Both the position numbers and the translations under genes were made by a program. This document shows positions 1 through 59,821 of a stretch of DNA of 59,821 bases, piece after piece. Numbering within the stretch: the stretch's first letter is position 1; each line of letters begins with the position of its first letter. The stretch is from NCBI GenBank assembly GCA_039683575.1, contig JBDKRC010000162.1, positions 1 through 59,821 of the forward strand, read 5' to 3'. This DNA is from Armatimonadia bacterium. Lineage in GTDB: Bacteria; Armatimonadota; Zipacnadia; Zipacnadales; UBA11051. Below the pieces are notes generated by a model, which was given only the letters and a program-made list of their open reading frames with translations, was not told the origin of the DNA and searched no databases.

Positions 1-17
1 CCCTTCAGTTCGCCGAA

Positions 18-66
18 GGGACATTTCTACTTTGCACAAGAGGGACATTACTACTTGGCAGCGACA
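18..66. mobile_element. Terminus of an IS element (ISNCY/IS1202- or IS481-like); element body lies left of the window
   Basis: Two 19-bp direct repeats at 24-bp period (GGGACATTTCTACTTTGCA 18-36, GGGACATTACTACTTGGCA 42-60), followed by ...GCGACA (TGT terminus on the minus strand). This is the layout of repeated transposase-binding sites in these IS ends. Confidence 0.7.
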
Positions 67-144
67 CGAAGTCGCCCCCTTTCTTGCCCTTCTCACCCCC
101 GCTGTGGTACACTGACGCGACTACACCCGACGCGGTCTTTCCCC

Positions 145-828
145 ATGCGTATTCTGAAAATCGGCAGCCTGGCCTTCATCACCGGGTTCTCCGGGGCGAT
201 GATGCCGGGGCCACTTCTGGCGCTTACCATCGGACAGGTTACCGCAGCGGGCTTCGCCGCAGCGATGTGGTTGGTACTGGGACATGCGCTGTTGGAACTG
301 GTGCTACTGCTGCTCCTGATCATGGGATTGCGGGTAGTGCTGGCGCAGGCGAAAGTTCGTGGGTTCATTGGTTTGATCGGCGGGGCGGCCCTGCTCTATA
401 TGGGAATAACGATGTTGCGCAGCGCCGCGACGGTCGAGGCGGGGATGCAGGGGGCGTTGGCGGTGTCGAACGGGCAACTGGTACTGGTGGGGGCCGCCGT
501 TAGTCTGGCAAATCCCTACTTCACGGGCTGGTGGGCGACCGTCGGCGTGGGGCAACTCGCGCAGATGGCGCCCCAGAACAACCGCGAGTACCTGACCTTC
601 TATGCCGGTCATGAGCTCTCCGACTTCCTGTGGTATGCCTTCGTCGCGCTGATGGTAGTGGTGGCGAAGGAGTTCCTGCAGGGGGCGTGGTACCACTGGC
701 TGGTGGGGCTGTGTGGCGCAGTGGTGGCCTTGCTGGCGTTGTGGTTCCTTTATAGCGGTGTACTATTAACCTTCAACCTCCGGCGGCCTATGAAGCCGGA
801 GTCTGCGGATCGAACGACTGAGGAGTGA
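145..828 (+). CDS. LysE family translocator
   Basis: FSGAMMPGP N-terminal motif, GHALLE, SLANPYF..WW, about 6 TM helices; ATG at 145 chosen over the ORF-track start. Confidence 0.85.
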   Translation: MRILKIGSLAFITGFSGAMMPGPLLALTIGQVTAAGFAAAMWLVLGHALLELVLLLLLIMGLRVVLAQAKVRGFIGLIGGAALLYMGITMLRSAATVEAGMQGALAVSNGQLVLVGAAVSLANPYFTGWWATVGVGQLAQMAPQNNREYLTFYAGHELSDFLWYAFVALMVVVAKEFLQGAWYHWLVGLCGAVVALLALWFLYSGVLLTFNLRRPMKPESADRTTEE

Positions 829-834
829 CTAACC

Positions 835-1713
835 GTGCCTGAACTTCGCATTGGACTGCCCAAAGGCAGCTTGCAGGACGCAACCATTGCCATGTTCGAG
901 AAGGCGGGCTTCCGCATCTCGGTGGATGAGCGCCAGTACAAGCCGCATATTGACGACGAAGACCTCTGGAGCGTATTGCTGCGCGCCCAGGAGATGCCCT
1001 CTTACGTGGCCGACGGCGTACTCGACTGTGGCCTGACCGGTCTGGACTGGATCAAGGAACGCGGCGTCGAGGACAGCATTGTCGAGGTGGCCGACCTCGT
1101 CTACGCCAAGCGCGGGATGCGACCCTACAAGTGGGTGCTCGCGGTAGCTGAGGATGCACCCTACCAGACAGTCAAGGACCTGCAGGGCAAGCGCATCGCC
1201 ACTGAACTGACCCATGCGGCCGAGCAGTACCTATGGCAGAATGGCGTCACGGCCACCGTTGAGTACTCATGGGGCGCCACCGAGGCCAAGTGCCCGTCAC
1301 TGGTGGATGCCATCATCGAGGGTACCGAGACCGGCAGCACCATCCGTGCCAACAACCTGCGTGTAATTGATACCCTGTTTGAGTCCACTACCAAGTTCAT
1401 CGCGAACAAGGAAGCATGGGCGGACCCCTGGAAGCGGCAGAAGATCGAGAACATCGCTTTGCTTTTGCGGGGTGCGCTGGCGGCTGAAGAGAAGGTCGGC
1501 CTGAAGATGAACTCCCACCGGGACACGATCGAGGCAGTCATTGCCCAGCTTCCGGCGCTGAAGAATCCGACAGTGTCGCCGCTGGCGGATGGGGAGTGGG
1601 TGGCCGTTGAGACGATCGTGGACAAGCGGATCGTCAGGGACCTGATCCTTCGGCTCAAGGATGCCGGGGCGCAGGGGATCATCGAGTATCCGCTGAACAA
1701 GATCATATTGTAG
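835..1713 (+). CDS. hisG: ATP phosphoribosyltransferase (long form with C-terminal regulatory domain)
   Basis: LPKGSL, LRAQEMP, GLTGLDW, SWGATE, TGSTIRAN, PTVSPL, GAQGIIEYPLNK motifs; GTG start with GAGGAG RBS. Confidence 0.97.
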   Translation: MPELRIGLPKGSLQDATIAMFEKAGFRISVDERQYKPHIDDEDLWSVLLRAQEMPSYVADGVLDCGLTGLDWIKERGVEDSIVEVADLVYAKRGMRPYKWVLAVAEDAPYQTVKDLQGKRIATELTHAAEQYLWQNGVTATVEYSWGATEAKCPSLVDAIIEGTETGSTIRANNLRVIDTLFESTTKFIANKEAWADPWKRQKIENIALLLRGALAAEEKVGLKMNSHRDTIEAVIAQLPALKNPTVSPLADGEWVAVETIVDKRIVRDLILRLKDAGAQGIIEYPLNKIIL

Positions 1714-1731
1714 AATTCGCCGATATGCGCT

Positions 1732-1758
1732 AAAGCCGCCGGGATACCGGCGGCTTTT
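1732..1758 (+). terminator. Intrinsic terminator after hisG
   Basis: AAAGCCGCCGG-gata-CCGGCGGCTTTT. Confidence 0.8.
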
Positions 1759-1811
1759 GTCGCCTTGGCTGACAGAATAGAGGGAACTCTCGGAGGCTTC
1801 CGAGCCTTTTC

Positions 1812-1840
1812 TTGACAGGTGAAGGGTCGGGTACTACAAT
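1812..1840 (+). promoter_or_regulatory. sigma70-type promoter
   Basis: TTGACA-N17-TACAAT. Confidence 0.75.
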
Positions 1841-1940
1841 CAACAGTAGCTGTACAAGTTTTGCCGCATAAACTCTGACAAATCCTCCCATCACATATCC
1901 TGTTGGTCCCTATCCCTCCCTGCGAAGGGTGGAGCGCACC

Positions 1941-3332
1941 ATGGTTCTTTGTCCCAACTGCAACGCCCGCAATGCCAACCACAGCGCTTTTTGCATCCGC
2001 TGTGGAGCCACTTTCGCGAGTGCCTCTCCGCGTGAAGTGCTGTCGGGTACCGATGCCTTTACAGTGCAGCCCGAACACACGCCCGAGGGCTTGGTGGACC
2101 GCGCCGCCTCGCATCTGGCAGAGGGCCGCGCGCAGGCAGCGGTAGACGACTGCAAGCGCGCGGTAGCACTGTCGCCTGGTGAAGTCCAGGCGTACGCAGT
2201 CATGGCCATGGCGTATGAGCAACTGGGCGAGGTCGAGCCGGCGCTCGAAGCCTACGAGACTGTTGTGACGCTCGCGCCTGAGCGCACCGCGGAGCGCCAG
2301 AAAGCTTCCCTGCTGCGACTGCGGCTGGGGCAGCAGCCACCGGCGCCGACCCTGACGCGGCGGGCAGCGACGACCGTCCCGGTGTGGCAGGTGGCGTACG
2401 ACTGGGTACGGGCGAAGGTGCAGACCAACCCGCCACTCTACGCCGGAATCGCTTCCGGATTAGTGGTGTTCATGTTTGGCGCTCTGCTGCTGGTGCAGAC
2501 GAGCCACGCGCAGGCGGCGCGCGAAGTGCAGGCGCGCTATGATCAGGAAGTGCGATTGGCGGACGAAGCCTTTGCCGCGCAACGGTATGCCGAGGCGACG
2601 ATACATTACAACGCTGCGTACCAGTTGAAGAAGAATGATCAGCAACTACAGGCCAAGTGGCGGCAGGCTTACGACCTTTCCCTGCAGCCGGTAGCCCAGG
2701 CGGAGCAGCCGCTTCCGGGCCAGGTGGCACAGTACATTCCCAATCCCACGGGACCAAATCCATTTGCGCCCGTGCCTATTGGCGGCCCGGCGATCGCGCC
2801 GCCGGCAGCGACGCCCGGTGCCGCCGAAGGAGCCCTGGCAGGGACGGGAATGCAGGTGCCATCCGTGCCAGTTCCGTCACCGACCGCGACTCGTCCGCCC
2901 TCGATTGACGTGGTGCGGGACAAGGCGCGCACAGTAACCAGCACGCCTTCGACGTTGCCGAGCGGGCGTCCGCGGTACTCCACCACTCCTCGCAACCCCA
3001 TTAGCGCCGTGCCTCAGAAGCAAGAGCCAAAGGCACCGGCTCCTGCCGCTACTGACACGACACCGAAGACCCCCAAGAGTGAGATCACGATCTGGGTCAG
3101 TGACCAGGCTCCTGCCCGCCGGCCTGCCGCCGAGCCGCGTCCGCAGCAGCCCGACCCGCAGTCGCTGCGAGCTCAGGGCGAGCGTCTGGCACGTGAGGGG
3201 CGACGGGATGACGCCATCCAGCATTTGCAGAGCGCGGCCTCCGGGTTTGACGCCCGTGGCGATGCGACTTCAGCCCGCGCCGCCGCAACCTGCCGCGCTC
3301 AGATTGAAGTCCTGCGCAACAGCAACCAGTAG
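1941..3332 (+). CDS. Zinc-ribbon + TPR membrane protein with Pro-rich linker
   Basis: CPNC..FCIRCG ribbon, TPR helices, one TM (IASGLVVFMFGALLLV), further TPR-like helices and a Pro/Thr-rich segment; GGAG RBS before ATG 1941. Confidence 0.75.
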   Translation: MVLCPNCNARNANHSAFCIRCGATFASASPREVLSGTDAFTVQPEHTPEGLVDRAASHLAEGRAQAAVDDCKRAVALSPGEVQAYAVMAMAYEQLGEVEPALEAYETVVTLAPERTAERQKASLLRLRLGQQPPAPTLTRRAATTVPVWQVAYDWVRAKVQTNPPLYAGIASGLVVFMFGALLLVQTSHAQAAREVQARYDQEVRLADEAFAAQRYAEATIHYNAAYQLKKNDQQLQAKWRQAYDLSLQPVAQAEQPLPGQVAQYIPNPTGPNPFAPVPIGGPAIAPPAATPGAAEGALAGTGMQVPSVPVPSPTATRPPSIDVVRDKARTVTSTPSTLPSGRPRYSTTPRNPISAVPQKQEPKAPAPAATDTTPKTPKSEITIWVSDQAPARRPAAEPRPQQPDPQSLRAQGERLAREGRRDDAIQHLQSAASGFDARGDATSARAAATCRAQIEVLRNSNQ

Positions 3333-3342
3333 GTGAAGCGCC

Positions 3343-5289
3343 GTGAGCAGGTTCCCGGGGATTATGCTCCTCGCCGTGCTGGCCATGCCGCTCAGCGCTC
3401 AGGCTGAGGGGCCGCGGCCAGTTGGCCTCATTGTTGACGCCTCGAACGTTATCAACCCCATTCCCTTCGTTCGGTTTGTTGACGTGATGGTTGAAACGCT
3501 GGCGGCTTCGCGCAAGTGGGAGCCGACCGTTCTGACGGCCGATTCGCCACTGGTGAGGATCAGCGGTGCGGCGTGGCCGTCGGGTACCGTCGGTCTGCCT
3601 GCTCTGGAGGCGACCCTGAAGGGACTCCTGGATACAACACGGCTGAGCGATGTGATAGTAGTGATCCCGCAGCCGTCGCGCGCCAGCGCCGTTGAGGTGC
3701 TCTGGCTGCAAACCGGGCAAGCCGGCATCAGGCAGGTCAGTCTGACCGCCCCCGGAGGCGGGGACGCCGCGTATAGCGCACTTTCCAAGCAACTCGTGGC
3801 GAAGTTGGACGAGGGCTTCAGTGCGGCGGCGATAGCCGCACTGCCCCCTACGGCAGCCCCCGTTCCGGCGCCGGTGACGACGCCCGCCCCGGTCCCGGTC
3901 ACGCCGCCTGCAGCGCCGACGGACGTGCCTGCGGCCCCGGCCGCCGCTCCCGCTCCGTCCAGCGAAGCGGTAGCGGTGAAGCCGCCCACCGCCGTTGCAG
4001 CCGCGCCGGCGGCCCCGCCACAGCCTGTAGAGACCGCTCCGGCGGCTCCGACCGCACTGCCGACTCCGGCAGTGACGCCGAGCACTCCCGCCCCGACGAG
4101 CAGCAAACCTGAGACACAGACCACGCCTATAGCCCCCGAAACGGCCCCGCCTACGACACCCGTTCCGCCTCAACCTGCAGCGCCATCTCCGGCCCAACCC
4201 GGCGTGCCTGCCACGCCTCCTGCTGCCCCCGTTGCTGCGGCTGAGAAGCCCGTGGCACCCGAGACGCCTGCGCAGCCCAAAGCGCTGTCGCCGTATTTCG
4301 CCGCGGCGGAGAAGTGGCTGGCGGAGCGGGAGTTCAAGAAGGTTGAGCAGGCCCTGATGGATGCGGAGGACGCGGGTGACCCTCGGGCCAAGGTCTTTTA
4401 CCTGTGGGCGCAGCTTGAGGGCGCACGACAGAATCTGGCGGCGGAGCGTAGCTGGCTGGAGCGGACAGTGAGTGCGGATCCCTCGATCATGCCTGCGCAC
4501 CTGCGGCTGGCGGAACTGCTTCGGGGCGCCGGCCTGTGGCGCAAGGCCGTGGACGAGTACCAGATCGTGCTCAAAGCGGAACCGAAGAACCTGCACGCCT
4601 ACGTCGGTCTGTCGGCCCTGTATGCCTCACAGTCACAACCGAAGCGGGCGGCGGAGATACTGGCGCAGGCCGTAGTGCACTATCCCAATGACGTGAGCCT
4701 CTACCTGCGGATGGGCGATCTGCACAGCCAGCGGCGGGCACTCCCCGAGGCCGAGGAAGCCTATGACAAGGCTGCGCGGCTCTCAGAGGGGGTAGCGCGG
4801 GCAGATGCTCTCGAGCGCCTGGGTGACCTCTATGTCACGGCAGATCGTCACCATGAGGGGTTCGTCTGTTACGCCGAAGCGTCCAAGTTGCGCGCGGGCG
4901 AGACGTCATCGCTGACCGAGAAGCGCTACCAACAGATGATGGCGACCGCAGACTCCGCTTTGATTAGCTCGCTTCAGGCGGCCAATGAGGCCTTGCGGTC
5001 GTACCTCATCGGCAAAGGCGTGGTTCGCGAGGAAGCTTTCCAGGCTATGAGCGACTTCAACTCCGAGGCGGAGGAGGTCGTGAAGTTTGCAGACACGATA
5101 GTGCCCCCGGCCACCCTGAAGCTCATCCACGCGGAGCGCAAGCTGGCGTACAGCCTGGCCGCCGAGGCCGCGAATCATGGGCTTGAGTACCTCGACGGCG
5201 GAGACAAGGCGCATCTTGATGATTACCAGGTGCGCGTAGCCGAGGGACTGAAAAGCCTTCAGGGGTTGAGCAAGCCGAAGGGGCTGTAG
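3343..5289 (+). CDS. Exported TPR protein with long Pro/Ala/Thr-rich linker
   Basis: Signal peptide (..LSAQA), about 150-aa PAT-rich low-complexity region, multiple TPRs (AHLRLAELL, AYVGLSALY, LYLRMGDLH). Confidence 0.8.
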   Translation: MSRFPGIMLLAVLAMPLSAQAEGPRPVGLIVDASNVINPIPFVRFVDVMVETLAASRKWEPTVLTADSPLVRISGAAWPSGTVGLPALEATLKGLLDTTRLSDVIVVIPQPSRASAVEVLWLQTGQAGIRQVSLTAPGGGDAAYSALSKQLVAKLDEGFSAAAIAALPPTAAPVPAPVTTPAPVPVTPPAAPTDVPAAPAAAPAPSSEAVAVKPPTAVAAAPAAPPQPVETAPAAPTALPTPAVTPSTPAPTSSKPETQTTPIAPETAPPTTPVPPQPAAPSPAQPGVPATPPAAPVAAAEKPVAPETPAQPKALSPYFAAAEKWLAEREFKKVEQALMDAEDAGDPRAKVFYLWAQLEGARQNLAAERSWLERTVSADPSIMPAHLRLAELLRGAGLWRKAVDEYQIVLKAEPKNLHAYVGLSALYASQSQPKRAAEILAQAVVHYPNDVSLYLRMGDLHSQRRALPEAEEAYDKAARLSEGVARADALERLGDLYVTADRHHEGFVCYAEASKLRAGETSSLTEKRYQQMMATADSALISSLQAANEALRSYLIGKGVVREEAFQAMSDFNSEAEEVVKFADTIVPPATLKLIHAERKLAYSLAAEAANHGLEYLDGGDKAHLDDYQVRVAEGLKSLQGLSKPKGL

Positions 5290-5292
5290 TCG

Positions 5293-5541
5293 ATGGCTGA
5301 CCAGGGCGCAAGCGGCCTGCTGCTCGTGGGCAGGGCGGTGCTGGTGGCGGGGTTGCTCATCGCCCTATTGGGTGCAGCATTGATGGTGATGGGGCGCTAT
5401 GGCTTGCACCTGCGCCCGTTGCCGGGCGACATCGTGATCCGGCGACCGGGCCCGGTGGTGTACTTTCCGCTGGTGACCATGCTGGTCATCAGCCTGGTGG
5501 TGACGTTGATCCTACAGTTGCTGGCATATCTTCGCAGATAG
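5293..5541 (+). CDS. DUF2905 domain small membrane protein
   Basis: LPGDIVIRR..VYFPLVTMLVISL signature between two TMs. Confidence 0.85.
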   Translation: MADQGASGLLLVGRAVLVAGLLIALLGAALMVMGRYGLHLRPLPGDIVIRRPGPVVYFPLVTMLVISLVVTLILQLLAYLRR

Positions 5542-5559
5542 CAGGATCATCCGACAAAG

Positions 5560-6153
5560 GTGACACAGCGCATGTTGATGCATGAATGGCGACAATACCG
5601 CGACCGGCAGATCCACAAGGTGGTGAAAGAGGCTCGCGAGGCAGAGGAGCCGGAAGAGGAGCAGGCGGCGGAGGCCGAGGCTGAAGTGGAGGCTGTCGAA
5701 CCGCAACCTGCCAGGGCCCAGGCTGTCGAGGCGCCTGTTGAGCCCGAGATCGAGCTCGAGGACGAGCAGGACTTCGCGCTAAAGTCCGAGCCGGGCAAGC
5801 CGAAGCAGATACTGGAACGGCTGGCAGCGGGCAACTCGGAGATGCGTGACCGTCTCGAAGCCTTGCACGCGCGCCAGCAGGTCCTGCCGCTCGATGTTGA
5901 GGCGGCCGCGCAACAGGCCCCGCGGCGGCGAGGGCGGGTGGAGGAGTCGCGCGAACAGCTTGTACAGCGGTTGACTGATCCGGTGCTGTCACTGGAGGAG
6001 GCTGCGGTACTGCTGGACGTGTGCCCGACCACTGTCCGCCGCTACACCAACCGCGGCGTCTTGAAATGCTATCGCACGCCAGGCAACCAGCGCCGGTTCC
6101 GTCTCTCCGAGATCATGAGCTTCATGGAACGGAGGCAGATGGGCGAGGAGTAG
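5560..6153 (+). CDS. Protein with acidic N-region and C-terminal excisionase/MerR-like HTH (HTH_17)
   Basis: LSLEEAAVLLDVCPTTVRRYTNRGVLKCYRTPGNQRRF; start codon uncertain. Confidence 0.8.
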   Translation: MTQRMLMHEWRQYRDRQIHKVVKEAREAEEPEEEQAAEAEAEVEAVEPQPARAQAVEAPVEPEIELEDEQDFALKSEPGKPKQILERLAAGNSEMRDRLEALHARQQVLPLDVEAAAQQAPRRRGRVEESREQLVQRLTDPVLSLEEAAVLLDVCPTTVRRYTNRGVLKCYRTPGNQRRFRLSEIMSFMERRQMGEE

Positions 6154-6176
6154 CAGGTTTGTCGGGGGGTGAACTA

Positions 6177-6866
6177 TTGGACCAGCCGATCCTCCTTGTG
6201 GGCTGCCCCAGAATCCTCGAACAAGAACTGCGCCAGGACCTTCTGGGGGCGCTGCATGCCATGGCTGCGGTGCCAGACCTGCGCCAGTCGAACGTCCTGC
6301 AACTGGTGAAGGATGCCGCGCTGATAATTCTGTTCGAGCAGGCGGCGCCGCGCGACCTTCCCCAGATCTGCAATCACCTGCGCCGCCACACCCACCGTCC
6401 CCTGCTTGTCTTGCTGCGGGCTCGACGCGAGGAGATCATCACCGAGGTTCTGCGCGAGGGGGCGGATGATTGCCTCCCCCCGAACATCTCCGCCCGCGAA
6501 CTCGTCGCCCGAACCAGGGCCCACCTGCGCAGAGACCGGGAGTACTCCGCACCCGGTCAGGCCGTGCTGTATGAGGTAGGCGAGCTGCGTTTGGATGCCG
6601 TGCGGCATGAGGTGCATGTGCGGGAGCAGCAGGTCAACCTCACCCCGCGCGAATTTGAGCTTCTGGAATGCCTTGCACGTGAGGCAGGACGGGCCGTGCC
6701 CCGCGACGAACTCCTGACGAGGGTCTGGGGCTACAACAGCGGCATGAACAGTCGCACGCTTGACGTACACATCGGTCGCCTGCGGCAAAAGATCGAGCGT
6801 GAGCCTCGCGACCCGCAGATTGTGATTACTGTCCCCGGCGTTGGGTACAAGCTGGCCCAGAGTTGA
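6177..6866 (+). CDS. OmpR-family winged-helix regulator with degenerate (pseudo) receiver domain
   Basis: C-terminal LTPREFELL..RDELLTRVWG..SRTLDVHIGRLRQKIE..TVPGVGY; receiver lacks the conserved Asp and Lys; TTG start inferred after a GGGGGT RBS. Confidence 0.85.
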   Translation: MDQPILLVGCPRILEQELRQDLLGALHAMAAVPDLRQSNVLQLVKDAALIILFEQAAPRDLPQICNHLRRHTHRPLLVLLRARREEIITEVLREGADDCLPPNISARELVARTRAHLRRDREYSAPGQAVLYEVGELRLDAVRHEVHVREQQVNLTPREFELLECLAREAGRAVPRDELLTRVWGYNSGMNSRTLDVHIGRLRQKIEREPRDPQIVITVPGVGYKLAQS

Positions 6867-6902
6867 CCGGGCCAGCCCGCGCCGGGCTGGTCTGGGATAC
6901 TG

Positions 6903-8009
6903 ATGATAGAACTCGAACCAATCCTCCTGCAGATACCACTCCCCCGGCCCCGCCGGGTCTTCCCCCATTCGCAGCCGGTCGAATCACTGCCTGTCTGCCT
7001 CGTCCGCGTGGACGACGGCCAGAACGTTTCCCATGGCGAAGCACTGGTGCTGGAGGTCGAGAGCCTGCCGGCGGCCGTGGATTTGTTCGCCGACGCTCTG
7101 GCGAACAGCGACGCCCGTGACTTCGGCCTCGTCTGGCAGCGCATGGTTGGGCTGCTCAAGGAGTACGAGCCCGCCCCGCCGGGGGACTACAGTGCCGTCA
7201 TGGGGGCCATAGACATGGCCCTGTGGGACCTGGCAGGAAGGGCGCTGAACGTGCCCTGCTACGCCCTGGCTGGCGGCGCGCGCGCGCAACAGGTCGACTG
7301 CTACGCCGGTGGCCTGTATGTTGATGACCCTGAGCTGGCCGCAAAGGCGAAGCAACTGCGGCAGAAGTTCGGCGCGATCCAGTTGACGCTCACCGGCGAC
7401 AAAGAGGCAGACCTTGCGGCGGTGAAGTCGGTGCGCCGGGTGATTGGCGATGAGGCGCCGCTACTGGTGGATGCCGACGGTCGCTATGAAGATCCCGAGG
7501 TTGCGCTGGCAGTAGGGCAGGCGCTGGAGCAAGCGGAGGTGTACTGGTATCAGGAGCCGCTGCCGACCGGGCGGTGGGATGAGTACGCAAAACTACGCCC
7601 GGCAATCGGGCCGGCGCTGGCGGCGGACAAGCGGGTCTTTGGGCTGAAGTCGTTCGAGCGGGCCCTGCATGCTCGGGCGCTGGATGCCGTGGTTGCCGAT
7701 CTGCGGCTGTGTGGCGGCATGTCGGGCGGCCAGCGCCTTGCAGAGCTGTCATGGCTGCATGAGGCGCGGCTGAGCTTCCACAACGCGCTGTCGCCGCTCG
7801 CCCAGGTAGCCGCGGTGCATCTGGCGGTGGCTCACTGGCATGTCGGGCCCCTGCAGATCGAGCCGGACAGCCCGGTAACAGGGCTCACTGATCCGGCGCC
7901 AACGCTCAAGGATGGGTTTCTACGCCTGCCCGAGGGAAAAGGTCTGGGCGTGCAGGTGAGTGACAAGTTCGTGGAGCTCTACCGGGTGGAGTTGCCAGAG
8001 TATGGGTGA
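6903..8009 (+). CDS. Mandelate racemase/muconate lactonizing enzyme (enolase superfamily) protein, atypical active site
   Basis: AIDMALWDLAGRALNVPCY.LAGG, LLVDAD, YQEPL, LPEGKGLGV. Confidence 0.85.
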   Translation: MIELEPILLQIPLPRPRRVFPHSQPVESLPVCLVRVDDGQNVSHGEALVLEVESLPAAVDLFADALANSDARDFGLVWQRMVGLLKEYEPAPPGDYSAVMGAIDMALWDLAGRALNVPCYALAGGARAQQVDCYAGGLYVDDPELAAKAKQLRQKFGAIQLTLTGDKEADLAAVKSVRRVIGDEAPLLVDADGRYEDPEVALAVGQALEQAEVYWYQEPLPTGRWDEYAKLRPAIGPALAADKRVFGLKSFERALHARALDAVVADLRLCGGMSGGQRLAELSWLHEARLSFHNALSPLAQVAAVHLAVAHWHVGPLQIEPDSPVTGLTDPAPTLKDGFLRLPEGKGLGVQVSDKFVELYRVELPEYG

Positions 8010-9105
8010 TCTGCGCGAGCGCATCCAGGCGGCCCATGAGAAGCTCGAGCGGCTGACGCTGGAAGTGTGCGGCGCCTGCACTCAGAACTGCTGTCACCAG
8101 GGCACTATGATGGGCTCGCAGGGCCTGCGGCGGCTCTACAAGGGCATACTCATGGACTCGCAGTTCGGCGAACGCCTGCGTCAGGGGCTGACCTTGCGTC
8201 GCGAGGAGGTCGAGCAGGACCTGCAGGTGGCTGAGCGGGTGGCGGGGCTGCTGCGCGCGTCGCTCTCGACCGAAGAGGACACGGAGGGGCTGAAGGAACT
8301 GGAGACGCGCCTGCGGGACATGCGCGAGTTCGTGGAGTACATGGGAACAGACTACCCCCTGACCGCCGAGGGGATGAGCCGACTGCTGCTCTACAGCGCC
8401 GTGCGGTCCAACCTGCTGCGCTGCCTGAGGCAGTTCCCCGGCGGCGAAGCGGCACTGGCAACCCTTTCGCAGGGACGCTCGAGCTTCAAGTTCCGCGGGC
8501 GCAAAATCGCCCCGCCACGCTGCGTTTTCCACCACGAGGCCTGTCTGGCCGAGGCCTGGAAGCCTATCAAGTGCGCCAACTTCTTCTGCGCGAGCGACCC
8601 CAACCTGCTGGCCCGCTGCCGGGCCGAGATGAGCTTTGACGAATTCGTCCTGGCCAACATCCGCCTGACTAACCCAGAGTGCGTTCAGCAGCTCGTGGAG
8701 CTTGAGAACCAACTGGGTAAGGCATACTGGGAACCCAAGATCATCATTGGCCCGGAACCGGAATGGGAGCAGTTCTCCGAGAAGATCATTGGAATGGTTA
8801 CGAGCAGCCGCCAGGCGCAGGTGCGCCGCGAGCCAGGCCGCTTCATGAAGGCTACCCGGGAACTGCTGGATGAGATCGGCGCTCTGCAGGAGGACCAGTG
8901 CGTCATCCACACGTGCGCCAGTATTGACGGCGCCGCGCTCTACGAGCTCGCTGTGGCCATGGAGCGGGCCCGGAGCGCCGATTGGCATGGCGGCTTCTTC
9001 GTCCTTTGTCGTGAACTGGCGGATCGCAGCTTCATGCCCCACCCGCTGTGGGAGGACGAGATGATCAGCCAGCCGCTCGGAGGTCTGGAAGTCTACTTGC
9101 TGTAG
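8002..9105 (+). CDS. Cys-cluster protein (YkgJ/CxxCxxxCC-like, putative Zn or Fe-S binding)
   Basis: CGACTQNCC ... CVFHHEAC..KPIKCANFFC; ATG overlaps the upstream stop. Confidence 0.6.
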   Translation: MGDLRERIQAAHEKLERLTLEVCGACTQNCCHQGTMMGSQGLRRLYKGILMDSQFGERLRQGLTLRREEVEQDLQVAERVAGLLRASLSTEEDTEGLKELETRLRDMREFVEYMGTDYPLTAEGMSRLLLYSAVRSNLLRCLRQFPGGEAALATLSQGRSSFKFRGRKIAPPRCVFHHEACLAEAWKPIKCANFFCASDPNLLARCRAEMSFDEFVLANIRLTNPECVQQLVELENQLGKAYWEPKIIIGPEPEWEQFSEKIIGMVTSSRQAQVRREPGRFMKATRELLDEIGALQEDQCVIHTCASIDGAALYELAVAMERARSADWHGGFFVLCRELADRSFMPHPLWEDEMISQPLGGLEVYLL

Positions 9106-9116
9106 AGCGCGCCAGA

Positions 9117-9650
9117 TCACTCCCCCTCGAAGTACAGGTACCACCGGTAGCGGCAAAGGCCGCTGTGACAGCAGGCTTCCTTACCCGGCTCGCAGTGCTT
9201 CTCCTCATAGTACCGCCCGCCAGCGACCTGTTCGCGTCGTGCCTGTTTGATGCTGTCGTCATCCCTGGCCACGCGCCCGGCTCGGGCGCGCAGCAGCTTG
9301 ATGACCTCACCGCGTCTTCTGCGAGCGGTCCGTTCCGGAATCCCCAGCGCGAGCGCCAGTTCCGGCACTCCCATGCCGCGGCGCATGAACTCCAGCACCC
9401 GCTCATACTTCGGCGGTAGCTGCGCCTGCCCAATGACATGACTGAGCAGGTCAACGCTACCCGGATAGTCGGCCACGGTCACTACTGGCAGTTCCATGAG
9501 GTGGTCTATCCGGGCGGTCCGCCGCAGCCAGCTCTCGCCATGAAAGGAATACTCCAGATCTCCCGGCTGGTCTGCGTCGGCCCAAAGCAGTCGATCAGCC
9601 TCCTCCTCCATACGTTGTTCCAGTGCCAGGCGGCTGGGGTGATCGTGCAT
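9117..9650 (-). CDS. Small protein with sigma70-region-4/LuxR-like HTH and C-terminal Cys motif
   Basis: LPPKYERVLEFMRRGMGVPELALALGIPERTARRR; HCEPGKEACCHSGLC; AGGAG RBS before ATG 9650. Confidence 0.65.
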   Translation of the reverse strand: MHDHPSRLALEQRMEEEADRLLWADADQPGDLEYSFHGESWLRRTARIDHLMELPVVTVADYPGSVDLLSHVIGQAQLPPKYERVLEFMRRGMGVPELALALGIPERTARRRRGEVIKLLRARAGRVARDDDSIKQARREQVAGGRYYEEKHCEPGKEACCHSGLCRYRWYLYFEGE

Positions 9651-9746
9651 GATGAGGCTCCTTGGGGCAGGTTGCGTTGCGCTGGCCCAACGGTAGCCGC
9701 AGTTATCTGGCATCGACCTTCGCGCCACTGGACAGGAAGCTGGCAG

Positions 9747-9776
9747 ATAGGGCACAATAGTCTGCCAGCGGAATCT
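9747..9776 (+). promoter_or_regulatory. SigH-like promoter motif
   Basis: ATAGGG-N18-GAATCT. Confidence 0.4.
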
Positions 9777-9843
9777 CCGTACCCGCCGCAGCGTCAATAC
9801 GCGTACGGACTTTTCCGGGTCCGAATTACCTGGGGACAAAGAC

Positions 9844-10722
9844 ATGTGCAAGAGATCTGCGATATTGCTGACAGGAATCGTGCTGTCCCTGCTGCTGCCA
9901 CTGGCGGCGCAGGCGCAGGACGGGCCGATGCGAGGGTGGCGCGGCCGCGGGGGAAATTCCCGCGCTGCCGCCCTCTTCGAGGACATCATGCTCCTGCAAC
10001 GGTTGGCGCCCTTGCAGCTCACTGACGCCCAGCTTGACGCCCTCGCCGCGGCCTACCAGAAGCAGCCACAGGTGGCGGCCGAGCAGACCGGACCGTTGGC
10101 CGAGTTGGCGGAGATCAAGCGCGGGCTACTGGCCGGCAATCCCGCCGTCGCCGCGGATCAACAGGCGCTAAGACAGATCATGCAAAAGCTCCAGCGCGCT
10201 CCGGAGCCATCCGCTACCGAACCGACGCTCTCGCCACTGGCCGTTGAGATCTGGGGGCTGCTGACACAGACACAGCGGGCCGCGCTGCTCGGGGACGTCC
10301 GGCAGGCAGCGGCAAATAACCAGCGTGCCGACCAGCAGGCGGCCTTGCGCGCCGTCAAGACGCTGGGGCAATTGCGGGAGCTTGACCAGACGCAGTGGGT
10401 GGCGAGCCGCGACAGGATCGCCCAGGCATTCTCGGAGAACGCCGGGGCGCCGGACACTCCGGCACGGCAGAACTGCCAGAAGATGTTCGTGGAGTTCCTC
10501 GACCGGTTCAAGACCATGAGTGATGTCGACTTCGCAGCCAAGCAGGGAGAACTTGCGACTGAGCTACTGGCACTGCTGCCGCCGGGAACCAATCTGACGG
10601 TCGCGATGGCCACCTATGACCAGCGGCTGCTGCAGAACGCCATGAACATGACCTTCCTGAATCCACGCCTGCCGGACCTCCTCAAGGAAATGAAGGCCGC
10701 AAGGGCCGCACAGGGCGGCTAG
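9844..10722 (+). CDS. Exported helical hypothetical protein
   Basis: Signal peptide ending AAQA; LQLTDAQ and LLTQTQRA (LTxxQ-like) motifs. Confidence 0.65.
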   Translation: MCKRSAILLTGIVLSLLLPLAAQAQDGPMRGWRGRGGNSRAAALFEDIMLLQRLAPLQLTDAQLDALAAAYQKQPQVAAEQTGPLAELAEIKRGLLAGNPAVAADQQALRQIMQKLQRAPEPSATEPTLSPLAVEIWGLLTQTQRAALLGDVRQAAANNQRADQQAALRAVKTLGQLRELDQTQWVASRDRIAQAFSENAGAPDTPARQNCQKMFVEFLDRFKTMSDVDFAAKQGELATELLALLPPGTNLTVAMATYDQRLLQNAMNMTFLNPRLPDLLKEMKAARAAQGG

Positions 10723-10770
10723 GGGCCCGTAGACGCATTTGTGTAAGTCGAAACTTTTTTCCGCGCCGGG

Positions 10771-10800
10771 GAAGGTCAAGGGGCCTACGGCGCGGAACAC
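10771..10800 (+). promoter_or_regulatory. SigH-like promoter motif
   Basis: GAAGGT-N18-GAACAC. Confidence 0.45.
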
Positions 10801-10830
10801 GCCGTTTCTGCATCTATTGTCAGCGTCAGA

Positions 10831-12837
10831 ATGCTGTTTGGAGCTTCAACTACTATGCGCATGCGTGAGGCCGAAGAGCTAGCACAATATCGGTCGCTGA
10901 TGGAGGCGCCCGAGACCTACAAAGACGGTTTTGGCTGGAAAACCGTCCTCGGCGCGCTCTTCATCGGTTTCGTGATGATGCCCGGCTCGATCTACCTGGG
11001 CCTCGTGGTCGGACAGACCATGGGTCCCGCTGCCGAGTGGACTACCATCATTCTCTTTACCGAGATTGCCCGCCGGTCGTTCACCGTCTTGTCCAAGCAG
11101 GAAGTCTACCTGCTCTACTACGTGGCTGGCGGTCTAGCGGCTGGCGGCGGCACCCTCGGCCTTTCCGGTGGCCCCTTCGCCAACTTCGTCTGGAACCAGT
11201 TCCTGCGAAATCCCTCCGTTGCTCCCGCTGGTCTGGGTGAGCAGGTACCCAACTGGGTCGCCCCGCCCTCGACCTCGGAAGCCATCATGCGCCGGACGTT
11301 CGTCCACCCCGACTGGCTGCCCGCCATTGGCGTCCTGATCGTCACCATGATCTTCTCGCGCCTGGCGTGGTTCACGTTTGGCTATGTGCTGTTCCGCCTC
11401 ACCTCCGACGGCGAGAAGCTGCCTTTCCCGCTGGCTCCCGTGGCCGCGCAGGGAGCCACGGCCCTTGCCGAGGCCTCCAGCAAGGAGGAAACCTGGCGCT
11501 GGCGGATCTTCTCCATCGGCAGCATGATCGGGATCGCTTTCGGTCTCATCTATGTGGCGATTCCCACGCTCTCAGGCGTGATCCTGATCCAGCCCATCCA
11601 GATCCTGCCCATCCCGTTCATTGACTTCACCCAGGGCACGGAGCGGATCCTGCCGGGTGCGGCCATCGGTATCGGCACCAACATTGTCACCGTCTTCAGC
11701 GGCTTCGTCCTGCCCTTCTGGATGGTTGCGGGCAGCTTCTGCGCCATGTTGGCCACGATGATCGTTAACCCCGTGGCCGCAGTCACAGGGCACCTGCCCA
11801 CCTGGCGCCCCGGCATGGAGTCCATGCGCACGATCTGGGCGGCCAGCATCGATATCTGGCTCTCCTTCGGTATCGGCACCGCTTTCGCAGTCGCCGCGCT
11901 CGGTATCATCAAGATGATCACCGACTGGCGCCGGGCGAAGAGAGAGGGCAAAGCCGTCTCATTCGGCTTCGGCACGCCCCCTCCCGGCCGTGGCGACTTC
12001 AGTATCGCCTGGTGCATGGTGATCTTCCTCGCCTGCACCACCGGCTACGTGATCCTTACGAAGATGCTTGTGCCGGACTTCCCGATCTACTTCGTACTCT
12101 TCTTCGGCTACATCTGGACGCCGTTCGAGTCCTACATCAATGCTCGTATGGTGGGTCTCACCGGTCAGCCCGTAGCCATCCCGATGCTCCGTGAGGCCAC
12201 TTTCATCTATAGCGGCTACAAGGGTGTCGGCATCTGGTTCGCCCCAATCCCGATCTCCAACTACGGTGGCACCGCAGCCCAGTTCCGTTCCGTAGAGTTG
12301 ACCGGGACCAAGTTCACCTCGCTCATCAAGGCTGAACTGCTGGCCTTCCCAATCCTGCTGGTCTGCAGCTTCATCTTCTGGAGCTACGTCTGGAAGCTCA
12401 ACCCGATCCCCAGCGCCTACTACCCGTACACCCAGAAGTTCTGGGATTACGAGGCCATGAACCGCTGGCTGTGGATCACTTCCACCACTCCTGGCGGCAC
12501 CGCGGAGATGTTCCAACGCGCGATCAAGCCGGGCCTGATCGTGGGCGGTGTCGGCTTTGGGATGATTGCCTACTACATCCTGAGTTGGCTCAACGTGCCC
12601 ATCATGCTGATCTACGGCTTCATTCGCGGCCTGGGCACAATTCCTCACTTCATCGTGCCGGAGTTTATCGGTGCCGTGATCGGCAAGTACTACCTGGCCA
12701 AGCGCTTTGGCGAAGCTAACTGGCGTCGCTGGCCCCCAGTACTGCTCGCCGGAGTGTCCTGCGGAATGGGCCTTGTGGCAATGCTTGCCATCGCCATCGC
12801 CCTCCTGAAGAGCTCGATCACCGAGCTGCCCTTCTAG
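10831..12837 (+). CDS. OPT/YSL-like polytopic membrane transporter (putative peptide transporter)
   Basis: About 16 TM segments, EKLPFPLAPV and NPIPSAYYP motifs; true start may be 10855 or 10861. Confidence 0.65.
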   Translation: MLFGASTTMRMREAEELAQYRSLMEAPETYKDGFGWKTVLGALFIGFVMMPGSIYLGLVVGQTMGPAAEWTTIILFTEIARRSFTVLSKQEVYLLYYVAGGLAAGGGTLGLSGGPFANFVWNQFLRNPSVAPAGLGEQVPNWVAPPSTSEAIMRRTFVHPDWLPAIGVLIVTMIFSRLAWFTFGYVLFRLTSDGEKLPFPLAPVAAQGATALAEASSKEETWRWRIFSIGSMIGIAFGLIYVAIPTLSGVILIQPIQILPIPFIDFTQGTERILPGAAIGIGTNIVTVFSGFVLPFWMVAGSFCAMLATMIVNPVAAVTGHLPTWRPGMESMRTIWAASIDIWLSFGIGTAFAVAALGIIKMITDWRRAKREGKAVSFGFGTPPPGRGDFSIAWCMVIFLACTTGYVILTKMLVPDFPIYFVLFFGYIWTPFESYINARMVGLTGQPVAIPMLREATFIYSGYKGVGIWFAPIPISNYGGTAAQFRSVELTGTKFTSLIKAELLAFPILLVCSFIFWSYVWKLNPIPSAYYPYTQKFWDYEAMNRWLWITSTTPGGTAEMFQRAIKPGLIVGGVGFGMIAYYILSWLNVPIMLIYGFIRGLGTIPHFIVPEFIGAVIGKYYLAKRFGEANWRRWPPVLLAGVSCGMGLVAMLAIAIALLKSSITELPF

Positions 12838-12861
12838 GGGCACACTACCCCTCAAAAACAG

Positions 12862-12892
12862 ACAGGGCGCACCATCCGGTGCGCCCTGTTTT
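12862..12892. terminator. Terminator between convergent genes (possibly bidirectional)
   Basis: ACAGGGCGCACC-atcc-GGTGCGCCCTGT-TTT with an A-run upstream. Confidence 0.75.
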
Positions 12893-12923
12893 GCGATTGG
12901 TTCCCAGTCGCCAATTCCCCGCC

Positions 12924-13943
12924 CTAGAGCGGCAACTCCACCCGCCGCCCCTCCTCCATGCTCTTCACGGCCGCGTGGTAGATCTCCTGGCACGCGCGGC
13001 CATCAAGGCCCGTCGCCCGCGGCGTGTCGCCTGTCTTGATGCAGTGGACGAAGTCGTTGATCTGTCCCTGCCCCCAGGTCTCCTCATTCCGCCGGTTCAT
13101 GTACTCCACGATCTCCTCACCCTCGGGGCGGGAGACCTTGATGCCGTATCTGCGGTCCTCAATCGGTGCGCCTTCGTGAATGCTGCCTTCAGGGCCGATG
13201 ACGTCCATGCCGCGGAAGCCGGCTGTGGTGCCTCGTGCCAGGCTCCATGACCACTGGATCAACGCTGTGTCAGCGCTTTGGAAGTATAGGATCACGATCG
13301 GGTTGTCGAGCACATCGCCGTGGTGGCTGAGGTGCTCCATGTGGGCGGTTACGGCCCGCACATCACCGAAGGTGTAGCGCAGGAAGTCGAGATCGTGCGC
13401 TCCGCTCTCCAGCAACGGGCCGTCGCTGAACCGCGAATCGCTGTACCACTCGCCATAGTTCGGCGGGCCGGGCGCGGCACCGCAGATGAGTCGCCGCCAC
13501 ATGCACGGCCTGCCCGCCTTGCCCTCCTGCACGAGCTTGCGCACCATGCCCCAGTCGTCGTCAAACCGTCGCACGAAGCCGATCTGGAGCACCTTGCCCG
13601 TCTCTTCGGCGGCTGCCAGCATGGTGTCGCATTCCTCCAGGGAGCGGGCCATGGGCTTTTCGCAGAGTACGTGCTTGCCACTCTTGAGCGTCTTGATCGT
13701 GGCATCGGCGTGGAAACGCGCGGGGATGCCGATGACGATCGCATCCAGATCGTCCATCGCAATCAGCTCATCATAGTTCCCGACAAAGCGCGGCGCGTTG
13801 AACTGCTCCGCCCGCGCCTTTGCCTGCTCCACATTCGCATCGGCAACGCAGACGATCTCACAGTCATCCCGCGCGGCAATGGCCGGCAGATGAAGATTGC
13901 TGATCGCGCCCGCACCGATCATCCCGAAACGCAACTTGGGCAT
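12924..13943 (-). CDS. Gfo/Idh/MocA family oxidoreductase
   Basis: GMIGAGAIS, HVLCEKPMA, GFVRRF, HDLD; GGAGG RBS. Confidence 0.92.
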   Translation of the reverse strand: MPKLRFGMIGAGAISNLHLPAIAARDDCEIVCVADANVEQAKARAEQFNAPRFVGNYDELIAMDDLDAIVIGIPARFHADATIKTLKSGKHVLCEKPMARSLEECDTMLAAAEETGKVLQIGFVRRFDDDWGMVRKLVQEGKAGRPCMWRRLICGAAPGPPNYGEWYSDSRFSDGPLLESGAHDLDFLRYTFGDVRAVTAHMEHLSHHGDVLDNPIVILYFQSADTALIQWSWSLARGTTAGFRGMDVIGPEGSIHEGAPIEDRRYGIKVSRPEGEEIVEYMNRRNEETWGQGQINDFVHCIKTGDTPRATGLDGRACQEIYHAAVKSMEEGRRVELPL

Positions 13944-14080
13944 CAACTACCTCCCTTGGGGGGTCTCCGGAAAAGCAACGAGGCGCTCCATTCGCTGAAG
14001 CGCCTCATCATACCTCCCGACACTCTCAGGCACTCCCGACATTCGCGTCGGGCCGTCGTCGTACCACCTACTGGCCATTG

Positions 14081-14110
14081 AGATTCTGCATCCCGGTCGC
14101 AAGTTCCTGC
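14081..14110 (-). promoter_or_regulatory. SigH-like promoter motif
   Basis: GCAGGA-N18-GAATCT on the minus strand. Confidence 0.5.
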
Positions 14111-14126
14111 GGTCTGGTGCGGCGGG

Positions 14127-14156
14127 GAAGGAGAACGAGACGGCGATAGCGAAACG
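14127..14156 (+). promoter_or_regulatory. SigH-like promoter motif
   Basis: GAAGGA-N18-GAAACG. Confidence 0.4.
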
Positions 14157-14186
14157 CCAGGCTCGAACTTCCACCGGAGGTCTCCC

Positions 14187-15422
14187 ATGCGCCGCCTACT
14201 GCTACTTCTCGTGCTACTTTCCTTCGTGACCGGGGCTACCGCCGCCAGACGTCAGACAGCGCGAAAGCCTGCTCCGAAGCCCGCTGCCAAGCCTGCTCCG
14301 AAGCCCACCCCCAAACCCACCCCACCCGCGGAGAAACCGATGAACCTGCGCTTGCTTCTGCCTGCCGAGATTCCCGCCGTCCCCGGCCGTGAAGTGAACC
14401 TGTACTATGACAACGTCATCCTGCATCCCCGTTCCGACCTTTTCATCTACGACGTGGATTGCCCCAAGGGCATGCAGCAGCAGGAACGCTACACCTGGAC
14501 GCCGAAGCCCGAGGAAGTGGGCTTATTCCCGCTGACCCTCAAGATCTCAGATCTGAATGGCAAACTGCTCGCCGAGGGTACGACCAACATTCATGTCTAT
14601 CCGCTTGACGCTGGCGCCGGCAAGGCAGTCTCCGCCTTGATCATCGGCGACAGCCTCACCGGCGCGTCTGTCTATCCCGATGAGATCTACAATCTCATGC
14701 AGCAGCCCGGCAACCCGCAGTTCACCATGATTGGCAATGTGATCCCCAACAAGGACAAGCCAGGCGCGAAGCATGAGGGTTACGGTGGTTGGCGCGCGGC
14801 CACCTTCGTGAGCCAGTGGGGCCCCGAGCCGGTGGTCAACGGCCGCCGGGCCCGCAGCCCGTTCCTCTACGAGAAGGAGGGCAAGCCGGTCCTGGACTTC
14901 AAGCAGTACCTCGCCGAGCAGAACGCCGGACAGGCCCCCGACTTCATTACCATCCTCCTCGGCTGCAACGACAACTTCGGCGCCAAGGACGACACCATAG
15001 AGGCCAGCATCGATGACTTCCTCAGAAACATGGACATCCTGATCGCCGAATTCCACAAGGTCCGTCCGGACACCAAGATTGGCGTCGTCTCGCTGATGCC
15101 GGGTGCCGCGACGCAGGATGCCTTCGGAGCCAACTATGGCTGCGGTCAGACCCGCTGGCAGTACAAGAAGAACCAGCACCGGGTCATGGAGCGCGTCGTG
15201 GCGAAGTACGGCAACCGCGAAGCCGAGAACATCTACCTCGTTCCCGCCTATGTCAGTCTGGACGCCGTCAACAACTATCCGAAGGCCAAGGGCCCGGCCA
15301 ACGCCAGGGGAGACGCCACCGACTTCTCCCGCCTGTGCAATGGCGTTCACCCCGCTGCGAGCGGCTACAAGCAGCTTGCGGACGGCATCTACTGCTGGAT
15401 GAAGGGGCAGTTGTCGAAGTAG
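14187..15422 (+). CDS. Exported SGNH/GDSL hydrolase
   Basis: Signal peptide, KP repeats, IGDSLT, HEGYGGW, LGCND, GVHP. Confidence 0.88.
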   Translation: MRRLLLLLVLLSFVTGATAARRQTARKPAPKPAAKPAPKPTPKPTPPAEKPMNLRLLLPAEIPAVPGREVNLYYDNVILHPRSDLFIYDVDCPKGMQQQERYTWTPKPEEVGLFPLTLKISDLNGKLLAEGTTNIHVYPLDAGAGKAVSALIIGDSLTGASVYPDEIYNLMQQPGNPQFTMIGNVIPNKDKPGAKHEGYGGWRAATFVSQWGPEPVVNGRRARSPFLYEKEGKPVLDFKQYLAEQNAGQAPDFITILLGCNDNFGAKDDTIEASIDDFLRNMDILIAEFHKVRPDTKIGVVSLMPGAATQDAFGANYGCGQTRWQYKKNQHRVMERVVAKYGNREAENIYLVPAYVSLDAVNNYPKAKGPANARGDATDFSRLCNGVHPAASGYKQLADGIYCWMKGQLSK

Positions 15423-15469
15423 CGGAGACCCGCAAAACACAATTGTCGCGCATGGAGGGAGAGAACGCA

Positions 15470-16453
15470 ATGTCTGACACCATCAAGATCGGACTCATTG
15501 GTTGCGGAGGATTGGGCCGGGCACAGGCAAAGATCGCCGCCGCGGAACCAGGCGTGGAGTTTGCCGCTGTGTCTGACGTGAACCTGCAGAGTGCGCAGGA
15601 GGTGGCGGCGGAGCACAGCGTGCCCGTGGCCGTGGATGACCATCGGAAGCTGCTGGAGCTCGGCTTGGACGGCGTTCTCGTTGTGACGCCGACGTTCACT
15701 CACAAGGACATCTGCCTCGACGCCGCGCGGGCCGGGGTCAACATGTTCTGCGAAAAGCCCATGGCGACCTCAGTCGCCGACTGTGAAGAGATGATCCAGG
15801 CGGCCAGAGCGGCCAAAGTGCAGCTCATGATCGGCTTTGTGATGCGCTTCTACCCGGCGTACGTGGAGATGAAGCGCCGGATCGACGCCGGTGACATCGG
15901 TGACGTTCGCCTGGCGTGGTCGGTGCGTATGGGTGGTCGGCCGCCGGTCGGGATCGGTGAGTGGCGCCGCGAGGCCAGCAAGGTCGGCGGCCTCTACTCC
16001 GCCGCCGTCCACCAGATGGACCTGCTGCTGTGGATGGGCGGGCCGGTCCAAATGGTCGAGGGCCTCTGCAACTGGGGCACCTTCGCCGACACCGATACCG
16101 AGGACAGCATCATCATCTCCTGGCGCCACGAGAACGGTGCCATCGGCTCCCTGCACAGCAGCCAGCTATATCCTGTCGGCGGCAGCGCCTACGGCGTGGG
16201 TGGCAGCAAGGGTGCCATGAAGATCGAAGGCAATACCTTGCACGTCGCCGACCACGAAGGTCACAGCGAAGCAATTGACGTGCCCACGGATGAGCCGCCG
16301 CTGACGCTGGAGCTACGGCATTTCTTCGATTGCGTGCGTACTGGCGAGCCGAACCGCATCCCGGGCGAGGCCGGGCGAGACGCTCAGGCGGTCTTCGAGG
16401 CCGCGTACATGTCATCCGAACGCAACGCGCCGGTGTCGCTGCCTCTGAAGTGA
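15470..16453 (+). CDS. Gfo/Idh/MocA family oxidoreductase
   Basis: GLIGCGGLG, FCEKPMA, GFVMRF, HQMD. Confidence 0.92.
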   Translation: MSDTIKIGLIGCGGLGRAQAKIAAAEPGVEFAAVSDVNLQSAQEVAAEHSVPVAVDDHRKLLELGLDGVLVVTPTFTHKDICLDAARAGVNMFCEKPMATSVADCEEMIQAARAAKVQLMIGFVMRFYPAYVEMKRRIDAGDIGDVRLAWSVRMGGRPPVGIGEWRREASKVGGLYSAAVHQMDLLLWMGGPVQMVEGLCNWGTFADTDTEDSIIISWRHENGAIGSLHSSQLYPVGGSAYGVGGSKGAMKIEGNTLHVADHEGHSEAIDVPTDEPPLTLELRHFFDCVRTGEPNRIPGEAGRDAQAVFEAAYMSSERNAPVSLPLK

Positions 16454-16472
16454 TGGAAGGGACACAATAGCA

Positions 16473-17777
16473 ATGAAAAACGCCATAGGGTTCGGCATCG
16501 TCGCACTCATGGTACTGGCCGCCACAGCGGGCTGCCCGGCTGCCACGACCACTGAAATGCGCGGAGTGTGGATGAACGCGTCGCAGACGGCGAAGACCGA
16601 AACGGCTGAGCAGACGGCTGAGCGCCTTGAAGGCCATGGCTTCAACGCAGTCTTCGTGTGGTACGAAGCAAACTCCGAGCCCATGCGTAATCTGATCGCC
16701 GCCTGCCGCAGGCATCACGTGGCGACCCATATATGGCTCTTCCGGCCGCCGGTCGAGAAGAAAGAGGCTTGGAAATGCCTTTCCTATGATCTCGCCAAGG
16801 GCACGATGGTGCCGGGACATGAGTGCCTTTGCGATGAGGAGTACCTACAGGCGTGCGAGGAGAAGGTGCGGCAGATCGCGCGCGAGTACGACGTGGATGG
16901 CATTCACTTCGACGAGGTAGGCTTCGGTCAGCCCTGGCAGAGCCTGTGTGACCGCTGCAGGCAGTCGTTCATAGCGGAAACGAACGCCAAAGTCTCAGAC
17001 TGGCCCAACGACGTCATGCGGCTGGGGCAAATCACCCGCACCAACACACTCAACCTCGGTGCCTGGCGGGGGCCCTGCCTGGATGCCTTCGTCCAGTGGC
17101 GCTGTGGACGAGTGGCCAAGTACCTCCGGCGTCTATCAGACGCGGCGAAGTCAGTTCGGCCTCTGACGGTGTCCTATGCTGCGATGGCCGAGCCCTCCGC
17201 CGACGAAGTGTTCTACGGCGAGAACCTCGCGGAACTGGCCAAGATCTTCGACTTCATCGTCCCCATGAGCTACTACACCCAATACAGCGGCATGAGCGGG
17301 GGGCGGCCTGAGTGGACTGCGGAGATCTGCCAGACACTCGCCACCTGGATTCACCAGGGCAACCCCAAGTGCCAGGTATACGCCGGCATCTCCGCCTATG
17401 GAGCTGACGGCGGCTGGTTCGCGCCGATTCGTGAGCTGTACGAGAAGCTGGTTGCCGCGGGGACGATCACGCCCGAGCAGCGCACCGAGCACCTGAAGTA
17501 CCGCACCTGCAAACAGGGCTTCGACAGCCTCGAATGGCTGCGCGCGGAGGGCAAGGTAAGCCAGGATGAGTACGAGCAGGTGAAGGCCAAGCTTGAGGCC
17601 CGTACTCCCACCTCTGAAGAGATGGTGCGTGCGGTTCGCTCGATCCGCAAGGCGGGCCTGCCCGGGTTCGTGTTCTTCCGCTACGAGTGCATGTCTGAGG
17701 ATGCAGTGCAAGGTGTCATCGGCCAGGACCTCTGGCCGCGCCTGAAAGATACCCTTGCAGAGACCACAGGGCCCTAA
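16473..17777 (+). CDS. Exported GHL10/DUF187-like glycoside hydrolase
   Basis: EMRGVW, YDVDGIHFD, DFIVPMSY, GFVFFRY; signal peptide. Confidence 0.75.
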   Translation: MKNAIGFGIVALMVLAATAGCPAATTTEMRGVWMNASQTAKTETAEQTAERLEGHGFNAVFVWYEANSEPMRNLIAACRRHHVATHIWLFRPPVEKKEAWKCLSYDLAKGTMVPGHECLCDEEYLQACEEKVRQIAREYDVDGIHFDEVGFGQPWQSLCDRCRQSFIAETNAKVSDWPNDVMRLGQITRTNTLNLGAWRGPCLDAFVQWRCGRVAKYLRRLSDAAKSVRPLTVSYAAMAEPSADEVFYGENLAELAKIFDFIVPMSYYTQYSGMSGGRPEWTAEICQTLATWIHQGNPKCQVYAGISAYGADGGWFAPIRELYEKLVAAGTITPEQRTEHLKYRTCKQGFDSLEWLRAEGKVSQDEYEQVKAKLEARTPTSEEMVRAVRSIRKAGLPGFVFFRYECMSEDAVQGVIGQDLWPRLKDTLAETTGP

Positions 17778-17803
17778 CGGCTGCTCAAGTTCGGAGGGAA
17801 TCC

Positions 17804-19069
17804 ATGCCTGCCACCTTCCGCCCTGCCGTGGCCTCCGATGTTCCCGCCATCGTGGATATAGAGTGTCGCGCCTTTGGCCGTGACACGGCCGAATCCCGCG
17901 ACTACAAACGGCGGGAACTCGACCACGAACTGCCTGACTACGTTGTCCTGGAGGACGCCGGCCAGGTTGTGGCCGCGGCCCGCGTACTCCGTCACTGGCT
18001 GCAGGTAGGCCGCTGCGCCGTGCTCAAGGGCGACGTGGGCCATGTCGCGGTTCTTCCGGAGCTGCATGGCAAGGGCCACGGAACCACCCTCATGCAGCGC
18101 CTCATCCCGTACCTGCGCGACAACGGCTTCCACCTCTCGCGGCTCGGCGGCCTGATGAAGTTCTACAGTCGCTTCGGCTATGAGCCCTTCTTGCGGCGCT
18201 ACGTGCACCTGCCGGTGCATCCGCTGGATGACGAGATCAAGGGGAGGCCCTGGGGCCAGATCTACGCTCTCACGCCCCAGGAGCAAGCCTGTGTGCGCCG
18301 CTATGACCCCTCACGCGACGGGCAGGCGGTCCATGAACTGCGTTTGCGGTTCAACCATAGCCGTTGCGGACACCTCCTGTTGTCTGACGCCCCTCCGCCT
18401 CCCACCACCGCCGGCCCCAATCCCGACGCGTACGACTTCGTCTACGAGGAGAACGGCGATGTTCGCGCCTTTCTTCGTGGCGCCGTCGGGCTCGTCAACG
18501 CCGGCGACCCAGCCCCGAGCTACAGGATTGATGAACTAGTCGCGGACTACGACCACCCGCAGGCCGTCGCCCCGCTGCTCAAGCACTTCATCCAGCAGGC
18601 TGCGCGGATCGCCCCGACTACCATCAGTTGTCGGTTACCCTACGATGAGTGGCTTTTCGGCCTCGCGCGGCAGGCTCAGCTCTATCTGGAGGTCAGCGAG
18701 TGGCGTCAGTCGGTGGATGGCAACATGATGCAGGTCATCAACCTGCCCGAGACCTTGCGCGCCGGCATACCTGAGTGGCACGCGCGCCTGCACGAGGCGG
18801 GTGTGATCCCGTGGCTGGGGAAGGTGCATTTCCGTCTGCCGAACGATGAGGCGGTGCTTGAAATCACGCCTGATTCAGTGGAAGTGGGGGAGGGGACGCA
18901 GGGGGACGTCACTGTCACGGCCTCGCAGGCCGATTTCATCATGTGGCTGCTGGGCATCGGGGGCTTCGGCGAATTTCCGCACCTCTCGGCGCATCTGACC
19001 GGACCGCAGCGCCTGACGCTCTCGATCATCTTCCCCCGCCTGCCCTGCGCCTCGGGCGTGTGGGGATAG
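17804..19069 (+). CDS. Eis-like GNAT acetyltransferase
   Basis: VGHVAVLPELHGKGHGTTLM, FYSRFGY; about 420 aa with a second GNAT-like and an SCP2-like C-terminal region. Confidence 0.8.
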   Translation: MPATFRPAVASDVPAIVDIECRAFGRDTAESRDYKRRELDHELPDYVVLEDAGQVVAAARVLRHWLQVGRCAVLKGDVGHVAVLPELHGKGHGTTLMQRLIPYLRDNGFHLSRLGGLMKFYSRFGYEPFLRRYVHLPVHPLDDEIKGRPWGQIYALTPQEQACVRRYDPSRDGQAVHELRLRFNHSRCGHLLLSDAPPPPTTAGPNPDAYDFVYEENGDVRAFLRGAVGLVNAGDPAPSYRIDELVADYDHPQAVAPLLKHFIQQAARIAPTTISCRLPYDEWLFGLARQAQLYLEVSEWRQSVDGNMMQVINLPETLRAGIPEWHARLHEAGVIPWLGKVHFRLPNDEAVLEITPDSVEVGEGTQGDVTVTASQADFIMWLLGIGGFGEFPHLSAHLTGPQRLTLSIIFPRLPCASGVWG

Positions 19070-19075
19070 CCGCTC

Positions 19076-20572
19076 TCACGACAGCTTCTTCGCCCGCTTG
19101 GCGCCGTCTTCGGCGTCGAAAGCCGGCACTCCGGGTAGCTCCGGCCACCGCATCCGCCATTCGTGCTCCGGCAGCGGCCCCGGCACCAGCCTCACATCAT
19201 ATTTCAGTAGTTCGCCCCGGCGTTCCATTGGGTCCAGTGCCAGCGGCGTCACGCCCTGCCGCGCCGCCAGGGCCGCGATGATTCCGCACGAGTACCCCGC
19301 CGCCTGACAGGTCACACTCGCCCGGACGCGGTAGCCGTCCGCCGCGCACTTCCCCGCCACGAGTACACTCTCGACGCCCTTCGGCACAAACATCCCCAGC
19401 GGCAGGCCGACTGCGCGCTGGCCGCCTGCGAGGCAAATCACGTCCTCTCGCTGCTCCAGCGGCTCGTCAATGCGCTCGGTCAGCCTCGCTTCGCCCACGA
19501 TCTCCCGCCCGCCCCGCGGCATCGTCTGCGCTCCCATTGTCCGTACCACTGCCTTCTCAAAGCCCGGCAGGTACTTGCGCAGGAAGGCCAGGAACTCATA
19601 GGCGTACGTCCGCGCAGCCACCTCGGCCTTCGTGACCGCACGGGGGGCGCTCGGGTCGAGGCCTGTGATCATGCACACATTGGCCGTCACCGTGTCCGCC
19701 CCATGCCACGGCTCGGGCCAGAAGCCGTCCCAGCCGTACCGAATCTGCCCGCCTCCGGGCAGGTCGCGCAGCATCACCAGGTCTCCTGCCTCCACAGCCG
19801 CCCGTATCTGCGGGCGGAAGGGCCACGCCCGCCGCCGCCCCTCCAGCCACTCACTCCAGTAGGTATCCTGCTCCAGCTCCTCCGCGCTCATCGCCAGCCG
19901 CTCGGCAAGCCACGCGTTCCACTCCGGGTCCTCCTCAGGGCACTGGTCGAGGAACTCCTGGTAGCGCCCCAGGTCCACCAGCCCCATCTCAAACAGCAGC
20001 CCCCAGGAGCGGTGAGTGCCGGTCTCTATCGCCGCACCCAGCGCCTCGGCTACGTCGGCCTCGCCGGTGCAATCCACCACCTCACGCCCCCGCACGGCGT
20101 AGCGGCCACCCTTGGCCTCAAAGATCACGTCCACGCCACCCTCGGCCGCCGGGCGGGCTGTGCTGAAACGTGCATGCAGCCACAGCTCGACGCCCGCCTC
20201 TTCGAGCATCTGCAGCGACACCCACCCTGCGTGCTCGTGACGGTAGAAGATCGAGTGCCCGGCGTCCAGCGCCTCCTGCCGGTTGGCGTACGGTGTCGCG
20301 CCGGCCGCTATCACCCGGTCGAGCAGTTCTAACGGCGCCCCGCCCACGATGGGCCGCCCGTGTTCGTCCACATAGCGGTTCCCGAAGTGCCCCATCAGCC
20401 CCATGTTGACCGCCCCGCCAACGCTGCCGAAGCGCTCGATCAGGCACACCCGCGCCCCAGCCCGCGCCCCGCCTACGGCCGCCATGACGCCCGCCGTGCC
20501 CCCTCCCACGACGACCACGTCGAATTCGCCCGCCAGCGGCACGTCGCGCTGCGGCTCATGGACCACACTCAT
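19076..20572 (-). CDS. FAD-dependent oxidoreductase (FAD_oxidored type)
   Basis: DVVVVGGGTAGVMAA, VDCTGEADV, VLVAGKC. Confidence 0.88.
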   Translation of the reverse strand: MSVVHEPQRDVPLAGEFDVVVVGGGTAGVMAAVGGARAGARVCLIERFGSVGGAVNMGLMGHFGNRYVDEHGRPIVGGAPLELLDRVIAAGATPYANRQEALDAGHSIFYRHEHAGWVSLQMLEEAGVELWLHARFSTARPAAEGGVDVIFEAKGGRYAVRGREVVDCTGEADVAEALGAAIETGTHRSWGLLFEMGLVDLGRYQEFLDQCPEEDPEWNAWLAERLAMSAEELEQDTYWSEWLEGRRRAWPFRPQIRAAVEAGDLVMLRDLPGGGQIRYGWDGFWPEPWHGADTVTANVCMITGLDPSAPRAVTKAEVAARTYAYEFLAFLRKYLPGFEKAVVRTMGAQTMPRGGREIVGEARLTERIDEPLEQREDVICLAGGQRAVGLPLGMFVPKGVESVLVAGKCAADGYRVRASVTCQAAGYSCGIIAALAARQGVTPLALDPMERRGELLKYDVRLVPGPLPEHEWRMRWPELPGVPAFDAEDGAKRAKKLS

Positions 20573-20608
20573 GGGAAGCTATCTCCTGCAGGGGATGATC
20601 CGAGTGGA

Positions 20609-23047
20609 CTACTTCAGGGTGACTATCGTGACGCCTTCGCCGCCCTCATTGTAGGGGGCGATGCCAAAGCTCTTTACCGCCTTGTGACTGCGCAGGTACT
20701 TCTGCAGGCCCTGCCGCAGGGCTCCCGTCCCCTTACCATGCAGTACCCGTACCTCGCTTACCCCCGAAAGCTGCGCGTCGTCAAAGTACTTCTCAAGCTC
20801 CGTGATCGCCTCATCCACCGTGGTCCCACGCAGGTCGATCTCCGGCTCGAAGGTCGGCGCCTTGCGCATCTGCATCGTGTGCGCCAGCCGCCGCGCCTCC
20901 TCCGACACCTCCGGCTCCAGCGGCTCAAGGTCACTCGCCAGGCTCTCAACCCGCATTCGGCCCACTTCGACGAGGAACAGGTTCTCCTTCAGGCGTTGCA
21001 CCACTTGCCCTTCGCGACCCAGCGAATGTACCCGCACGCGCTGCCCCGTCTCAATGGCTATGGGCGCGACAGGAGCCTTGGGAAGCTCAGGCGTGGGCGG
21101 GGCAGAGGGTTCCGGAGGCATGGCCTTCTGCGCCTCGGCGGCCCGCTCCCTCGCTTCGCGCTCAATCTGCTCGCGCAGCTTCGCAACCTGCTGCCGCTTC
21201 TCCTCAGTCACCTTCGACTGCCGCGGTTGCTTCTGCAACTCCGCAATGATCCGCCGCGCCTCTTCCTCGGCCTTGCGCACAATGTCGAGGGCCTGGTCGA
21301 ACCCGGACTCCATCGCCTCCGCCCGGCGGCTCTCGAGGTCCTCCAGGTTCTTCGCATACTCCTTGCGCAGCTTCTCCAGGTCCCGCTGGGCCTTGGTAGC
21401 CTGCTTGCGCTCGCGGTCCAGGTCGGCCTGGCTCTGGCGCATCTCTCTCAGTGCATCCTCAACGCTCACCCGCTCGCCGCCGAGATACTCCCGCGCCAGC
21501 CGCGTCAGCCGCTTCGGCAGCCCCAGCCGCTGTGCTATATCGAGCGCGTTGCTGCTGCCCGGCTGCCCGATCAGCAGCCGGTACGTCGGCTGCAGCGTCT
21601 TGATGTCGAATTCCACCGAGGCATTCTCCATGCCCTCGGTGGCGTAGGCAAAGACCTTCAGATCATTGTAATGCGTGGTCGCGACCGTCCGGCAGCCCGT
21701 CTCGTGAAGCTCCTCAAGTATCGCCTGCCCCAGCGCCGAGCCCTCGGCCGGGTCGGTCCCCGCGCCGAGTTCGTCGAGCAGCACCAGACAGTTCATTCGC
21801 TCCGCACTGGCTTGCGCTTCCTGTCTCCTGCGCCACGCGTCGGCGCGGCTGATGATTTTGATGATCTGCGTCAAATGCGAACTGAAGGTTGAGAGCGACT
21901 GCTCCAGGCTTTGCTCGTCGCCGATGTCGGCCCAGACGCTCTCGAAGACATTGATCTCCGACCCCGGGCCCGCGGGAATATGCAGCCCCGACTGTGCCAT
22001 CAGCGTCAGCAGCCCCACCGTCTTGAGCGAGACCGTCTTCCCGCCGGTGTTCGGCCCTGTGATCAGCAGCGTGTCAAACTTGTCGCCGATCCAGAAGTCA
22101 ATCGGCACGGCCTTCCCCGGTAAGAGCGGGTGTCGGGCCTGCCGCAGGCTCACAACCCCATCCTCGCGCACCAAAGGCTCGCTCCCGTCCATGCTCCGCG
22201 ACAGCCGTCCCCGGGCGGCGATGAAGTCCAGCACCGCCAGATTCGCCAAGTCCTGCCCCAGGTCCCCCGCCGCCGCACCCACGTGCAGCGTCAGTTCCCG
22301 CAGGATGCGCTTGATCTCGTTGACTATCTCAATCTCGACCTCGCGCATCTCATTGCCGATCTGCACGATCTCCATGGGCTCGATGAAGACGGTTGCCCCG
22401 CTGTCGGAGCGGTCATGCACGATGCCTGGGACCTGCGACTGCTTCTCACTGCGCACCGGCAGGCAGAACCGCCCCTCGCGCTGCACGATCATCGGGTCCT
22501 GCAGAAGCTCGCGGCTCATCGCCGCGCGCATGATCCCATCCATGCGCTCCCGCCCGCGGCCTTCGAGCACCCCCTGCCGCGAGTACAGCCGCGACAGGTC
22601 CTGCGACGCGTTCCGCCGCACCTCCCCATCCTCATCCAGCACGCGCTCGATCTCCTCGCGCAGCTTCGACTGGTCCGATAGCTGCTGCACGAGCCCATAC
22701 AGGTCCGGCGCCAGCTCCTCGGCCTCCTCGAAGTACTTCTGCAGCCGCTCGGCGCAGTAGATCAGCGCGCCGATCGCGAGGAACTCCGTCCCCGACAGTG
22801 CCACCTGCGCGCGCGACTTCTGCAACTGCTCTGATACGTCCGTCAGCCCACCCAGCGGCATCGTGCCATACCGGGAGATGGTTGCCGCCGCCTGTGTGGT
22901 CTCCCGCAGGCGCGCCCGCACGACCTCCGCCCGCGTCTCAGGCTGCAGCCTCAACGCCCGCTGCTTGCCCAGCGAAGAAGCCGCGCAATCGGCCAGCAGG
23001 CCCAGCACCTTGCCATATTCAAGTACTCGAAGTGTTCGTTCGTCCAT
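20609..23047 (-). CDS. mutS2: Endonuclease MutS2
   Basis: ITGPNTGGKT, DIGDEQSLEQSLSTFSSH, LLDELGAGTDP, C-terminal Smr domain (HGKGTG). Confidence 0.97.
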   Translation of the reverse strand: MDERTLRVLEYGKVLGLLADCAASSLGKQRALRLQPETRAEVVRARLRETTQAAATISRYGTMPLGGLTDVSEQLQKSRAQVALSGTEFLAIGALIYCAERLQKYFEEAEELAPDLYGLVQQLSDQSKLREEIERVLDEDGEVRRNASQDLSRLYSRQGVLEGRGRERMDGIMRAAMSRELLQDPMIVQREGRFCLPVRSEKQSQVPGIVHDRSDSGATVFIEPMEIVQIGNEMREVEIEIVNEIKRILRELTLHVGAAAGDLGQDLANLAVLDFIAARGRLSRSMDGSEPLVREDGVVSLRQARHPLLPGKAVPIDFWIGDKFDTLLITGPNTGGKTVSLKTVGLLTLMAQSGLHIPAGPGSEINVFESVWADIGDEQSLEQSLSTFSSHLTQIIKIISRADAWRRRQEAQASAERMNCLVLLDELGAGTDPAEGSALGQAILEELHETGCRTVATTHYNDLKVFAYATEGMENASVEFDIKTLQPTYRLLIGQPGSSNALDIAQRLGLPKRLTRLAREYLGGERVSVEDALREMRQSQADLDRERKQATKAQRDLEKLRKEYAKNLEDLESRRAEAMESGFDQALDIVRKAEEEARRIIAELQKQPRQSKVTEEKRQQVAKLREQIEREARERAAEAQKAMPPEPSAPPTPELPKAPVAPIAIETGQRVRVHSLGREGQVVQRLKENLFLVEVGRMRVESLASDLEPLEPEVSEEARRLAHTMQMRKAPTFEPEIDLRGTTVDEAITELEKYFDDAQLSGVSEVRVLHGKGTGALRQGLQKYLRSHKAVKSFGIAPYNEGGEGVTIVTLK

Positions 23048-23088
23048 GGTTCAAGCGTTTCGGTTCCTGGAGTGCCACATGCATCGGT

Positions 23089-23174
23089 CAAAATGGGGAC
23101 GGAGCCCCTGCGCCGAATCATGGTTTCGGTGAGCCGAGAGGTAGCGTCGGCGCGGGGGCTCCGTCCCCATTTTG
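23089..23174. repeat. Palindromic MITE/REP-like element, family P copy 1
   Basis: CAAAATGGGGACGGAGCCCCTGCGCCGA ... TCGGCGCGGGGGCTCCGTCCCCATTTTG; second copy at 50817-50904. Confidence 0.85.
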
Positions 23175-23244
23175 GTCAACACGCTATCGCAGCAAGTCCG
23201 TCTGTTTTCCGTTTGCCGTTCTTCTGTTTTCGCCGTCCAGCCTC

Positions 23245-24288
23245 TTACAGCCCCAGCCGCGTCCGGTGCACCTCTATCGTTGCCTCCAACTGCTCATCCA
23301 CCCGTCTCGTCGCTTCGGGATGCACCTGGACCTCCCCGGCCTCCGGCTCCAACAGCGGCCGCCCCAGCAGCGCCAGGGCCGTGTTCTCCACCCCGTGGGC
23401 CAGCGCCTTGGCCGCGTAGCCACCTTCCAGGATGATACACAGGCGCCCCTCGCACAACTCCTGCGCCAGCGTCACCATCCGGGCGGTGATCTCGTGGTAA
23501 GCGTCGGTGGTCAACTCGTGGTGCGCCACCGGATCGGTGTGGTGCCCGTCATACCCCGCCGATACCACCAGTAGCTCCGGCTTGTACTGCCGTAGCGCCG
23601 GGATAATGACCTCATCCAGCGCCCGCAGATAGTGCCGGCCCTGCGCGCCTCGCGGCAGCGGTATGTTCACATTCCTTCCCGCGCCCGCGTCCACGCCCAC
23701 CTCATCAACCGTCCCCGTCGCTGGGAACAGTTCCAACTCATGGATAGAGGTATAGAACACGTCGCCCCGATGGTAAAAGATGTCCTGGGTGCCGTTGCCA
23801 TGGTGCACGTCCCAGTCCACGATTGCCACGCGTGTCAGGTCATGGTGTACCGCAAACTCCGCCGCCAGCGCGGCGTTGTTCAGAAAGCAGAACCCCATGG
23901 CGCGGCTGGGCAGGGCATGATGCCCCGGCGGCCGTACGAGGCACAGGGCGTTGTCCACTCCGCCCTCGATCATGTCCTCCACGGCGCTCATGCAGCTTCC
24001 GGCCGCCACCGTCGCCGCGCCCCAGGTGGCCCAATTGGCCACGGTGTCCATGTCCAGGGCCGCGCCGCCGGAGTTTGAGATCGCCTGAAGCTCTTCCAGG
24101 TAGTCGTCATCGTGCAGCCAGAGCAGTTGGTCCTGCTCGGCCGGGTACGTATCCAGTTCCTCAAGCTCATCCCAGAGCCCATTGCCCTGCAGTCGTGCCA
24201 GGATGGCTTCCAGGCGGGCACGGTTCTCGACATGCCACGTCTCACCATGCTCAAGGAATATCTCGTTGTAGATCCTGCCGGTTGCCAT
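23245..24288 (-). CDS. Histone deacetylase family (Zn-dependent) deacetylase
   Basis: RPPGHHA, GFCFLNN, DWDVHHGNGTQ, SAGYD, LEGGY; GGAGG RBS before ATG 24288. Confidence 0.95.
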   Translation of the reverse strand: MATGRIYNEIFLEHGETWHVENRARLEAILARLQGNGLWDELEELDTYPAEQDQLLWLHDDDYLEELQAISNSGGAALDMDTVANWATWGAATVAAGSCMSAVEDMIEGGVDNALCLVRPPGHHALPSRAMGFCFLNNAALAAEFAVHHDLTRVAIVDWDVHHGNGTQDIFYHRGDVFYTSIHELELFPATGTVDEVGVDAGAGRNVNIPLPRGAQGRHYLRALDEVIIPALRQYKPELLVVSAGYDGHHTDPVAHHELTTDAYHEITARMVTLAQELCEGRLCIILEGGYAAKALAHGVENTALALLGRPLLEPEAGEVQVHPEATRRVDEQLEATIEVHRTRLGL

Positions 24289-24296
24289 TCGTCCTC

Positions 24297-24325
24297 CGCG
24301 TAGGTGGGTTCGTCTCGAACCCACA
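24297..24325 (+). repeat. GTAG-type REP, family A variant
   Basis: cgcGTAG-GTGGGTTCG-tct-CGAACCCAC-a. Confidence 0.75.
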
Positions 24326-24468
24326 CCGCCGCAATCCCGCGTACTCGGGCTCTCGCCCCCTCCGCCCTGGAGGGGCCGCATGCACAGCCTCATCGTGCAT
24401 CCGGCCCAGCCGCTATCTCCTCTCCCTCCCCATCCTCCAGTCCTTACATCCTGTTAGCGCCGTTTCTC

Positions 24469-25311
24469 CTACCCGCCCGCCTCCGCCAGCGCCTTCTTCA
24501 GCGTCTCCAGCCCCTTGGCTGCGTGCTCGCAGGCGTCCATCTTGAAGTCGAAGACCTCAATCGAGCAGTACCGCTGATAGTTGATGTCCAGCAGCGCCTT
24601 CATGATCGGCACGAAGTCCAGTTCACCCAGACCGGGCGCCAGGCCATTGTGGTCGTTGCAGTGATAGTGGAACAGGTAGTCCTTCGTCGCGCGGATCGCC
24701 GCCGGCAGATCGGTCTCTTCCTTGCTGCCGCTATAGGTATCGAGAATGACGCCGACGTTCGGCAGATTGATCTCTTGCGCCATTTTGCGGGCTTCCTCGG
24801 CGCGGTGGATGAAGTTGTTGCCTGTGCCCGTGAACAGCGGTTCGATGCAGACCTTGAAGTCCGCCTCCTGCCCAACCCGCCCCGCTGCCGCCATGGCCTG
24901 CTTGAACCACTCCCACGCCTGCTCGTACGTGACGCCCTCCTTGATCGCCCGCTGCTTTGGCGAGCCGACCACCATCATCTTGCCGCCAATGGCGATCCCG
25001 AAGCGCACGAGGTCCTCAAAGTACGCAACGGTGCGGGCGCGGACCTCGGGGTCCGGATCGGTGCCATGCAGCCCCGTGGGGCCGATCAGCAGCCAGTGAA
25101 TGCCGCAAACCTCAACACCGGTCGCCTTCGACGCCTCCAGCACCTCGGCGATCTGCTCGGGCGTGATCTGCTGCACCAGATCATTGAGCGTAAAGGGCGA
25201 TATCTCAATGCCGTCAAAGCCCATGTCCCGCGTCGCCTCGAACTGCTTCTGGATCGTCCACTTCTCCTTGTCCTCGTAGAAGAATATCTCATTGCAAATA
25301 GCGAATTTCAT
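24469..25311 (-). CDS. Sugar phosphate isomerase/epimerase (D-psicose/D-tagatose 3-epimerase-like TIM barrel)
   Basis: GFDGIEI, CIEPL, ILDTY, HYHCND, APGLG, SIEVF. Confidence 0.88.
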   Translation of the reverse strand: MKFAICNEIFFYEDKEKWTIQKQFEATRDMGFDGIEISPFTLNDLVQQITPEQIAEVLEASKATGVEVCGIHWLLIGPTGLHGTDPDPEVRARTVAYFEDLVRFGIAIGGKMMVVGSPKQRAIKEGVTYEQAWEWFKQAMAAAGRVGQEADFKVCIEPLFTGTGNNFIHRAEEARKMAQEINLPNVGVILDTYSGSKEETDLPAAIRATKDYLFHYHCNDHNGLAPGLGELDFVPIMKALLDINYQRYCSIEVFDFKMDACEHAAKGLETLKKALAEAGG

Positions 25312-25447
25312 GCCACTACTCCCTACTCTGATTGTGTCCCCAATGTACTCGGTCCCTAACGCACTTGGGGCCCTAACACTCGTGGACCCCTAAAGCTCTC
25401 GTGGTCCCTGGGAGGGCTCTCCAGAGCCCGAAATTCCCCCGCTGCCA

Positions 25448-26008
25448 CTACCCTGTGTCATCCTGAGGTGCGCCGTTTGCGACGAAGGATCTCTCCCGCC
25501 GCCTCTCTAACGCCTCGAAAGTATACAGGAACACGAAAGCGATCACCCCGGACTGCCAGCCGATCAGCCCGCCGCCGATCAGGTAGAAATCCACCAGCGC
25601 GGCCACTTGACGGTAGGCGAAGGCCAGCACCAGCGCCGCCGGTGCCGGGGCCAGGATGATGATGATAATCGTCCCCAGCAGCAGATGCAAGAGCCGCCGG
25701 GCAAGCGGCACCGGCTGCCTGCCTGCCGTGGGGCAGTCCGCTGCCCTGGCGCCCAACGGCTCCCGTAGCAAGGCCCTCGACAGCAGCGCCGCCAGCCAGC
25801 CGCCAGTCAGCGCTCCTCCCAGCCACAACACCCCCAGTTCCCACAGGTAGAACCCCGCCGAGCGGCTGAGCCCGGCATTCCCCGTCCGTTGCGCCTCAAC
25901 GGTCAGCCAAACCAATGGTGCCGCCGCTACGAGGCCCATTGCAGCCCCCAGACCGGTCGCTACAAGTTCCAGATGCGCCAGCCGTAACGCCCGCTCTTGG
26001 TCTCTCAT
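25448..26008 (-). CDS. Hypothetical membrane protein (about 4 TM)
   Basis: Hydrophobic helices; ATG 12 nt from a GAATAT motif; C-terminus runs into a repeat remnant. Confidence 0.55.
   Translation of the reverse strand: MRDQERALRLAHLELVATGLGAAMGLVAAAPLVWLTVEAQRTGNAGLSRSAGFYLWELGVLWLGGALTGGWLAALLSRALLREPLGARAADCPTAGRQPVPLARRLLHLLLGTIIIIILAPAPAALVLAFAYRQVAALVDFYLIGGGLIGWQSGVIAFVFLYTFEALERRRERSFVANGAPQDDTG
25456..25493 (+). repeat. Half-unit of the GTCATCCTGAG...GAAGGATC repeat family
   Basis: TGTCATCCTGAG-gtgcgccgtttgcga-CGAAGGATCTC; related unit on the minus strand near 50944-50971. Confidence 0.55.
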
Positions 26009-26014
26009 GGGGTC

Positions 26015-26043
26015 ATATTCCCCTTTCAGGTCTGAAAGCCTGC
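26015..26043 (-). promoter_or_regulatory. SigH-like promoter motif, apparently leaderless
   Basis: GCAGGC-N17-GAATAT-N6-ATG. Confidence 0.45.
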
Positions 26044-26073
26044 AAAAAATGAAACCAAATTAGAGATTAGATG

Positions 26074-26102
26074 TTGTGCATATCCTGAGTTTTGGGTATA
26101 TT
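26074..26102 (+). promoter_or_regulatory. Putative sigma70-type promoter in AT-rich spacer
   Basis: TTGTGC-N17-TATATT. Confidence 0.4.
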
Positions 26103-26157
26103 AACTCAATTACCCACCATTGTTGGTGGTCATTTTCTCGAAGTGAGGCACACGATC

Positions 26158-26811
26158 TTGAAGCGCGGTTTTACGCTCATCGAATTGTTGGTCGTTATCG
26201 CAATCATTGCGATTCTCGCTGCTATCCTGTTTCCGGTCTTCGCCAAGGCCCGGGAAAAGGCTCGGCAGTCCAGTTGTTTGAGCAACGTCAAGCAGATGAT
26301 GCTCGGCGTACTGTCCTACGCCCAGGATTATGACGAACGTTTGCCGTTCCAGTGGGAGAACATCACCGCTGCGCCGCACACCCCTCCCGGGCAGGCGGCC
26401 GCTACGACCTACTATACTTTCCCCGAGTTCCTTATGCCGTATACCAAGAACGACCAGATCTTCCAGTGCCCGTCCAAGCAGTTTGCGACGATGAACGCGC
26501 CCTATCTGACCTACCCGACAGCGTATGTCTACAATTCCAAGCTCGCGGGCCAGGCGCAGGGCGTAGTCATGCAGCCAGCCAACACTATCGCCATATTCGA
26601 CGGTTGGGGCGCGATGGACACCGGTGGCTGGACTGATGTCAGTCTCGCCAACACCATCAGCGGAACGCCCGACGCCTTCGCGACAGCGGCCGTCTGTACC
26701 ACCGTCCGCCGCCACAATGACGGCGCCAACGTGGGCTTCGTTGACGGCCACGCCAAGTGGCTCAACCGCGCGACCGCCAGCCAGATCACACCGGCTGAGG
26801 ACCCCGACTAA
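26158..26811 (+). CDS. Prepilin-type N-terminal cleavage/methylation, DUF1559-like, H-X9-DG protein (copy 1)
   Basis: [36 protein letters not shown] ... YAQDYDE ... [20 protein letters not shown] start inferred. Confidence 0.92.
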
Positions 26812-26833
26812 CCAACTTCGAGACCGTACCGAC

Positions 26834-26865
26834 AGCCGCCCCCAGACATGGGGGCGGCTTTTTTT
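26834..26865 (+). terminator. Intrinsic terminator
   Basis: AGCCGCCCCCA-gaca-TGGGGGCGGCT-TTTTTT. Confidence 0.88.
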
Positions 26866-26878
26866 CTTTGGGATGTTG

Positions 26879-26908
26879 GCAGGAAGAGGCCCGTGGGGAC
26901 GCGAATAC
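26879..26908 (+). promoter_or_regulatory. SigH-like promoter motif
   Basis: GCAGGA-N18-GAATAC immediately after a terminator. Confidence 0.55.
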
Positions 26909-26950
26909 TCACGTTCGCTGCACATCACGGTCCCGAGGGAGAGAGATCAG

Positions 26951-27631
26951 ATGAAACGTTCCGGCTTTACGCTAATTGAGTTACTGGTTGTGATCGCGAT
27001 CATCGCCATTCTGGCTGCGATACTGTTCCCGGTATTCGCCAAAGCCCGCGAAAAGGCACGCCAGACCAGTTGTCTGAGTAACATCAAACAGATTGCCGTC
27101 GGCTTGCTGTCCTACGCCCAGGATTACGACGAGCGCTTGCCGGTCAAGTGGTGGTCCTATACCCACATCCCTGCTGGCTATACCATGACCACCAGCTACA
27201 TGACCTGGGCCGAATGCATCAACCCCTACGTCAAGAACGACCAGCTTTTCCAGTGCGCCTCGCGTCAGTTCTCGCAAGCCCAGATGCCCTACAATACCTT
27301 CCCCTTCGCGTACAACTACAACGGTGCCAACGGGGTGCCCGCCGGCGACCTGCCCTCCTCCGGGTTGGACTGGTGCCCCCTCGGAACTATTGGCTCCCCC
27401 GCCACCACTATCGCGATCTATGACGGTTGGACCATGGATACGTGGTGGGTTGCTGCCGATCAGGCGGCTCTGATCAACCATCAGCCGGGGAGCGTGCCCT
27501 GGAACACAACCCACTGGGACATCGTCTTGCGTCACAACGACGGCGCGAACGTGGCCTTTGTGGACGGCCACGCCAAGTGGCTCAAGTCCGCCACGGCGAG
27601 CATGTTCACCCGAGCGGCCGACCCCGACTAG
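26951..27631 (+). CDS. Prepilin-type/DUF1559/H-X9-DG protein (copy 2)
   Basis: [12 protein letters not shown]...; [17 protein letters not shown]. Confidence 0.92.
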
Positions 27632-27660
27632 CCTTCGGCTTCGGGTGCCCTAGGCAGGGG

Positions 27661-27689
27661 TTTACACGGTAAGCCGTTGGTGGTATACA
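27661..27689 (+). promoter_or_regulatory. Putative sigma70-type promoter
   Basis: TTTACA-N17-TATACA with TG extension. Confidence 0.45.
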
Positions 27690-27735
27690 ACCGGTTGGCA
27701 TAGTCTGTCCAAGATCTCTGAAAGGCGGTCTGGTA

Positions 27736-28341
27736 ATGAAGAGACGTGGCTTCACTCTCATCGAGCTTCTGGTCGTCATCGCGATCATCGCGATTCTAGC
27801 CGCAATCCTGTTCCCTGTCTTCGCCAAGGCCCGTGAAAAGGCACGCCAAAGCAGTTGTCTTAGCAACCTGAAGCAGATCGGCCTCGCCGGCCTGTCCTAT
27901 GCCCAGGACTACGATGAGAAGTGCTGCCCGGGTTACCAGTACTACGGCGCCTGGGGCGACGCCAGCATGCTGGCCTGGTTCCCTGTCTACCTGAACCCCT
28001 ACGTCAAGAACTGGCAGCTCTTCAAGTGCCCCAGCGGTTCCTTCGCCGTCGCTGCCAACAGCGTTGGCCCGGCCTACGACCTCAGCTACGCCAGCAACTA
28101 CTACCAGGGCGAAGCCGCTCCTTGGGATGACACTCTCGGCATGCACCGGGCGGCACTTGGCTCCATTGCGGATCCCGCGAACACCGTCTGGTTCGCCGAC
28201 TGCACCATGGCTTACACTCACAATCGTTCCGTCTCAAAGCGCCACAATGACGGCTTCAACTCCGTTCTGGCCGATGGCCATGCCAAGTGGTACAAGAACG
28301 AGGAGCTGAAGATCAGCTTCTGGACCAAGGCTGCCGACTAG
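27736..28341 (+). CDS. Prepilin-type/DUF1559/H-X9-DG protein (copy 3)
   Basis: [12 protein letters not shown]...; [17 protein letters not shown]. Confidence 0.92.
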
Positions 28342-28366
28342 CCCCGGATCCGTAGAACTCTCCAAG

Positions 28367-28396
28367 AGCCTCTTCGTAGCAGAAGAGGCTTTTTTT
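28367..28396 (+). terminator. Intrinsic terminator
   Basis: AGCCTCTTC-gtagca-GAAGAGGCT-TTTTTT. Confidence 0.85.
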
Positions 28397-28404
28397 CTGG
28401 CCAG

Positions 28405-28434
28405 GTAGGAGAATCCGCGCCTCGTGCGGAACTA
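28405..28434 (+). promoter_or_regulatory. SigH-like promoter motif
   Basis: GTAGGA-N18-GAACTA immediately after a terminator. Confidence 0.5.
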
Positions 28435-28530
28435 CCGCCACCTAGTGGCGGCGAACCTCGTAAGCAGAGGCCAAACGGGGGGCCGCCCAACACTCAGGGG
28501 CCCCTCCGATTTTGAAAGGGATGATTGATG

Positions 28531-29505
28531 ATGGCAGTACGAGTCGGCTTTGTCGGCTGCGGCGGAATTAGCCGCTATCACATGGGGCATCTGGCGCAGA
28601 TCAAGGGCGCCGAGATGGTCGGCTTCTGTGACGTTCAGAAGGATCGCGCCGCCGCCGCCGCCCAGGATTTCGGCACCAAGGACGCGGTAGTCGCCACCGA
28701 CTACAAGAGCTTCTACAAGGACGTCAAGCTCGACGCCGTCTATGTGGGCATGCCGCCCTTCGCCCACGAGGAGCAGGAACTGCTCGCCGCCAAGGCTGGC
28801 CTTCACCTGTTCGTCGAAAAGCCCATCGCGCTGGATATGAAGCTTGCCAAGAAGGTAGAGCGCGAGATCGCCAAGGCTGGCGTCATCTCCACTTCCGGCT
28901 TCCAGGATCGCTACCTCGACATCATCGCCAGGTTGCAGAAGGACCTTGTCAAGAACCCGCCGGCCCTCGTCATGGGCTATTGGATGGGCGGCATGCCCGG
29001 CGTGTCATGGTGGCGGCGCAAGGAGCAGTCCGGCGGTCAGGCTGTCGAGCAGACCATTCACATCTTCGACATGGCCCGCTACCTCTTCGGCGAGATCAAG
29101 AGCGTCCAGGCCGTCGCCTCCAAGGGCCTCATGAAGGATGTCCCCAAGTACAACATCGAGGACGCCTCCGCTGTGAACCTCAAGTTCAAGAGTGGCCTGT
29201 GCGGCACCATCTTCTCGGCTTGCTGCCTCAAGGTCGGCCGCTGCGGGATGGACATCTGGACCAAGGAAGCCAAGTTTGAGTACTACGAGCGCCAGTCTGT
29301 CGTAACGGTCAAGGCCGGCGAAGAGCCCGTCAAGAACGAGGTCGCCAAAGACCCCGGCATGGGCATTGACCAGGCTTTCATCAACGCCATCAAGAAGGGC
29401 GACCAGTCGCTGCTGAAGTCCAGCTACGCCGACGCGGCCAAGTCCCTCGCAGTGGTGCTCGCGGCCAACGAATCAATGGCCACCGGCGAGACGATCAAGC
29501 TCTAG
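28531..29505 (+). CDS. Gfo/Idh/MocA family oxidoreductase
   Basis: GFVGCGGIS, LFVEKPIA, SGGQAVEQTIHIFD; start could be 28528. Confidence 0.92.
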   Translation: MAVRVGFVGCGGISRYHMGHLAQIKGAEMVGFCDVQKDRAAAAAQDFGTKDAVVATDYKSFYKDVKLDAVYVGMPPFAHEEQELLAAKAGLHLFVEKPIALDMKLAKKVEREIAKAGVISTSGFQDRYLDIIARLQKDLVKNPPALVMGYWMGGMPGVSWWRRKEQSGGQAVEQTIHIFDMARYLFGEIKSVQAVASKGLMKDVPKYNIEDASAVNLKFKSGLCGTIFSACCLKVGRCGMDIWTKEAKFEYYERQSVVTVKAGEEPVKNEVAKDPGMGIDQAFINAIKKGDQSLLKSSYADAAKSLAVVLAANESMATGETIKL

Positions 29506-29527
29506 AAACGTAAGGCCTCCGGTACCC

Positions 29528-29556
29528 CGCGTAGGTCGGTTCGTCCCGAACCGACA
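29528..29556 (+). repeat. GTAG-type REP, family A
   Basis: CGCGTAGGTCGGTTCGTCCCGAACCGACA, identical to 39033-39061. Confidence 0.85.
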
Positions 29557-29671
29557 ACGTCGGAGGGTCGCCTTACCATTCGTTACCCGTCCGTAAGGTA
29601 ACCGCCTCAGGCGCTGCCGAAGATGAAGGCACAGACCCTCATCACACGGCAGCGCCTGTTTCGGTTATACT

Positions 29672-31024
29672 ATGCACGTGACCAGACTCTCTCCTGAAGA
29701 ATCCTCCCCGCCCGCGGATGCGCTTCGCACTCGCGACCGGGTGCTGTATGGCCTCGGCCACTTCGGCCTGAGCCTCCTCGGCTACATGGTCGTCGCCTGC
29801 GTCATGCCCTTCTACCACCCCGCAAAGGCCACTGCGGGCGCGACCTCTCTCGTCTCCTCGGCCACCCTCATCGCCGCCGTGCTCTTCGTCGGGCGCTTGA
29901 TCGACTTCGTCGCCGACCCGCTCGCCGGCTATCTATCCGACCGCACCCACACCCGCTGGGGACGCCGCAAGCCCTACATGGTCATCTCTGCCCCGCTGCT
30001 GGCCCTCGCCTTCGCTTTCATCTGGCGCCCGCCGGTGCAAGGCTCCTCCGATACCAACGCCTGGTACGCCCTCATCCTGCTCTGCGCCGTGTTCATATTC
30101 TACGCGGCCTATGCCGCCCCGTACCTCGGCCTCCTGCCCGAGATCGCCCGCGGACGCAAGCCACGCGTCCGCCTCGCCACCGTCCAGGGGTTCTTCCACC
30201 TCCTCGGCATCACCGTGGCAGCCATCACGGTCGGCAATTTCTGCCCCGTGTACGGCTTCCCACGCGTTGCTGCCGCCCTGAGCGTCCTATGCCTGCTCTC
30301 CATGTGGGTCGCCTGCCTCGGGCCGCACGAGCCACCCGAGCACCTCCCGCCGCAGCACCGCGAGCTCGGACTGATGCAGGCTCTCAAGCGCACCTTCACC
30401 AACTGGCCGTTCCTGCTCTACTGGGCCGGCTACTACCTGCTCTGGACGCCCCTGCTGGTGATTCTCGCGGGCATGGAGTACGCCGCCTCTGCCTTCATGG
30501 ACCTGCAGCCCGGAGCCGCCGGGGCCATCGTAGCCGTCCCGCTCGTCGGGGGGATGCTCCTCTTGCCGCTGGCCAAGTGGCTGGTCGAGCGTCGTGGCCC
30601 CCGCTGGACCTTCCTCGCCGGACTGCTCTGGTTTGCGGTCACGGCGCCCCCGCTGGCCCTGGTCGGCCTGGGCGGGGATGCCCACACGAATCTCTGGCTC
30701 GCGCGCCTGCTAAGCGCCCTGCTCAGCCCCGCCGTCGCGGTCATCTTCACAGTCCCTTACACCATCATGGCCGACGTGTGCGACCTCGACTTCCGCCGGA
30801 CCGGCCATCACCGCGAGGCCATGTACTTCGGATTCCAGGGCTTGATGATGAAAGCCGGTCTCGGCTTTGCCCCGCTGATCGCCGCGATGACTATGCAGGC
30901 CTTCGGCACCAGTGGCGCCCTGCCGCTCGGCTACCGCATGTTCGGCCCTGTGGCCGGGGCCATGGCCCTGCTCGGGTTTGTCATCTTCCTCTTCTACCGC
31001 GAAGAGAGCACCGCCTCGGAGTAG
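29672..31024 (+). CDS. MFS transporter, glycoside-pentoside-hexuronide (MelB-like) family
   Basis: DPLAGYLSDRTHTRWGRRKPY, ADVCD..TGHHREAMYFG; 12 TMs. Confidence 0.9.
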   Translation: MHVTRLSPEESSPPADALRTRDRVLYGLGHFGLSLLGYMVVACVMPFYHPAKATAGATSLVSSATLIAAVLFVGRLIDFVADPLAGYLSDRTHTRWGRRKPYMVISAPLLALAFAFIWRPPVQGSSDTNAWYALILLCAVFIFYAAYAAPYLGLLPEIARGRKPRVRLATVQGFFHLLGITVAAITVGNFCPVYGFPRVAAALSVLCLLSMWVACLGPHEPPEHLPPQHRELGLMQALKRTFTNWPFLLYWAGYYLLWTPLLVILAGMEYAASAFMDLQPGAAGAIVAVPLVGGMLLLPLAKWLVERRGPRWTFLAGLLWFAVTAPPLALVGLGGDAHTNLWLARLLSALLSPAVAVIFTVPYTIMADVCDLDFRRTGHHREAMYFGFQGLMMKAGLGFAPLIAAMTMQAFGTSGALPLGYRMFGPVAGAMALLGFVIFLFYREESTASE

Positions 31025-31051
31025 CCGCCCGAAAAAACTGCAACTTTTTGC

Positions 31052-31079
31052 TAAAGCCGCACCTCAATCGAGCCGATGT
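31052..31079 (+). promoter_or_regulatory. sigma28 (FliA/SigD)-type promoter
   Basis: TAAA-N16-GCCGATGT directly upstream of flgM. Confidence 0.7.
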
Positions 31080-31114
31080 AAATGTCAGATTGGCTGTATC
31101 AGGAGCGACGACGT

Positions 31115-31408
31115 ATGCACATTGACCCTGTTCGACTGCAAAAACTGACGGCAGCGGGGGTGGAAAAGGTGAGCGCGGCACAGGTGGAGGGCGTGGAATC
31201 GGCAGCAGCGGCCAATCCGGCGGAGTCCGTGCAGCAAACCGACAAGCTGGCCCTGAGCCAGCAGGCGACCGAGGTCCAGGCCGCCCACGAGGCCCTGGCA
31301 GCAGTCCCGGAAACCCGCACGGACCTTATCAACCGTCTCAAAGCCCAGGTCCAGTCCGGAACCTACCAGATAGACCCGGACACGATCGCCGAAAAACTGG
31401 TGCAGTAG
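31115..31408 (+). CDS. flgM: Anti-sigma28 factor FlgM
   Basis: DKLALSQQA ... PETRTDLINRLKAQVQSGTYQIDPDTIAEKL; AGGAG RBS. Confidence 0.88.
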   Translation: MHIDPVRLQKLTAAGVEKVSAAQVEGVESAAAANPAESVQQTDKLALSQQATEVQAAHEALAAVPETRTDLINRLKAQVQSGTYQIDPDTIAEKLVQ

Positions 31409-31486
31409 CCGCCTCACTCTGGCCGTACACCGCTAACATTGCTTGTAGGAGCGCTCCTGGAGGCAGCAGAATCGAAGGGACCGTTG

Positions 31487-31516
31487 GCAGGTCCTCCGCC
31501 CTCCGCAGGCGAACCT
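31487..31516 (+). promoter_or_regulatory. SigH-like promoter motif, apparently leaderless
   Basis: GCAGGT-N18-GAACCT-N7-ATG; no SD. Confidence 0.5.
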
Positions 31517-31523
31517 CCCTCGC

Positions 31524-32276
31524 ATGTCCAACCGCGTCCTACTAATCATCGCACACCCCGACGACGAAATGCATATCGCTGGTACTCTCGCCCTGCAGGC
31601 CGCAGCCGGCATGGAAGTCACCATAGCCGTCGCCTCCAGCGGCAACCTCGGCGGCGCTCCTGAACTCACCAAAGAGGACCGCGCTGCCGTCCGCCGACTC
31701 GAGATGCAGGAATCCTGCGCGACCCTCGGCGCCCGCCTCGAATGGCTTGGCTACGGCGACGACAACCTTACCGGCGAATACTACGGCAACAATCCTGCCA
31801 TGGAGGCCGCCATTCGCACTGTCCTGCGCCGCGTGGACCCCGGTATGATCCTCATCCCCGCGCTGGATGACTACCACAAGCACCACCGCCTCGTGGCCGA
31901 AGTCGCGCTCAACGCCAGTTCGAACGCCTCCAATCCCACCGTCATCACCGACGATCCGCCCTCCAGCGCTATCCCGATCACCCTCCACCTCCCGCCCATG
32001 CCGCCGGGAGTGTTCAGCGCTGACGTCTACGTAGATATTTCCTCAACCTTCGAAAAGAAGATGGCGGCTTTGCGCTGCCACAAGAGCCAGTACGAGTACC
32101 TGCAGTCCCACCACCACACCGACATCTTCCAGCAGATCGAGGCCGCCGCGATCACGCACGGCGTCGCCTGCGGCGTCCAGTATGCCGAGGTTCTCAGCCT
32201 CTGTCGCCGCTTCAACCGCCCGACCACCCTCCAGCGCCTTGCCGGCTTCTTCCCGGCACTCAAAGGAGCTTCATGA
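31524..32276 (+). CDS. PIG-L/LmbE family deacetylase
   Basis: AHPDDE, RRLE, DYHKHH, YVDIS..KMAALRCHKSQ. Confidence 0.9.
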   Translation: MSNRVLLIIAHPDDEMHIAGTLALQAAAGMEVTIAVASSGNLGGAPELTKEDRAAVRRLEMQESCATLGARLEWLGYGDDNLTGEYYGNNPAMEAAIRTVLRRVDPGMILIPALDDYHKHHRLVAEVALNASSNASNPTVITDDPPSSAIPITLHLPPMPPGVFSADVYVDISSTFEKKMAALRCHKSQYEYLQSHHHTDIFQQIEAAAITHGVACGVQYAEVLSLCRRFNRPTTLQRLAGFFPALKGAS

Positions 32277-33217
32277 CGCCTCTCGGCCGCGACATGCTGG
32301 ACGTGTTGCCCTTTCGCGACCCGGAAGTCTGCGACCGCGTCCGCGCCATCGGCGCCTCTGAGATCACCCGCCGCGAGCCTGCCCACCACCCTGACTTTAG
32401 CCTGCGCGTCATCGGCGATGCCGCCAGCCTTCACCAGGCCCTCGCCGACGACATGTTCAATCGCATGGCCGAGGCCGCCAGGGTGGGGGAGAGCTTCGCG
32501 GGCATCTTCCCCGTCGGCCCCACCGGCCAGTACCCGCTGCTCGCCGAGAAGATCAACGAGACCCGCCTGCCCTGCGACCACGTGCATCTCTTCTTCCTCG
32601 ACGAGTACGCCTACGAGGACGGCCGCACGATAGACAAATCCTCCCCGTGGTCCTTTGAGCACATCGCCCACGACCTGCTCCTCGGCCGCCTGGACCCGCG
32701 CCTGTGCATCCCCCCGGACCAGGTACATTTCCCCGGTCCGGACAACGTGGACCGCTATGACGAACTCATCGCGGGAACCACGCAAGGCCGCGGCGCGGAC
32801 ATCGTCTACGGTGGCATCGGCTGGTCAGGGCACTTCGCCTTCTGGGACCCGCACCTGTGGGACGAGTTCGGCGGCGACCTTGAGGCGTGGAAGCAGGCCC
32901 ACACCTCCCACGTCCGCCTGCACCCGATGACGATCCTGCACAACTCTCTGCGGGCCGGCGGCGACTGGTCTTCGATCCCGCCCTGCGCTTACACCATCGG
33001 CCCCGGCGTCCTCCTCAGCGCCCAATATCGCAGCTTTTGGCTAACTGCGGCCCTCGGGGGCGGCATGAGTTGGCAGCGCTTCGTAGGCCGCCTCGCGACC
33101 CACGGGCCGGTCACGCCGCTCATACCCGCCTCCTTCCTACAGACCGCGCCAGGTGAGGTTGTCTTCCTGGCCGACATCGCGGACAACATCGGCGGACCAA
33201 AGACGCAGTGGCAGTAA
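32273..33217 (+). CDS. Glucosamine-6-phosphate deaminase/isomerase-like (NagB fold) protein
   Basis: PVGPTGQY, LDEY, GGIGWSGHFAFWDP, GPVTPLIPASFLQ; ATGA overlap with the upstream gene. Confidence 0.8.
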   Translation: MTPLGRDMLDVLPFRDPEVCDRVRAIGASEITRREPAHHPDFSLRVIGDAASLHQALADDMFNRMAEAARVGESFAGIFPVGPTGQYPLLAEKINETRLPCDHVHLFFLDEYAYEDGRTIDKSSPWSFEHIAHDLLLGRLDPRLCIPPDQVHFPGPDNVDRYDELIAGTTQGRGADIVYGGIGWSGHFAFWDPHLWDEFGGDLEAWKQAHTSHVRLHPMTILHNSLRAGGDWSSIPPCAYTIGPGVLLSAQYRSFWLTAALGGGMSWQRFVGRLATHGPVTPLIPASFLQTAPGEVVFLADIADNIGGPKTQWQ

Positions 33218-33231
33218 CGACTGGGGGAGAC

Positions 33232-33690
33232 ATGGATTCACGCTTCAAAGCTCACGTCGATCGCCTTCCGCAGCTCTTCGAGCAACTGGCTAGTTCGCCG
33301 TCCCTCGCTCTTGACAGTCTGCAGCATGTACCCCAACAAGGTATCTACGTGTTCTACGAGAATGAGCGTCCTATATACGTCGGTCGCTCAAACTCCATGC
33401 GACAGCGCCTTCGCCATCACTGCGCTAAGAGCTCAGACCACATGAGCGCCACTTTTGCCTTCCTGCTGGCCAGAGAAGCTGCCAGAGAGCAGGGACTTGA
33501 ACTGCCCGGTACACGATCTGCCTGTACGCAGGATGAGCGGTTCGCGCTACTGTATTCGGAAGCGAAGCGCCGTGTGGGGCGCATGCGCATCAAAGTGGTC
33601 GAGGTAACGGACCAGATTGAGCAGACGCTTTTCGAAGTCTACGCCGCCCTGGCACTGAACACGAAGTATAATGACTGGCGCACACATTGA
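33232..33690 (+). CDS. GIY-YIG nuclease family protein
   Basis: GIYVFY..PIYVGRS..MRQRL..H, later E and YN; GGGGGAG RBS. Confidence 0.8.
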   Translation: MDSRFKAHVDRLPQLFEQLASSPSLALDSLQHVPQQGIYVFYENERPIYVGRSNSMRQRLRHHCAKSSDHMSATFAFLLAREAAREQGLELPGTRSACTQDERFALLYSEAKRRVGRMRIKVVEVTDQIEQTLFEVYAALALNTKYNDWRTH

Positions 33691-33722
33691 GGATGCGTCA
33701 CTCACGCCATTAGGAGAATTAC

Positions 33723-34730
33723 ATGGACTTCGCCGCCTGGGGACACCCCTACAGGGAATTTCCCGCCGGACAGGACTCGCTCGATGACTTCCGCTGCGCC
33801 TTTGGCCGCCTCAAGGACAGTGGGCTCGACATCTACCTGCCCTTCATCATGACCCACGGCCAGCACTACTTCGAGTGCGACACCCTCGGCGCGCCCGAGC
33901 GCGACCTGCTCGGCCCGTGCCTGCAGGCCGCTGGCGAAGTCGGCATCGAAGTCCACCCCATCGTGGGTCTCGGCGCGGTCGGCATACTCCCCGAGGGCGC
34001 CAACTACCGCTACGATCCCGGTCCCGCCGGCGAGGACCTCCCCTCCTGGGCCCGCGAGTGGCCCTGCGCCGCTTGGCCCGAGAACCGTGAAATCACCTGC
34101 CGCCTGGCCAGCGAGGTCATGCGCGACTACAGCCCCGACGGCCTGCACATGGACTACATGCGCTACGCCAACACTCTCGTCCTCAACACCCACCCGTGCC
34201 AGTGCGCCGTCTGCCAGTCAGAGCGCGAGCAATGGCTCGGCAAGCCCCTCCCGGACGCCGACGACCTGCAGCAACCTGGTTACCAGTACCAGGAGATCCG
34301 CATGCGCAACCGCTTCGTCAAGAGCATCGTCCATGGCTTGCGCGAAGTCGCCGACGAGGCCGCGGCCCCGCTCTCCCTCGCCGCGCGGGCGCGCTATCTC
34401 AAGGACGCCGTGGCCGAGGGCCAGGACTGGGCTGAGTGGTGCCGCGAGGGCCTGCTCGACTTCGTCTGCCCGATGAGCTACAATCCGTGCCCCGACCGCT
34501 TCCAGCGCTTCGTGGCCGAGCACACCAACCTGCTCCTAGGCGCGGGCACGCCGCTGTACTGCGGCATCGGTCGCAGCTCCAGCCTCGGCAAGATCGACGC
34601 CGCCCAGATGGCCGACCAGATTCGCTACGCCGCCGATCAGGGTGCCGACGGCATCTGCATCTTCCACGTCGCGGCCCTCGAGGACGAAGACTACAAGGTT
34701 CTCACCGAGCTCGCCGAAAAACTGAAGTAG
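33723..34730 (+). CDS. GHL10/DUF187-like glycoside hydrolase (cytoplasmic)
   Basis: DGLHMDYMRY, GQDWAEW..GLLDFVCPMSY, GADGICIF. Confidence 0.8.
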   Translation: MDFAAWGHPYREFPAGQDSLDDFRCAFGRLKDSGLDIYLPFIMTHGQHYFECDTLGAPERDLLGPCLQAAGEVGIEVHPIVGLGAVGILPEGANYRYDPGPAGEDLPSWAREWPCAAWPENREITCRLASEVMRDYSPDGLHMDYMRYANTLVLNTHPCQCAVCQSEREQWLGKPLPDADDLQQPGYQYQEIRMRNRFVKSIVHGLREVADEAAAPLSLAARARYLKDAVAEGQDWAEWCREGLLDFVCPMSYNPCPDRFQRFVAEHTNLLLGAGTPLYCGIGRSSSLGKIDAAQMADQIRYAADQGADGICIFHVAALEDEDYKVLTELAEKLK

Positions 34731-34787
34731 TCGGCGACGACACGCCGCTATGTCCGCCCGTATCGCTAAGTGCGCAAAGCGACGTCC

Positions 34788-34815
34788 GCTGTAGGGCGGG
34801 GGCTCGTACCCCGCC
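34788..34815 (+). repeat. GTAG-type REP, family B
   Basis: GCTGTAGGGCGGGGGCTCGTACCCCGCC, identical to 37950-37977. Confidence 0.85.
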
Positions 34816-34850
34816 CGCCGTTATCTCCGACCACCAACGAGGAACACCGT

Positions 34851-35981
34851 ATGAAAACACTCCCGCCGGTCCGCATCAGCCGCGAGAGCTATCTCAAACT
34901 CGAACAAATCACCCGCGACACCCTCGCCGCCTGCCGCCACGAAGCCCAGGACGGCACTCCACTCTACTTCCCCGACGGCTCGGGGCACTACCCGGCCCTG
35001 TGGACCCGTGACTTCTGCTACATGGCCGAGGGTGCCGCGCAACTGATGGCCGCCGATGACATCCTCGCGGGCATAGACTACCTCCTCGCCGCCCAGCGCG
35101 ACGATGGCTACATCCCCGACCGCGTCCAGGCCGATGGCCTCGCCGTCTTCTTCCCGGGGCCTGTAGACAAGCCTATCGGCTCGTTGCCGCCCGTTGACAA
35201 CCAGCCCTTCATGGCCAAGCTCATCTGTGCCTACGCCGCGCGTAGCAAGGACTATCGCCGCGCCCGAGAGCGCATGGACCACGTCTACGCGGCGATGGAC
35301 GCCGTCCCCCGCGAAGCCGACGGCCTCGTCGCTGTTGATCGCAACAACTCCTGGGTGGACTACGGCTTCACCGACTGCATCCGCAAGACCGGCAAGACGC
35401 TCATGGGGTCCCTCCTGTACTGGGAAGCCTGCCAGCTTGTGGCCGAGACCTACCAGAAGTGGGAGCACCATGACGACGCCCGGGACTGGTTCGAGCGCGC
35501 CGAGCATGCCGGCCACCGGCTCTTCGAGTTCTGGGATGACGACCAGGGGATGTTCCGCGCCGCCATGGGCGACAATCGGATCGTGGACATCTGGGGCAGC
35601 GCCTATGCCGCGGTCTTGCGCGTCTCCTCCAAGACCCAGACCGAGCGCATCGCCTACTACCTCATGCGCCACAAGGGCGAGATCTTGCTGAATGGCTACG
35701 TCAGGCACCTGCCCGGCGGCGAGTACTGGCACAAGCTCTTCGTGGACGTCCCCCGCGACACCTACCAAAATGGCGGCTTCTGGGCCGTCCCGTCCGGCTG
35801 GGTAGCCCGCACCATCGCGACCGTTGACGAAGACTACGCCAACAAGATGATGGAGTGGCTGATCGCCCACTTCGCCGAGCACGGCGCCTGCGAGTGGATC
35901 AGCCCCGACCAGAACGTTCTCCCCCAATACGGCGCCAGTGCCGCCTGCGCACTAGGCTCAGTCACGCCCAAAAAAGGCTGA
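34851..35981 (+). CDS. Six-hairpin (alpha/alpha)6 glycoside hydrolase-like protein
   Basis: YPALWTRDF, YGFTD, YQNGGFW, terminal catalytic-like EW; GAGG RBS. Confidence 0.7.
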   Translation: MKTLPPVRISRESYLKLEQITRDTLAACRHEAQDGTPLYFPDGSGHYPALWTRDFCYMAEGAAQLMAADDILAGIDYLLAAQRDDGYIPDRVQADGLAVFFPGPVDKPIGSLPPVDNQPFMAKLICAYAARSKDYRRARERMDHVYAAMDAVPREADGLVAVDRNNSWVDYGFTDCIRKTGKTLMGSLLYWEACQLVAETYQKWEHHDDARDWFERAEHAGHRLFEFWDDDQGMFRAAMGDNRIVDIWGSAYAAVLRVSSKTQTERIAYYLMRHKGEILLNGYVRHLPGGEYWHKLFVDVPRDTYQNGGFWAVPSGWVARTIATVDEDYANKMMEWLIAHFAEHGACEWISPDQNVLPQYGASAACALGSVTPKKG

Positions 35982-35986
35982 ATAGG

Positions 35987-36013
35987 CGCGTGGTAGGCAT
36001 GCTCCGCATGCCG
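35987..36013 (+). repeat. GTAG-type REP, family C variant
   Basis: CGCGTGGTAGGCATGC-tcc-GCATGCCG. Confidence 0.75.
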
Positions 36014-36098
36014 GAACTCGGCCCCATGAAACCAAAACAGTCGGAGACCACTAGGCCTCCGACTGTTTTCTGTTTCTGTGTCCTTCTCTTTGCGCCGT

Positions 36099-36404
36099 TC
36101 AGTGCTTGATCCCCCACCAGAACCCCGCCGCAAACCCCCCCGTGAAGGGCAGATTATAAGTCAGTATCTTCCACAGCAGCCCGCCGCCGGCCTTAGCAGC
36201 CTCTCCCGCCGGCGCCGCCGCTTTCGCAATCAAATCCCAATGCCACTCCGCGATCCCATAGTACGCCAGCACCTGCATCAGGATGAACACCAGCCCGATG
36301 ATGCAGCCGACCACTCGCCCCGTCGTCTTGATGAAGGTAGCGGCCGCCCAACCCAGGAATCCGCCGATGCCCAGTGTCCCCACAAGTGGCAATAGCACGT
36401 CCAT
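36099..36404 (-). CDS. FUN14-domain small membrane protein
   Basis: LGIGGFLGWAA..FIK..GR ... LPFTGGFAAGFWWG. Confidence 0.8.
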   Translation of the reverse strand: MDVLLPLVGTLGIGGFLGWAAATFIKTTGRVVGCIIGLVFILMQVLAYYGIAEWHWDLIAKAAAPAGEAAKAGGGLLWKILTYNLPFTGGFAAGFWWGIKH

Positions 36405-36430
36405 AGAAGAAAACCTCCAGCGTGAGCGGA

Positions 36431-36459
36431 ATCATAATCGCCATGCCTCGCCAAGTCAA
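36431..36459 (-). promoter_or_regulatory. sigma70-type promoter
   Basis: TTGACT-N17-TATGAT on the minus strand. Confidence 0.65.
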
Positions 36460-36477
36460 TTCCGGGGCCTTGCCGCC

Positions 36478-36507
36478 CAAGGATAACCCGTCGCTCTCGC
36501 GGAACTA
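36478..36507 (+). promoter_or_regulatory. SigH-like promoter motif, apparently leaderless
   Basis: CAAGGA-N18-GAACTA-N6-ATG; no SD. Confidence 0.5.
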
Positions 36508-36513
36508 CACACC

Positions 36514-37482
36514 ATGTCTGCCGTCGCCGTGTCGCTAATCAACTGTCCTCCCGATTTAGACAAGCCACTGCGCCTCGCGTTGTTGCGGCACGACCTCCTG
36601 CCCGCCGACAAGCCCCACCTCCCGGCCGAGGTCATCATCCTCTGGCTCGACCGCCTCGACACCGCGGCCGACACCGTGCAATCCCTCCGCGCCGCTCAGC
36701 GCCATCCCCTCCCCGCCATCCTCGCGGTCGTCCCTGCGGCTGATGCCCCCGCCATCGCTGTTGCGGCCACCGTCGGCCTCGACGCCCTCACCACCTCCCG
36801 CGATCCCGCCGAGCTCGCCGCCCATGCCCGACTCCTCGCCAACTCCCGCGAGCGCTTCGCCGAGGCCAGCCCGCTCATGGGCCTTCCCGGCAACAATGCC
36901 CTGCAGCGCGAGATCGAGCGCCGCCTGCCCCTGCGCGGACAGCTCGCCGTCCTCGCCTTTGACGTCGACTTTTTCAAAAGCTATAATGACCGCTACGGCT
37001 ATGCCCGCGGTGACGGCCTGCTGGCCCTGGTCGGCTCAGCCATGCTGCAGGCGCTGAATAGCCTCGCCTCACCCGGCTGGTTTGCCGCCCACCTTGGCGG
37101 AGACGACTTCTTCTCCGTGGTCCACCCGCGCGAAGCCGAAGCCGTGGCCCGCCGCGCCATCGAAGTCTTCGAAGCTGGCCTGCCCTCGCTATATGATCCC
37201 GAAGACTGGCAGAGACAAACCATTATTGTCCGGAATCGTCGTGGTAAAATAGTAGAGCATCCCATCGTCTCTCTCACTGTCGCCGCGGTTACCAACGAAG
37301 CCGACGACCTGACCCATCCCGGTCAACTCGCCGCCGTACTCGCCGAACTCAAGAACTACGCCAAGTCGCTTCAGGGCAGCAACTACGTACCTGATCGTCG
37401 CCGCACCCATGACGTTGCCAGAGCCTTATCTTTGAAACCGTCGCAGCAAAGTTTATCCGCGGATGAGCCTGGAGGATCATGA
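36514..37482 (+). CDS. GGDEF-domain protein (GGDDF variant) with degenerate receiver-like N-terminus
   Basis: SPLMGLPGN, DVDFFKSYNDRYGYARGD, HLGGDDF. Confidence 0.85.
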   Translation: MSAVAVSLINCPPDLDKPLRLALLRHDLLPADKPHLPAEVIILWLDRLDTAADTVQSLRAAQRHPLPAILAVVPAADAPAIAVAATVGLDALTTSRDPAELAAHARLLANSRERFAEASPLMGLPGNNALQREIERRLPLRGQLAVLAFDVDFFKSYNDRYGYARGDGLLALVGSAMLQALNSLASPGWFAAHLGGDDFFSVVHPREAEAVARRAIEVFEAGLPSLYDPEDWQRQTIIVRNRRGKIVEHPIVSLTVAAVTNEADDLTHPGQLAAVLAELKNYAKSLQGSNYVPDRRRTHDVARALSLKPSQQSLSADEPGGS

Positions 37483-37856
37483 TGGCGAAGATCCTGTTCG
37501 TGGACGATGAGCGAGATTTGGTCCAGTGCGCGAAGGTCTTCTTCGAGTCCGCTGGCTATGAGTTCGTCGGCGCCTACGATGGCATGCAGGCCATCGAGAA
37601 GGTCAAAGAAGAGCGCCCCGACTTGGTCTGCCTGGATGTCAGCATGCCCCGCCTCACCGGCTGGGACGTCCTCCGCACGCTCCAGGACGATCCCGAGACC
37701 GCCGACATCCCCGTCATCATGCTTACGGCTCGAACTCAGGACCAGGACAAAGCCCGTGGCTGGGAACTCGGCTGCACCTTCTACCACACCAAGCCGTTCG
37801 ATTTTGACGAGCTTCTCGTACTAATCCAGCGCATCCTGGCCGCGACAGAGCTGTAG
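37479..37856 (+). CDS. Single-domain response regulator (CheY-like)
   Basis: ILFVDDE, PDLVCLDVSMP, IMLTA, TKPF. Confidence 0.93.
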   Translation: MMAKILFVDDERDLVQCAKVFFESAGYEFVGAYDGMQAIEKVKEERPDLVCLDVSMPRLTGWDVLRTLQDDPETADIPVIMLTARTQDQDKARGWELGCTFYHTKPFDFDELLVLIQRILAATEL

Positions 37857-37949
37857 CCCGAATCGATTTTGATGACCGGGGGCAGGCCAAGCGCCTGTCC
37901 CTTTGCTTTTCTCTTCCGAACGCAGCGGAATACCTCTTCGGCGTCTCGG

Positions 37950-37977
37950 GCTGTAGGGCGGGGGCTCGTACCCCGCC
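37950..37977 (+). repeat. GTAG-type REP, family B
   Basis: Identical to 34788-34815. Confidence 0.85.
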
Positions 37978-38064
37978 GCTCCCGTCCGCGCCGCGCGCAT
38001 CACTCGCTGCCGCACCGGGACCTTCTTCGTAGAACAGGCGTCTCGCCGTCAACATACCAATCAC

Positions 38065-39039
38065 ATGACTCAACCACCAAACCAACCCTCAGCCCCCCTC
38101 CGCGTAGTCAGCGTCAGCCTCGGCTCCTCCCGCCGCGACAAGCAGGTAGACGTCGACTTCCTCGGCCGCCACTTCCGCGTGGAACGCCTCGGCACCGACG
38201 GCGACTTCGCCAAAGCCGGCGACATGATCGCCGACCTTGACGGCAAGGTCGCCGCCATCGGCCTCGGCGGCATAGATCTCTACCTCTTCGCCGGCACGCG
38301 TCGTTGGATCATCCGCGATGCCGCCAAACTCGCCCGCCGCGCCACCGTCACCCCCATCGTGGACGGCAGCGGCCTCAAGAACACCCTTGAGCGCGAGACG
38401 GTCCGCTTCCTCGCCCGCGAAGGGCATATTGCCGCCGCCGACGCCTCAACTCGCCGCCCCCGCTTTCTCGTAGTCTCGGCTCTCGACCGCTTCGGCATGG
38501 CCGAGGCCGTGACCCAACTCGACTGCGACTACGTCTTCGGCGACCTCATCTTCGCCCTGGGCGTGCCCCTCGTCGTCCGCAGCCTCAAAGCCATCACCTG
38601 GATCGGCCGCCTCTTGCTGCCGCTCTTCAGCCGCCTGCCTTTCAAAATGCTCTACCCCACCGGCGAGAAGCAGGAGCAACTCAGCCGCCACGGCCAAAAG
38701 TGGCTGCAATGGGCCGACATCATCGGCGGTGACTTCCACTTCATCGGCCGCAACCTCCCCGACCCGAAGGTGGACACCAGCCGCCCCCTTGCCGGCAAAA
38801 TGATCATCACGAACACCACGACCGAGGAAGACGTCGCCAAACTGAAGGCACTCGGCCTGGAGAAGCTGGTCACCACGACCCCGCGCCTCGCCGGTCGCTC
38901 CCTCGGCACCAACGTAATGGAAGGTGTCCTGGTAGCCCTGGCCGGCAAGCGCCCGGAGCAAATGACCGATCAGGACTACCTGAGCCTGCTGGAGCAGTTA
39001 GGCTGGCACCCCGACATCGAATACCTCCAGCACGCGTAG
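38065..39039 (+). CDS. Conserved protein of the family commonly labelled 'quinate 5-dehydrogenase' (function unverified)
   Basis: VVSVSLGSS.RD, GTDGD, GLGGIDLY, VDGSGLKNTLER, LYPTG, TNTTT, GTNVMEG. Confidence 0.7.
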   Translation: MTQPPNQPSAPLRVVSVSLGSSRRDKQVDVDFLGRHFRVERLGTDGDFAKAGDMIADLDGKVAAIGLGGIDLYLFAGTRRWIIRDAAKLARRATVTPIVDGSGLKNTLERETVRFLAREGHIAAADASTRRPRFLVVSALDRFGMAEAVTQLDCDYVFGDLIFALGVPLVVRSLKAITWIGRLLLPLFSRLPFKMLYPTGEKQEQLSRHGQKWLQWADIIGGDFHFIGRNLPDPKVDTSRPLAGKMIITNTTTEEDVAKLKALGLEKLVTTTPRLAGRSLGTNVMEGVLVALAGKRPEQMTDQDYLSLLEQLGWHPDIEYLQHA

Positions 39040-39061
39040 GTCGGTTCGTCCCGAACCGACA
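39033..39061 (+). repeat. GTAG-type REP, family A; its TAG is the stop codon of the upstream gene
   Basis: Identical to 29528-29556. Confidence 0.85.
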
Positions 39062-39094
39062 CCGCGGTTGGTACCTGAAACCAAACCGACCACC

Positions 39095-39640
39095 ATGCCC
39101 AACCAAAAGCCCAAGCTCCTCCTCCACGTCTGCTGCGGCCCCTGCGCCACCGCCGTCCTCGAACGCCTCGCCGCCGAGTACGACGTCACGCCCTACTGGT
39201 ACAACCCCAACATCCAGCCACCCGAGGAGCACGCCCTCCGCCTCGAGTCCGCCCTCAAGCTCACCGCCGAACTCGGCCTCTCCATGCCGCTTGAGGAGGG
39301 TGGGGAAGACACCTACACCGACCTCGTCCGCGGTCTCGAAGCAGAGCCCGAGGGGGGCGAGCGCTGCCTGCTCTGCTACGAATTCCGCCTCCGCCAGGCC
39401 ATGCAGTACGCCAAGGAACACGGCTTCACCCACGTCACCACCACCCTCAGCATCAGCCCCCACAAGGACGCCGAGGCCATCAACGAGATCGGCCTCCGCC
39501 TCGCCGGCGAGTTTGGCCTGACCTTCGTCGCCGCCGACTTCAAGCAGGGAGGCGGTTTCGCCCGCAGTGTGGAACTCAGCAAGCACCACGGTCTATACCG
39601 GCAGAAATACTGCGGGTGCTTGCCCAGCCTCCGCCACTGA
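39095..39640 (+). CDS. queH: Epoxyqueuosine reductase QueH (DUF208)
   Basis: LLLHVCCGPC, YNPNIQP..E..R, EPEGGERC..C, TTTLSISPHK, YRQKYCGC. Confidence 0.95.
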   Translation: MPNQKPKLLLHVCCGPCATAVLERLAAEYDVTPYWYNPNIQPPEEHALRLESALKLTAELGLSMPLEEGGEDTYTDLVRGLEAEPEGGERCLLCYEFRLRQAMQYAKEHGFTHVTTTLSISPHKDAEAINEIGLRLAGEFGLTFVAADFKQGGGFARSVELSKHHGLYRQKYCGCLPSLRH

Positions 39641-39649
39641 AGGTGCCCC

Positions 39650-40807
39650 ATGCCCACCATCGGCAGCCTCCTCTCGTCGGAAATGATCTCCGGCGAGACG
39701 TACGCCCCCTCCGGCTCTACCCTCCTGCAACTCACCAGCGCCCCGGCCTTCAACAGCAACATCTACTGCGAGATGCCCTTCAACGATCCACAGTCGCGCT
39801 ACGTCATCCTCCAGCGCAGTCAGACCACCTACGGCCCGTGGGAAGTCTGGCGCGCCGACCTGCAGACCCGCAAGCTCACCAACATCGCCCACGACGTCGC
39901 CTGGACGCTCGGCTGCGGCATGTCGTCCGACCAGCGCCACTTCTACTGCGTCCGCCCCGACCTCACACAGCAGGTCCTCACCATCATCCGCACCGAAATC
40001 GCCACCCTCAAACAGTGGTCCACTACCTTCCACAAAGTCCCCGGCAAGCTCGCCTCCATGGGTGCGCTCTCGCTCGATGGCCGTTACTACTTCGCCTCCT
40101 CACGGATCGGCGAACCCCGCGAACACCGCTTCGGCGTCGTCCGCTTTGACCTGCAGGACGCGGACCACGAGGTCATCTTCGAAGCTGGCGACGACCTCTG
40201 CAACGCCCATGTCCAGATCGACCCCGGCAAGGGCGAGGACCTGCTCGTTCAGCACAACCGCGGCTCGGAGTGGGACGACGAGGGCAACATGCTCAAGCTC
40301 ATCGGCCCGCCATGGTGCACGCTGTTCCTGATCGACACCGACGGCAACAACCGCCGCAACCTCCCCGTCGGCAACCCCTACACCGGCGCCTGCCAGGGCC
40401 ATCAGGCGTGGATCGGTGGCACGGGCGACATCATTTTGACCATCGTACCGGGCTTGGAGCCGGAGTTCAGCGAGCCGGGCCACCTGCTCTTCCTGCACCC
40501 CGGCGACGAAAAATCCCGCGTCATCAACGCCGAGTACGACTACGCGCACCCCAACGCCTCCCGCGACGGCCGTTTCTTCGTCAGCGACACCTACAAGGAC
40601 AAGCTGGTGGTAGTGGGATCAATCAAAACGGGCAAGTCCCGCATCCTCTGCGAGACGGGCAGCACCTTCCGCGGCAACCAATGGACCCACCCGCACCCCT
40701 ACTTCACCCCCGACCGCAAGTGGGTAATCTTCAACTCCGACAAAACGGGCGCCCCCCAAGTCTACGCCGCCAGCGTGCCGGAGGGGTTGTTGGAGGAACT
40801 GGACTAG
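39650..40807 (+). CDS. Oligogalacturonate lyase-family beta-propeller protein
   Basis: YCEMPF, HVQIDP, GHQAW, C-terminal THPHPYFTPDRKWVIFNSDKTG.PQVY. Confidence 0.75.
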   Translation: MPTIGSLLSSEMISGETYAPSGSTLLQLTSAPAFNSNIYCEMPFNDPQSRYVILQRSQTTYGPWEVWRADLQTRKLTNIAHDVAWTLGCGMSSDQRHFYCVRPDLTQQVLTIIRTEIATLKQWSTTFHKVPGKLASMGALSLDGRYYFASSRIGEPREHRFGVVRFDLQDADHEVIFEAGDDLCNAHVQIDPGKGEDLLVQHNRGSEWDDEGNMLKLIGPPWCTLFLIDTDGNNRRNLPVGNPYTGACQGHQAWIGGTGDIILTIVPGLEPEFSEPGHLLFLHPGDEKSRVINAEYDYAHPNASRDGRFFVSDTYKDKLVVVGSIKTGKSRILCETGSTFRGNQWTHPHPYFTPDRKWVIFNSDKTGAPQVYAASVPEGLLEELD

Positions 40808-40970
40808 CCCTCGCCCCCGTGCCGTACGAGCGGCATCCCTGCCGCGAGTTGACGCCACCAGAGCCCGGCTTCCAGCCGGGCGGGAGTCGCAGACCAACTC
40901 GTCACATCGAGTCGCTATCCTGAACGTGAGAGGGCTCTTAACAGCCCGACGATAGCTAATCTGGCTGCCT

Positions 40971-40995
40971 GTAGGAGCGCTCACCAGAGCGCGAC
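40971..40995 (+). repeat. GTAG-type REP, family D
   Basis: GTAGGAGCGCTC-acca-GAGCGCGAC; related copies at 42719 and 31445. Confidence 0.7.
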
Positions 40996-41033
40996 CATCC
41001 GCCGCGCACACGCCCTCCGTGCGATGCCGTCGT

Positions 41034-41121
41034 GAGGCCCGAAGGGCCGCAAGCAAATAGCCAGGGCCGCAAGGCCCTGGCTTCCTGTTGCACTCCCTCT
41101 TGAGCCCCGAAGGGGCGGCAG
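41034..41121. repeat. Multi-hairpin GCCCCGAAGGGGC-type repeat element
   Basis: GGCCC-gaa-GGGCC, CCAGGGCC-gcaa-GGCCCTGG and GCCCC-gaa-GGGGC between convergent genes. Confidence 0.65.
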
Positions 41122-41160
41122 CCGTCCTCCCCTGACCCCAACGGGGGCACCCGCCGTCTC

Positions 41161-41931
41161 CTACCCCAACACCCTCCCCCCATTCCCCCACAATATCGCC
41201 GCTTTCTCTTCCTCCCCAACGTACGCCTCCCGCACCTTCGCCACCGCCGTCTGCACGTACAGGAACGGCAGATGGCTCCCGAACACCAGCCTCTCACTCC
41301 CCACCTGCCCCACGAGCGCCTCGATGCCGTTCAGCGGCGTCTTGATGTAGGAGACCTCCGCGAAGACGTTCTCCCGCGCCACGCCCTTCAGGAACGCCGT
41401 TACCTCATGCGCCGCGCCCATGCACAGCACCACGTTCGCATCCGGCACGTCTCGCGCAAAGGTAATCGCGGCCTCCATGGCCAGCGGCGCGATCTTCATC
41501 AGCGGGTGGTGATGCCGCTCATCCTCGATCCGCACGGTGACCAGTACCGGCCACCCCAGCGCTGCCGCCTCCTCCGCCAGCCGCACGGTCGCATGGCTCG
41601 TGATATCAAGATCATGGTAGGTCGGATACAGCTTCAATGCCTTGAAACCAAGCTCCCGGCACCGCTGCAGGTCCTCCAGCGCCCCTGGGTACTCCGGGTT
41701 CAGCACCGCGCACGGCAGCACCGCTTCGTCGTTCAGCTCCGCCAACTCCGCCGCCAGAAGCTCATTAGCCGGCTGTGGGCTCACAAAGGTAAGCGCTCGC
41801 GCCGAGCCCATGATAACCTTCCCAACCCCAGACTTCCGCGCCTGTGCCAGCACTTCCACCGCCGTCGTCTGGGGGTACTCCCGAAACGCATACGCCCCGC
41901 AGTCACAGTTGAAATCAATGATTTGGTCCAT
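41161..41931 (-). CDS. Amidohydrolase family protein (Amidohydro_2), non-canonical metal motif
   Basis: IIDFNCDCG, LKLYPTYH, ERLVFGSHLPF, ILWGN. Confidence 0.8.
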   Translation of the reverse strand: MDQIIDFNCDCGAYAFREYPQTTAVEVLAQARKSGVGKVIMGSARALTFVSPQPANELLAAELAELNDEAVLPCAVLNPEYPGALEDLQRCRELGFKALKLYPTYHDLDITSHATVRLAEEAAALGWPVLVTVRIEDERHHHPLMKIAPLAMEAAITFARDVPDANVVLCMGAAHEVTAFLKGVARENVFAEVSYIKTPLNGIEALVGQVGSERLVFGSHLPFLYVQTAVAKVREAYVGEEEKAAILWGNGGRVLG

Positions 41932-42674
41932 TAGTTGCCTCCCTCAAGCCCCAAAAGCCGCGCCGCGTTGCCGCCGAGTATCAGCGCCTTCTCCGCGTCC
42001 GTGATCTCTGCATCCCGCACCTTCGACAGCGTCAGCAGGCAGTCCCCGCCGGGCATGTCCGTGCCCCAGATAACCCGCTCCGCCCCCACTTCCCGCACCC
42101 ACGCCTCGACGAGGCCATTATCAATCATGCCGCCGCTGGTATCGGAATACAGGCTCGGCACACTCCGCGCCGCCCGCAGCCCATACCGCCAGTCCCCGCC
42201 CACATGGGCCATGCAGAGCTTCAACTCCGGGTACTTGCGGGCCAGCGTGGCCACAGTCAGCGGGTCGCTCTCGCCGGGGTAGTTGCCCGTGATCTTGTGC
42301 CACGAGTGCTGCACCACGGGCATGCTATGGGCAATGGCCCACTCCGCCACGGGCTCGACGGCCGGGTTGTCCGCCCAGCAGCTAATCCACAGCTTGATCC
42401 CCTTCATCCCATTGTCCAGGCCCCGCTCAAGCTCATAAATGGCCGCCTTGCCATGCAGCGGGTTCACATACGTGAATGGGATGTAAAGCTCCGGATAGTC
42501 CCTGGTGCCCTTGTAGACCCGGTCATTGCACCGGACAATCTCTTCCATATCCGGCAGCCACGACTCCACGGTGCTGATGCACACGCGGTCAATGCCATGC
42601 CGCTGTGCCTCGCGCGCAATCAACTCCTCAGCATCGTCCATGGCCCACAAATGGGCATGAAAATCAATAACCAT
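41931..42674 (-). CDS. Amidohydrolase family protein (Amidohydro_2)
   Basis: IDFHAH, GIKL, QH, MAHVGG, RVIWGTD, ILGGNAARL. Confidence 0.9.
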   Translation of the reverse strand: MVIDFHAHLWAMDDAEELIAREAQRHGIDRVCISTVESWLPDMEEIVRCNDRVYKGTRDYPELYIPFTYVNPLHGKAAIYELERGLDNGMKGIKLWISCWADNPAVEPVAEWAIAHSMPVVQHSWHKITGNYPGESDPLTVATLARKYPELKLCMAHVGGDWRYGLRAARSVPSLYSDTSGGMIDNGLVEAWVREVGAERVIWGTDMPGGDCLLTLSKVRDAEITDAEKALILGGNAARLLGLEGGN

Positions 42675-42718
42675 ATAGCGCCCTTCTCTCGTTCGGCCCG
42701 ATTCGTCTTCGTATTCCG

Positions 42719-42743
42719 GTAGGAGCGCTCCCCTGAGCGCGAT
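42719..42743 (+). repeat. GTAG-type REP, family D
   Basis: GTAGGAGCGCTC-ccct-GAGCGCGAT. Confidence 0.7.
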
Positions 42744-42770
42744 ATCTACGACAAACCTCCGCCACGACCT

Positions 42771-43841
42771 CTAACGCTTTAGCACCTTCCCCACGAACTC
42801 GTACGCGGCCTCCCGGGCCTCCAATGGAAAATCATGCTCGCAATCTGGATGTACCGCCTTCAGCTTGTCCCCCGCGCCAAGCAGGTCAAAAACGGGCTGT
42901 GCGGCTCTCAGACAGTCGTACACGCCTTCTACGGCGAAATTGCTATCCTTGAGCGGGGAGTTTGTGAAGACCGCTCGCGGCGCAATAGCGGCCACAATCT
43001 CCGAAAAATCAAACGGCATCTTGTCGCCCCTGGCGTCATACAGCTCCTTGATTCGCGGCATGTAGCCCTTGTGGGACCACCCGCTGACGTCCTCGCCCAT
43101 GTACTTGCGGAAGGAGTTGAACCCGCAACTGGTTACCGCCACCTTCACCCTCTCATCAAAAGCTGCCAGAAAGAGCGTATTGTGCCCGCCAAGAGAGTGG
43201 CCGATGCAGCCCAAACGCTCGGGATCGACCTCTGGCAGGCTCTGGAGCACATCCAGGGCTGCCCGATGGTTGACAATCCCCTTCATTGTCGCGCTTATGT
43301 ACCCCATTGCGTAGGGATCGCACTCGTAGCCCCCGTAGCCCGGATAGTCGGGCGCCAGGGTCGCGTAGCCCCGCTCTGCGAGCTCTTTGGCATAGTGCAG
43401 GTTCGGCAGGCCGCCCAGCCCGGCGGGTTCTGACTTGCCGATGCCCGTGGTCTGGTGCAGGCAGAGCATGCCCGGCGCCTTGCCCTTGAGGCCGGTAGGG
43501 ATGAAGAGAAAGGCCGGCACCAGGTCGCCATCGGGAGACGCGAAATCTACCCGGTAACTGGTGAATTTCGGGCCCCTATTTGTGCAGACCGAGTTAACCA
43601 ATGTAACGATTTCGGCCGTTTTTGGGGGTAGCGGCCCCATTACCAGTTGCATGGCTTCCAGGATATGTTTGCGTCGCACTGCCCACTGCTCCGGAGTCGT
43701 TACCGGCCGGGCCTGGCCCTGCTCATCGAGCACCGTAAGCAGGTTAAGATGATCCTGGTATGTGGGTGTTGCTTCTGCGCCACGCGTCATGGCAAACTCC
43801 ATCGTCAGTAGTATGATTGCGCCGAAAAGCCTCGGCCACAT
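42771..43841 (-). CDS. Exported alpha/beta hydrolase (dienelactone hydrolase/acetylxylan esterase-like)
   Basis: GHSLGG nucleophile elbow, LCLHQT, IAPR, HDFP. Confidence 0.88.
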   Translation of the reverse strand: MWPRLFGAIILLTMEFAMTRGAEATPTYQDHLNLLTVLDEQGQARPVTTPEQWAVRRKHILEAMQLVMGPLPPKTAEIVTLVNSVCTNRGPKFTSYRVDFASPDGDLVPAFLFIPTGLKGKAPGMLCLHQTTGIGKSEPAGLGGLPNLHYAKELAERGYATLAPDYPGYGGYECDPYAMGYISATMKGIVNHRAALDVLQSLPEVDPERLGCIGHSLGGHNTLFLAAFDERVKVAVTSCGFNSFRKYMGEDVSGWSHKGYMPRIKELYDARGDKMPFDFSEIVAAIAPRAVFTNSPLKDSNFAVEGVYDCLRAAQPVFDLLGAGDKLKAVHPDCEHDFPLEAREAAYEFVGKVLKR

Positions 43842-43877
43842 GATGGGTCCTCCGTTTGGCTGAACCCCAACTTTTCA

Positions 43878-43905
43878 TTGACTACCTAAACTAAAATGCT
43901 ACCAT
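43878..43905 (+). promoter_or_regulatory. Putative sigma70-type promoter
   Basis: TTGACT-N16-TACCAT with TG extension. Confidence 0.45.
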
Positions 43906-43970
43906 AGTGGTACTTCTGTGAATCAGCACCTCACCACCCGCGGCGCCTGCCGCAGCAAGGGCGGCTGTGC

Positions 43971-45890
43971 ATGGACGACGCCGAGCCGATTGAGGAGAAG
44001 TCGCGGCCAAGTCACGTCCCCCCGCTGATCCGCTGGCTGCTACTGGCAGGGGCGCTGGCCGTCGTCATTGCCTGGCTGTGTAGCCCCGGCGGCCCCCTGT
44101 ACAACTATGAGCTAAAGACCCTTGACTCTCGTTTCCGCTTCCGCGCTGACGTCCGCGCGCCCCAGGATACCATCATCGTCGCCATCGACGAGCGCAGTGT
44201 GAACGATCCGCGGCTGGGCCGCTGGCCCTGGAGCCGGCAGTGGCATGCTAAGCTGATTCGCCGTCTGGCGGCTGAGAAGCCCCGGGCGATAGCTTTCGAC
44301 GTCATCTTCTCCGAACCTTCGACCCTCGCCGATGACTCGGCTCTTGCCTCAGCCTGCGCCTCCGCCAGGAATGTATACCTCAGCCTCCATGCCAGCGACC
44401 TCGCCAGCCGCAACCGCGACGCTCTCACGCGCTTCGCAGTGCGGCCGCAGATTGTCATCGGCCAGGACGTCTTGCCCACCTATGGCGGGCTGATCCCGCC
44501 CCTGCGCGAATTTGCCGCCGCTGCGGCTAGTGGCGGGGCAATCGCCGCTTCCACGGACCCTGATGGGGTCATGCGCCGCTGCTTCTTCCTCGCGCGCGAA
44601 ATCAAGAATGAGGGCTTCTATCCCACGCTCCCCCTGGCTGTGGTCGCCGGGACGGAGCGCTGGCCGTACTCCGGCATGCGGTTCAACCTGGGCAAGGAAG
44701 CGCGCCTGTCGCCGCAGACCATTGTGCCGCTGGACCAGAGAGGAAACGCCCTCATCAACTACCTTGGTCCAGCAGACACCGTCCCGCGCATTTCCTACGC
44801 GGATGTGCTGGATGGCCGGTTCAGCGCGGGCACCTTCCGCAACAAGATCGTCCTCGTGGGCTTTACGGCAGCAGGCCTGCTGGATGAGTACCCGACTCCT
44901 GTCCACCCCCGCATGGCAGGCGTTGAAGTCCACGCCAACGTCATTGAGAATCTGCTTCGGGGTGACTTCCTGACGCCCCGGTCGTTTGGGAACATGCTGG
45001 GGCTCACCCTCGTGCTGGCGCTGCTGACGGCTTTGGCCGCGGCCGCTCTTCGCCCAGTGATTGGGCTTGCGGTGCTCTTCCTGCTGTTGGGTGCGTATGA
45101 CGTGCTGGCTTTGCAGGCTTTCACCAAGTCTGGCGTAGTGTGGCCGGGCCTGGCTCCGCATCTGGCTCCACTGCTCAGCTTCGCCGGGATTGCGGTCTTC
45201 CGCCTTGCGACTGAGGAAGCGGGCCGCCGCCGCCTGCGGGACGAGTTTGGCCGCTATGCCCCGCCGCAGGTGGTAGCGCGCCTGGACAGCGGAGAGATGA
45301 AGGAGCGCGCCGCTGGCGTCAAGCGTGATATCACCGCCCTCTTTGCCGATGTCCGTGGCTTCACCAACTGGTCCGCCAACGCCGACCCGCACTCGGTCAT
45401 CAGCGTTCTTAACACCTACTTTGAGTCCATGACCCAACTGGCCTTCGACGTCGAGGGCACGGTGGACAATATCGTCGGGGACGAGATTTTCGTGACCTTC
45501 AATGCGATTGAGGACCAGGCAGACCACGTCCACCGGGCGGTTGACCTGGCCATCAACATGATCAGCGCCCTCGAGGGTCTCAATGAGCGCTGGATGGCTC
45601 AGGGCACACTGCCCGAGCCAATGCGCATAGGTATCGGCATCAACACCGGCGAGGCGCTGGTCGGCAGCCTTGGCTCAAGCATACGCACGCAGTACACCGT
45701 GTTGGGGCAGGTGGTGAACCTCGCGGCGAGGTTGCAGAGCCTGAACAAAGAACTCGGCACCACCATCCTGTGTACTAAGGAAGTTGCCGACGCAGTGGAG
45801 GGCACCGTGATCCTTCGCGACCACGGCGAGCATGCCATTCGCGGCCATCCGGTACCCGTAGAGGTTTTTGAGATCATCGGCCGGGCCTAG
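43971..45890 (+). CDS. CHASE2 sensor + class III adenylate/guanylate cyclase
   Basis: IVAIDERS..GRWPWSR, FDVIF, DPDGVMR, KIVLVG, GVEVHA, 3 TMs, FADVRGFT, VGDE, GIGINTG, VNLAARL. Confidence 0.93.
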   Translation: MDDAEPIEEKSRPSHVPPLIRWLLLAGALAVVIAWLCSPGGPLYNYELKTLDSRFRFRADVRAPQDTIIVAIDERSVNDPRLGRWPWSRQWHAKLIRRLAAEKPRAIAFDVIFSEPSTLADDSALASACASARNVYLSLHASDLASRNRDALTRFAVRPQIVIGQDVLPTYGGLIPPLREFAAAAASGGAIAASTDPDGVMRRCFFLAREIKNEGFYPTLPLAVVAGTERWPYSGMRFNLGKEARLSPQTIVPLDQRGNALINYLGPADTVPRISYADVLDGRFSAGTFRNKIVLVGFTAAGLLDEYPTPVHPRMAGVEVHANVIENLLRGDFLTPRSFGNMLGLTLVLALLTALAAAALRPVIGLAVLFLLLGAYDVLALQAFTKSGVVWPGLAPHLAPLLSFAGIAVFRLATEEAGRRRLRDEFGRYAPPQVVARLDSGEMKERAAGVKRDITALFADVRGFTNWSANADPHSVISVLNTYFESMTQLAFDVEGTVDNIVGDEIFVTFNAIEDQADHVHRAVDLAINMISALEGLNERWMAQGTLPEPMRIGIGINTGEALVGSLGSSIRTQYTVLGQVVNLAARLQSLNKELGTTILCTKEVADAVEGTVILRDHGEHAIRGHPVPVEVFEIIGRA

Positions 45891-45926
45891 CAGGTGCTTC
45901 CAGCCACGTGGGATAGAGACTCTCGT

Positions 45927-46008
45927 CGCGTGGTAGGCACACTCCGTGTGCCGCACTACGGCAACGCGATGATACTGATTCCGGCACACGGAGTGTGCCT
46001 ACCACGCG
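45927..46008. repeat. Inverted REP doublet (REPIN-like), family C
   Basis: 27-bp CGCGTGGTAGGCACACTCCGTGTGCCG (45927-45953) and its perfect reverse complement (45982-46008), 28-bp spacer. Confidence 0.9.
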
Positions 46009-46105
46009 GTCAGGTGTGCCTTGCACGGGAACGAGGAGCTTGAAGTAGCCTGTAGTTGTGCAGAGTGGCAGGAGCGTAAGTCCGCACGGGTGCGCGGGGT
46101 GTGAG

Positions 46106-46651
46106 ATGCTCAGGGCACGGACGCTTGCGGAGTGGGAAGCCGAGCATAGCCCGGTCGAGGCGTTTACGCCTGACAGACCGGAAAGCCCGCCTCTGGACTG
46201 GCAGTGGGAGAGGCGGGCGGTGAAGTGGTATGCGCTCGTGGTGCTTTTGTTGGCGTGCCCGGTGCTGTGGCAGGTGCGCGAACAGCACCAGCAGCAGGTC
46301 TTTGTCAGGCGCGAGCAGCAGCGGAAGGCGATGCTGACGCTGGAGTTGCAGCCGCCGCCGACAGTGGCGCGAGGACCGGCGGAACGCCGGTCAGGAGGCG
46401 GGTCCGCGGGTACCTGGGTCGTGACAGGGGCGGGTGACGCGACCTACAACGGCACCTACAGGAAGCGCGGCGCACTCAACGGCCAGCCGGCGTACACCAA
46501 TGGCAGCAAGTGGCTGTGGTACATTGGAGGCCATTGGCTTTTGACAGAGGAGCGAGGGGTGGCTGATCCTGACGCGCCGTATGGTAGCAGCCCCGGGGAA
46601 CTGCCGGGCAACCCCTGGGTGCCGCTGCCTCCGTACAGGCCGCCATCCTGA
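46106..46651 (+). CDS. Hypothetical single-TM protein with small Gly/Tyr/Trp-rich C-terminal domain
   Basis: TM (WYALVVLLLACPVLW); VTGAGDATYNGTY...NGQPAY..WLWY; start uncertain. Confidence 0.5.
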   Translation: MLRARTLAEWEAEHSPVEAFTPDRPESPPLDWQWERRAVKWYALVVLLLACPVLWQVREQHQQQVFVRREQQRKAMLTLELQPPPTVARGPAERRSGGGSAGTWVVTGAGDATYNGTYRKRGALNGQPAYTNGSKWLWYIGGHWLLTEERGVADPDAPYGSSPGELPGNPWVPLPPYRPPS

Positions 46652-46749
46652 TCCATAGGGTCGCACCCCATCGATCAGGCGTCCGCTCCGACCTGCTGCG
46701 GTACCGGCTCTCGTGACCTTGGGCTTTTCGGCCGGGCCTTACCCCGGCC

Positions 46750-48957
46750 TTGCAGTCGTACAGAATCGTCATCTTCCCTGATCGGGAAGCGAGGTGCATC
46801 TGTAGGGCCCGCGTCATCTGCGGTCGCTGCCGTCACGAGCATCCCCTTGGGGCCCGGGTCTGCGAGGCCTGTGGGAGCAAACTGTTCGCCCTCGAACTGC
46901 GCCGCGCAATGGGTCGCAACCCGTGGAACTGGGCCCAGGGCACGGCTGTGGGGCAGATGGCCCCCTTCGCTCTCGTCATCCTCCTGCTGATCTCCGCCGC
47001 ACTGCTGAACGTCTCGCCCGGGGCGTGGCGCCAACTCCTGCTCAGCTTTGGGCTGGTGGGCCTGGTCACGCTTGGCGTGACCTTCCCCCTGATGAAGGGG
47101 CACTACGATTTCAGCGCCGGGTCGCTCGCCGGCCTGTGCGCCTGCACGGCCGCGGTGTTGTCACCATATGGCTTCGGCGCCGCGATTGCGGGCGCGCTCG
47201 CAGTCGGATGTCTGGTGGGCCTGGTCAATGGGTACATGGTGGGCTGGACACGCATCCCGTCGGCGATGGTGACGGTGATGACAGGGGCGATTGCCCTGCA
47301 ACTCACCATCTACGCGACCTCCCGCGCCACAACGGTGGTTACCGACCCGCTGCTGCTATCGCTGGCAGACACGGACGTGGGCGGCATTCCCGTCATCCTC
47401 GCGCTGTTTGTGGTGGCTCTCATGGCCGCCCGGGTACTGTTCGGGCATCCGACGTTCACCCCGGTTGGGCAAGCGCAGAACCATCTGCAAGCCGCCGACT
47501 TCGCCGCTCCCCCCAATGTTCTGTTGAGCTTCCTGGTCAGTGGCCTCGCGGCAGGACTGGCGGGGCTGCTGATTGCCGGCTCGAGCATGAGCATCATCGG
47601 CTCCGGCGGACAGATGGTCTGGATGCTTACGCCACTGACGGCTGCGCTGATCGGGGGCGGCTCGGTCACCGCCGGCACAGGGAACCTGCGTACGGCGACA
47701 ATCGGCGCAGCGTCGATTGCGCTGCTGAACTGGCTGGCGACGCAGCTTCGCATGCCCATCTCGGGGCCGATCATCGAGGCCCCGCTGCTGGTCGCCGGAC
47801 TGCTGGCGGATCGCTGGAAGAACATGACGTGGTACATGATCGGCCAGGCCCGCCGGGGGAACCTGCTGGCCTTGCCTGATGAGATGCAGCTACCGATGGT
47901 CGTCCGCGTGTGGCGTCGCACCACGTGGCCGATGCGCATCGCCAGCGCGCTGATGCTGATTGCTGTGGCGGTTGGGCTCTACGCCTACATCGGGTACTAC
48001 GTCGTGGGGCGCGTTCCTGAAGGGACTGCCATTGTCAGCCGCAGCGTGGGGACGGTGGAGGTGATCCGCTACGGCACCAGAGAGCCGGTAGCCGTGGCGA
48101 GTGGGAGCAGCCTGAAACCCGGCGACATGGTGGTCACCGGCGATCGGTCCAGCGCAGACCTCCGCTTTGCCGATGGAAGCGAGATGCAGGTCTTCCAAAA
48201 TGGCGAGCTGTACATCAGGGAGCTTTCCACCTCGCGTACGGGCGCGACCACGACGCAACTCCACGTCCCCTTTGGAACCTTCTTTGCCAAGGTGCGCAAG
48301 CTGGTGAGCCGCGATTCGAGCTTCAGCGTGCAGACGCCGGTGCTGACCCTGGGGGTGCGCGGTACGGCTTTCCAGGTGTCGGTGGGGCAGGGCCAGGGCG
48401 ATGTGGCGGTCGGCGAGGGCGCGGTGGTCATCAGCAGGCGGGTGAAGGTCGAGGAAGCAGGTTTGACACGGTTCTATGAGGATGCCCGTGAGGTCGAAGC
48501 CGGTAAGCAGGCCCAGGCGGGCGAGAATACCATTGTCCGGCCAATGACCAAGGGACAGCTTGATCTCCTGCAAAGCACTGAAGATCAACTCGCCCAGCAG
48601 AGCAAACAGACGCGTCTGGCAGTGCTGCACGCGCGGGCGTACCGCGGGGTCTGGGTTCTCGTGATCGCGCTGTACCTTATCGCCATGATCTGCCTGAAGC
48701 CGGCGCCTCAGGTGTACATCGGGGATCTCGTCGCCGAGAGGGCGAGGATCTTCACCGCCGGCCATGCGCGGACGGCGGCGGATTCGCCTAAGGCGGCTGC
48801 GCTGGCTCAGATGTTCATGCGCACGGGGAATGTTGAGCAGGCCCGCTATGAAATCCAGCAGATCCTGGAGCATGACCCCAATAGCGAGTACGGCAAGTGG
48901 GCGCAGAGCTTCTGGCTGGACATGGAGCGGCAACGACGGCGGGGCCTGCGGGGTTGA
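46750..48957 (+). CDS. Fusion: zinc ribbon + RbsC-type ABC permease + FecR domain + TPR-like tail
   Basis: CGRC..CEACG; GHYDFSAGS, GLVNG..IPS..VT, AALIGGGS..GTG (permease); GDMVVTG..ADLRFADGS, VQTP..GVRGT.F, VAVGEGAV (FecR); ILEHDPNS TPR-like end. Confidence 0.85.
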   Translation: MQSYRIVIFPDREARCICRARVICGRCRHEHPLGARVCEACGSKLFALELRRAMGRNPWNWAQGTAVGQMAPFALVILLLISAALLNVSPGAWRQLLLSFGLVGLVTLGVTFPLMKGHYDFSAGSLAGLCACTAAVLSPYGFGAAIAGALAVGCLVGLVNGYMVGWTRIPSAMVTVMTGAIALQLTIYATSRATTVVTDPLLLSLADTDVGGIPVILALFVVALMAARVLFGHPTFTPVGQAQNHLQAADFAAPPNVLLSFLVSGLAAGLAGLLIAGSSMSIIGSGGQMVWMLTPLTAALIGGGSVTAGTGNLRTATIGAASIALLNWLATQLRMPISGPIIEAPLLVAGLLADRWKNMTWYMIGQARRGNLLALPDEMQLPMVVRVWRRTTWPMRIASALMLIAVAVGLYAYIGYYVVGRVPEGTAIVSRSVGTVEVIRYGTREPVAVASGSSLKPGDMVVTGDRSSADLRFADGSEMQVFQNGELYIRELSTSRTGATTTQLHVPFGTFFAKVRKLVSRDSSFSVQTPVLTLGVRGTAFQVSVGQGQGDVAVGEGAVVISRRVKVEEAGLTRFYEDAREVEAGKQAQAGENTIVRPMTKGQLDLLQSTEDQLAQQSKQTRLAVLHARAYRGVWVLVIALYLIAMICLKPAPQVYIGDLVAERARIFTAGHARTAADSPKAAALAQMFMRTGNVEQARYEIQQILEHDPNSEYGKWAQSFWLDMERQRRRGLRG

Positions 48958-48980
48958 GGCCGCCGGTCATCATTGGGAAG

Positions 48981-49016
48981 ACACTGCCCTGCCAACTCTG
49001 GCAGGGCAGTGTTTTT
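48981..49016 (+). terminator. Intrinsic terminator
   Basis: ACACTGCCCTGCCA-actc-TGGCAGGGCAGTGT-TTTT. Confidence 0.88.
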
Positions 49017-49099
49017 CTGCACCGTCCTACAACACGAACCCGGCTTGGCCTCGCGGCGTCTGCTGGTATGGGGAAGCTTGAGAGAGGAAGGCACAGGTC

Positions 49100-49375
49100 A
49101 TGTGGCGCGTGTGGCTGGTGCTGGCGGCTGGAGCCATGGTGGGACTGGTGACCCAACCGCCGGACAGTGTGCCGGATGCGACGCAGCAACAAGTGGCGCA
49201 GGCTGACCGGCAAGTCGCCTGTCAGATGGCCCCGAGCACGTACTGCTCGGCGGCCGACCTGGGAGCCGCTATGTGGAATGAGAACCTCCCGCCACCAGTT
49301 CCGGGCGGCTCGCAGTCGCTGCTCTGGAGGCTGCGTGTGGACGAATACGGGAGCTATCGCCGGATGTTGCAGTAA
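49100..49375 (+). CDS. Small putative exported protein
   Basis: Signal-like N-terminus, purine-rich RBS. Confidence 0.5.
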   Translation: MWRVWLVLAAGAMVGLVTQPPDSVPDATQQQVAQADRQVACQMAPSTYCSAADLGAAMWNENLPPPVPGGSQSLLWRLRVDEYGSYRRMLQ

Positions 49376-49413
49376 CCTTCCTCTCGACCATCGTTTCGAG
49401 AGGTTGTTTTTCC

Positions 49414-49824
49414 ATGCAAGAGTTCATTCAGATGGTAACACAGCGCCTGGGCATTTCCGAGAGCCAGGCGACGTCAGCGACGGGGGGACTGCTCAAGGGG
49501 CTGCAGCAGCATATCAGCGAGCAGGACTTCAGCGAACTGCAAGAGAAGCTGCCGGGAAGCCAGGAAGTGATGCAGGAGGCTCCGGAGCAGGAAGCGGCAG
49601 GCGGGAGCCTCCTCGCGAAGGTAGGGTCACTCGGCGGCACGCTCGGCACGGTCGGCGGGCTGATCGCCCCGTTGACCAAGTCGGGTCTGACCCAGGACAA
49701 GGCCTCGGGCTTCATCCAGATGTTCCTGGACTACGTCCGCAGTAAGGCGGGGGCGGACCTGCTGGGGCGGATCGTCGGCCAGGTGCCCGGGCTCAGCGCG
49801 CTGGCAGGACAACCCACACAGTAA
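49414..49824 (+). CDS. DUF2780-like protein
   Basis: LGISESQATSATGGLL..DFSELQEKLPG, SGL..DKASGFI..FLDYV. Confidence 0.75.
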   Translation: MQEFIQMVTQRLGISESQATSATGGLLKGLQQHISEQDFSELQEKLPGSQEVMQEAPEQEAAGGSLLAKVGSLGGTLGTVGGLIAPLTKSGLTQDKASGFIQMFLDYVRSKAGADLLGRIVGQVPGLSALAGQPTQ

Positions 49825-49840
49825 GCACCCCCCAACACCG

Positions 49841-49870
49841 GCAGGACTCTTCGGGCTCTTGTGCGAAGAC
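49841..49870 (+). promoter_or_regulatory. SigH-like promoter motif
   Basis: GCAGGA-N18-GAAGAC. Confidence 0.45.
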
Positions 49871-49940
49871 TAGAGCGTCACGGCACAAGAGCCCGTCTGT
49901 GTGCGTCAGGCGGCGGGCATAGGCCTTACGGAGGCGAACC

Positions 49941-50771
49941 ATGCACCTGTCAACAGCACTACGTCAGCTTCTGGCCGCGGGGGACACCGTGGTCATGCCC
50001 GATGCGTATGACCCGCTGTCAGCGCGGATCATCGAGAGGATGGGCTTCCCGGCTGTGCAGTGCTCCGGGTTCAGCATGGCCCTGAGCGCCTGCTCCCCTG
50101 AACCCAGCTTTGGGCTCAAGCGCAACGTGGCAGCCACGAAGGCGATCTGCGGGGCTGTGAAGGTGCCGGTGATGGCGGATGGGGAGGACGGGTTTGGGGA
50201 TGTCTCGGCCATCCCGGCGACCATATCGGCTTTCATTGAGGCGGGCGTGGCGGGAATCAACCTTGAGGACCAGGTTCTGGGCGAGCCGGGGCCGAAGCGG
50301 TTGATTGAGATGGGGGCGGCAGTGGAGAAGCTGCAGGCAGCAAGGGACGCGGCTTCCGAGGCAGGCGCGGCGGACGTGATCATCAATGGGCGGACGGATG
50401 CTCTGGCGGCGGACCCCGAGGGAGGTCTGGAGGAGGCGATAGTCAGAGGCAACGCCTACCTCGAGGCTGGGGCGGACCTGGTGTTCGTCGTCGGCGTGAG
50501 TACCGCCGAGCAGGTGGAGAAGCTGGTGGCGGGGCTGCAGGGGCCGCTTAGCATCGCGGCGGGGATGCCGAACAACATGCACCTGAGCCTGGCTGAGCTG
50601 AAGAGGCTCGGGGTGAGGAGGGTGAGCCTGCCGTCGCTGGCGATCTTCAGCGCCATCAAGGCGATTCAGCGGTCGCTGCAGAGCGTGGTGGATACGGAGG
50701 GGTTTGAGGAGTTGGGGGCGGGGGAGGCGCTGGTGTCGATGCAGGACGTGATGGGGCTGTTGGCGCCGTGA
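49941..50771 (+). CDS. Isocitrate lyase/PEP mutase family protein
   Basis: AYDPLSARI, ADGEDGFG, GINLEDQ, INGRTDA, AYLEAGAD; lacks the KxCGH motif of methylisocitrate lyase. Confidence 0.9.
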   Translation: MHLSTALRQLLAAGDTVVMPDAYDPLSARIIERMGFPAVQCSGFSMALSACSPEPSFGLKRNVAATKAICGAVKVPVMADGEDGFGDVSAIPATISAFIEAGVAGINLEDQVLGEPGPKRLIEMGAAVEKLQAARDAASEAGAADVIINGRTDALAADPEGGLEEAIVRGNAYLEAGADLVFVVGVSTAEQVEKLVAGLQGPLSIAAGMPNNMHLSLAELKRLGVRRVSLPSLAIFSAIKAIQRSLQSVVDTEGFEELGAGEALVSMQDVMGLLAP

Positions 50772-50816
50772 GATGACGGCGGGGTTGTCGGTTGCCGGTC
50801 AGCGGAACGTAGTGGT

Positions 50817-50904
50817 CAAAATGGGGACGGAGCCTTCGCGCCGGAGTTTGCCTGGTCGGCTCCATTGAAGCGAGCATCGGCGCGAAGGCTCCGTCCCCAT
50901 CTTG
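50817..50904. repeat. Palindromic MITE/REP-like element, family P copy 2
   Basis: CAAAATGGGGACGGAGCCTTCGCGCCG ... CGGCGCGAAGGCTCCGTCCCCATCTTG. Confidence 0.85.
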
Positions 50905-50943
50905 GGCGACAACTCGCGCTGCTGGCGCCGTGACGCAACGGCG

Positions 50944-50971
50944 GGGATGCTTCACTTCGTTCAGCATGACA
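50944..50971 (-). repeat. GTCATSCTGA-family repeat half-unit
   Basis: Minus strand TGTCATGCTGAACGAAGTGAAGCATCCC, related to 25456-25493. Confidence 0.55.
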
Positions 50972-51026
50972 ATACTTGCGGGCTCAGGCTTGCTGCCTGG
51001 CGCGTCTGTCCCTCCGCTTGCTTTCG

Positions 51027-51035
51027 TGATATAAT
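51027..51035 (+). promoter_or_regulatory. Extended -10 promoter element
   Basis: TGATATAAT about 45 nt upstream of the DMT gene. Confidence 0.55.
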
Positions 51036-51079
51036 CCGCCGCCAGTGCCTCACTCACCGACGCAAGGACGTTCTTCCGG

Positions 51080-51424
51080 ATGCTCAAACTCACCCCACTG
51101 ATTCTCCTCGTCTTTTCCAACCTCTTCATGACCTACGCGTGGTACGGCCACCTCAAGGACTTCCGTGACAAGCCGCTGCTGATCGTGATCGCGCTTAGCT
51201 GGGGAGTGGCGCTGGCGGAGTATTGCCTGCAGGTGCCGGCCAACCGGATCGGCATCTCGTTTTTCTCCCTGCCACAGCTCAAGGTCATGCAGGAGATCAT
51301 CGCGATGGCCGTGTTCGCGGTGTTTGCGGTGGTGTACATGAAGCAGAGCCTGCGCCTGGATTTCCTGTGGGCAGGGGTCTGCCTGTGCGGGGCGGCGTAC
51401 TTCATGTTCCGCGGGGTGAAGTAG
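51080..51424 (+). CDS. DMT family protein (DUF486)
   Basis: SNLFMTYAWYGHL, SWGVALAEYCLQVPANRIG, QLKVMQE. Confidence 0.92.
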   Translation: MLKLTPLILLVFSNLFMTYAWYGHLKDFRDKPLLIVIALSWGVALAEYCLQVPANRIGISFFSLPQLKVMQEIIAMAVFAVFAVVYMKQSLRLDFLWAGVCLCGAAYFMFRGVK

Positions 51425-51429
51425 GGCCG

Positions 51430-52794
51430 TTAGTTCCGCAGCCCCTGTAGCGGCGCGGGGATCCTGCTGCCGCGCTTGACGAAGCGGCTGCTGTTGAGGC
51501 TGCTGACCGGCATTATCGGCGCGCGGCCGAGCAGACCGCCGAACTCGATCATCTCCCCGACTTTCTTCCCCGGTGCAGGTATCAGACGGACAGCCGTTGT
51601 CTTGTTGTTGATGACACCGATGGCGGCTTCGTCGGCGATGATGGCGGAGAGGGTCTCCGCCGGGGTGTCGCCGGGGACCGCGATCATGTCCAGGCCCACC
51701 GAGCACACTGCCGTCATTGCCTCGAGCTTCTCAATGGTCAGCACTCCTGCCTCGGCTGCCTCGATCATGCCGAGGTCCTCGCTGACGGGGATGAAGGCGC
51801 CGCTGAGGCCGCCGGCGTAGGAGGTGGCCATCAGGCCGCCCTTCTTCACTGCGTCGTTGAGCAACGCCAGCGCCGCGGTACTGCCCGCCGCTCCGCACTT
51901 CTCCAGCCCCATCTCCTCCAGAATGTGTGCCACGCTATCGCCGACCGCTGACGTCGGGGCCAGTGACAGGTCCACGATCCCGAAGGGAACGTTCAGGCGG
52001 CGGGAGGCCTCCTGGGCGACTACCTGGCCCATGCGGGTGATCTTGAAGGCGGTCTTCTTCACCGTCTCGGAGACGGCGCCAAGGTCGCCGTCCGGGACCC
52101 TCTCAAGCGCGCGCTTGACGACGCCGGGGCCGCTGACGCCGACATTCACGCAGACCTCGGGCTCGCCGATGCCATGGAAAGCGCCGGCCATGAAGGGATT
52201 GTCTTCGGTGGCGTTGGCGAAGACGACGAGCTTGGCGCAGCCGAGGCCGCACTGGGCGGCGGTGAGGCGCGCGGTCTCCTTGAGGACTTCGCCCATCTGG
52301 GCGACGGCGTCCATGTTGATGCCGGCGCGGGTGGTGGCTACGTTGACTGAGCCGCAGACGACCTGAGTGCTGGCGAGGGCCTCGGGGAGGGCCTCGATGA
52401 GCGCGGCGTCGCCGCGAGTGTAGCCCTTGTGGACGAGGGCGGAGAAGCCGCCGATGAAGTCCACGCCGACTTCGCGGGCGGTCTCGTCGAGGGTCTGAGC
52501 GAGGGCGAGGAAGCCTTCGCGGGTGTGCCCGTCGCCGACGAGGCCGATGGGGGTCACGGAGAGGCGCTTGTTGATGATCGGGATGCCGAACTCATGGGCG
52601 ATCTCCTGGGCCACCGGCACGAGGCGGTCGGCCAGTCGCACGATCTTCTCGCGGATGGCACGCTGCATCGCCGCAAGGTCCCGCCCGGTGCAATCCCGCA
52701 GCGAGATGCCCATGGTGATGGTGCGGATGTCGAGGTTTTCCTCCTCGATCATCTGCAGGGTTTCCATGACTTCAGAGGTGTGAAACAGGTGCAT
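51430..52794 (-). CDS. DUF711/UPF0210 (PFL-family) protein
   Basis: [58 protein letters not shown]. Confidence 0.95.
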
Positions 52795-52829
52795 AGACTG
52801 TCCCCATTCTGTTCCGCGGGTGACTCGAG

Positions 52830-53105
52830 CTAGATCCGATGCATGGCTGAGAAGACGGCCTCATGCTGCACCCGTACCTGAACTCCCAGTTCATCGCCCC
52901 TGGCCTGCAACCGCTCGGCCAGTTCCGGCAGCGCCAACTGGTCTTCCGGCAGTTCGGTGATCATGATCATGGTGAAGTAGTCCTGCAAAATGGTCTGGCT
53001 GATGTCGAGGATGTTGACGCTGCTCTCGGCCAGAACCGCCGTGATGCCGGCGATGATGCCGACGCGGTCCTTGCCGAGTACGGTGATGACTGCTTTCACC
53101 TGCAA
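52830..53105 (-). CDS. ACT domain protein (UPF0237)
   Basis: [35 protein letters not shown]; usual partner of DUF711. Confidence 0.93.
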
Positions 53106-53257
53106 TGCCCCTTTCGTGGGTGGCCATTGGGCTGCGCCGACATATTAGCCTCTTTTGGCGTTCGTTGCCAACACTGCCTGGGTGGTCAGGCCGCGGAAGA
53201 GGCCGGTCTTCGTCTGGTCATTGGCTCCGGAGCAGGTTGTTTGGGAACACGAAATAC

Positions 53258-53286
53258 TTGTAGCTTGCCCAGCGTTATGCTAAAAT
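53258..53286 (+). promoter_or_regulatory. Putative sigma70-type promoter of the glycosylation/exosortase locus
   Basis: TTGTAG-N17-TAAAAT with TG extension. Confidence 0.5.
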
Positions 53287-53334
53287 TCCCGTCAATATTG
53301 CGAGAGGGGATGGTTGCCACCTGGGAGGCTGTCT

Positions 53335-55017
53335 ATGCGGGAGAACGCGCCTGTACCGAAGAGTTTGCGGCTGTGGCTTGCGGGCGCGATACTCGCCGTC
53401 GGGATAGCCTTCATCTTCGTGGTCTTCCAGGCCGCCAGAATGGCAGAGGTGTCTGATCCGCGTGCGATGGATCAGGCCCAGATTGCCCGCAATCTCAGCC
53501 GTGGCGCCGGGTACACCACACGGCTGCTTCGCCCGCTGAGCCTCTCACAGATACCCCAGGTCGAGAACCACCCGGAACTCGTCAACGCCCCGCTCCATCC
53601 CGTGTGCATGTCGATCATGTTCCGGATCTTTGGCCCTTCCGCCCGCACGGTGTCGTGGACCTCGGGCCTGGCCTTTCTCCTGACCATTCCTCTCGTGCTG
53701 TGGCTCGCGTGGCATGTCTTCTCCCGCAAGGTGGCCATGCTGGCGATCTTCATCGTAGCGACTAACATCGGCCTGCTCAATGTGGCGGTTTCCGGCACGG
53801 AGGGGGCGCTGCTTGGCCTGCTGTTCACGGCGGTATGCCTCGTCCTGGTGTATCAGGCCGAACGTCCCGCCCTGCGGCTGATTCTCAGCGCCGCTGCCGG
53901 GGGCCTGGCGGCGCTGCTTTATCTCACCAACTACCTCTGGATCGTGGCGCTGGCGCCGATCCTGCTGGTTGTCATCCTCAACACCCCCGCCAGTCGCCGC
54001 GTCACGCATATCGCAGTGTTCCTCGCGGCCTTTCTGCTTTTTGCCGCGCCCTGGATGGTGCGCACATGGCGCGTCACCGGCAATCCGCTATTCAACCTCA
54101 GCGCCTATGACGTCATGCTGTCCACCCGCAGCCATCCCGGCAACACGATCTATCGCTCCTACGAGTCGACGCCGCCCGGCGTGCTTTCCTTCGTCCTGAC
54201 CGCTCCGCGCGAGATCTACCAGAAGATGCGTGATGCCGCTGCTGAGTTCTATCCGCTCATCTTCAGTCTTGCCGGTGTGGTGATCATGCCCTTCTTCATC
54301 GTGGCGACGATGATCCCAATGGGGAATACGGGAGTTGATCGCACTCGTCTGGGCGTCTACGGCACGATTCTTCTGATTTTCCTTGCTTTGTGCCTGACAG
54401 CGCCCGATGGTCGCTTGCTGATGCCAGTGGCCGGGGTCGCTACTGTCGTCGCGGCGGCGTTCTTCTACCAGCTTCTGGATCTGCGCGTACGCAGTCTGAC
54501 GGGCCGGATGCAAAATCGCTGGGCCAGCACGGCAGTGACGATCTTGCTACTCGTTCACGCCATACCGCTGTTCCTGCAGTTGGCGCCCGGACGTCCCATG
54601 GGTGCGGCAGCGCCGTTGGCTGTCCGGCGGGCCAGCGACGAGCTGCGGGCCGTGATCAGAGACAGTGGCGGGGGGAGTGAAACCGCTCCGGCGGCGGTGT
54701 ATACCGACATGCCGTGGGCGGTGGCCTGGTACGCGGACCGGCCCGCCATCTGGATGCCGCGCAACGACATGGACATCCGCCGCCTCGAACAAAAGATCGG
54801 GCAGGTACGATGGCTGGTGCTGACCCCGCAGGTACTCGAGGTCGCGGGGCCCGAACTGGCCGACAGATGGGCCAGTCTCTGGCGTTCCGGATGGAGTGAA
54901 ACGGTTACCACCGGCCAATGGCGCGTTCGGCAACGCTTCGCCAATGGGAACTGGATTCTCTTTGAGAGGGTCCCAGATGTAGCCTCTGTCGGTAGCCTCA
55001 CCGGTTCGACCCCCTGA
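53335..55017 (+). CDS. GT-C fold glycosyltransferase (ArnT/PMT, family 39-like)
   Basis: D.AQIARNL..G.GY, PLHP, TE, PWMVRTWRVTGNP; many TMs; GGAGG RBS. Confidence 0.8.
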   Translation: MRENAPVPKSLRLWLAGAILAVGIAFIFVVFQAARMAEVSDPRAMDQAQIARNLSRGAGYTTRLLRPLSLSQIPQVENHPELVNAPLHPVCMSIMFRIFGPSARTVSWTSGLAFLLTIPLVLWLAWHVFSRKVAMLAIFIVATNIGLLNVAVSGTEGALLGLLFTAVCLVLVYQAERPALRLILSAAAGGLAALLYLTNYLWIVALAPILLVVILNTPASRRVTHIAVFLAAFLLFAAPWMVRTWRVTGNPLFNLSAYDVMLSTRSHPGNTIYRSYESTPPGVLSFVLTAPREIYQKMRDAAAEFYPLIFSLAGVVIMPFFIVATMIPMGNTGVDRTRLGVYGTILLIFLALCLTAPDGRLLMPVAGVATVVAAAFFYQLLDLRVRSLTGRMQNRWASTAVTILLLVHAIPLFLQLAPGRPMGAAAPLAVRRASDELRAVIRDSGGGSETAPAAVYTDMPWAVAWYADRPAIWMPRNDMDIRRLEQKIGQVRWLVLTPQVLEVAGPELADRWASLWRSGWSETVTTGQWRVRQRFANGNWILFERVPDVASVGSLTGSTP

Positions 55018-55076
55018 CGCCCGGGCTATTGGCGAGATGAATCCGCTTCGATTGCACGATAGACGAATATCACCAC

Positions 55077-55673
55077 ATGGCAACTTCAGACGTCCAACCT
55101 GGCAGCCCACCCGCAGCAACGGCCGGCACCGCCCCAACCACGTGCTACTATTGCGAGGCACCGCTACCGGCAGGCGCGCAGGTTTGCAGCGAGTGTGGCC
55201 GCAAGCAGTACCGGGTGTGCTTTTGTGGCACCACCGCTCTCGCCGGACTGGAAAACTGTCCCTCCTGCGGCGCCGACTGGAGCGAGAGGATAAAGGTACG
55301 CCGCCGGAGCCGCGCTGTTCATATCAAGCCCCGCAAGCTCCTGAGAAGCGCCTTGATCGGCGCCCTCGTCACGATTGTCGCCACGGCCATATTCAATTTG
55401 CTGGTAACCGCCCTGGCTGAGCGCAGCATCCAGGCAGAGGCGTTACCGGCAGCCTTCTCGGCCAAGCTCTACTACGCCTGGCTCACGCTCAGTTCCGCCA
55501 CTTCCGTGCTTTTCAGCCGCCTTCTCGGCGGCGCCGGCTCATTCTTGCTGATCGCCTTGCTCGGGGGGACCGTCGGCACCCTGTTCTACCTCATCCACAT
55601 CGGCTATCTTCGCTTCTCCAGGCAGCAGGAACACGGCAAACATGGCACCCTGCGCCGCCGTCGTCGGCGCTGA
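55077..55673 (+). CDS. Double zinc-ribbon membrane protein
   Basis: CYYC..CSECG..CFCG..CPSCG, 2-3 TMs, poly-Arg C-terminus. Confidence 0.75.
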   Translation: MATSDVQPGSPPAATAGTAPTTCYYCEAPLPAGAQVCSECGRKQYRVCFCGTTALAGLENCPSCGADWSERIKVRRRSRAVHIKPRKLLRSALIGALVTIVATAIFNLLVTALAERSIQAEALPAAFSAKLYYAWLTLSSATSVLFSRLLGGAGSFLLIALLGGTVGTLFYLIHIGYLRFSRQQEHGKHGTLRRRRRR

Positions 55674-55687
55674 TTGAACCAGTAACC

Positions 55688-56572
55688 ATGGCACTCGACC
55701 TCGGCCCCACTAACCAGGAGTCTGCTGCCCCGCGCCCGTGGACGGCCTCTGTTCCGCCGCTGGCGCTGCTTGTCGTGCTTGTGCTCGTGGCCGCCTTCAA
55801 CCAGCATTTTGTGTGGCTGTGGCAGAAGGGCTGGCATAACGAGTACTACGGCCATGGCTTCCTGATCCCGATCATCTGCGCCTACCTGATCTACCGGCGC
55901 AAGGACCACCTGGCCACGCTGCCGCGAACCGGTTGCTGGATCGGGCTTCCAGTGCTCCTGGCAGGGCTGGCGCTGCACATCCTGGCCATCATCCAGGACG
56001 TGAACTTCCCACAGGGCTTCGCCTTCGTCACGGTGATCATCGGCCTGACGATCTGGCTCTATGGCTGGCCCGTCGCCCGCGACATCGCCTTCCCGTTGGC
56101 GTTCCTGCTCTTCATGGTCCCGATGGGGCGGGTTCTGGTAGACACTTTTGCGCAGCCGATGCAGCTCATAAGCGCCAGAGTGGCGGGACATGCCGCCGGG
56201 TTCCTGGGCATTCCGGTAGCCATTGATGGCACGACTCTGCGCATTCCGGATTACACGTTTGAGGTGGGAATACCCTGTAGCGGCCTGAAGTCCGCTATCG
56301 CGATGACTGCCCTTGGTGCGCTGTATGCATACGTGCTGCAGGGGACCTGGCAACAGCGGGCAGCGATCTTTGCCATGTCTCTACCGGCCGCGCTGGTCGC
56401 CAACGCGGTACGCATCTGGCTGACGCTTGTTCTGGCCATCTCCTTCGGGCCCTCGGCGGCCGAGGGGTTCTTTCACACTCTGTCGGGCATGGTGGTCTTT
56501 GTGCTTGCCCTGCTCGGGCTTTTCGGCTTTGGGAGCCTGATTCATTGCACGACGTTACGCGAAGATATCTGA
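55688..56572 (+). CDS. Exosortase (EpsH/archaeosortase family)
   Basis: YGHGFLIP, FLLFMVP; catalytic triad PCSG, NAVRI, FFH. Confidence 0.93.
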   Translation: MALDLGPTNQESAAPRPWTASVPPLALLVVLVLVAAFNQHFVWLWQKGWHNEYYGHGFLIPIICAYLIYRRKDHLATLPRTGCWIGLPVLLAGLALHILAIIQDVNFPQGFAFVTVIIGLTIWLYGWPVARDIAFPLAFLLFMVPMGRVLVDTFAQPMQLISARVAGHAAGFLGIPVAIDGTTLRIPDYTFEVGIPCSGLKSAIAMTALGALYAYVLQGTWQQRAAIFAMSLPAALVANAVRIWLTLVLAISFGPSAAEGFFHTLSGMVVFVLALLGLFGFGSLIHCTTLREDI

Positions 56573-57186
56573 TCGCGCTGGTTTTGCTTGGCGGCGCGGC
56601 GGTGTGGGCGAACCTGCTATGGTCCCGCCAGGCACCCGAGGCCGCCTACCAGCCGCGTTTCAGGGAGATCCCGCTGCAGATAGGGAACCTCAAGGGCGAG
56701 AAGATACCGGTGGAGCAGCGCATCTTCAACTACCTTGGCGCCGATGCCATGGAAGAGATCATGTACACCGGTGAGGATCGCAGCGTGCGTCTGAGCGTGG
56801 TGTACGGCACGGACTGGCGGGCGGTGCATTCGCCGCTGTCCTGCCTGCCCCAGATGGGCTGGCAGGTAGACAAGCCGCAGATGGTGGACCTCCCGGCGCC
56901 GCCCGGCACGCCTCATGCAGGGCCGCTCCATGGGCAGATTCTGCTCGCCCACAAGGGACAGCAGCGGCAGGCTGTACTGTACGTATTCGCCCACAAGGGC
57001 GGCACTACGGGCGATTGGGTGGCACAAGGGTGGGCGGTCAACCGCACCCCACGGGGGACAGGCGGTTTGATGATCTCAACGAGCACGCCAATAGCACACG
57101 AAGACGATACCGCTGCAGCCAATATGCTCAAGGAGGTGTGCACCAGCGTCTATCTGCCGGCTACGAGCTTCTGGTACACAAAGTGA
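56545..57186 (+). CDS. Exosortase-associated EpsI family protein
   Basis: IPLQIG..GE, LGAD, VHSPLSCLPQMGW; start uncertain, overlaps the exosortase. Confidence 0.82.
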   Translation: MHDVTRRYLIALVLLGGAAVWANLLWSRQAPEAAYQPRFREIPLQIGNLKGEKIPVEQRIFNYLGADAMEEIMYTGEDRSVRLSVVYGTDWRAVHSPLSCLPQMGWQVDKPQMVDLPAPPGTPHAGPLHGQILLAHKGQQRQAVLYVFAHKGGTTGDWVAQGWAVNRTPRGTGGLMISTSTPIAHEDDTAAANMLKEVCTSVYLPATSFWYTK

Positions 57187-57261
57187 GAGTTCCTCAACCA
57201 TACCAGTAGCGCGGGCCGCCTGCTTTACTGAGTACCACCCGCGGCAAAGACGCTAAACATC

Positions 57262-57945
57262 ATGGCACAAGCTAACCTCTCCAGCCTCCGCAGCCCCGTG
57301 AGCCACCAGCAGACTATCTTTGCCCCGCGGACTATGGTCTCGCGGTCGTACCAGGTGGCGAAGCGCGCCCTGGACGTCGTAGGGGCCTCACTGGCCCTGC
57401 TGGTCCTCGGGCTACCGATGCTGCTCGTGGCCATCGCGATCCGGTTGGAATCGCGTGGTCCCGCGCTGTTCTTCCAGTGGCGCCTCGGTGAGAACGGCAT
57501 TCCCTTCCGCTTCTGCAAGTTCCGCTCGATGGTGGCCAATGCCGAGGAGGAGCGTGCGAACCTGGAGCGGCAGAACGAGGCCGAGGGGCCGATCTTCAAG
57601 ATTCGGCGCGACCCACGGATTACGCGCGTTGGCCGCTGGCTGCGGCGCACCAGCTTTGACGAGACCCCCCAGCTCTTCCACGTGCTCTCCGGCCAGATGA
57701 GTCTCGTCGGGCCGCGACCGCCGCTGCTGGAAGAGGTAGAAGGCTATGAGCCCTGGCAGCGCGAAAGACTCGCTGTCCGTCCCGGCCTCACCTGCATCTG
57801 GCAAGTCAGTGGGCGTAGTGACATTCCGTTCGAGCGCTGGGTTGAACTTGACATCGTCTATGTCCGCAATCGCAGCTTCTGGCTCGACCTTAAGATCCTG
57901 CTGCTCACGATACCGGCCGTTCTGACGGGCCGCGGCGCGTACTAA
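57262..57945 (+). CDS. Priming sugar (phosphoglycosyl) transferase, Bac_transf family
   Basis: KRALD, KFRSM, DPRITRVG, DETPQL, MSLVGPRP, PGLTCIWQVSGR. Confidence 0.95.
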   Translation: MAQANLSSLRSPVSHQQTIFAPRTMVSRSYQVAKRALDVVGASLALLVLGLPMLLVAIAIRLESRGPALFFQWRLGENGIPFRFCKFRSMVANAEEERANLERQNEAEGPIFKIRRDPRITRVGRWLRRTSFDETPQLFHVLSGQMSLVGPRPPLLEEVEGYEPWQRERLAVRPGLTCIWQVSGRSDIPFERWVELDIVYVRNRSFWLDLKILLLTIPAVLTGRGAY

Positions 57946-57984
57946 AGGTCCGCGTCGCGATCCCACCCACCCGGATGGGTTGAT

Positions 57985-58833
57985 ATGGCCCGCAAACCCC
58001 TCCTGACGATCGTTTTCGGCCTCGTCTTCGCTCTGCTCGCTGCTGTGCTGGTGGAGCACCTCTATGAGCCCAAGTCCGGCCTCGGCAACCTCCTGTGGCG
58101 CTTTGAGCTTGGCGCCTACGGCGTCCGCCTCTCCACCCGCGCCAGCCGCTTTCGCGATGACATTGTAATCGTTGCCGTGGATGACGAGTCCCTGCAGCAA
58201 CTCGGGGTATGGCCATGGCCGCGAGGGCTTCACGCGCAACTGCTTGACCGCCTCAACGAGGCCGGCGCCCGCCTCATTGGCCTCGACATGCTCTTCTCGG
58301 ATCTCTCCGGCAGCCTTCAGAGCGTTGATCCCGCCACCGGACAGCTATCCCTGCAGCCGGCGGTCTCGGAAGGTGATGAGGCGCTTGCTGGCGCTTTGAA
58401 GCGCTACCCGAGGGTCGTTCTGGCCGGGCAGATCACGAATGATCTGACCACCCGCGGCGAGCAAGTCGCTTCCGGGGTGAGCAGCGTCGCCTTTCCCCAT
58501 GAGCTTTTCGCCCCCAGCGAAGACCGGATTGGCCTGACCAACATCCCCCGCGACCTCGACTCGGTCGTGCGTCGCGCCTGGCTGACGCTCAGCCACCAGG
58601 ACGAGCCCTACTACACTCTCCCAGTCGCTCTCGCCGCCGCCCAGATGAAGCGTACTCCGGCCGCTGTGGCCGCCGAGACGCTGCGGCTCGGCTATGCCGG
58701 TCATCCCTTCCTCGGCGGCAACAGCATTCTCGTGAACTTCTGCGGGCCGGCGGGGACGTTCAAGCGCGTGCCATACTACCAGGTCCTGGCGGGGCTGACG
58801 CCACCGGAGACCTTCCGGGGCAAGATCGTGCTC
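57985..58833 (+). pseudogene. C-terminally truncated CHASE2 sensor gene (frame continues to 58968 through the antisense of the MTase)
   Basis: IVIVAVDDES..GVWPWPR, GLDMLF, DLDSVVR; similarity to the 43971 CHASE2 stops at GKIVL, with no TP/GVEVHA, TMs or output domain. Confidence 0.7.
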
Positions 58834-58850
58834 GGCTTGAGCCACTCTTC

Positions 58851-59612
58851 TCAGGGCACCGGCTCCCACGGAACGCCCTCCGCCACCTCGGTCTGGCTGG
58901 CCCAGGCCTCCAGCATGGTCTCCGTCATGCCGATCTCGTCTTCGTCCAGTTCGACCAGTCTCACCTGATGCCCGAGCTGCGGCAGCCTCTTGCGGACCAC
59001 CAGCAGGCAGGTCTTCACGGTGGTCCCTGAGCCGCGAAAGACGTTCCGGGGTAGCCCCAGCACGGCCTCGACGGTGTGCTCGCGCCATATCACCTCGCGT
59101 TGCTTGACCCAGCGGGCATTGGCGACAAAGCCCTCCGGCAGGACCATTGCCAGCAACCCGCCTGGTTTCAGCAGCCGTAGGGAGCGTTCGAGAAACCAAA
59201 GCTCCCGCGGCAGCCGCTCCGGGCGCCGGGAGAGACGCCACCAGTGGTAATCGAGGCAAAGCTGGTCTAGATGAGCTGGTTCGGGTGCTCCGGCAAAGGG
59301 GGGATTGCCCACTACGACGTCAAACCGGCCGTCACCATCCCCAACCAGGCCGTCGGCGACGGCCAGATGCACCGCGCCCAGCCCGCTCTCCTGCCAAACG
59401 GCACGCAACCTCACGTCGGCATCCAGGCCATATACGCGTCTGGGGGCAAACCCGGCACGCACGGCGCCGCTGAGGAAGGCGCCCTCGCCACAACTCAGAT
59501 CAAGAAGCCGGCCCGCGCTGACCTGCGGATCGAGCCACCGCAGGGCACTGAACGTCAGGTCCACGACGGCCGCTGGCGTGAAATATTGGCCCAGGCTCTT
59601 CTCCTGCTGCAT
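58851..59612 (-). CDS. Orphan N6-adenine DNA methyltransferase (N6_Mtase/HsdM-like core)
   Basis: LGQYFTP, LLDLSCGEGAFL (motif I), GNPPF (motif IV), LKPGG.LAMVLP; GGGAGG RBS. Confidence 0.85.
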   Translation of the reverse strand: MQQEKSLGQYFTPAAVVDLTFSALRWLDPQVSAGRLLDLSCGEGAFLSGAVRAGFAPRRVYGLDADVRLRAVWQESGLGAVHLAVADGLVGDGDGRFDVVVGNPPFAGAPEPAHLDQLCLDYHWWRLSRRPERLPRELWFLERSLRLLKPGGLLAMVLPEGFVANARWVKQREVIWREHTVEAVLGLPRNVFRGSGTTVKTCLLVVRKRLPQLGHQVRLVELDEDEIGMTETMLEAWASQTEVAEGVPWEPVP

Positions 59613-59821
59613 CAACTTCCTCCCGCTTAGCGTCGGGTTCACCTTCGCACATAAGCGTATCGGCTGTCAATCTGCGGGTCATGTCGAGCCGTTCGGGCTC
59701 TTCCTCAATTAGTGTGGGTAGAACCTATTGACATGTCGTAAGTACGTGCTGCAGCGAGGGCAACTGTCCGCATCGCTGGAGTATTTTGAGCATGAAGAAT
59801 TGGACGTCGCGGAAGCCGTAG

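Follow-up and report, generated by a model that had tools for sequence, protein, structure and literature searches.

The window analyzed here is a stretch of 59,821 nucleotides from an Armatimonadia bacterium (contig JBDKRC010000162.1). Two of its genes, read in the same direction, concern us: the upstream one encodes a membrane-bound nucleotide cyclase, and the downstream one a fusion protein in which a domain homologous to ABC importer permeases is joined to a FecR-like domain. Between them lie an inverted repeat and a small putative reading frame. The features are as follows.

43971..45890, + strand: CHASE2 class III nucleotide cyclase, a membrane protein of 639 aa with a periplasmic CHASE2 sensor domain (Pfam CHASE2 E 4e-61, Guanylate_cyc E 1e-22)
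45927..46008, no strand: perfect inverted repeat with 27-nt arms around a 28-nt loop, close behind the stop codon of the cyclase; unique in the window, with 0 expected by chance
46058..46651, + strand: putative 197-codon ORF between cyclase and fusion; no Pfam family, one hydrophobic stretch
46750..48957, + strand: fusion ORF, 735 codons if read from TTG 46750; the start of the orthologues corresponds to 46804
46819..46884, + strand: N-terminal CxxC-x11-CxxC zinc ribbon, residues 24-45; Pfam Zn_Ribbon_1/DZR below cut-off; predicted to be cytoplasmic
46945..47823, + strand: permease-like domain, residues 66-358, a CUT2 (RbsC/AraH-type) homologue by Pfam, hhalign and Foldseek
47443..47508, + strand: remnant of the coupling ("EAA") loop, residues 232-253, with a 4-residue deletion, from profile and family alignments
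47824..47925, + strand: basic linker, residues 359-392, consensus RRGNLLALPxEMxLP; predicted to be cytoplasmic
47926..48009, + strand: transmembrane helix leading to the periplasmic domain, residues 393-420 (hydropathy peak 397-415, model helix 393-420)
48010..48549, + strand: FecR-like all-beta domain, residues 421-600, by Pfam, NCBIfam and Foldseek; predicted to be periplasmic
48358..48366, + strand: R537-G538-T539, candidate Gly-Thr self-cleavage site; invariant, in a loop between strands 533-536 and 540-545 of the model
48550..48705, + strand: stalk helix running into the second transmembrane segment, residues 601-652 (model helix 601-649, hydropathy peak 634-652)
48718..48951, + strand: TPR-like helical tail, residues 657-734, modelled as four helices; predicted to be cytoplasmic

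The product of 46750-48957 thus runs from the zinc ribbon through the CUT2/RbsC-type permease domain, a transmembrane helix, the FecR domain and a second transmembrane helix to the TPR-like tail. A preliminary description of this DNA had claimed such a 735-residue protein, and it is indeed present: Pfam FecR and BPD_transp_2 both score above their cut-offs, and the helices are seen in the AF2 model (pLDDT 77.7, pTM 0.70). The best explanation of the product is an inner-membrane protein with about 12 transmembrane helices. GC3 is 0.81 across the 735 open codons, like that of the neighbouring ORFs. The start of the window copy is unclear. In all five related loci the fusion begins with an ATG preceded by a GAGG-like site, and because the orthologous position in the window, 46804, reads AGG instead, translation may begin at either TTG 46750 or ATG 46909, the latter of which would remove the zinc ribbon. 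The ESM Atlas record of the protein begins at M54, and an ESM Atlas search with the fusion protein gave no usable look-alike.

The permease-like domain is matched by Pfam BPD_transp_2 at residues 96-335 (E 1e-8, 35.1 bits, cut-off 26.8). Profile-profile comparison (hhalign) of the fusion family with 35 genuine CUT2 permeases gives a probability of 99.9 and an E-value of 2e-37 over 294 columns. Foldseek places the domain among the membrane domains of type II importers, namely BtuC, BhuU, PsaC, FhuB and HmuU, with a probability of ~1 and TMt of 0.43-0.51 for the BtuC, BhuU and PsaC matches. All NCBIfam equivalog cut-offs lie far above its scores (53 bits against 378 for AraH), and PDB sequence searches with the family profile and a true-permease profile returned no match, hence no solved CUT2 permease as a reference. 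The structural motifs YDFSAG and GGGSVxxGxG are kept, and D120, W291, P295 and the GGGS motif are among the invariant residues. The permease-like domain is the most conserved large region of the fusion: 64 of its 293 positions are invariant and mean identity is 0.65, whereas only 13 of 99 positions are invariant in the FecR Pfam region, and for this reason the permease part is probably more than a mere anchor. In CUT2 permeases, a conserved cytoplasmic coupling loop docks the ATPase. There, genuine permeases read FGRxxYAxGGNxxAAxxxGIxV and the fusion family reads F----xPVGxAxSRxxAAxRxSA, so that the G-R, Y, G-N and G-I motif residues are gone and 4 residues deleted in all 26 aligned members; in distant relatives the loop is still more decayed. 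The profile alignment, with its 4-residue deletion and lost motif residues, bears out the degenerate coupling loop reported earlier. In a tree, a branch with an SH-aLRT of 99 separates all 35 fused permease-like domains from the 35 genuine permeases sampled.

The FecR part is recognized by Pfam FecR at residues 461-559 (E 2e-12, 47.8 bits, cut-off 24) and by NCBIfam LipL45 over residues 424-570 (E 2e-24, 86 bits, below the cut-off of 350). Its Foldseek matches are an anti-sigma factor (BDI_1681, 4m0n/4m0h) and the PupR signalling domain (6ovk_R), at E 6e-5 to 5.5e-4 (6e-5 to 2e-4 for 4m0n and 6ovk_R); a PDB sequence search with the FecR stretch found no match, and so no close FecR relative with a solved structure. 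The RGT triplet, already pointed out as intact, never varies: all 26 close sequences have it, as do all 12 members of a set extended to distant ones. Cleavage of FecR at G181/T182, within a cleavage cascade, is documented in the available part of one paper (PMC12036975), and in the available part of another a GT motif in an inter-strand loop is reported for LipL45 and FoxR (PMC13719327). By analogy with FecR and FoxR, self-cleavage of the periplasmic domain may take place at the invariant Gly-Thr.

The ribbon, CGRC-x11-CEAC, has two CxxC pairs that form a predicted metal site. C38 and C41 are kept in at least 90% of the close-family alignment (A1), and C24, C27, C38 and C41 in at least 90% of the alignment that includes distant relatives (A4). 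At the other end of the protein, 10 of 75 positions of the TPR-like tail are invariant, and TPR_19 passes its cut-off in the relatives P0036 (25.2) and P0043 (27.1). To this extent the ribbon and the TPR tail of the preliminary description stand, but in the window copy their Pfam scores fall short, with 18.4 bits for the ribbon and 16 bits for TPR_19 at residues 677-714, against a cut-off of 25 in each case. The basic linker (residues 359-392, mean K+R 4.8) has the highest mean identity of all regions, 0.74, and an AF2 pLDDT below 50 at residues 361-390; the two single transmembrane helices have mean identities of 0.43 and 0.41. From hydropathy, charge counts and analogy, the FecR-like domain would be periplasmic, held between the two transmembrane helices, while the ribbon, the basic linker and the TPR tail would face the cytoplasm. 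Tat-type insertion is known from E. coli FecR. It was considered here for the WRR at residues 388-390 ahead of the transmembrane helix, and rejected because the RR is not conserved in the close-family alignment.

The fusion matches 33 protein clusters, with identities of 41-91%. Those with names all belong to Armatimonadota, a bacterial phylum that has been little studied, and both PF04773 and PF02653 are present in 30 of the 33. Relatives further away, at 20-37% identity, retain the ribbon, the permease-like part and the FecR core, and a homologue search with the profile that includes them (A4) returned the close family and a few ordinary permeases, with no distant fusions. The full-length fusion is intact in four of the five genome loci; the copy at the fifth (L005) has an internal deletion and aligns to residues 20-192 and 461-731 only. 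Three short matches (P0039, P0042 and P0048) begin or end inside domains, which fits contig-end fragments rather than split genes. The fusion is thus kept in orthologues, with no neighbouring ATPase in the five related loci, a point that the preliminary description had proposed to check. Its view that the architecture was undescribed holds in part. No paper was found joining a FecR domain (PF04773) with BPD_transp_2 (PF02653), but relatives are already in databases, where automatic annotation calls them "FecR domain-containing protein" or "ribose transport system permease protein", and the CHASE2-FecR(-TPR) module type is in print. An Armatimonadota paper (PMC10290634) makes no mention of cyclase, cAMP, FecR, signal transduction or ABC transporter.

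The cyclase gene is what gives the fusion its context. The AF2 model of the cyclase has a pLDDT of 86.5, and its catalytic domain matches CyaB (3r5g) with a TMt of 0.88 in Foldseek; only this domain was matched, with no solved CHASE2 structure among the matches listed. At the base-specifying positions, the window protein has N500 and Q580 where related CHASE2 cyclases have Lys and Asp. In all five related loci, the fusion is immediately preceded, on the same strand, by a CHASE2+Guanylate_cyc gene, with gaps of 134, 37, 32 and 4 nt and one 8-nt overlap. As an indirect sign of the same pairing, 14 of the 33 fusion clusters have a longest contig of the same size as that of one of the 35 closest cyclase clusters. 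No further neighbour is common to the five loci (35 neighbour ORFs scanned), and pairing with the cyclase is the one conserved feature of the neighbourhood. In the window, the two genes are also on the same strand but 859-913 nt apart. The 197-codon ORF is present in the window genome only, being absent from the five related loci, and the inverted repeat may represent a terminator or else a small mobile element. Because of the wide gap, the hairpin, the extra ORF and the AGG in place of ATG, the window copy may have lost its coupling to the cyclase or may be translated poorly.

Pfam scans covered 52 window ORFs, picked by a codon-position GC heuristic rather than a full gene call, and the 35 neighbour ORFs of loci L001-L005, that is, the 60-kb window and five loci of at most ~22 kb. 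No ABC ATPase (ABC_tran) or binding-protein family was found among them, so the absence of an ABC ATPase and a periplasmic sugar-binding protein from the window, claimed from the start, is confirmed for the ORFs scanned. What that description overlooked was the CHASE2 cyclase at 43971-45890, directly upstream. SBP_bac_10 matches at 26092-28341 were considered as a possible binding protein and rejected, since they are accompanied by prepilin N_methyl motifs and Pfam describes the family as DUF1559. The scanned ORFs of window and loci likewise held no ECF sigma/sigma-70 or TonB-dependent receptor family, and no phosphodiesterase adjoins the cyclase-fusion cassette in the window or the five loci.

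Taken together, the sequence and the models make it look as if the transporter part has been re-used for signalling rather than transport. All our conclusions are based on sequence, models and gene order, from which we infer the mechanism. The fusion very probably partners the cyclase, and it is probably not an ATP-driven transporter. The periplasmic FecR-like domain would contact the CHASE2 domain and set the output of the cyclase, as proposed for separate FecR and TPR proteins elsewhere. Complex prediction with CHASE2 residues 38-340 and FecR residues 421-633 gave a median score of 0.60 (runs of 0.58, 0.62 and 0.60), graded as weak support, while the best of three controls scored 0.00. Of 80 solved complexes, 58 came up to the mark for such scores, as did 2 of 110 mismatched pairs, counts that hold only roughly here, where we used our own alignments; scores of 0.60 or less were those of 7 of the 80 solved complexes and both mismatched pairs that passed. 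At least 97% of contacts agree between runs, and the partner pLDDT is at least 79. The odds of a direct contact between FecR and CHASE2 are, in our view, about level. The permease-derived domain would no longer work with an ATPase but serve as a membrane-embedded input or scaffold. Its old translocation path might still bind a small ligand, although we consider ligand sensing by the permease fold doubtful. Gly-Thr self-cleavage would yield two membrane-anchored halves whose association might depend on a signal. As a whole, this picture of a dedicated cyclase partner with a permease-derived membrane input or scaffold has, in our view, an even chance of being right.

Several other explanations have to be weighed against it. 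The permease part might belong to a working ABC importer, as a homodimer whose ATPase and binding protein are encoded elsewhere and to which the FecR and TPR parts are regulatory additions. RbsC acts as a homodimer, and an ATPase can serve more than one transporter or be encoded away from it; BPD_transp_2 is above its cut-off, and the retained YDFSAG and GGGSVxxGxG motifs and many invariant positions would also fit a working channel. This importer is nevertheless very unlikely, given a coupling loop shortened and stripped of its motif throughout the family and further decayed in distant members, the lack of ATPase or binding-protein genes among the 52 window ORFs and 35 neighbour ORFs scanned, and the separate branch of the fused domains. 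The preliminary description had proposed that the permease fold serves as a sensor or scaffold in the membrane. A non-transport role is the better reading because the fusion is conserved, the loop is degenerate, and neither the window nor the five loci hold an ATPase or binding-protein gene; the choice of sensor or scaffold goes beyond this evidence, but is the most likely one. A related possibility is that the protein does partner the cyclase, with the permease-like domain acting only as a membrane anchor or dimerization platform, without ligand or sensing role. The cyclase pairing speaks for it just as well, the present analysis indicates no ligand site, and both class III cyclases and the membrane domains of type II importers are dimers. 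We find it somewhat unlikely all the same, since conservation well beyond that of the single transmembrane helices exceeds what a simple anchor needs; a specific protein-protein interface would fit.

The FecR domain could also belong to an anti-sigma-like regulated-proteolysis transducer independent of the cyclase, in which Gly-Thr self-cleavage and site-2 proteolysis would release the ribbon to act on transcription. The invariant RGT, the fold match to the periplasmic domains of PupR and of the BDI_1681 anti-sigma factor, and the cleavage cascade described for FecR, in the available part of the source (PMC12036975), are all in its favour. But about 10 transmembrane helices stand between ribbon and FecR domain, unlike in the single-pass FecR; the scanned window and locus ORFs include no ECF sigma or TonB-dependent transducer family; and the sole conserved neighbour is the cyclase. 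We therefore hold this transducer to be no likelier than the importer. That the gene is an assembly chimera or dead is hardly credible. The AGG in place of the orthologous ATG, the Atlas record starting only at M54 and the internally deleted L005 copy could be read in this way, but a misjoin is rejected by the recurrence of the same full-length architecture in ~30 independent clusters from several sources and in four of five loci, the reading frame is open with the GC3 of its neighbours, and the short matches fit contig ends.

The preferred reading, a dedicated partner of the cyclase, bears on a wider question. The CHASE2 sensor domain is widespread, but to our knowledge no ligand has been assigned to it, nor any mechanism to the FecR and TPR proteins that recur beside it. 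In the cassette, a single protein next to a cyclase combines FecR, TPR and ribbon with a domain derived from a transporter, which offers a compact two-gene system for the CHASE2-FecR relationship. It would also be a clear example of strong selection preserving a permease fold that lacks the loop for ATPase coupling. The altered specificity residues of the partner cyclase raise a second testable question, on cyclic nucleotides: because both base-specifying residues are replaced, the enzyme may make a non-canonical one. In a bolder version, the fusion would be an ATPase-less, ABC-derived "transceptor" in which occupancy of the translocation path is relayed through the self-cleaving FecR-like domain to CHASE2 and on to such a cyclase. 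Although we consider this combination unlikely, it would, if true, give CHASE2 enzymes a sensory input of a new type.

Each part of the cassette has its counterpart among known systems. The permease-like domain is homologous to the membrane domains of the CUT2 permeases RbsC, AraH and LsrC/D, and its fold is nearest to those of type II importers. Unlike these permeases, it has a deleted and degenerate coupling loop, lacks ATPase and binding-protein genes nearby, and is fused to signalling modules. With the sigma regulators FecR, FoxR and PupR, the fusion shares a FecR domain with Gly-Thr and a periplasmic fold matching PupR (6ovk_R) and BDI_1681 (4m0n). It differs from them in having a ribbon and a permease in place of the anti-sigma N-domain, in being polytopic rather than single-pass, in having a cyclase as its partner, and in having no ECF sigma or TonB-dependent transducer gene nearby. 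Among NCBIfam families, Leptospira LipL45 matches the FecR part best, and its GT motif has reported processing in the available text (PMC13719327), but LipL45 is a lipoprotein without permease, ribbon or TPR.

Sensors derived from transporters include UhpC, yeast Snf3/Rgt2, the SLC5 domain of CbrA and the Amt-domain sensor kinases. In these, as would be the case here, a transporter fold is kept for sensing or regulation and not for bulk transport; they derive from secondary transporters or channels, whereas the fusion derives from an ABC permease. No other fusion of a FecR domain to an ABC permease domain without ATPase is known to us, and none came up in a literature search.

There is also a likeness to the CHASE2-FecR(-TPR) clusters. 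Within the available parts of the papers concerned, CHASE2 adenylate cyclases of Campylobacterota share gene clusters with a TPR protein and a protein that has a FecR domain (PMC9239204), the Burkholderia BiofilmReg operon has a LysM-FecR protein beside a CHASE2 histidine kinase (PMC5192318), and CHASE2 cyclases of S. meliloti are signalled through another envelope protein, NsrA (PMC13001267). As in the first two of these sources, so far as available, the gene for a CHASE2 enzyme adjoins a FecR component here; a putative TPR component is present too, as in the Campylobacterota clusters. The Campylobacterota clusters also hold a phosphodiesterase, in the available text, and none is seen beside the present cassette. 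As these partial sources describe them, the FecR proteins of the published clusters are separate lipoproteins or outer-membrane proteins, whereas here FecR and the TPR-like part are in one polypeptide, which also has two transmembrane anchors, the zinc ribbon and the degenerate 10-helix ABC permease domain. Its pairing with a CHASE2 cyclase gene places the fusion within this described module type. Fusion and cyclase thus form a conserved two-gene signalling cassette, a new form of the CHASE2-FecR module.

The ORF at 46750-48957 (+) runs for 735 codons without a stop, and its third-position GC of 0.81 is that of the adjacent genes (window GC 63.8%). The preliminary description read it as a single protein joining a zinc ribbon, an ABC permease, a FecR domain and a TPR-like tail, and the fusion is real: FecR and BPD_transp_2 exceed their Pfam cut-offs, and the ribbon and TPR appear below threshold.

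Pfam matches in the fusion protein
residues 24-45, zinc ribbon, sub-threshold
residues 96-335, BPD_transp_2, 35.1 bits (cut-off 26.8)
residues 461-559, FecR, 47.8 bits (cut-off 24)
residues 677-714, TPR, sub-threshold

NCBIfam likens the FecR part to LipL45 (E 2e-24) and the permease part to permeases of the AraH, GguB, LsrC/D and AlsC types (E 3e-14 to 1e-8), and every score falls far short of its curated cut-off. The AlphaFold2 model, made from an alignment of 26 relatives (mean pLDDT 77.7, pTM 0.70), shows the following parts in order.

Elements of the AlphaFold2 model of the fusion
N-terminal, first element, small beta ribbon
residues 67-368, helical bundle
residues 361-390, low-confidence linker
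residues 393-420, helix
residues 427-598, all-beta domain
residues 601-649, single long helix
residues 657-734, four short helices

When compared with the PDB by Foldseek, the beta domain resembles those in the periplasmic part of two anti-sigma regulators, BDI_1681 (4m0n, 4m0h) and PupR (6ovk_R), with E values of 6e-5 to 5.5e-4. The bundle resembles the membrane domains of type II ABC importers (BtuC 2qi9/1l7v, BhuU 5b58, PsaC 7kyp, FhuB 7lb8 and HmuU 4g1u), with probabilities of 0.87-1.00 and TMt up to 0.51.

The fusion is natural and conserved, and orthologues keep it, a point that the preliminary description had left to be checked. In a search covering 5.8 billion proteins, 33 clusters match it at 41-91% identity, and PF04773 (FecR) and PF02653 (BPD_transp_2) occur together in 30 of them; the others are P0014 and the N- or C-terminally incomplete P0033 and P0034. 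Next after these clusters comes an ordinary ABC permease, aligned to 31% of the query at 29% identity. When 1.84 billion representatives are scanned exhaustively with HMMER, 7370 match at E<=1e-3 and just 16 at E<=1e-30. Among the distant relatives, clusters P0036-P0038 have the same four-part architecture at 34-37% identity in the 12-sequence alignment, and P0043 and P0044 are full-length and more divergent. In a form of about 1000 residues (P0046, P0052, P0054, P0156), ribbon and permease-like part lead into one TM helix and FecR, and a long C-terminal extension replaces the second TM helix and the TPR tail. Over the 12 aligned sequences the ribbon cysteines are almost invariant, and ten permease positions are fully so, as is V536-R537-G538-T539, the VRGT motif that had been described as intact. 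The short HMMER hits P0039, P0042 and P0048 start or stop within domains, and thus fit contig-end fragments rather than split genes. Organism-bearing source names of the fusion clusters are all Armatimonadota, Armatimonadetes or Candidatus Zipacnadales, and a search of 185,579 species genomes gives five loci (L001-L005), all from Armatimonadota MAGs; as far as named records show, the fusion is confined to this phylum. The L005 copy (2143-3646) aligns just to residues 20-192 and 461-731, in two overlapping ORFs, and reflects either an internal deletion, a frameshift, a misassembly or a co-assembly artefact.

Homology of the permease-like domain to CUT2 permeases is unambiguous at the sequence level: a profile-profile comparison of the fusion family with 35 genuine CUT2 permeases gives a probability of 99.9 and an E value of 2e-37 over 294 columns. 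The degenerate coupling loop noted in the preliminary description is recovered in the profile alignment, where FGRxxYAxGGNxxAAxxxGIxV of the permeases becomes F----xPVGxAxSRxxAAxRxSA, shortened by a 4-residue deletion and lacking G-R, Y, G-N and G-I; in distant relatives the loop is still harder to recognise. The reported absence of an ATPase and a sugar-binding protein holds as well, since ABC_tran and periplasmic binding-protein families are missing from 52 window ORFs and from 35 neighbour ORFs of L001-L005, these being chosen by a codon-position GC heuristic that small or atypical genes may escape. Among the large regions of the fusion, the permease-like domain is under the tightest constraint (64/293 positions invariant, mean identity 0.65; 13/99 and 0.58 in the FecR Pfam region). 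It is probably no usual transporter subunit, and the fold may serve as a sensor, a scaffold or a residual channel. In a maximum-likelihood tree, a branch with SH-aLRT 99 splits the 35 genuine permeases from all 35 fused domains, and the close fusion family is a clade (SH-aLRT 97). Because this tree is unrooted and from a quick search, with long branches on several distant rows, a single origin is not contradicted, yet not proven. Elsewhere in the window, three consecutive DUF1559 (Pfam SBP_bac_10) ORFs at 26092-28341 (+) carry prepilin N-methylation motifs and are no ABC solute-binding proteins.

The preliminary description was right that no transport partner is to be found near the fusion, but it overlooked another, probable partner. 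Directly upstream lies a gene (43971-45890, +) whose product carries CHASE2 (E 4e-61) ahead of a class III cyclase domain (E 1e-22). At all five related loci a CHASE2+Guanylate_cyc gene of 641-669 residues likewise precedes the fusion immediately and in the same orientation, with spacings of 134, 37, 32 and 4 nt and one 8-nt overlap; the 35 neighbour ORFs of these loci include no further common neighbour. Close cyclase orthologues form about 35 clusters (47-93% identity). For 14 fusion clusters out of 33, there is a cyclase cluster whose longest contig has an identical length, which suggests that the two share contigs.

The cyclase may also be unusual in its substrate. It carries the following residues:

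N500, Q580, Q589, noted residues, cyclase 43971-45890 (+)

The Asn of GTVDNIVGDE is found in the window cyclase and in all 9 close orthologues aligned, where 16 more distant CHASE2 cyclases have Lys (15/16) or Glu (1/16). In the YTVLGx.VN motif, Gln occurs in 8/10 of the window and close sequences (Ser 1/10, Pro 1/10) and Asp in 16/16 distant ones. In class III cyclases, selection of ATP depends on the Lys/Asp pair, and we take the Asn/Gln positions to be these base-specifying sites. Metal-binding and transition-state residues are retained (D460 and D504, metal-binding, N583 and R587 being invariant). With the Lys/Asp pair replaced, cyclases of this clade may use a non-canonical nucleotide, if the pair's role holds here.

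The window copy has its own peculiarities. The two genes are not adjacent but 859-913 nt apart, and a perfect 27-nt inverted repeat (45927-45953 / 45982-46008, 28-nt loop), unique in the window, starts 37 nt past the stop codon of the cyclase gene. It might act as a terminator, or be a small mobile element, splitting the cassette in this genome. A putative ORF of 197 codons (46058-46651, +) with one hydrophobic stretch follows, matching no Pfam family and having no counterpart in the five loci. The orthologous start codon, an ATG after a GAGG-like ribosome-binding site in 5/5 loci, is AGG here (46791-46806 region). Canonical starts in frame are limited to TTG 46750, without a GAGG-like site, and ATG 46909, which would drop the zinc ribbon; the ESM Atlas record begins at M54, beyond the ribbon. 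The AGG could be a sequencing error, or go with use of TTG 46750 or reduced expression.

Other second-messenger and membrane genes lie around the cassette. About 6 kb upstream in the window, a GGDEF gene and a stand-alone receiver-domain gene overlap by 4 nt (36514-37856, +). A second CHASE2-domain ORF (57985-58968, +; profile positions 13-192 of 257, low-complexity tail) is overlapped by an N6 DNA methylase ORF (58851-59642, -) and may be a truncated or disrupted gene. A double-zinc-ribbon membrane protein (55077-55673, +), the window's second with an N-terminal ribbon, is followed up to 57945 (+) by exosortase EpsH, an EpsI-like DUF3485 protein and a sugar transferase. At L004 alone, a TPR-CHAT protein (19729-22095, -) is encoded downstream of the cassette, some 7.5 kb away.

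A topology can be proposed for the fusion. Its N-terminal segment (mean K+R 6.2) and the linker 359-392 (4.8) are basic, and loop 193-214 is acidic with hardly any K or R. The coupling loop of type II importers lies between the sixth and seventh helices, and its remnant does so here. Charge pattern and loop position fit ten permease helices with both ends cytoplasmic. Helix 393-420 would then run outward to a periplasmic FecR domain, and helix ~634-652 back inward, leaving the TPR tail in the cytoplasm. In the cyclase, CHASE2 spans about residues 38-340 between TM helices and would share the FecR compartment. These two presumably periplasmic parts were folded together with custom-made alignments, for which the calibration counts hold only roughly; the output gives no interface. 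The median score is 0.60 (runs 0.58, 0.62, 0.60; best of three controls 0.00), with at least 97% of contacts shared between runs and partner pLDDT of at least 79. The calibration mark is reached by 58/80 solved complexes and 2/110 mismatched pairs, and 0.60 or less is seen in just 7 of those 80 and in both passing mismatches. The co-fold lends weak support to FecR-CHASE2 binding; since gene pairing made this likely beforehand, it raises the odds modestly, no more. No stretch is better conserved than linker 359-392 (mean identity 0.74), yet it is modelled at pLDDT <50, as expected of a docking motif; speculatively, it could dock the TPR tail or the cyclase's cytoplasmic domain.

In the model, the invariant Gly-Thr falls within a loop connecting two strands, and its position matches the self-cleavage site G181/T182 described for FecR (PMC12036975) and the GT motif described for FoxR and LipL45 (PMC13719327). 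Cleavage there would, hypothetically, yield two membrane-anchored halves joined by the beta domain.

A literature search for the FecR-permease architecture found no paper, in line with its being put forward as undescribed, and relatives already carry automatic annotations. The fusion belongs with known CHASE2-FecR-TPR modules. Published work describes Campylobacterota CHASE2 adenylate cyclases that mostly share a gene cluster with a phosphodiesterase, a FecR-domain protein and a TPR protein (PMC9239204), and a Burkholderia LysM-FecR protein flanked by a response regulator and a CHASE2 histidine kinase (PMC5192318). Other papers place CHASE2 cyclases, a TPR protein and SMc02177, which has a FecR domain, within the same S. 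meliloti cAMP regulon (PMC5498481), where the signal reaches the cyclases via the outer-membrane protein NsrA (PMC13001267), and a CHASE2 cyclase gene after that of the TPR protein MtxA in magnetotactic bacteria (PMC4439547). The link between CHASE2, FecR and TPR is therefore already known; the difference is that here FecR and TPR share one chain with a zinc ribbon and with a degenerate, ATPase-less ABC permease domain.
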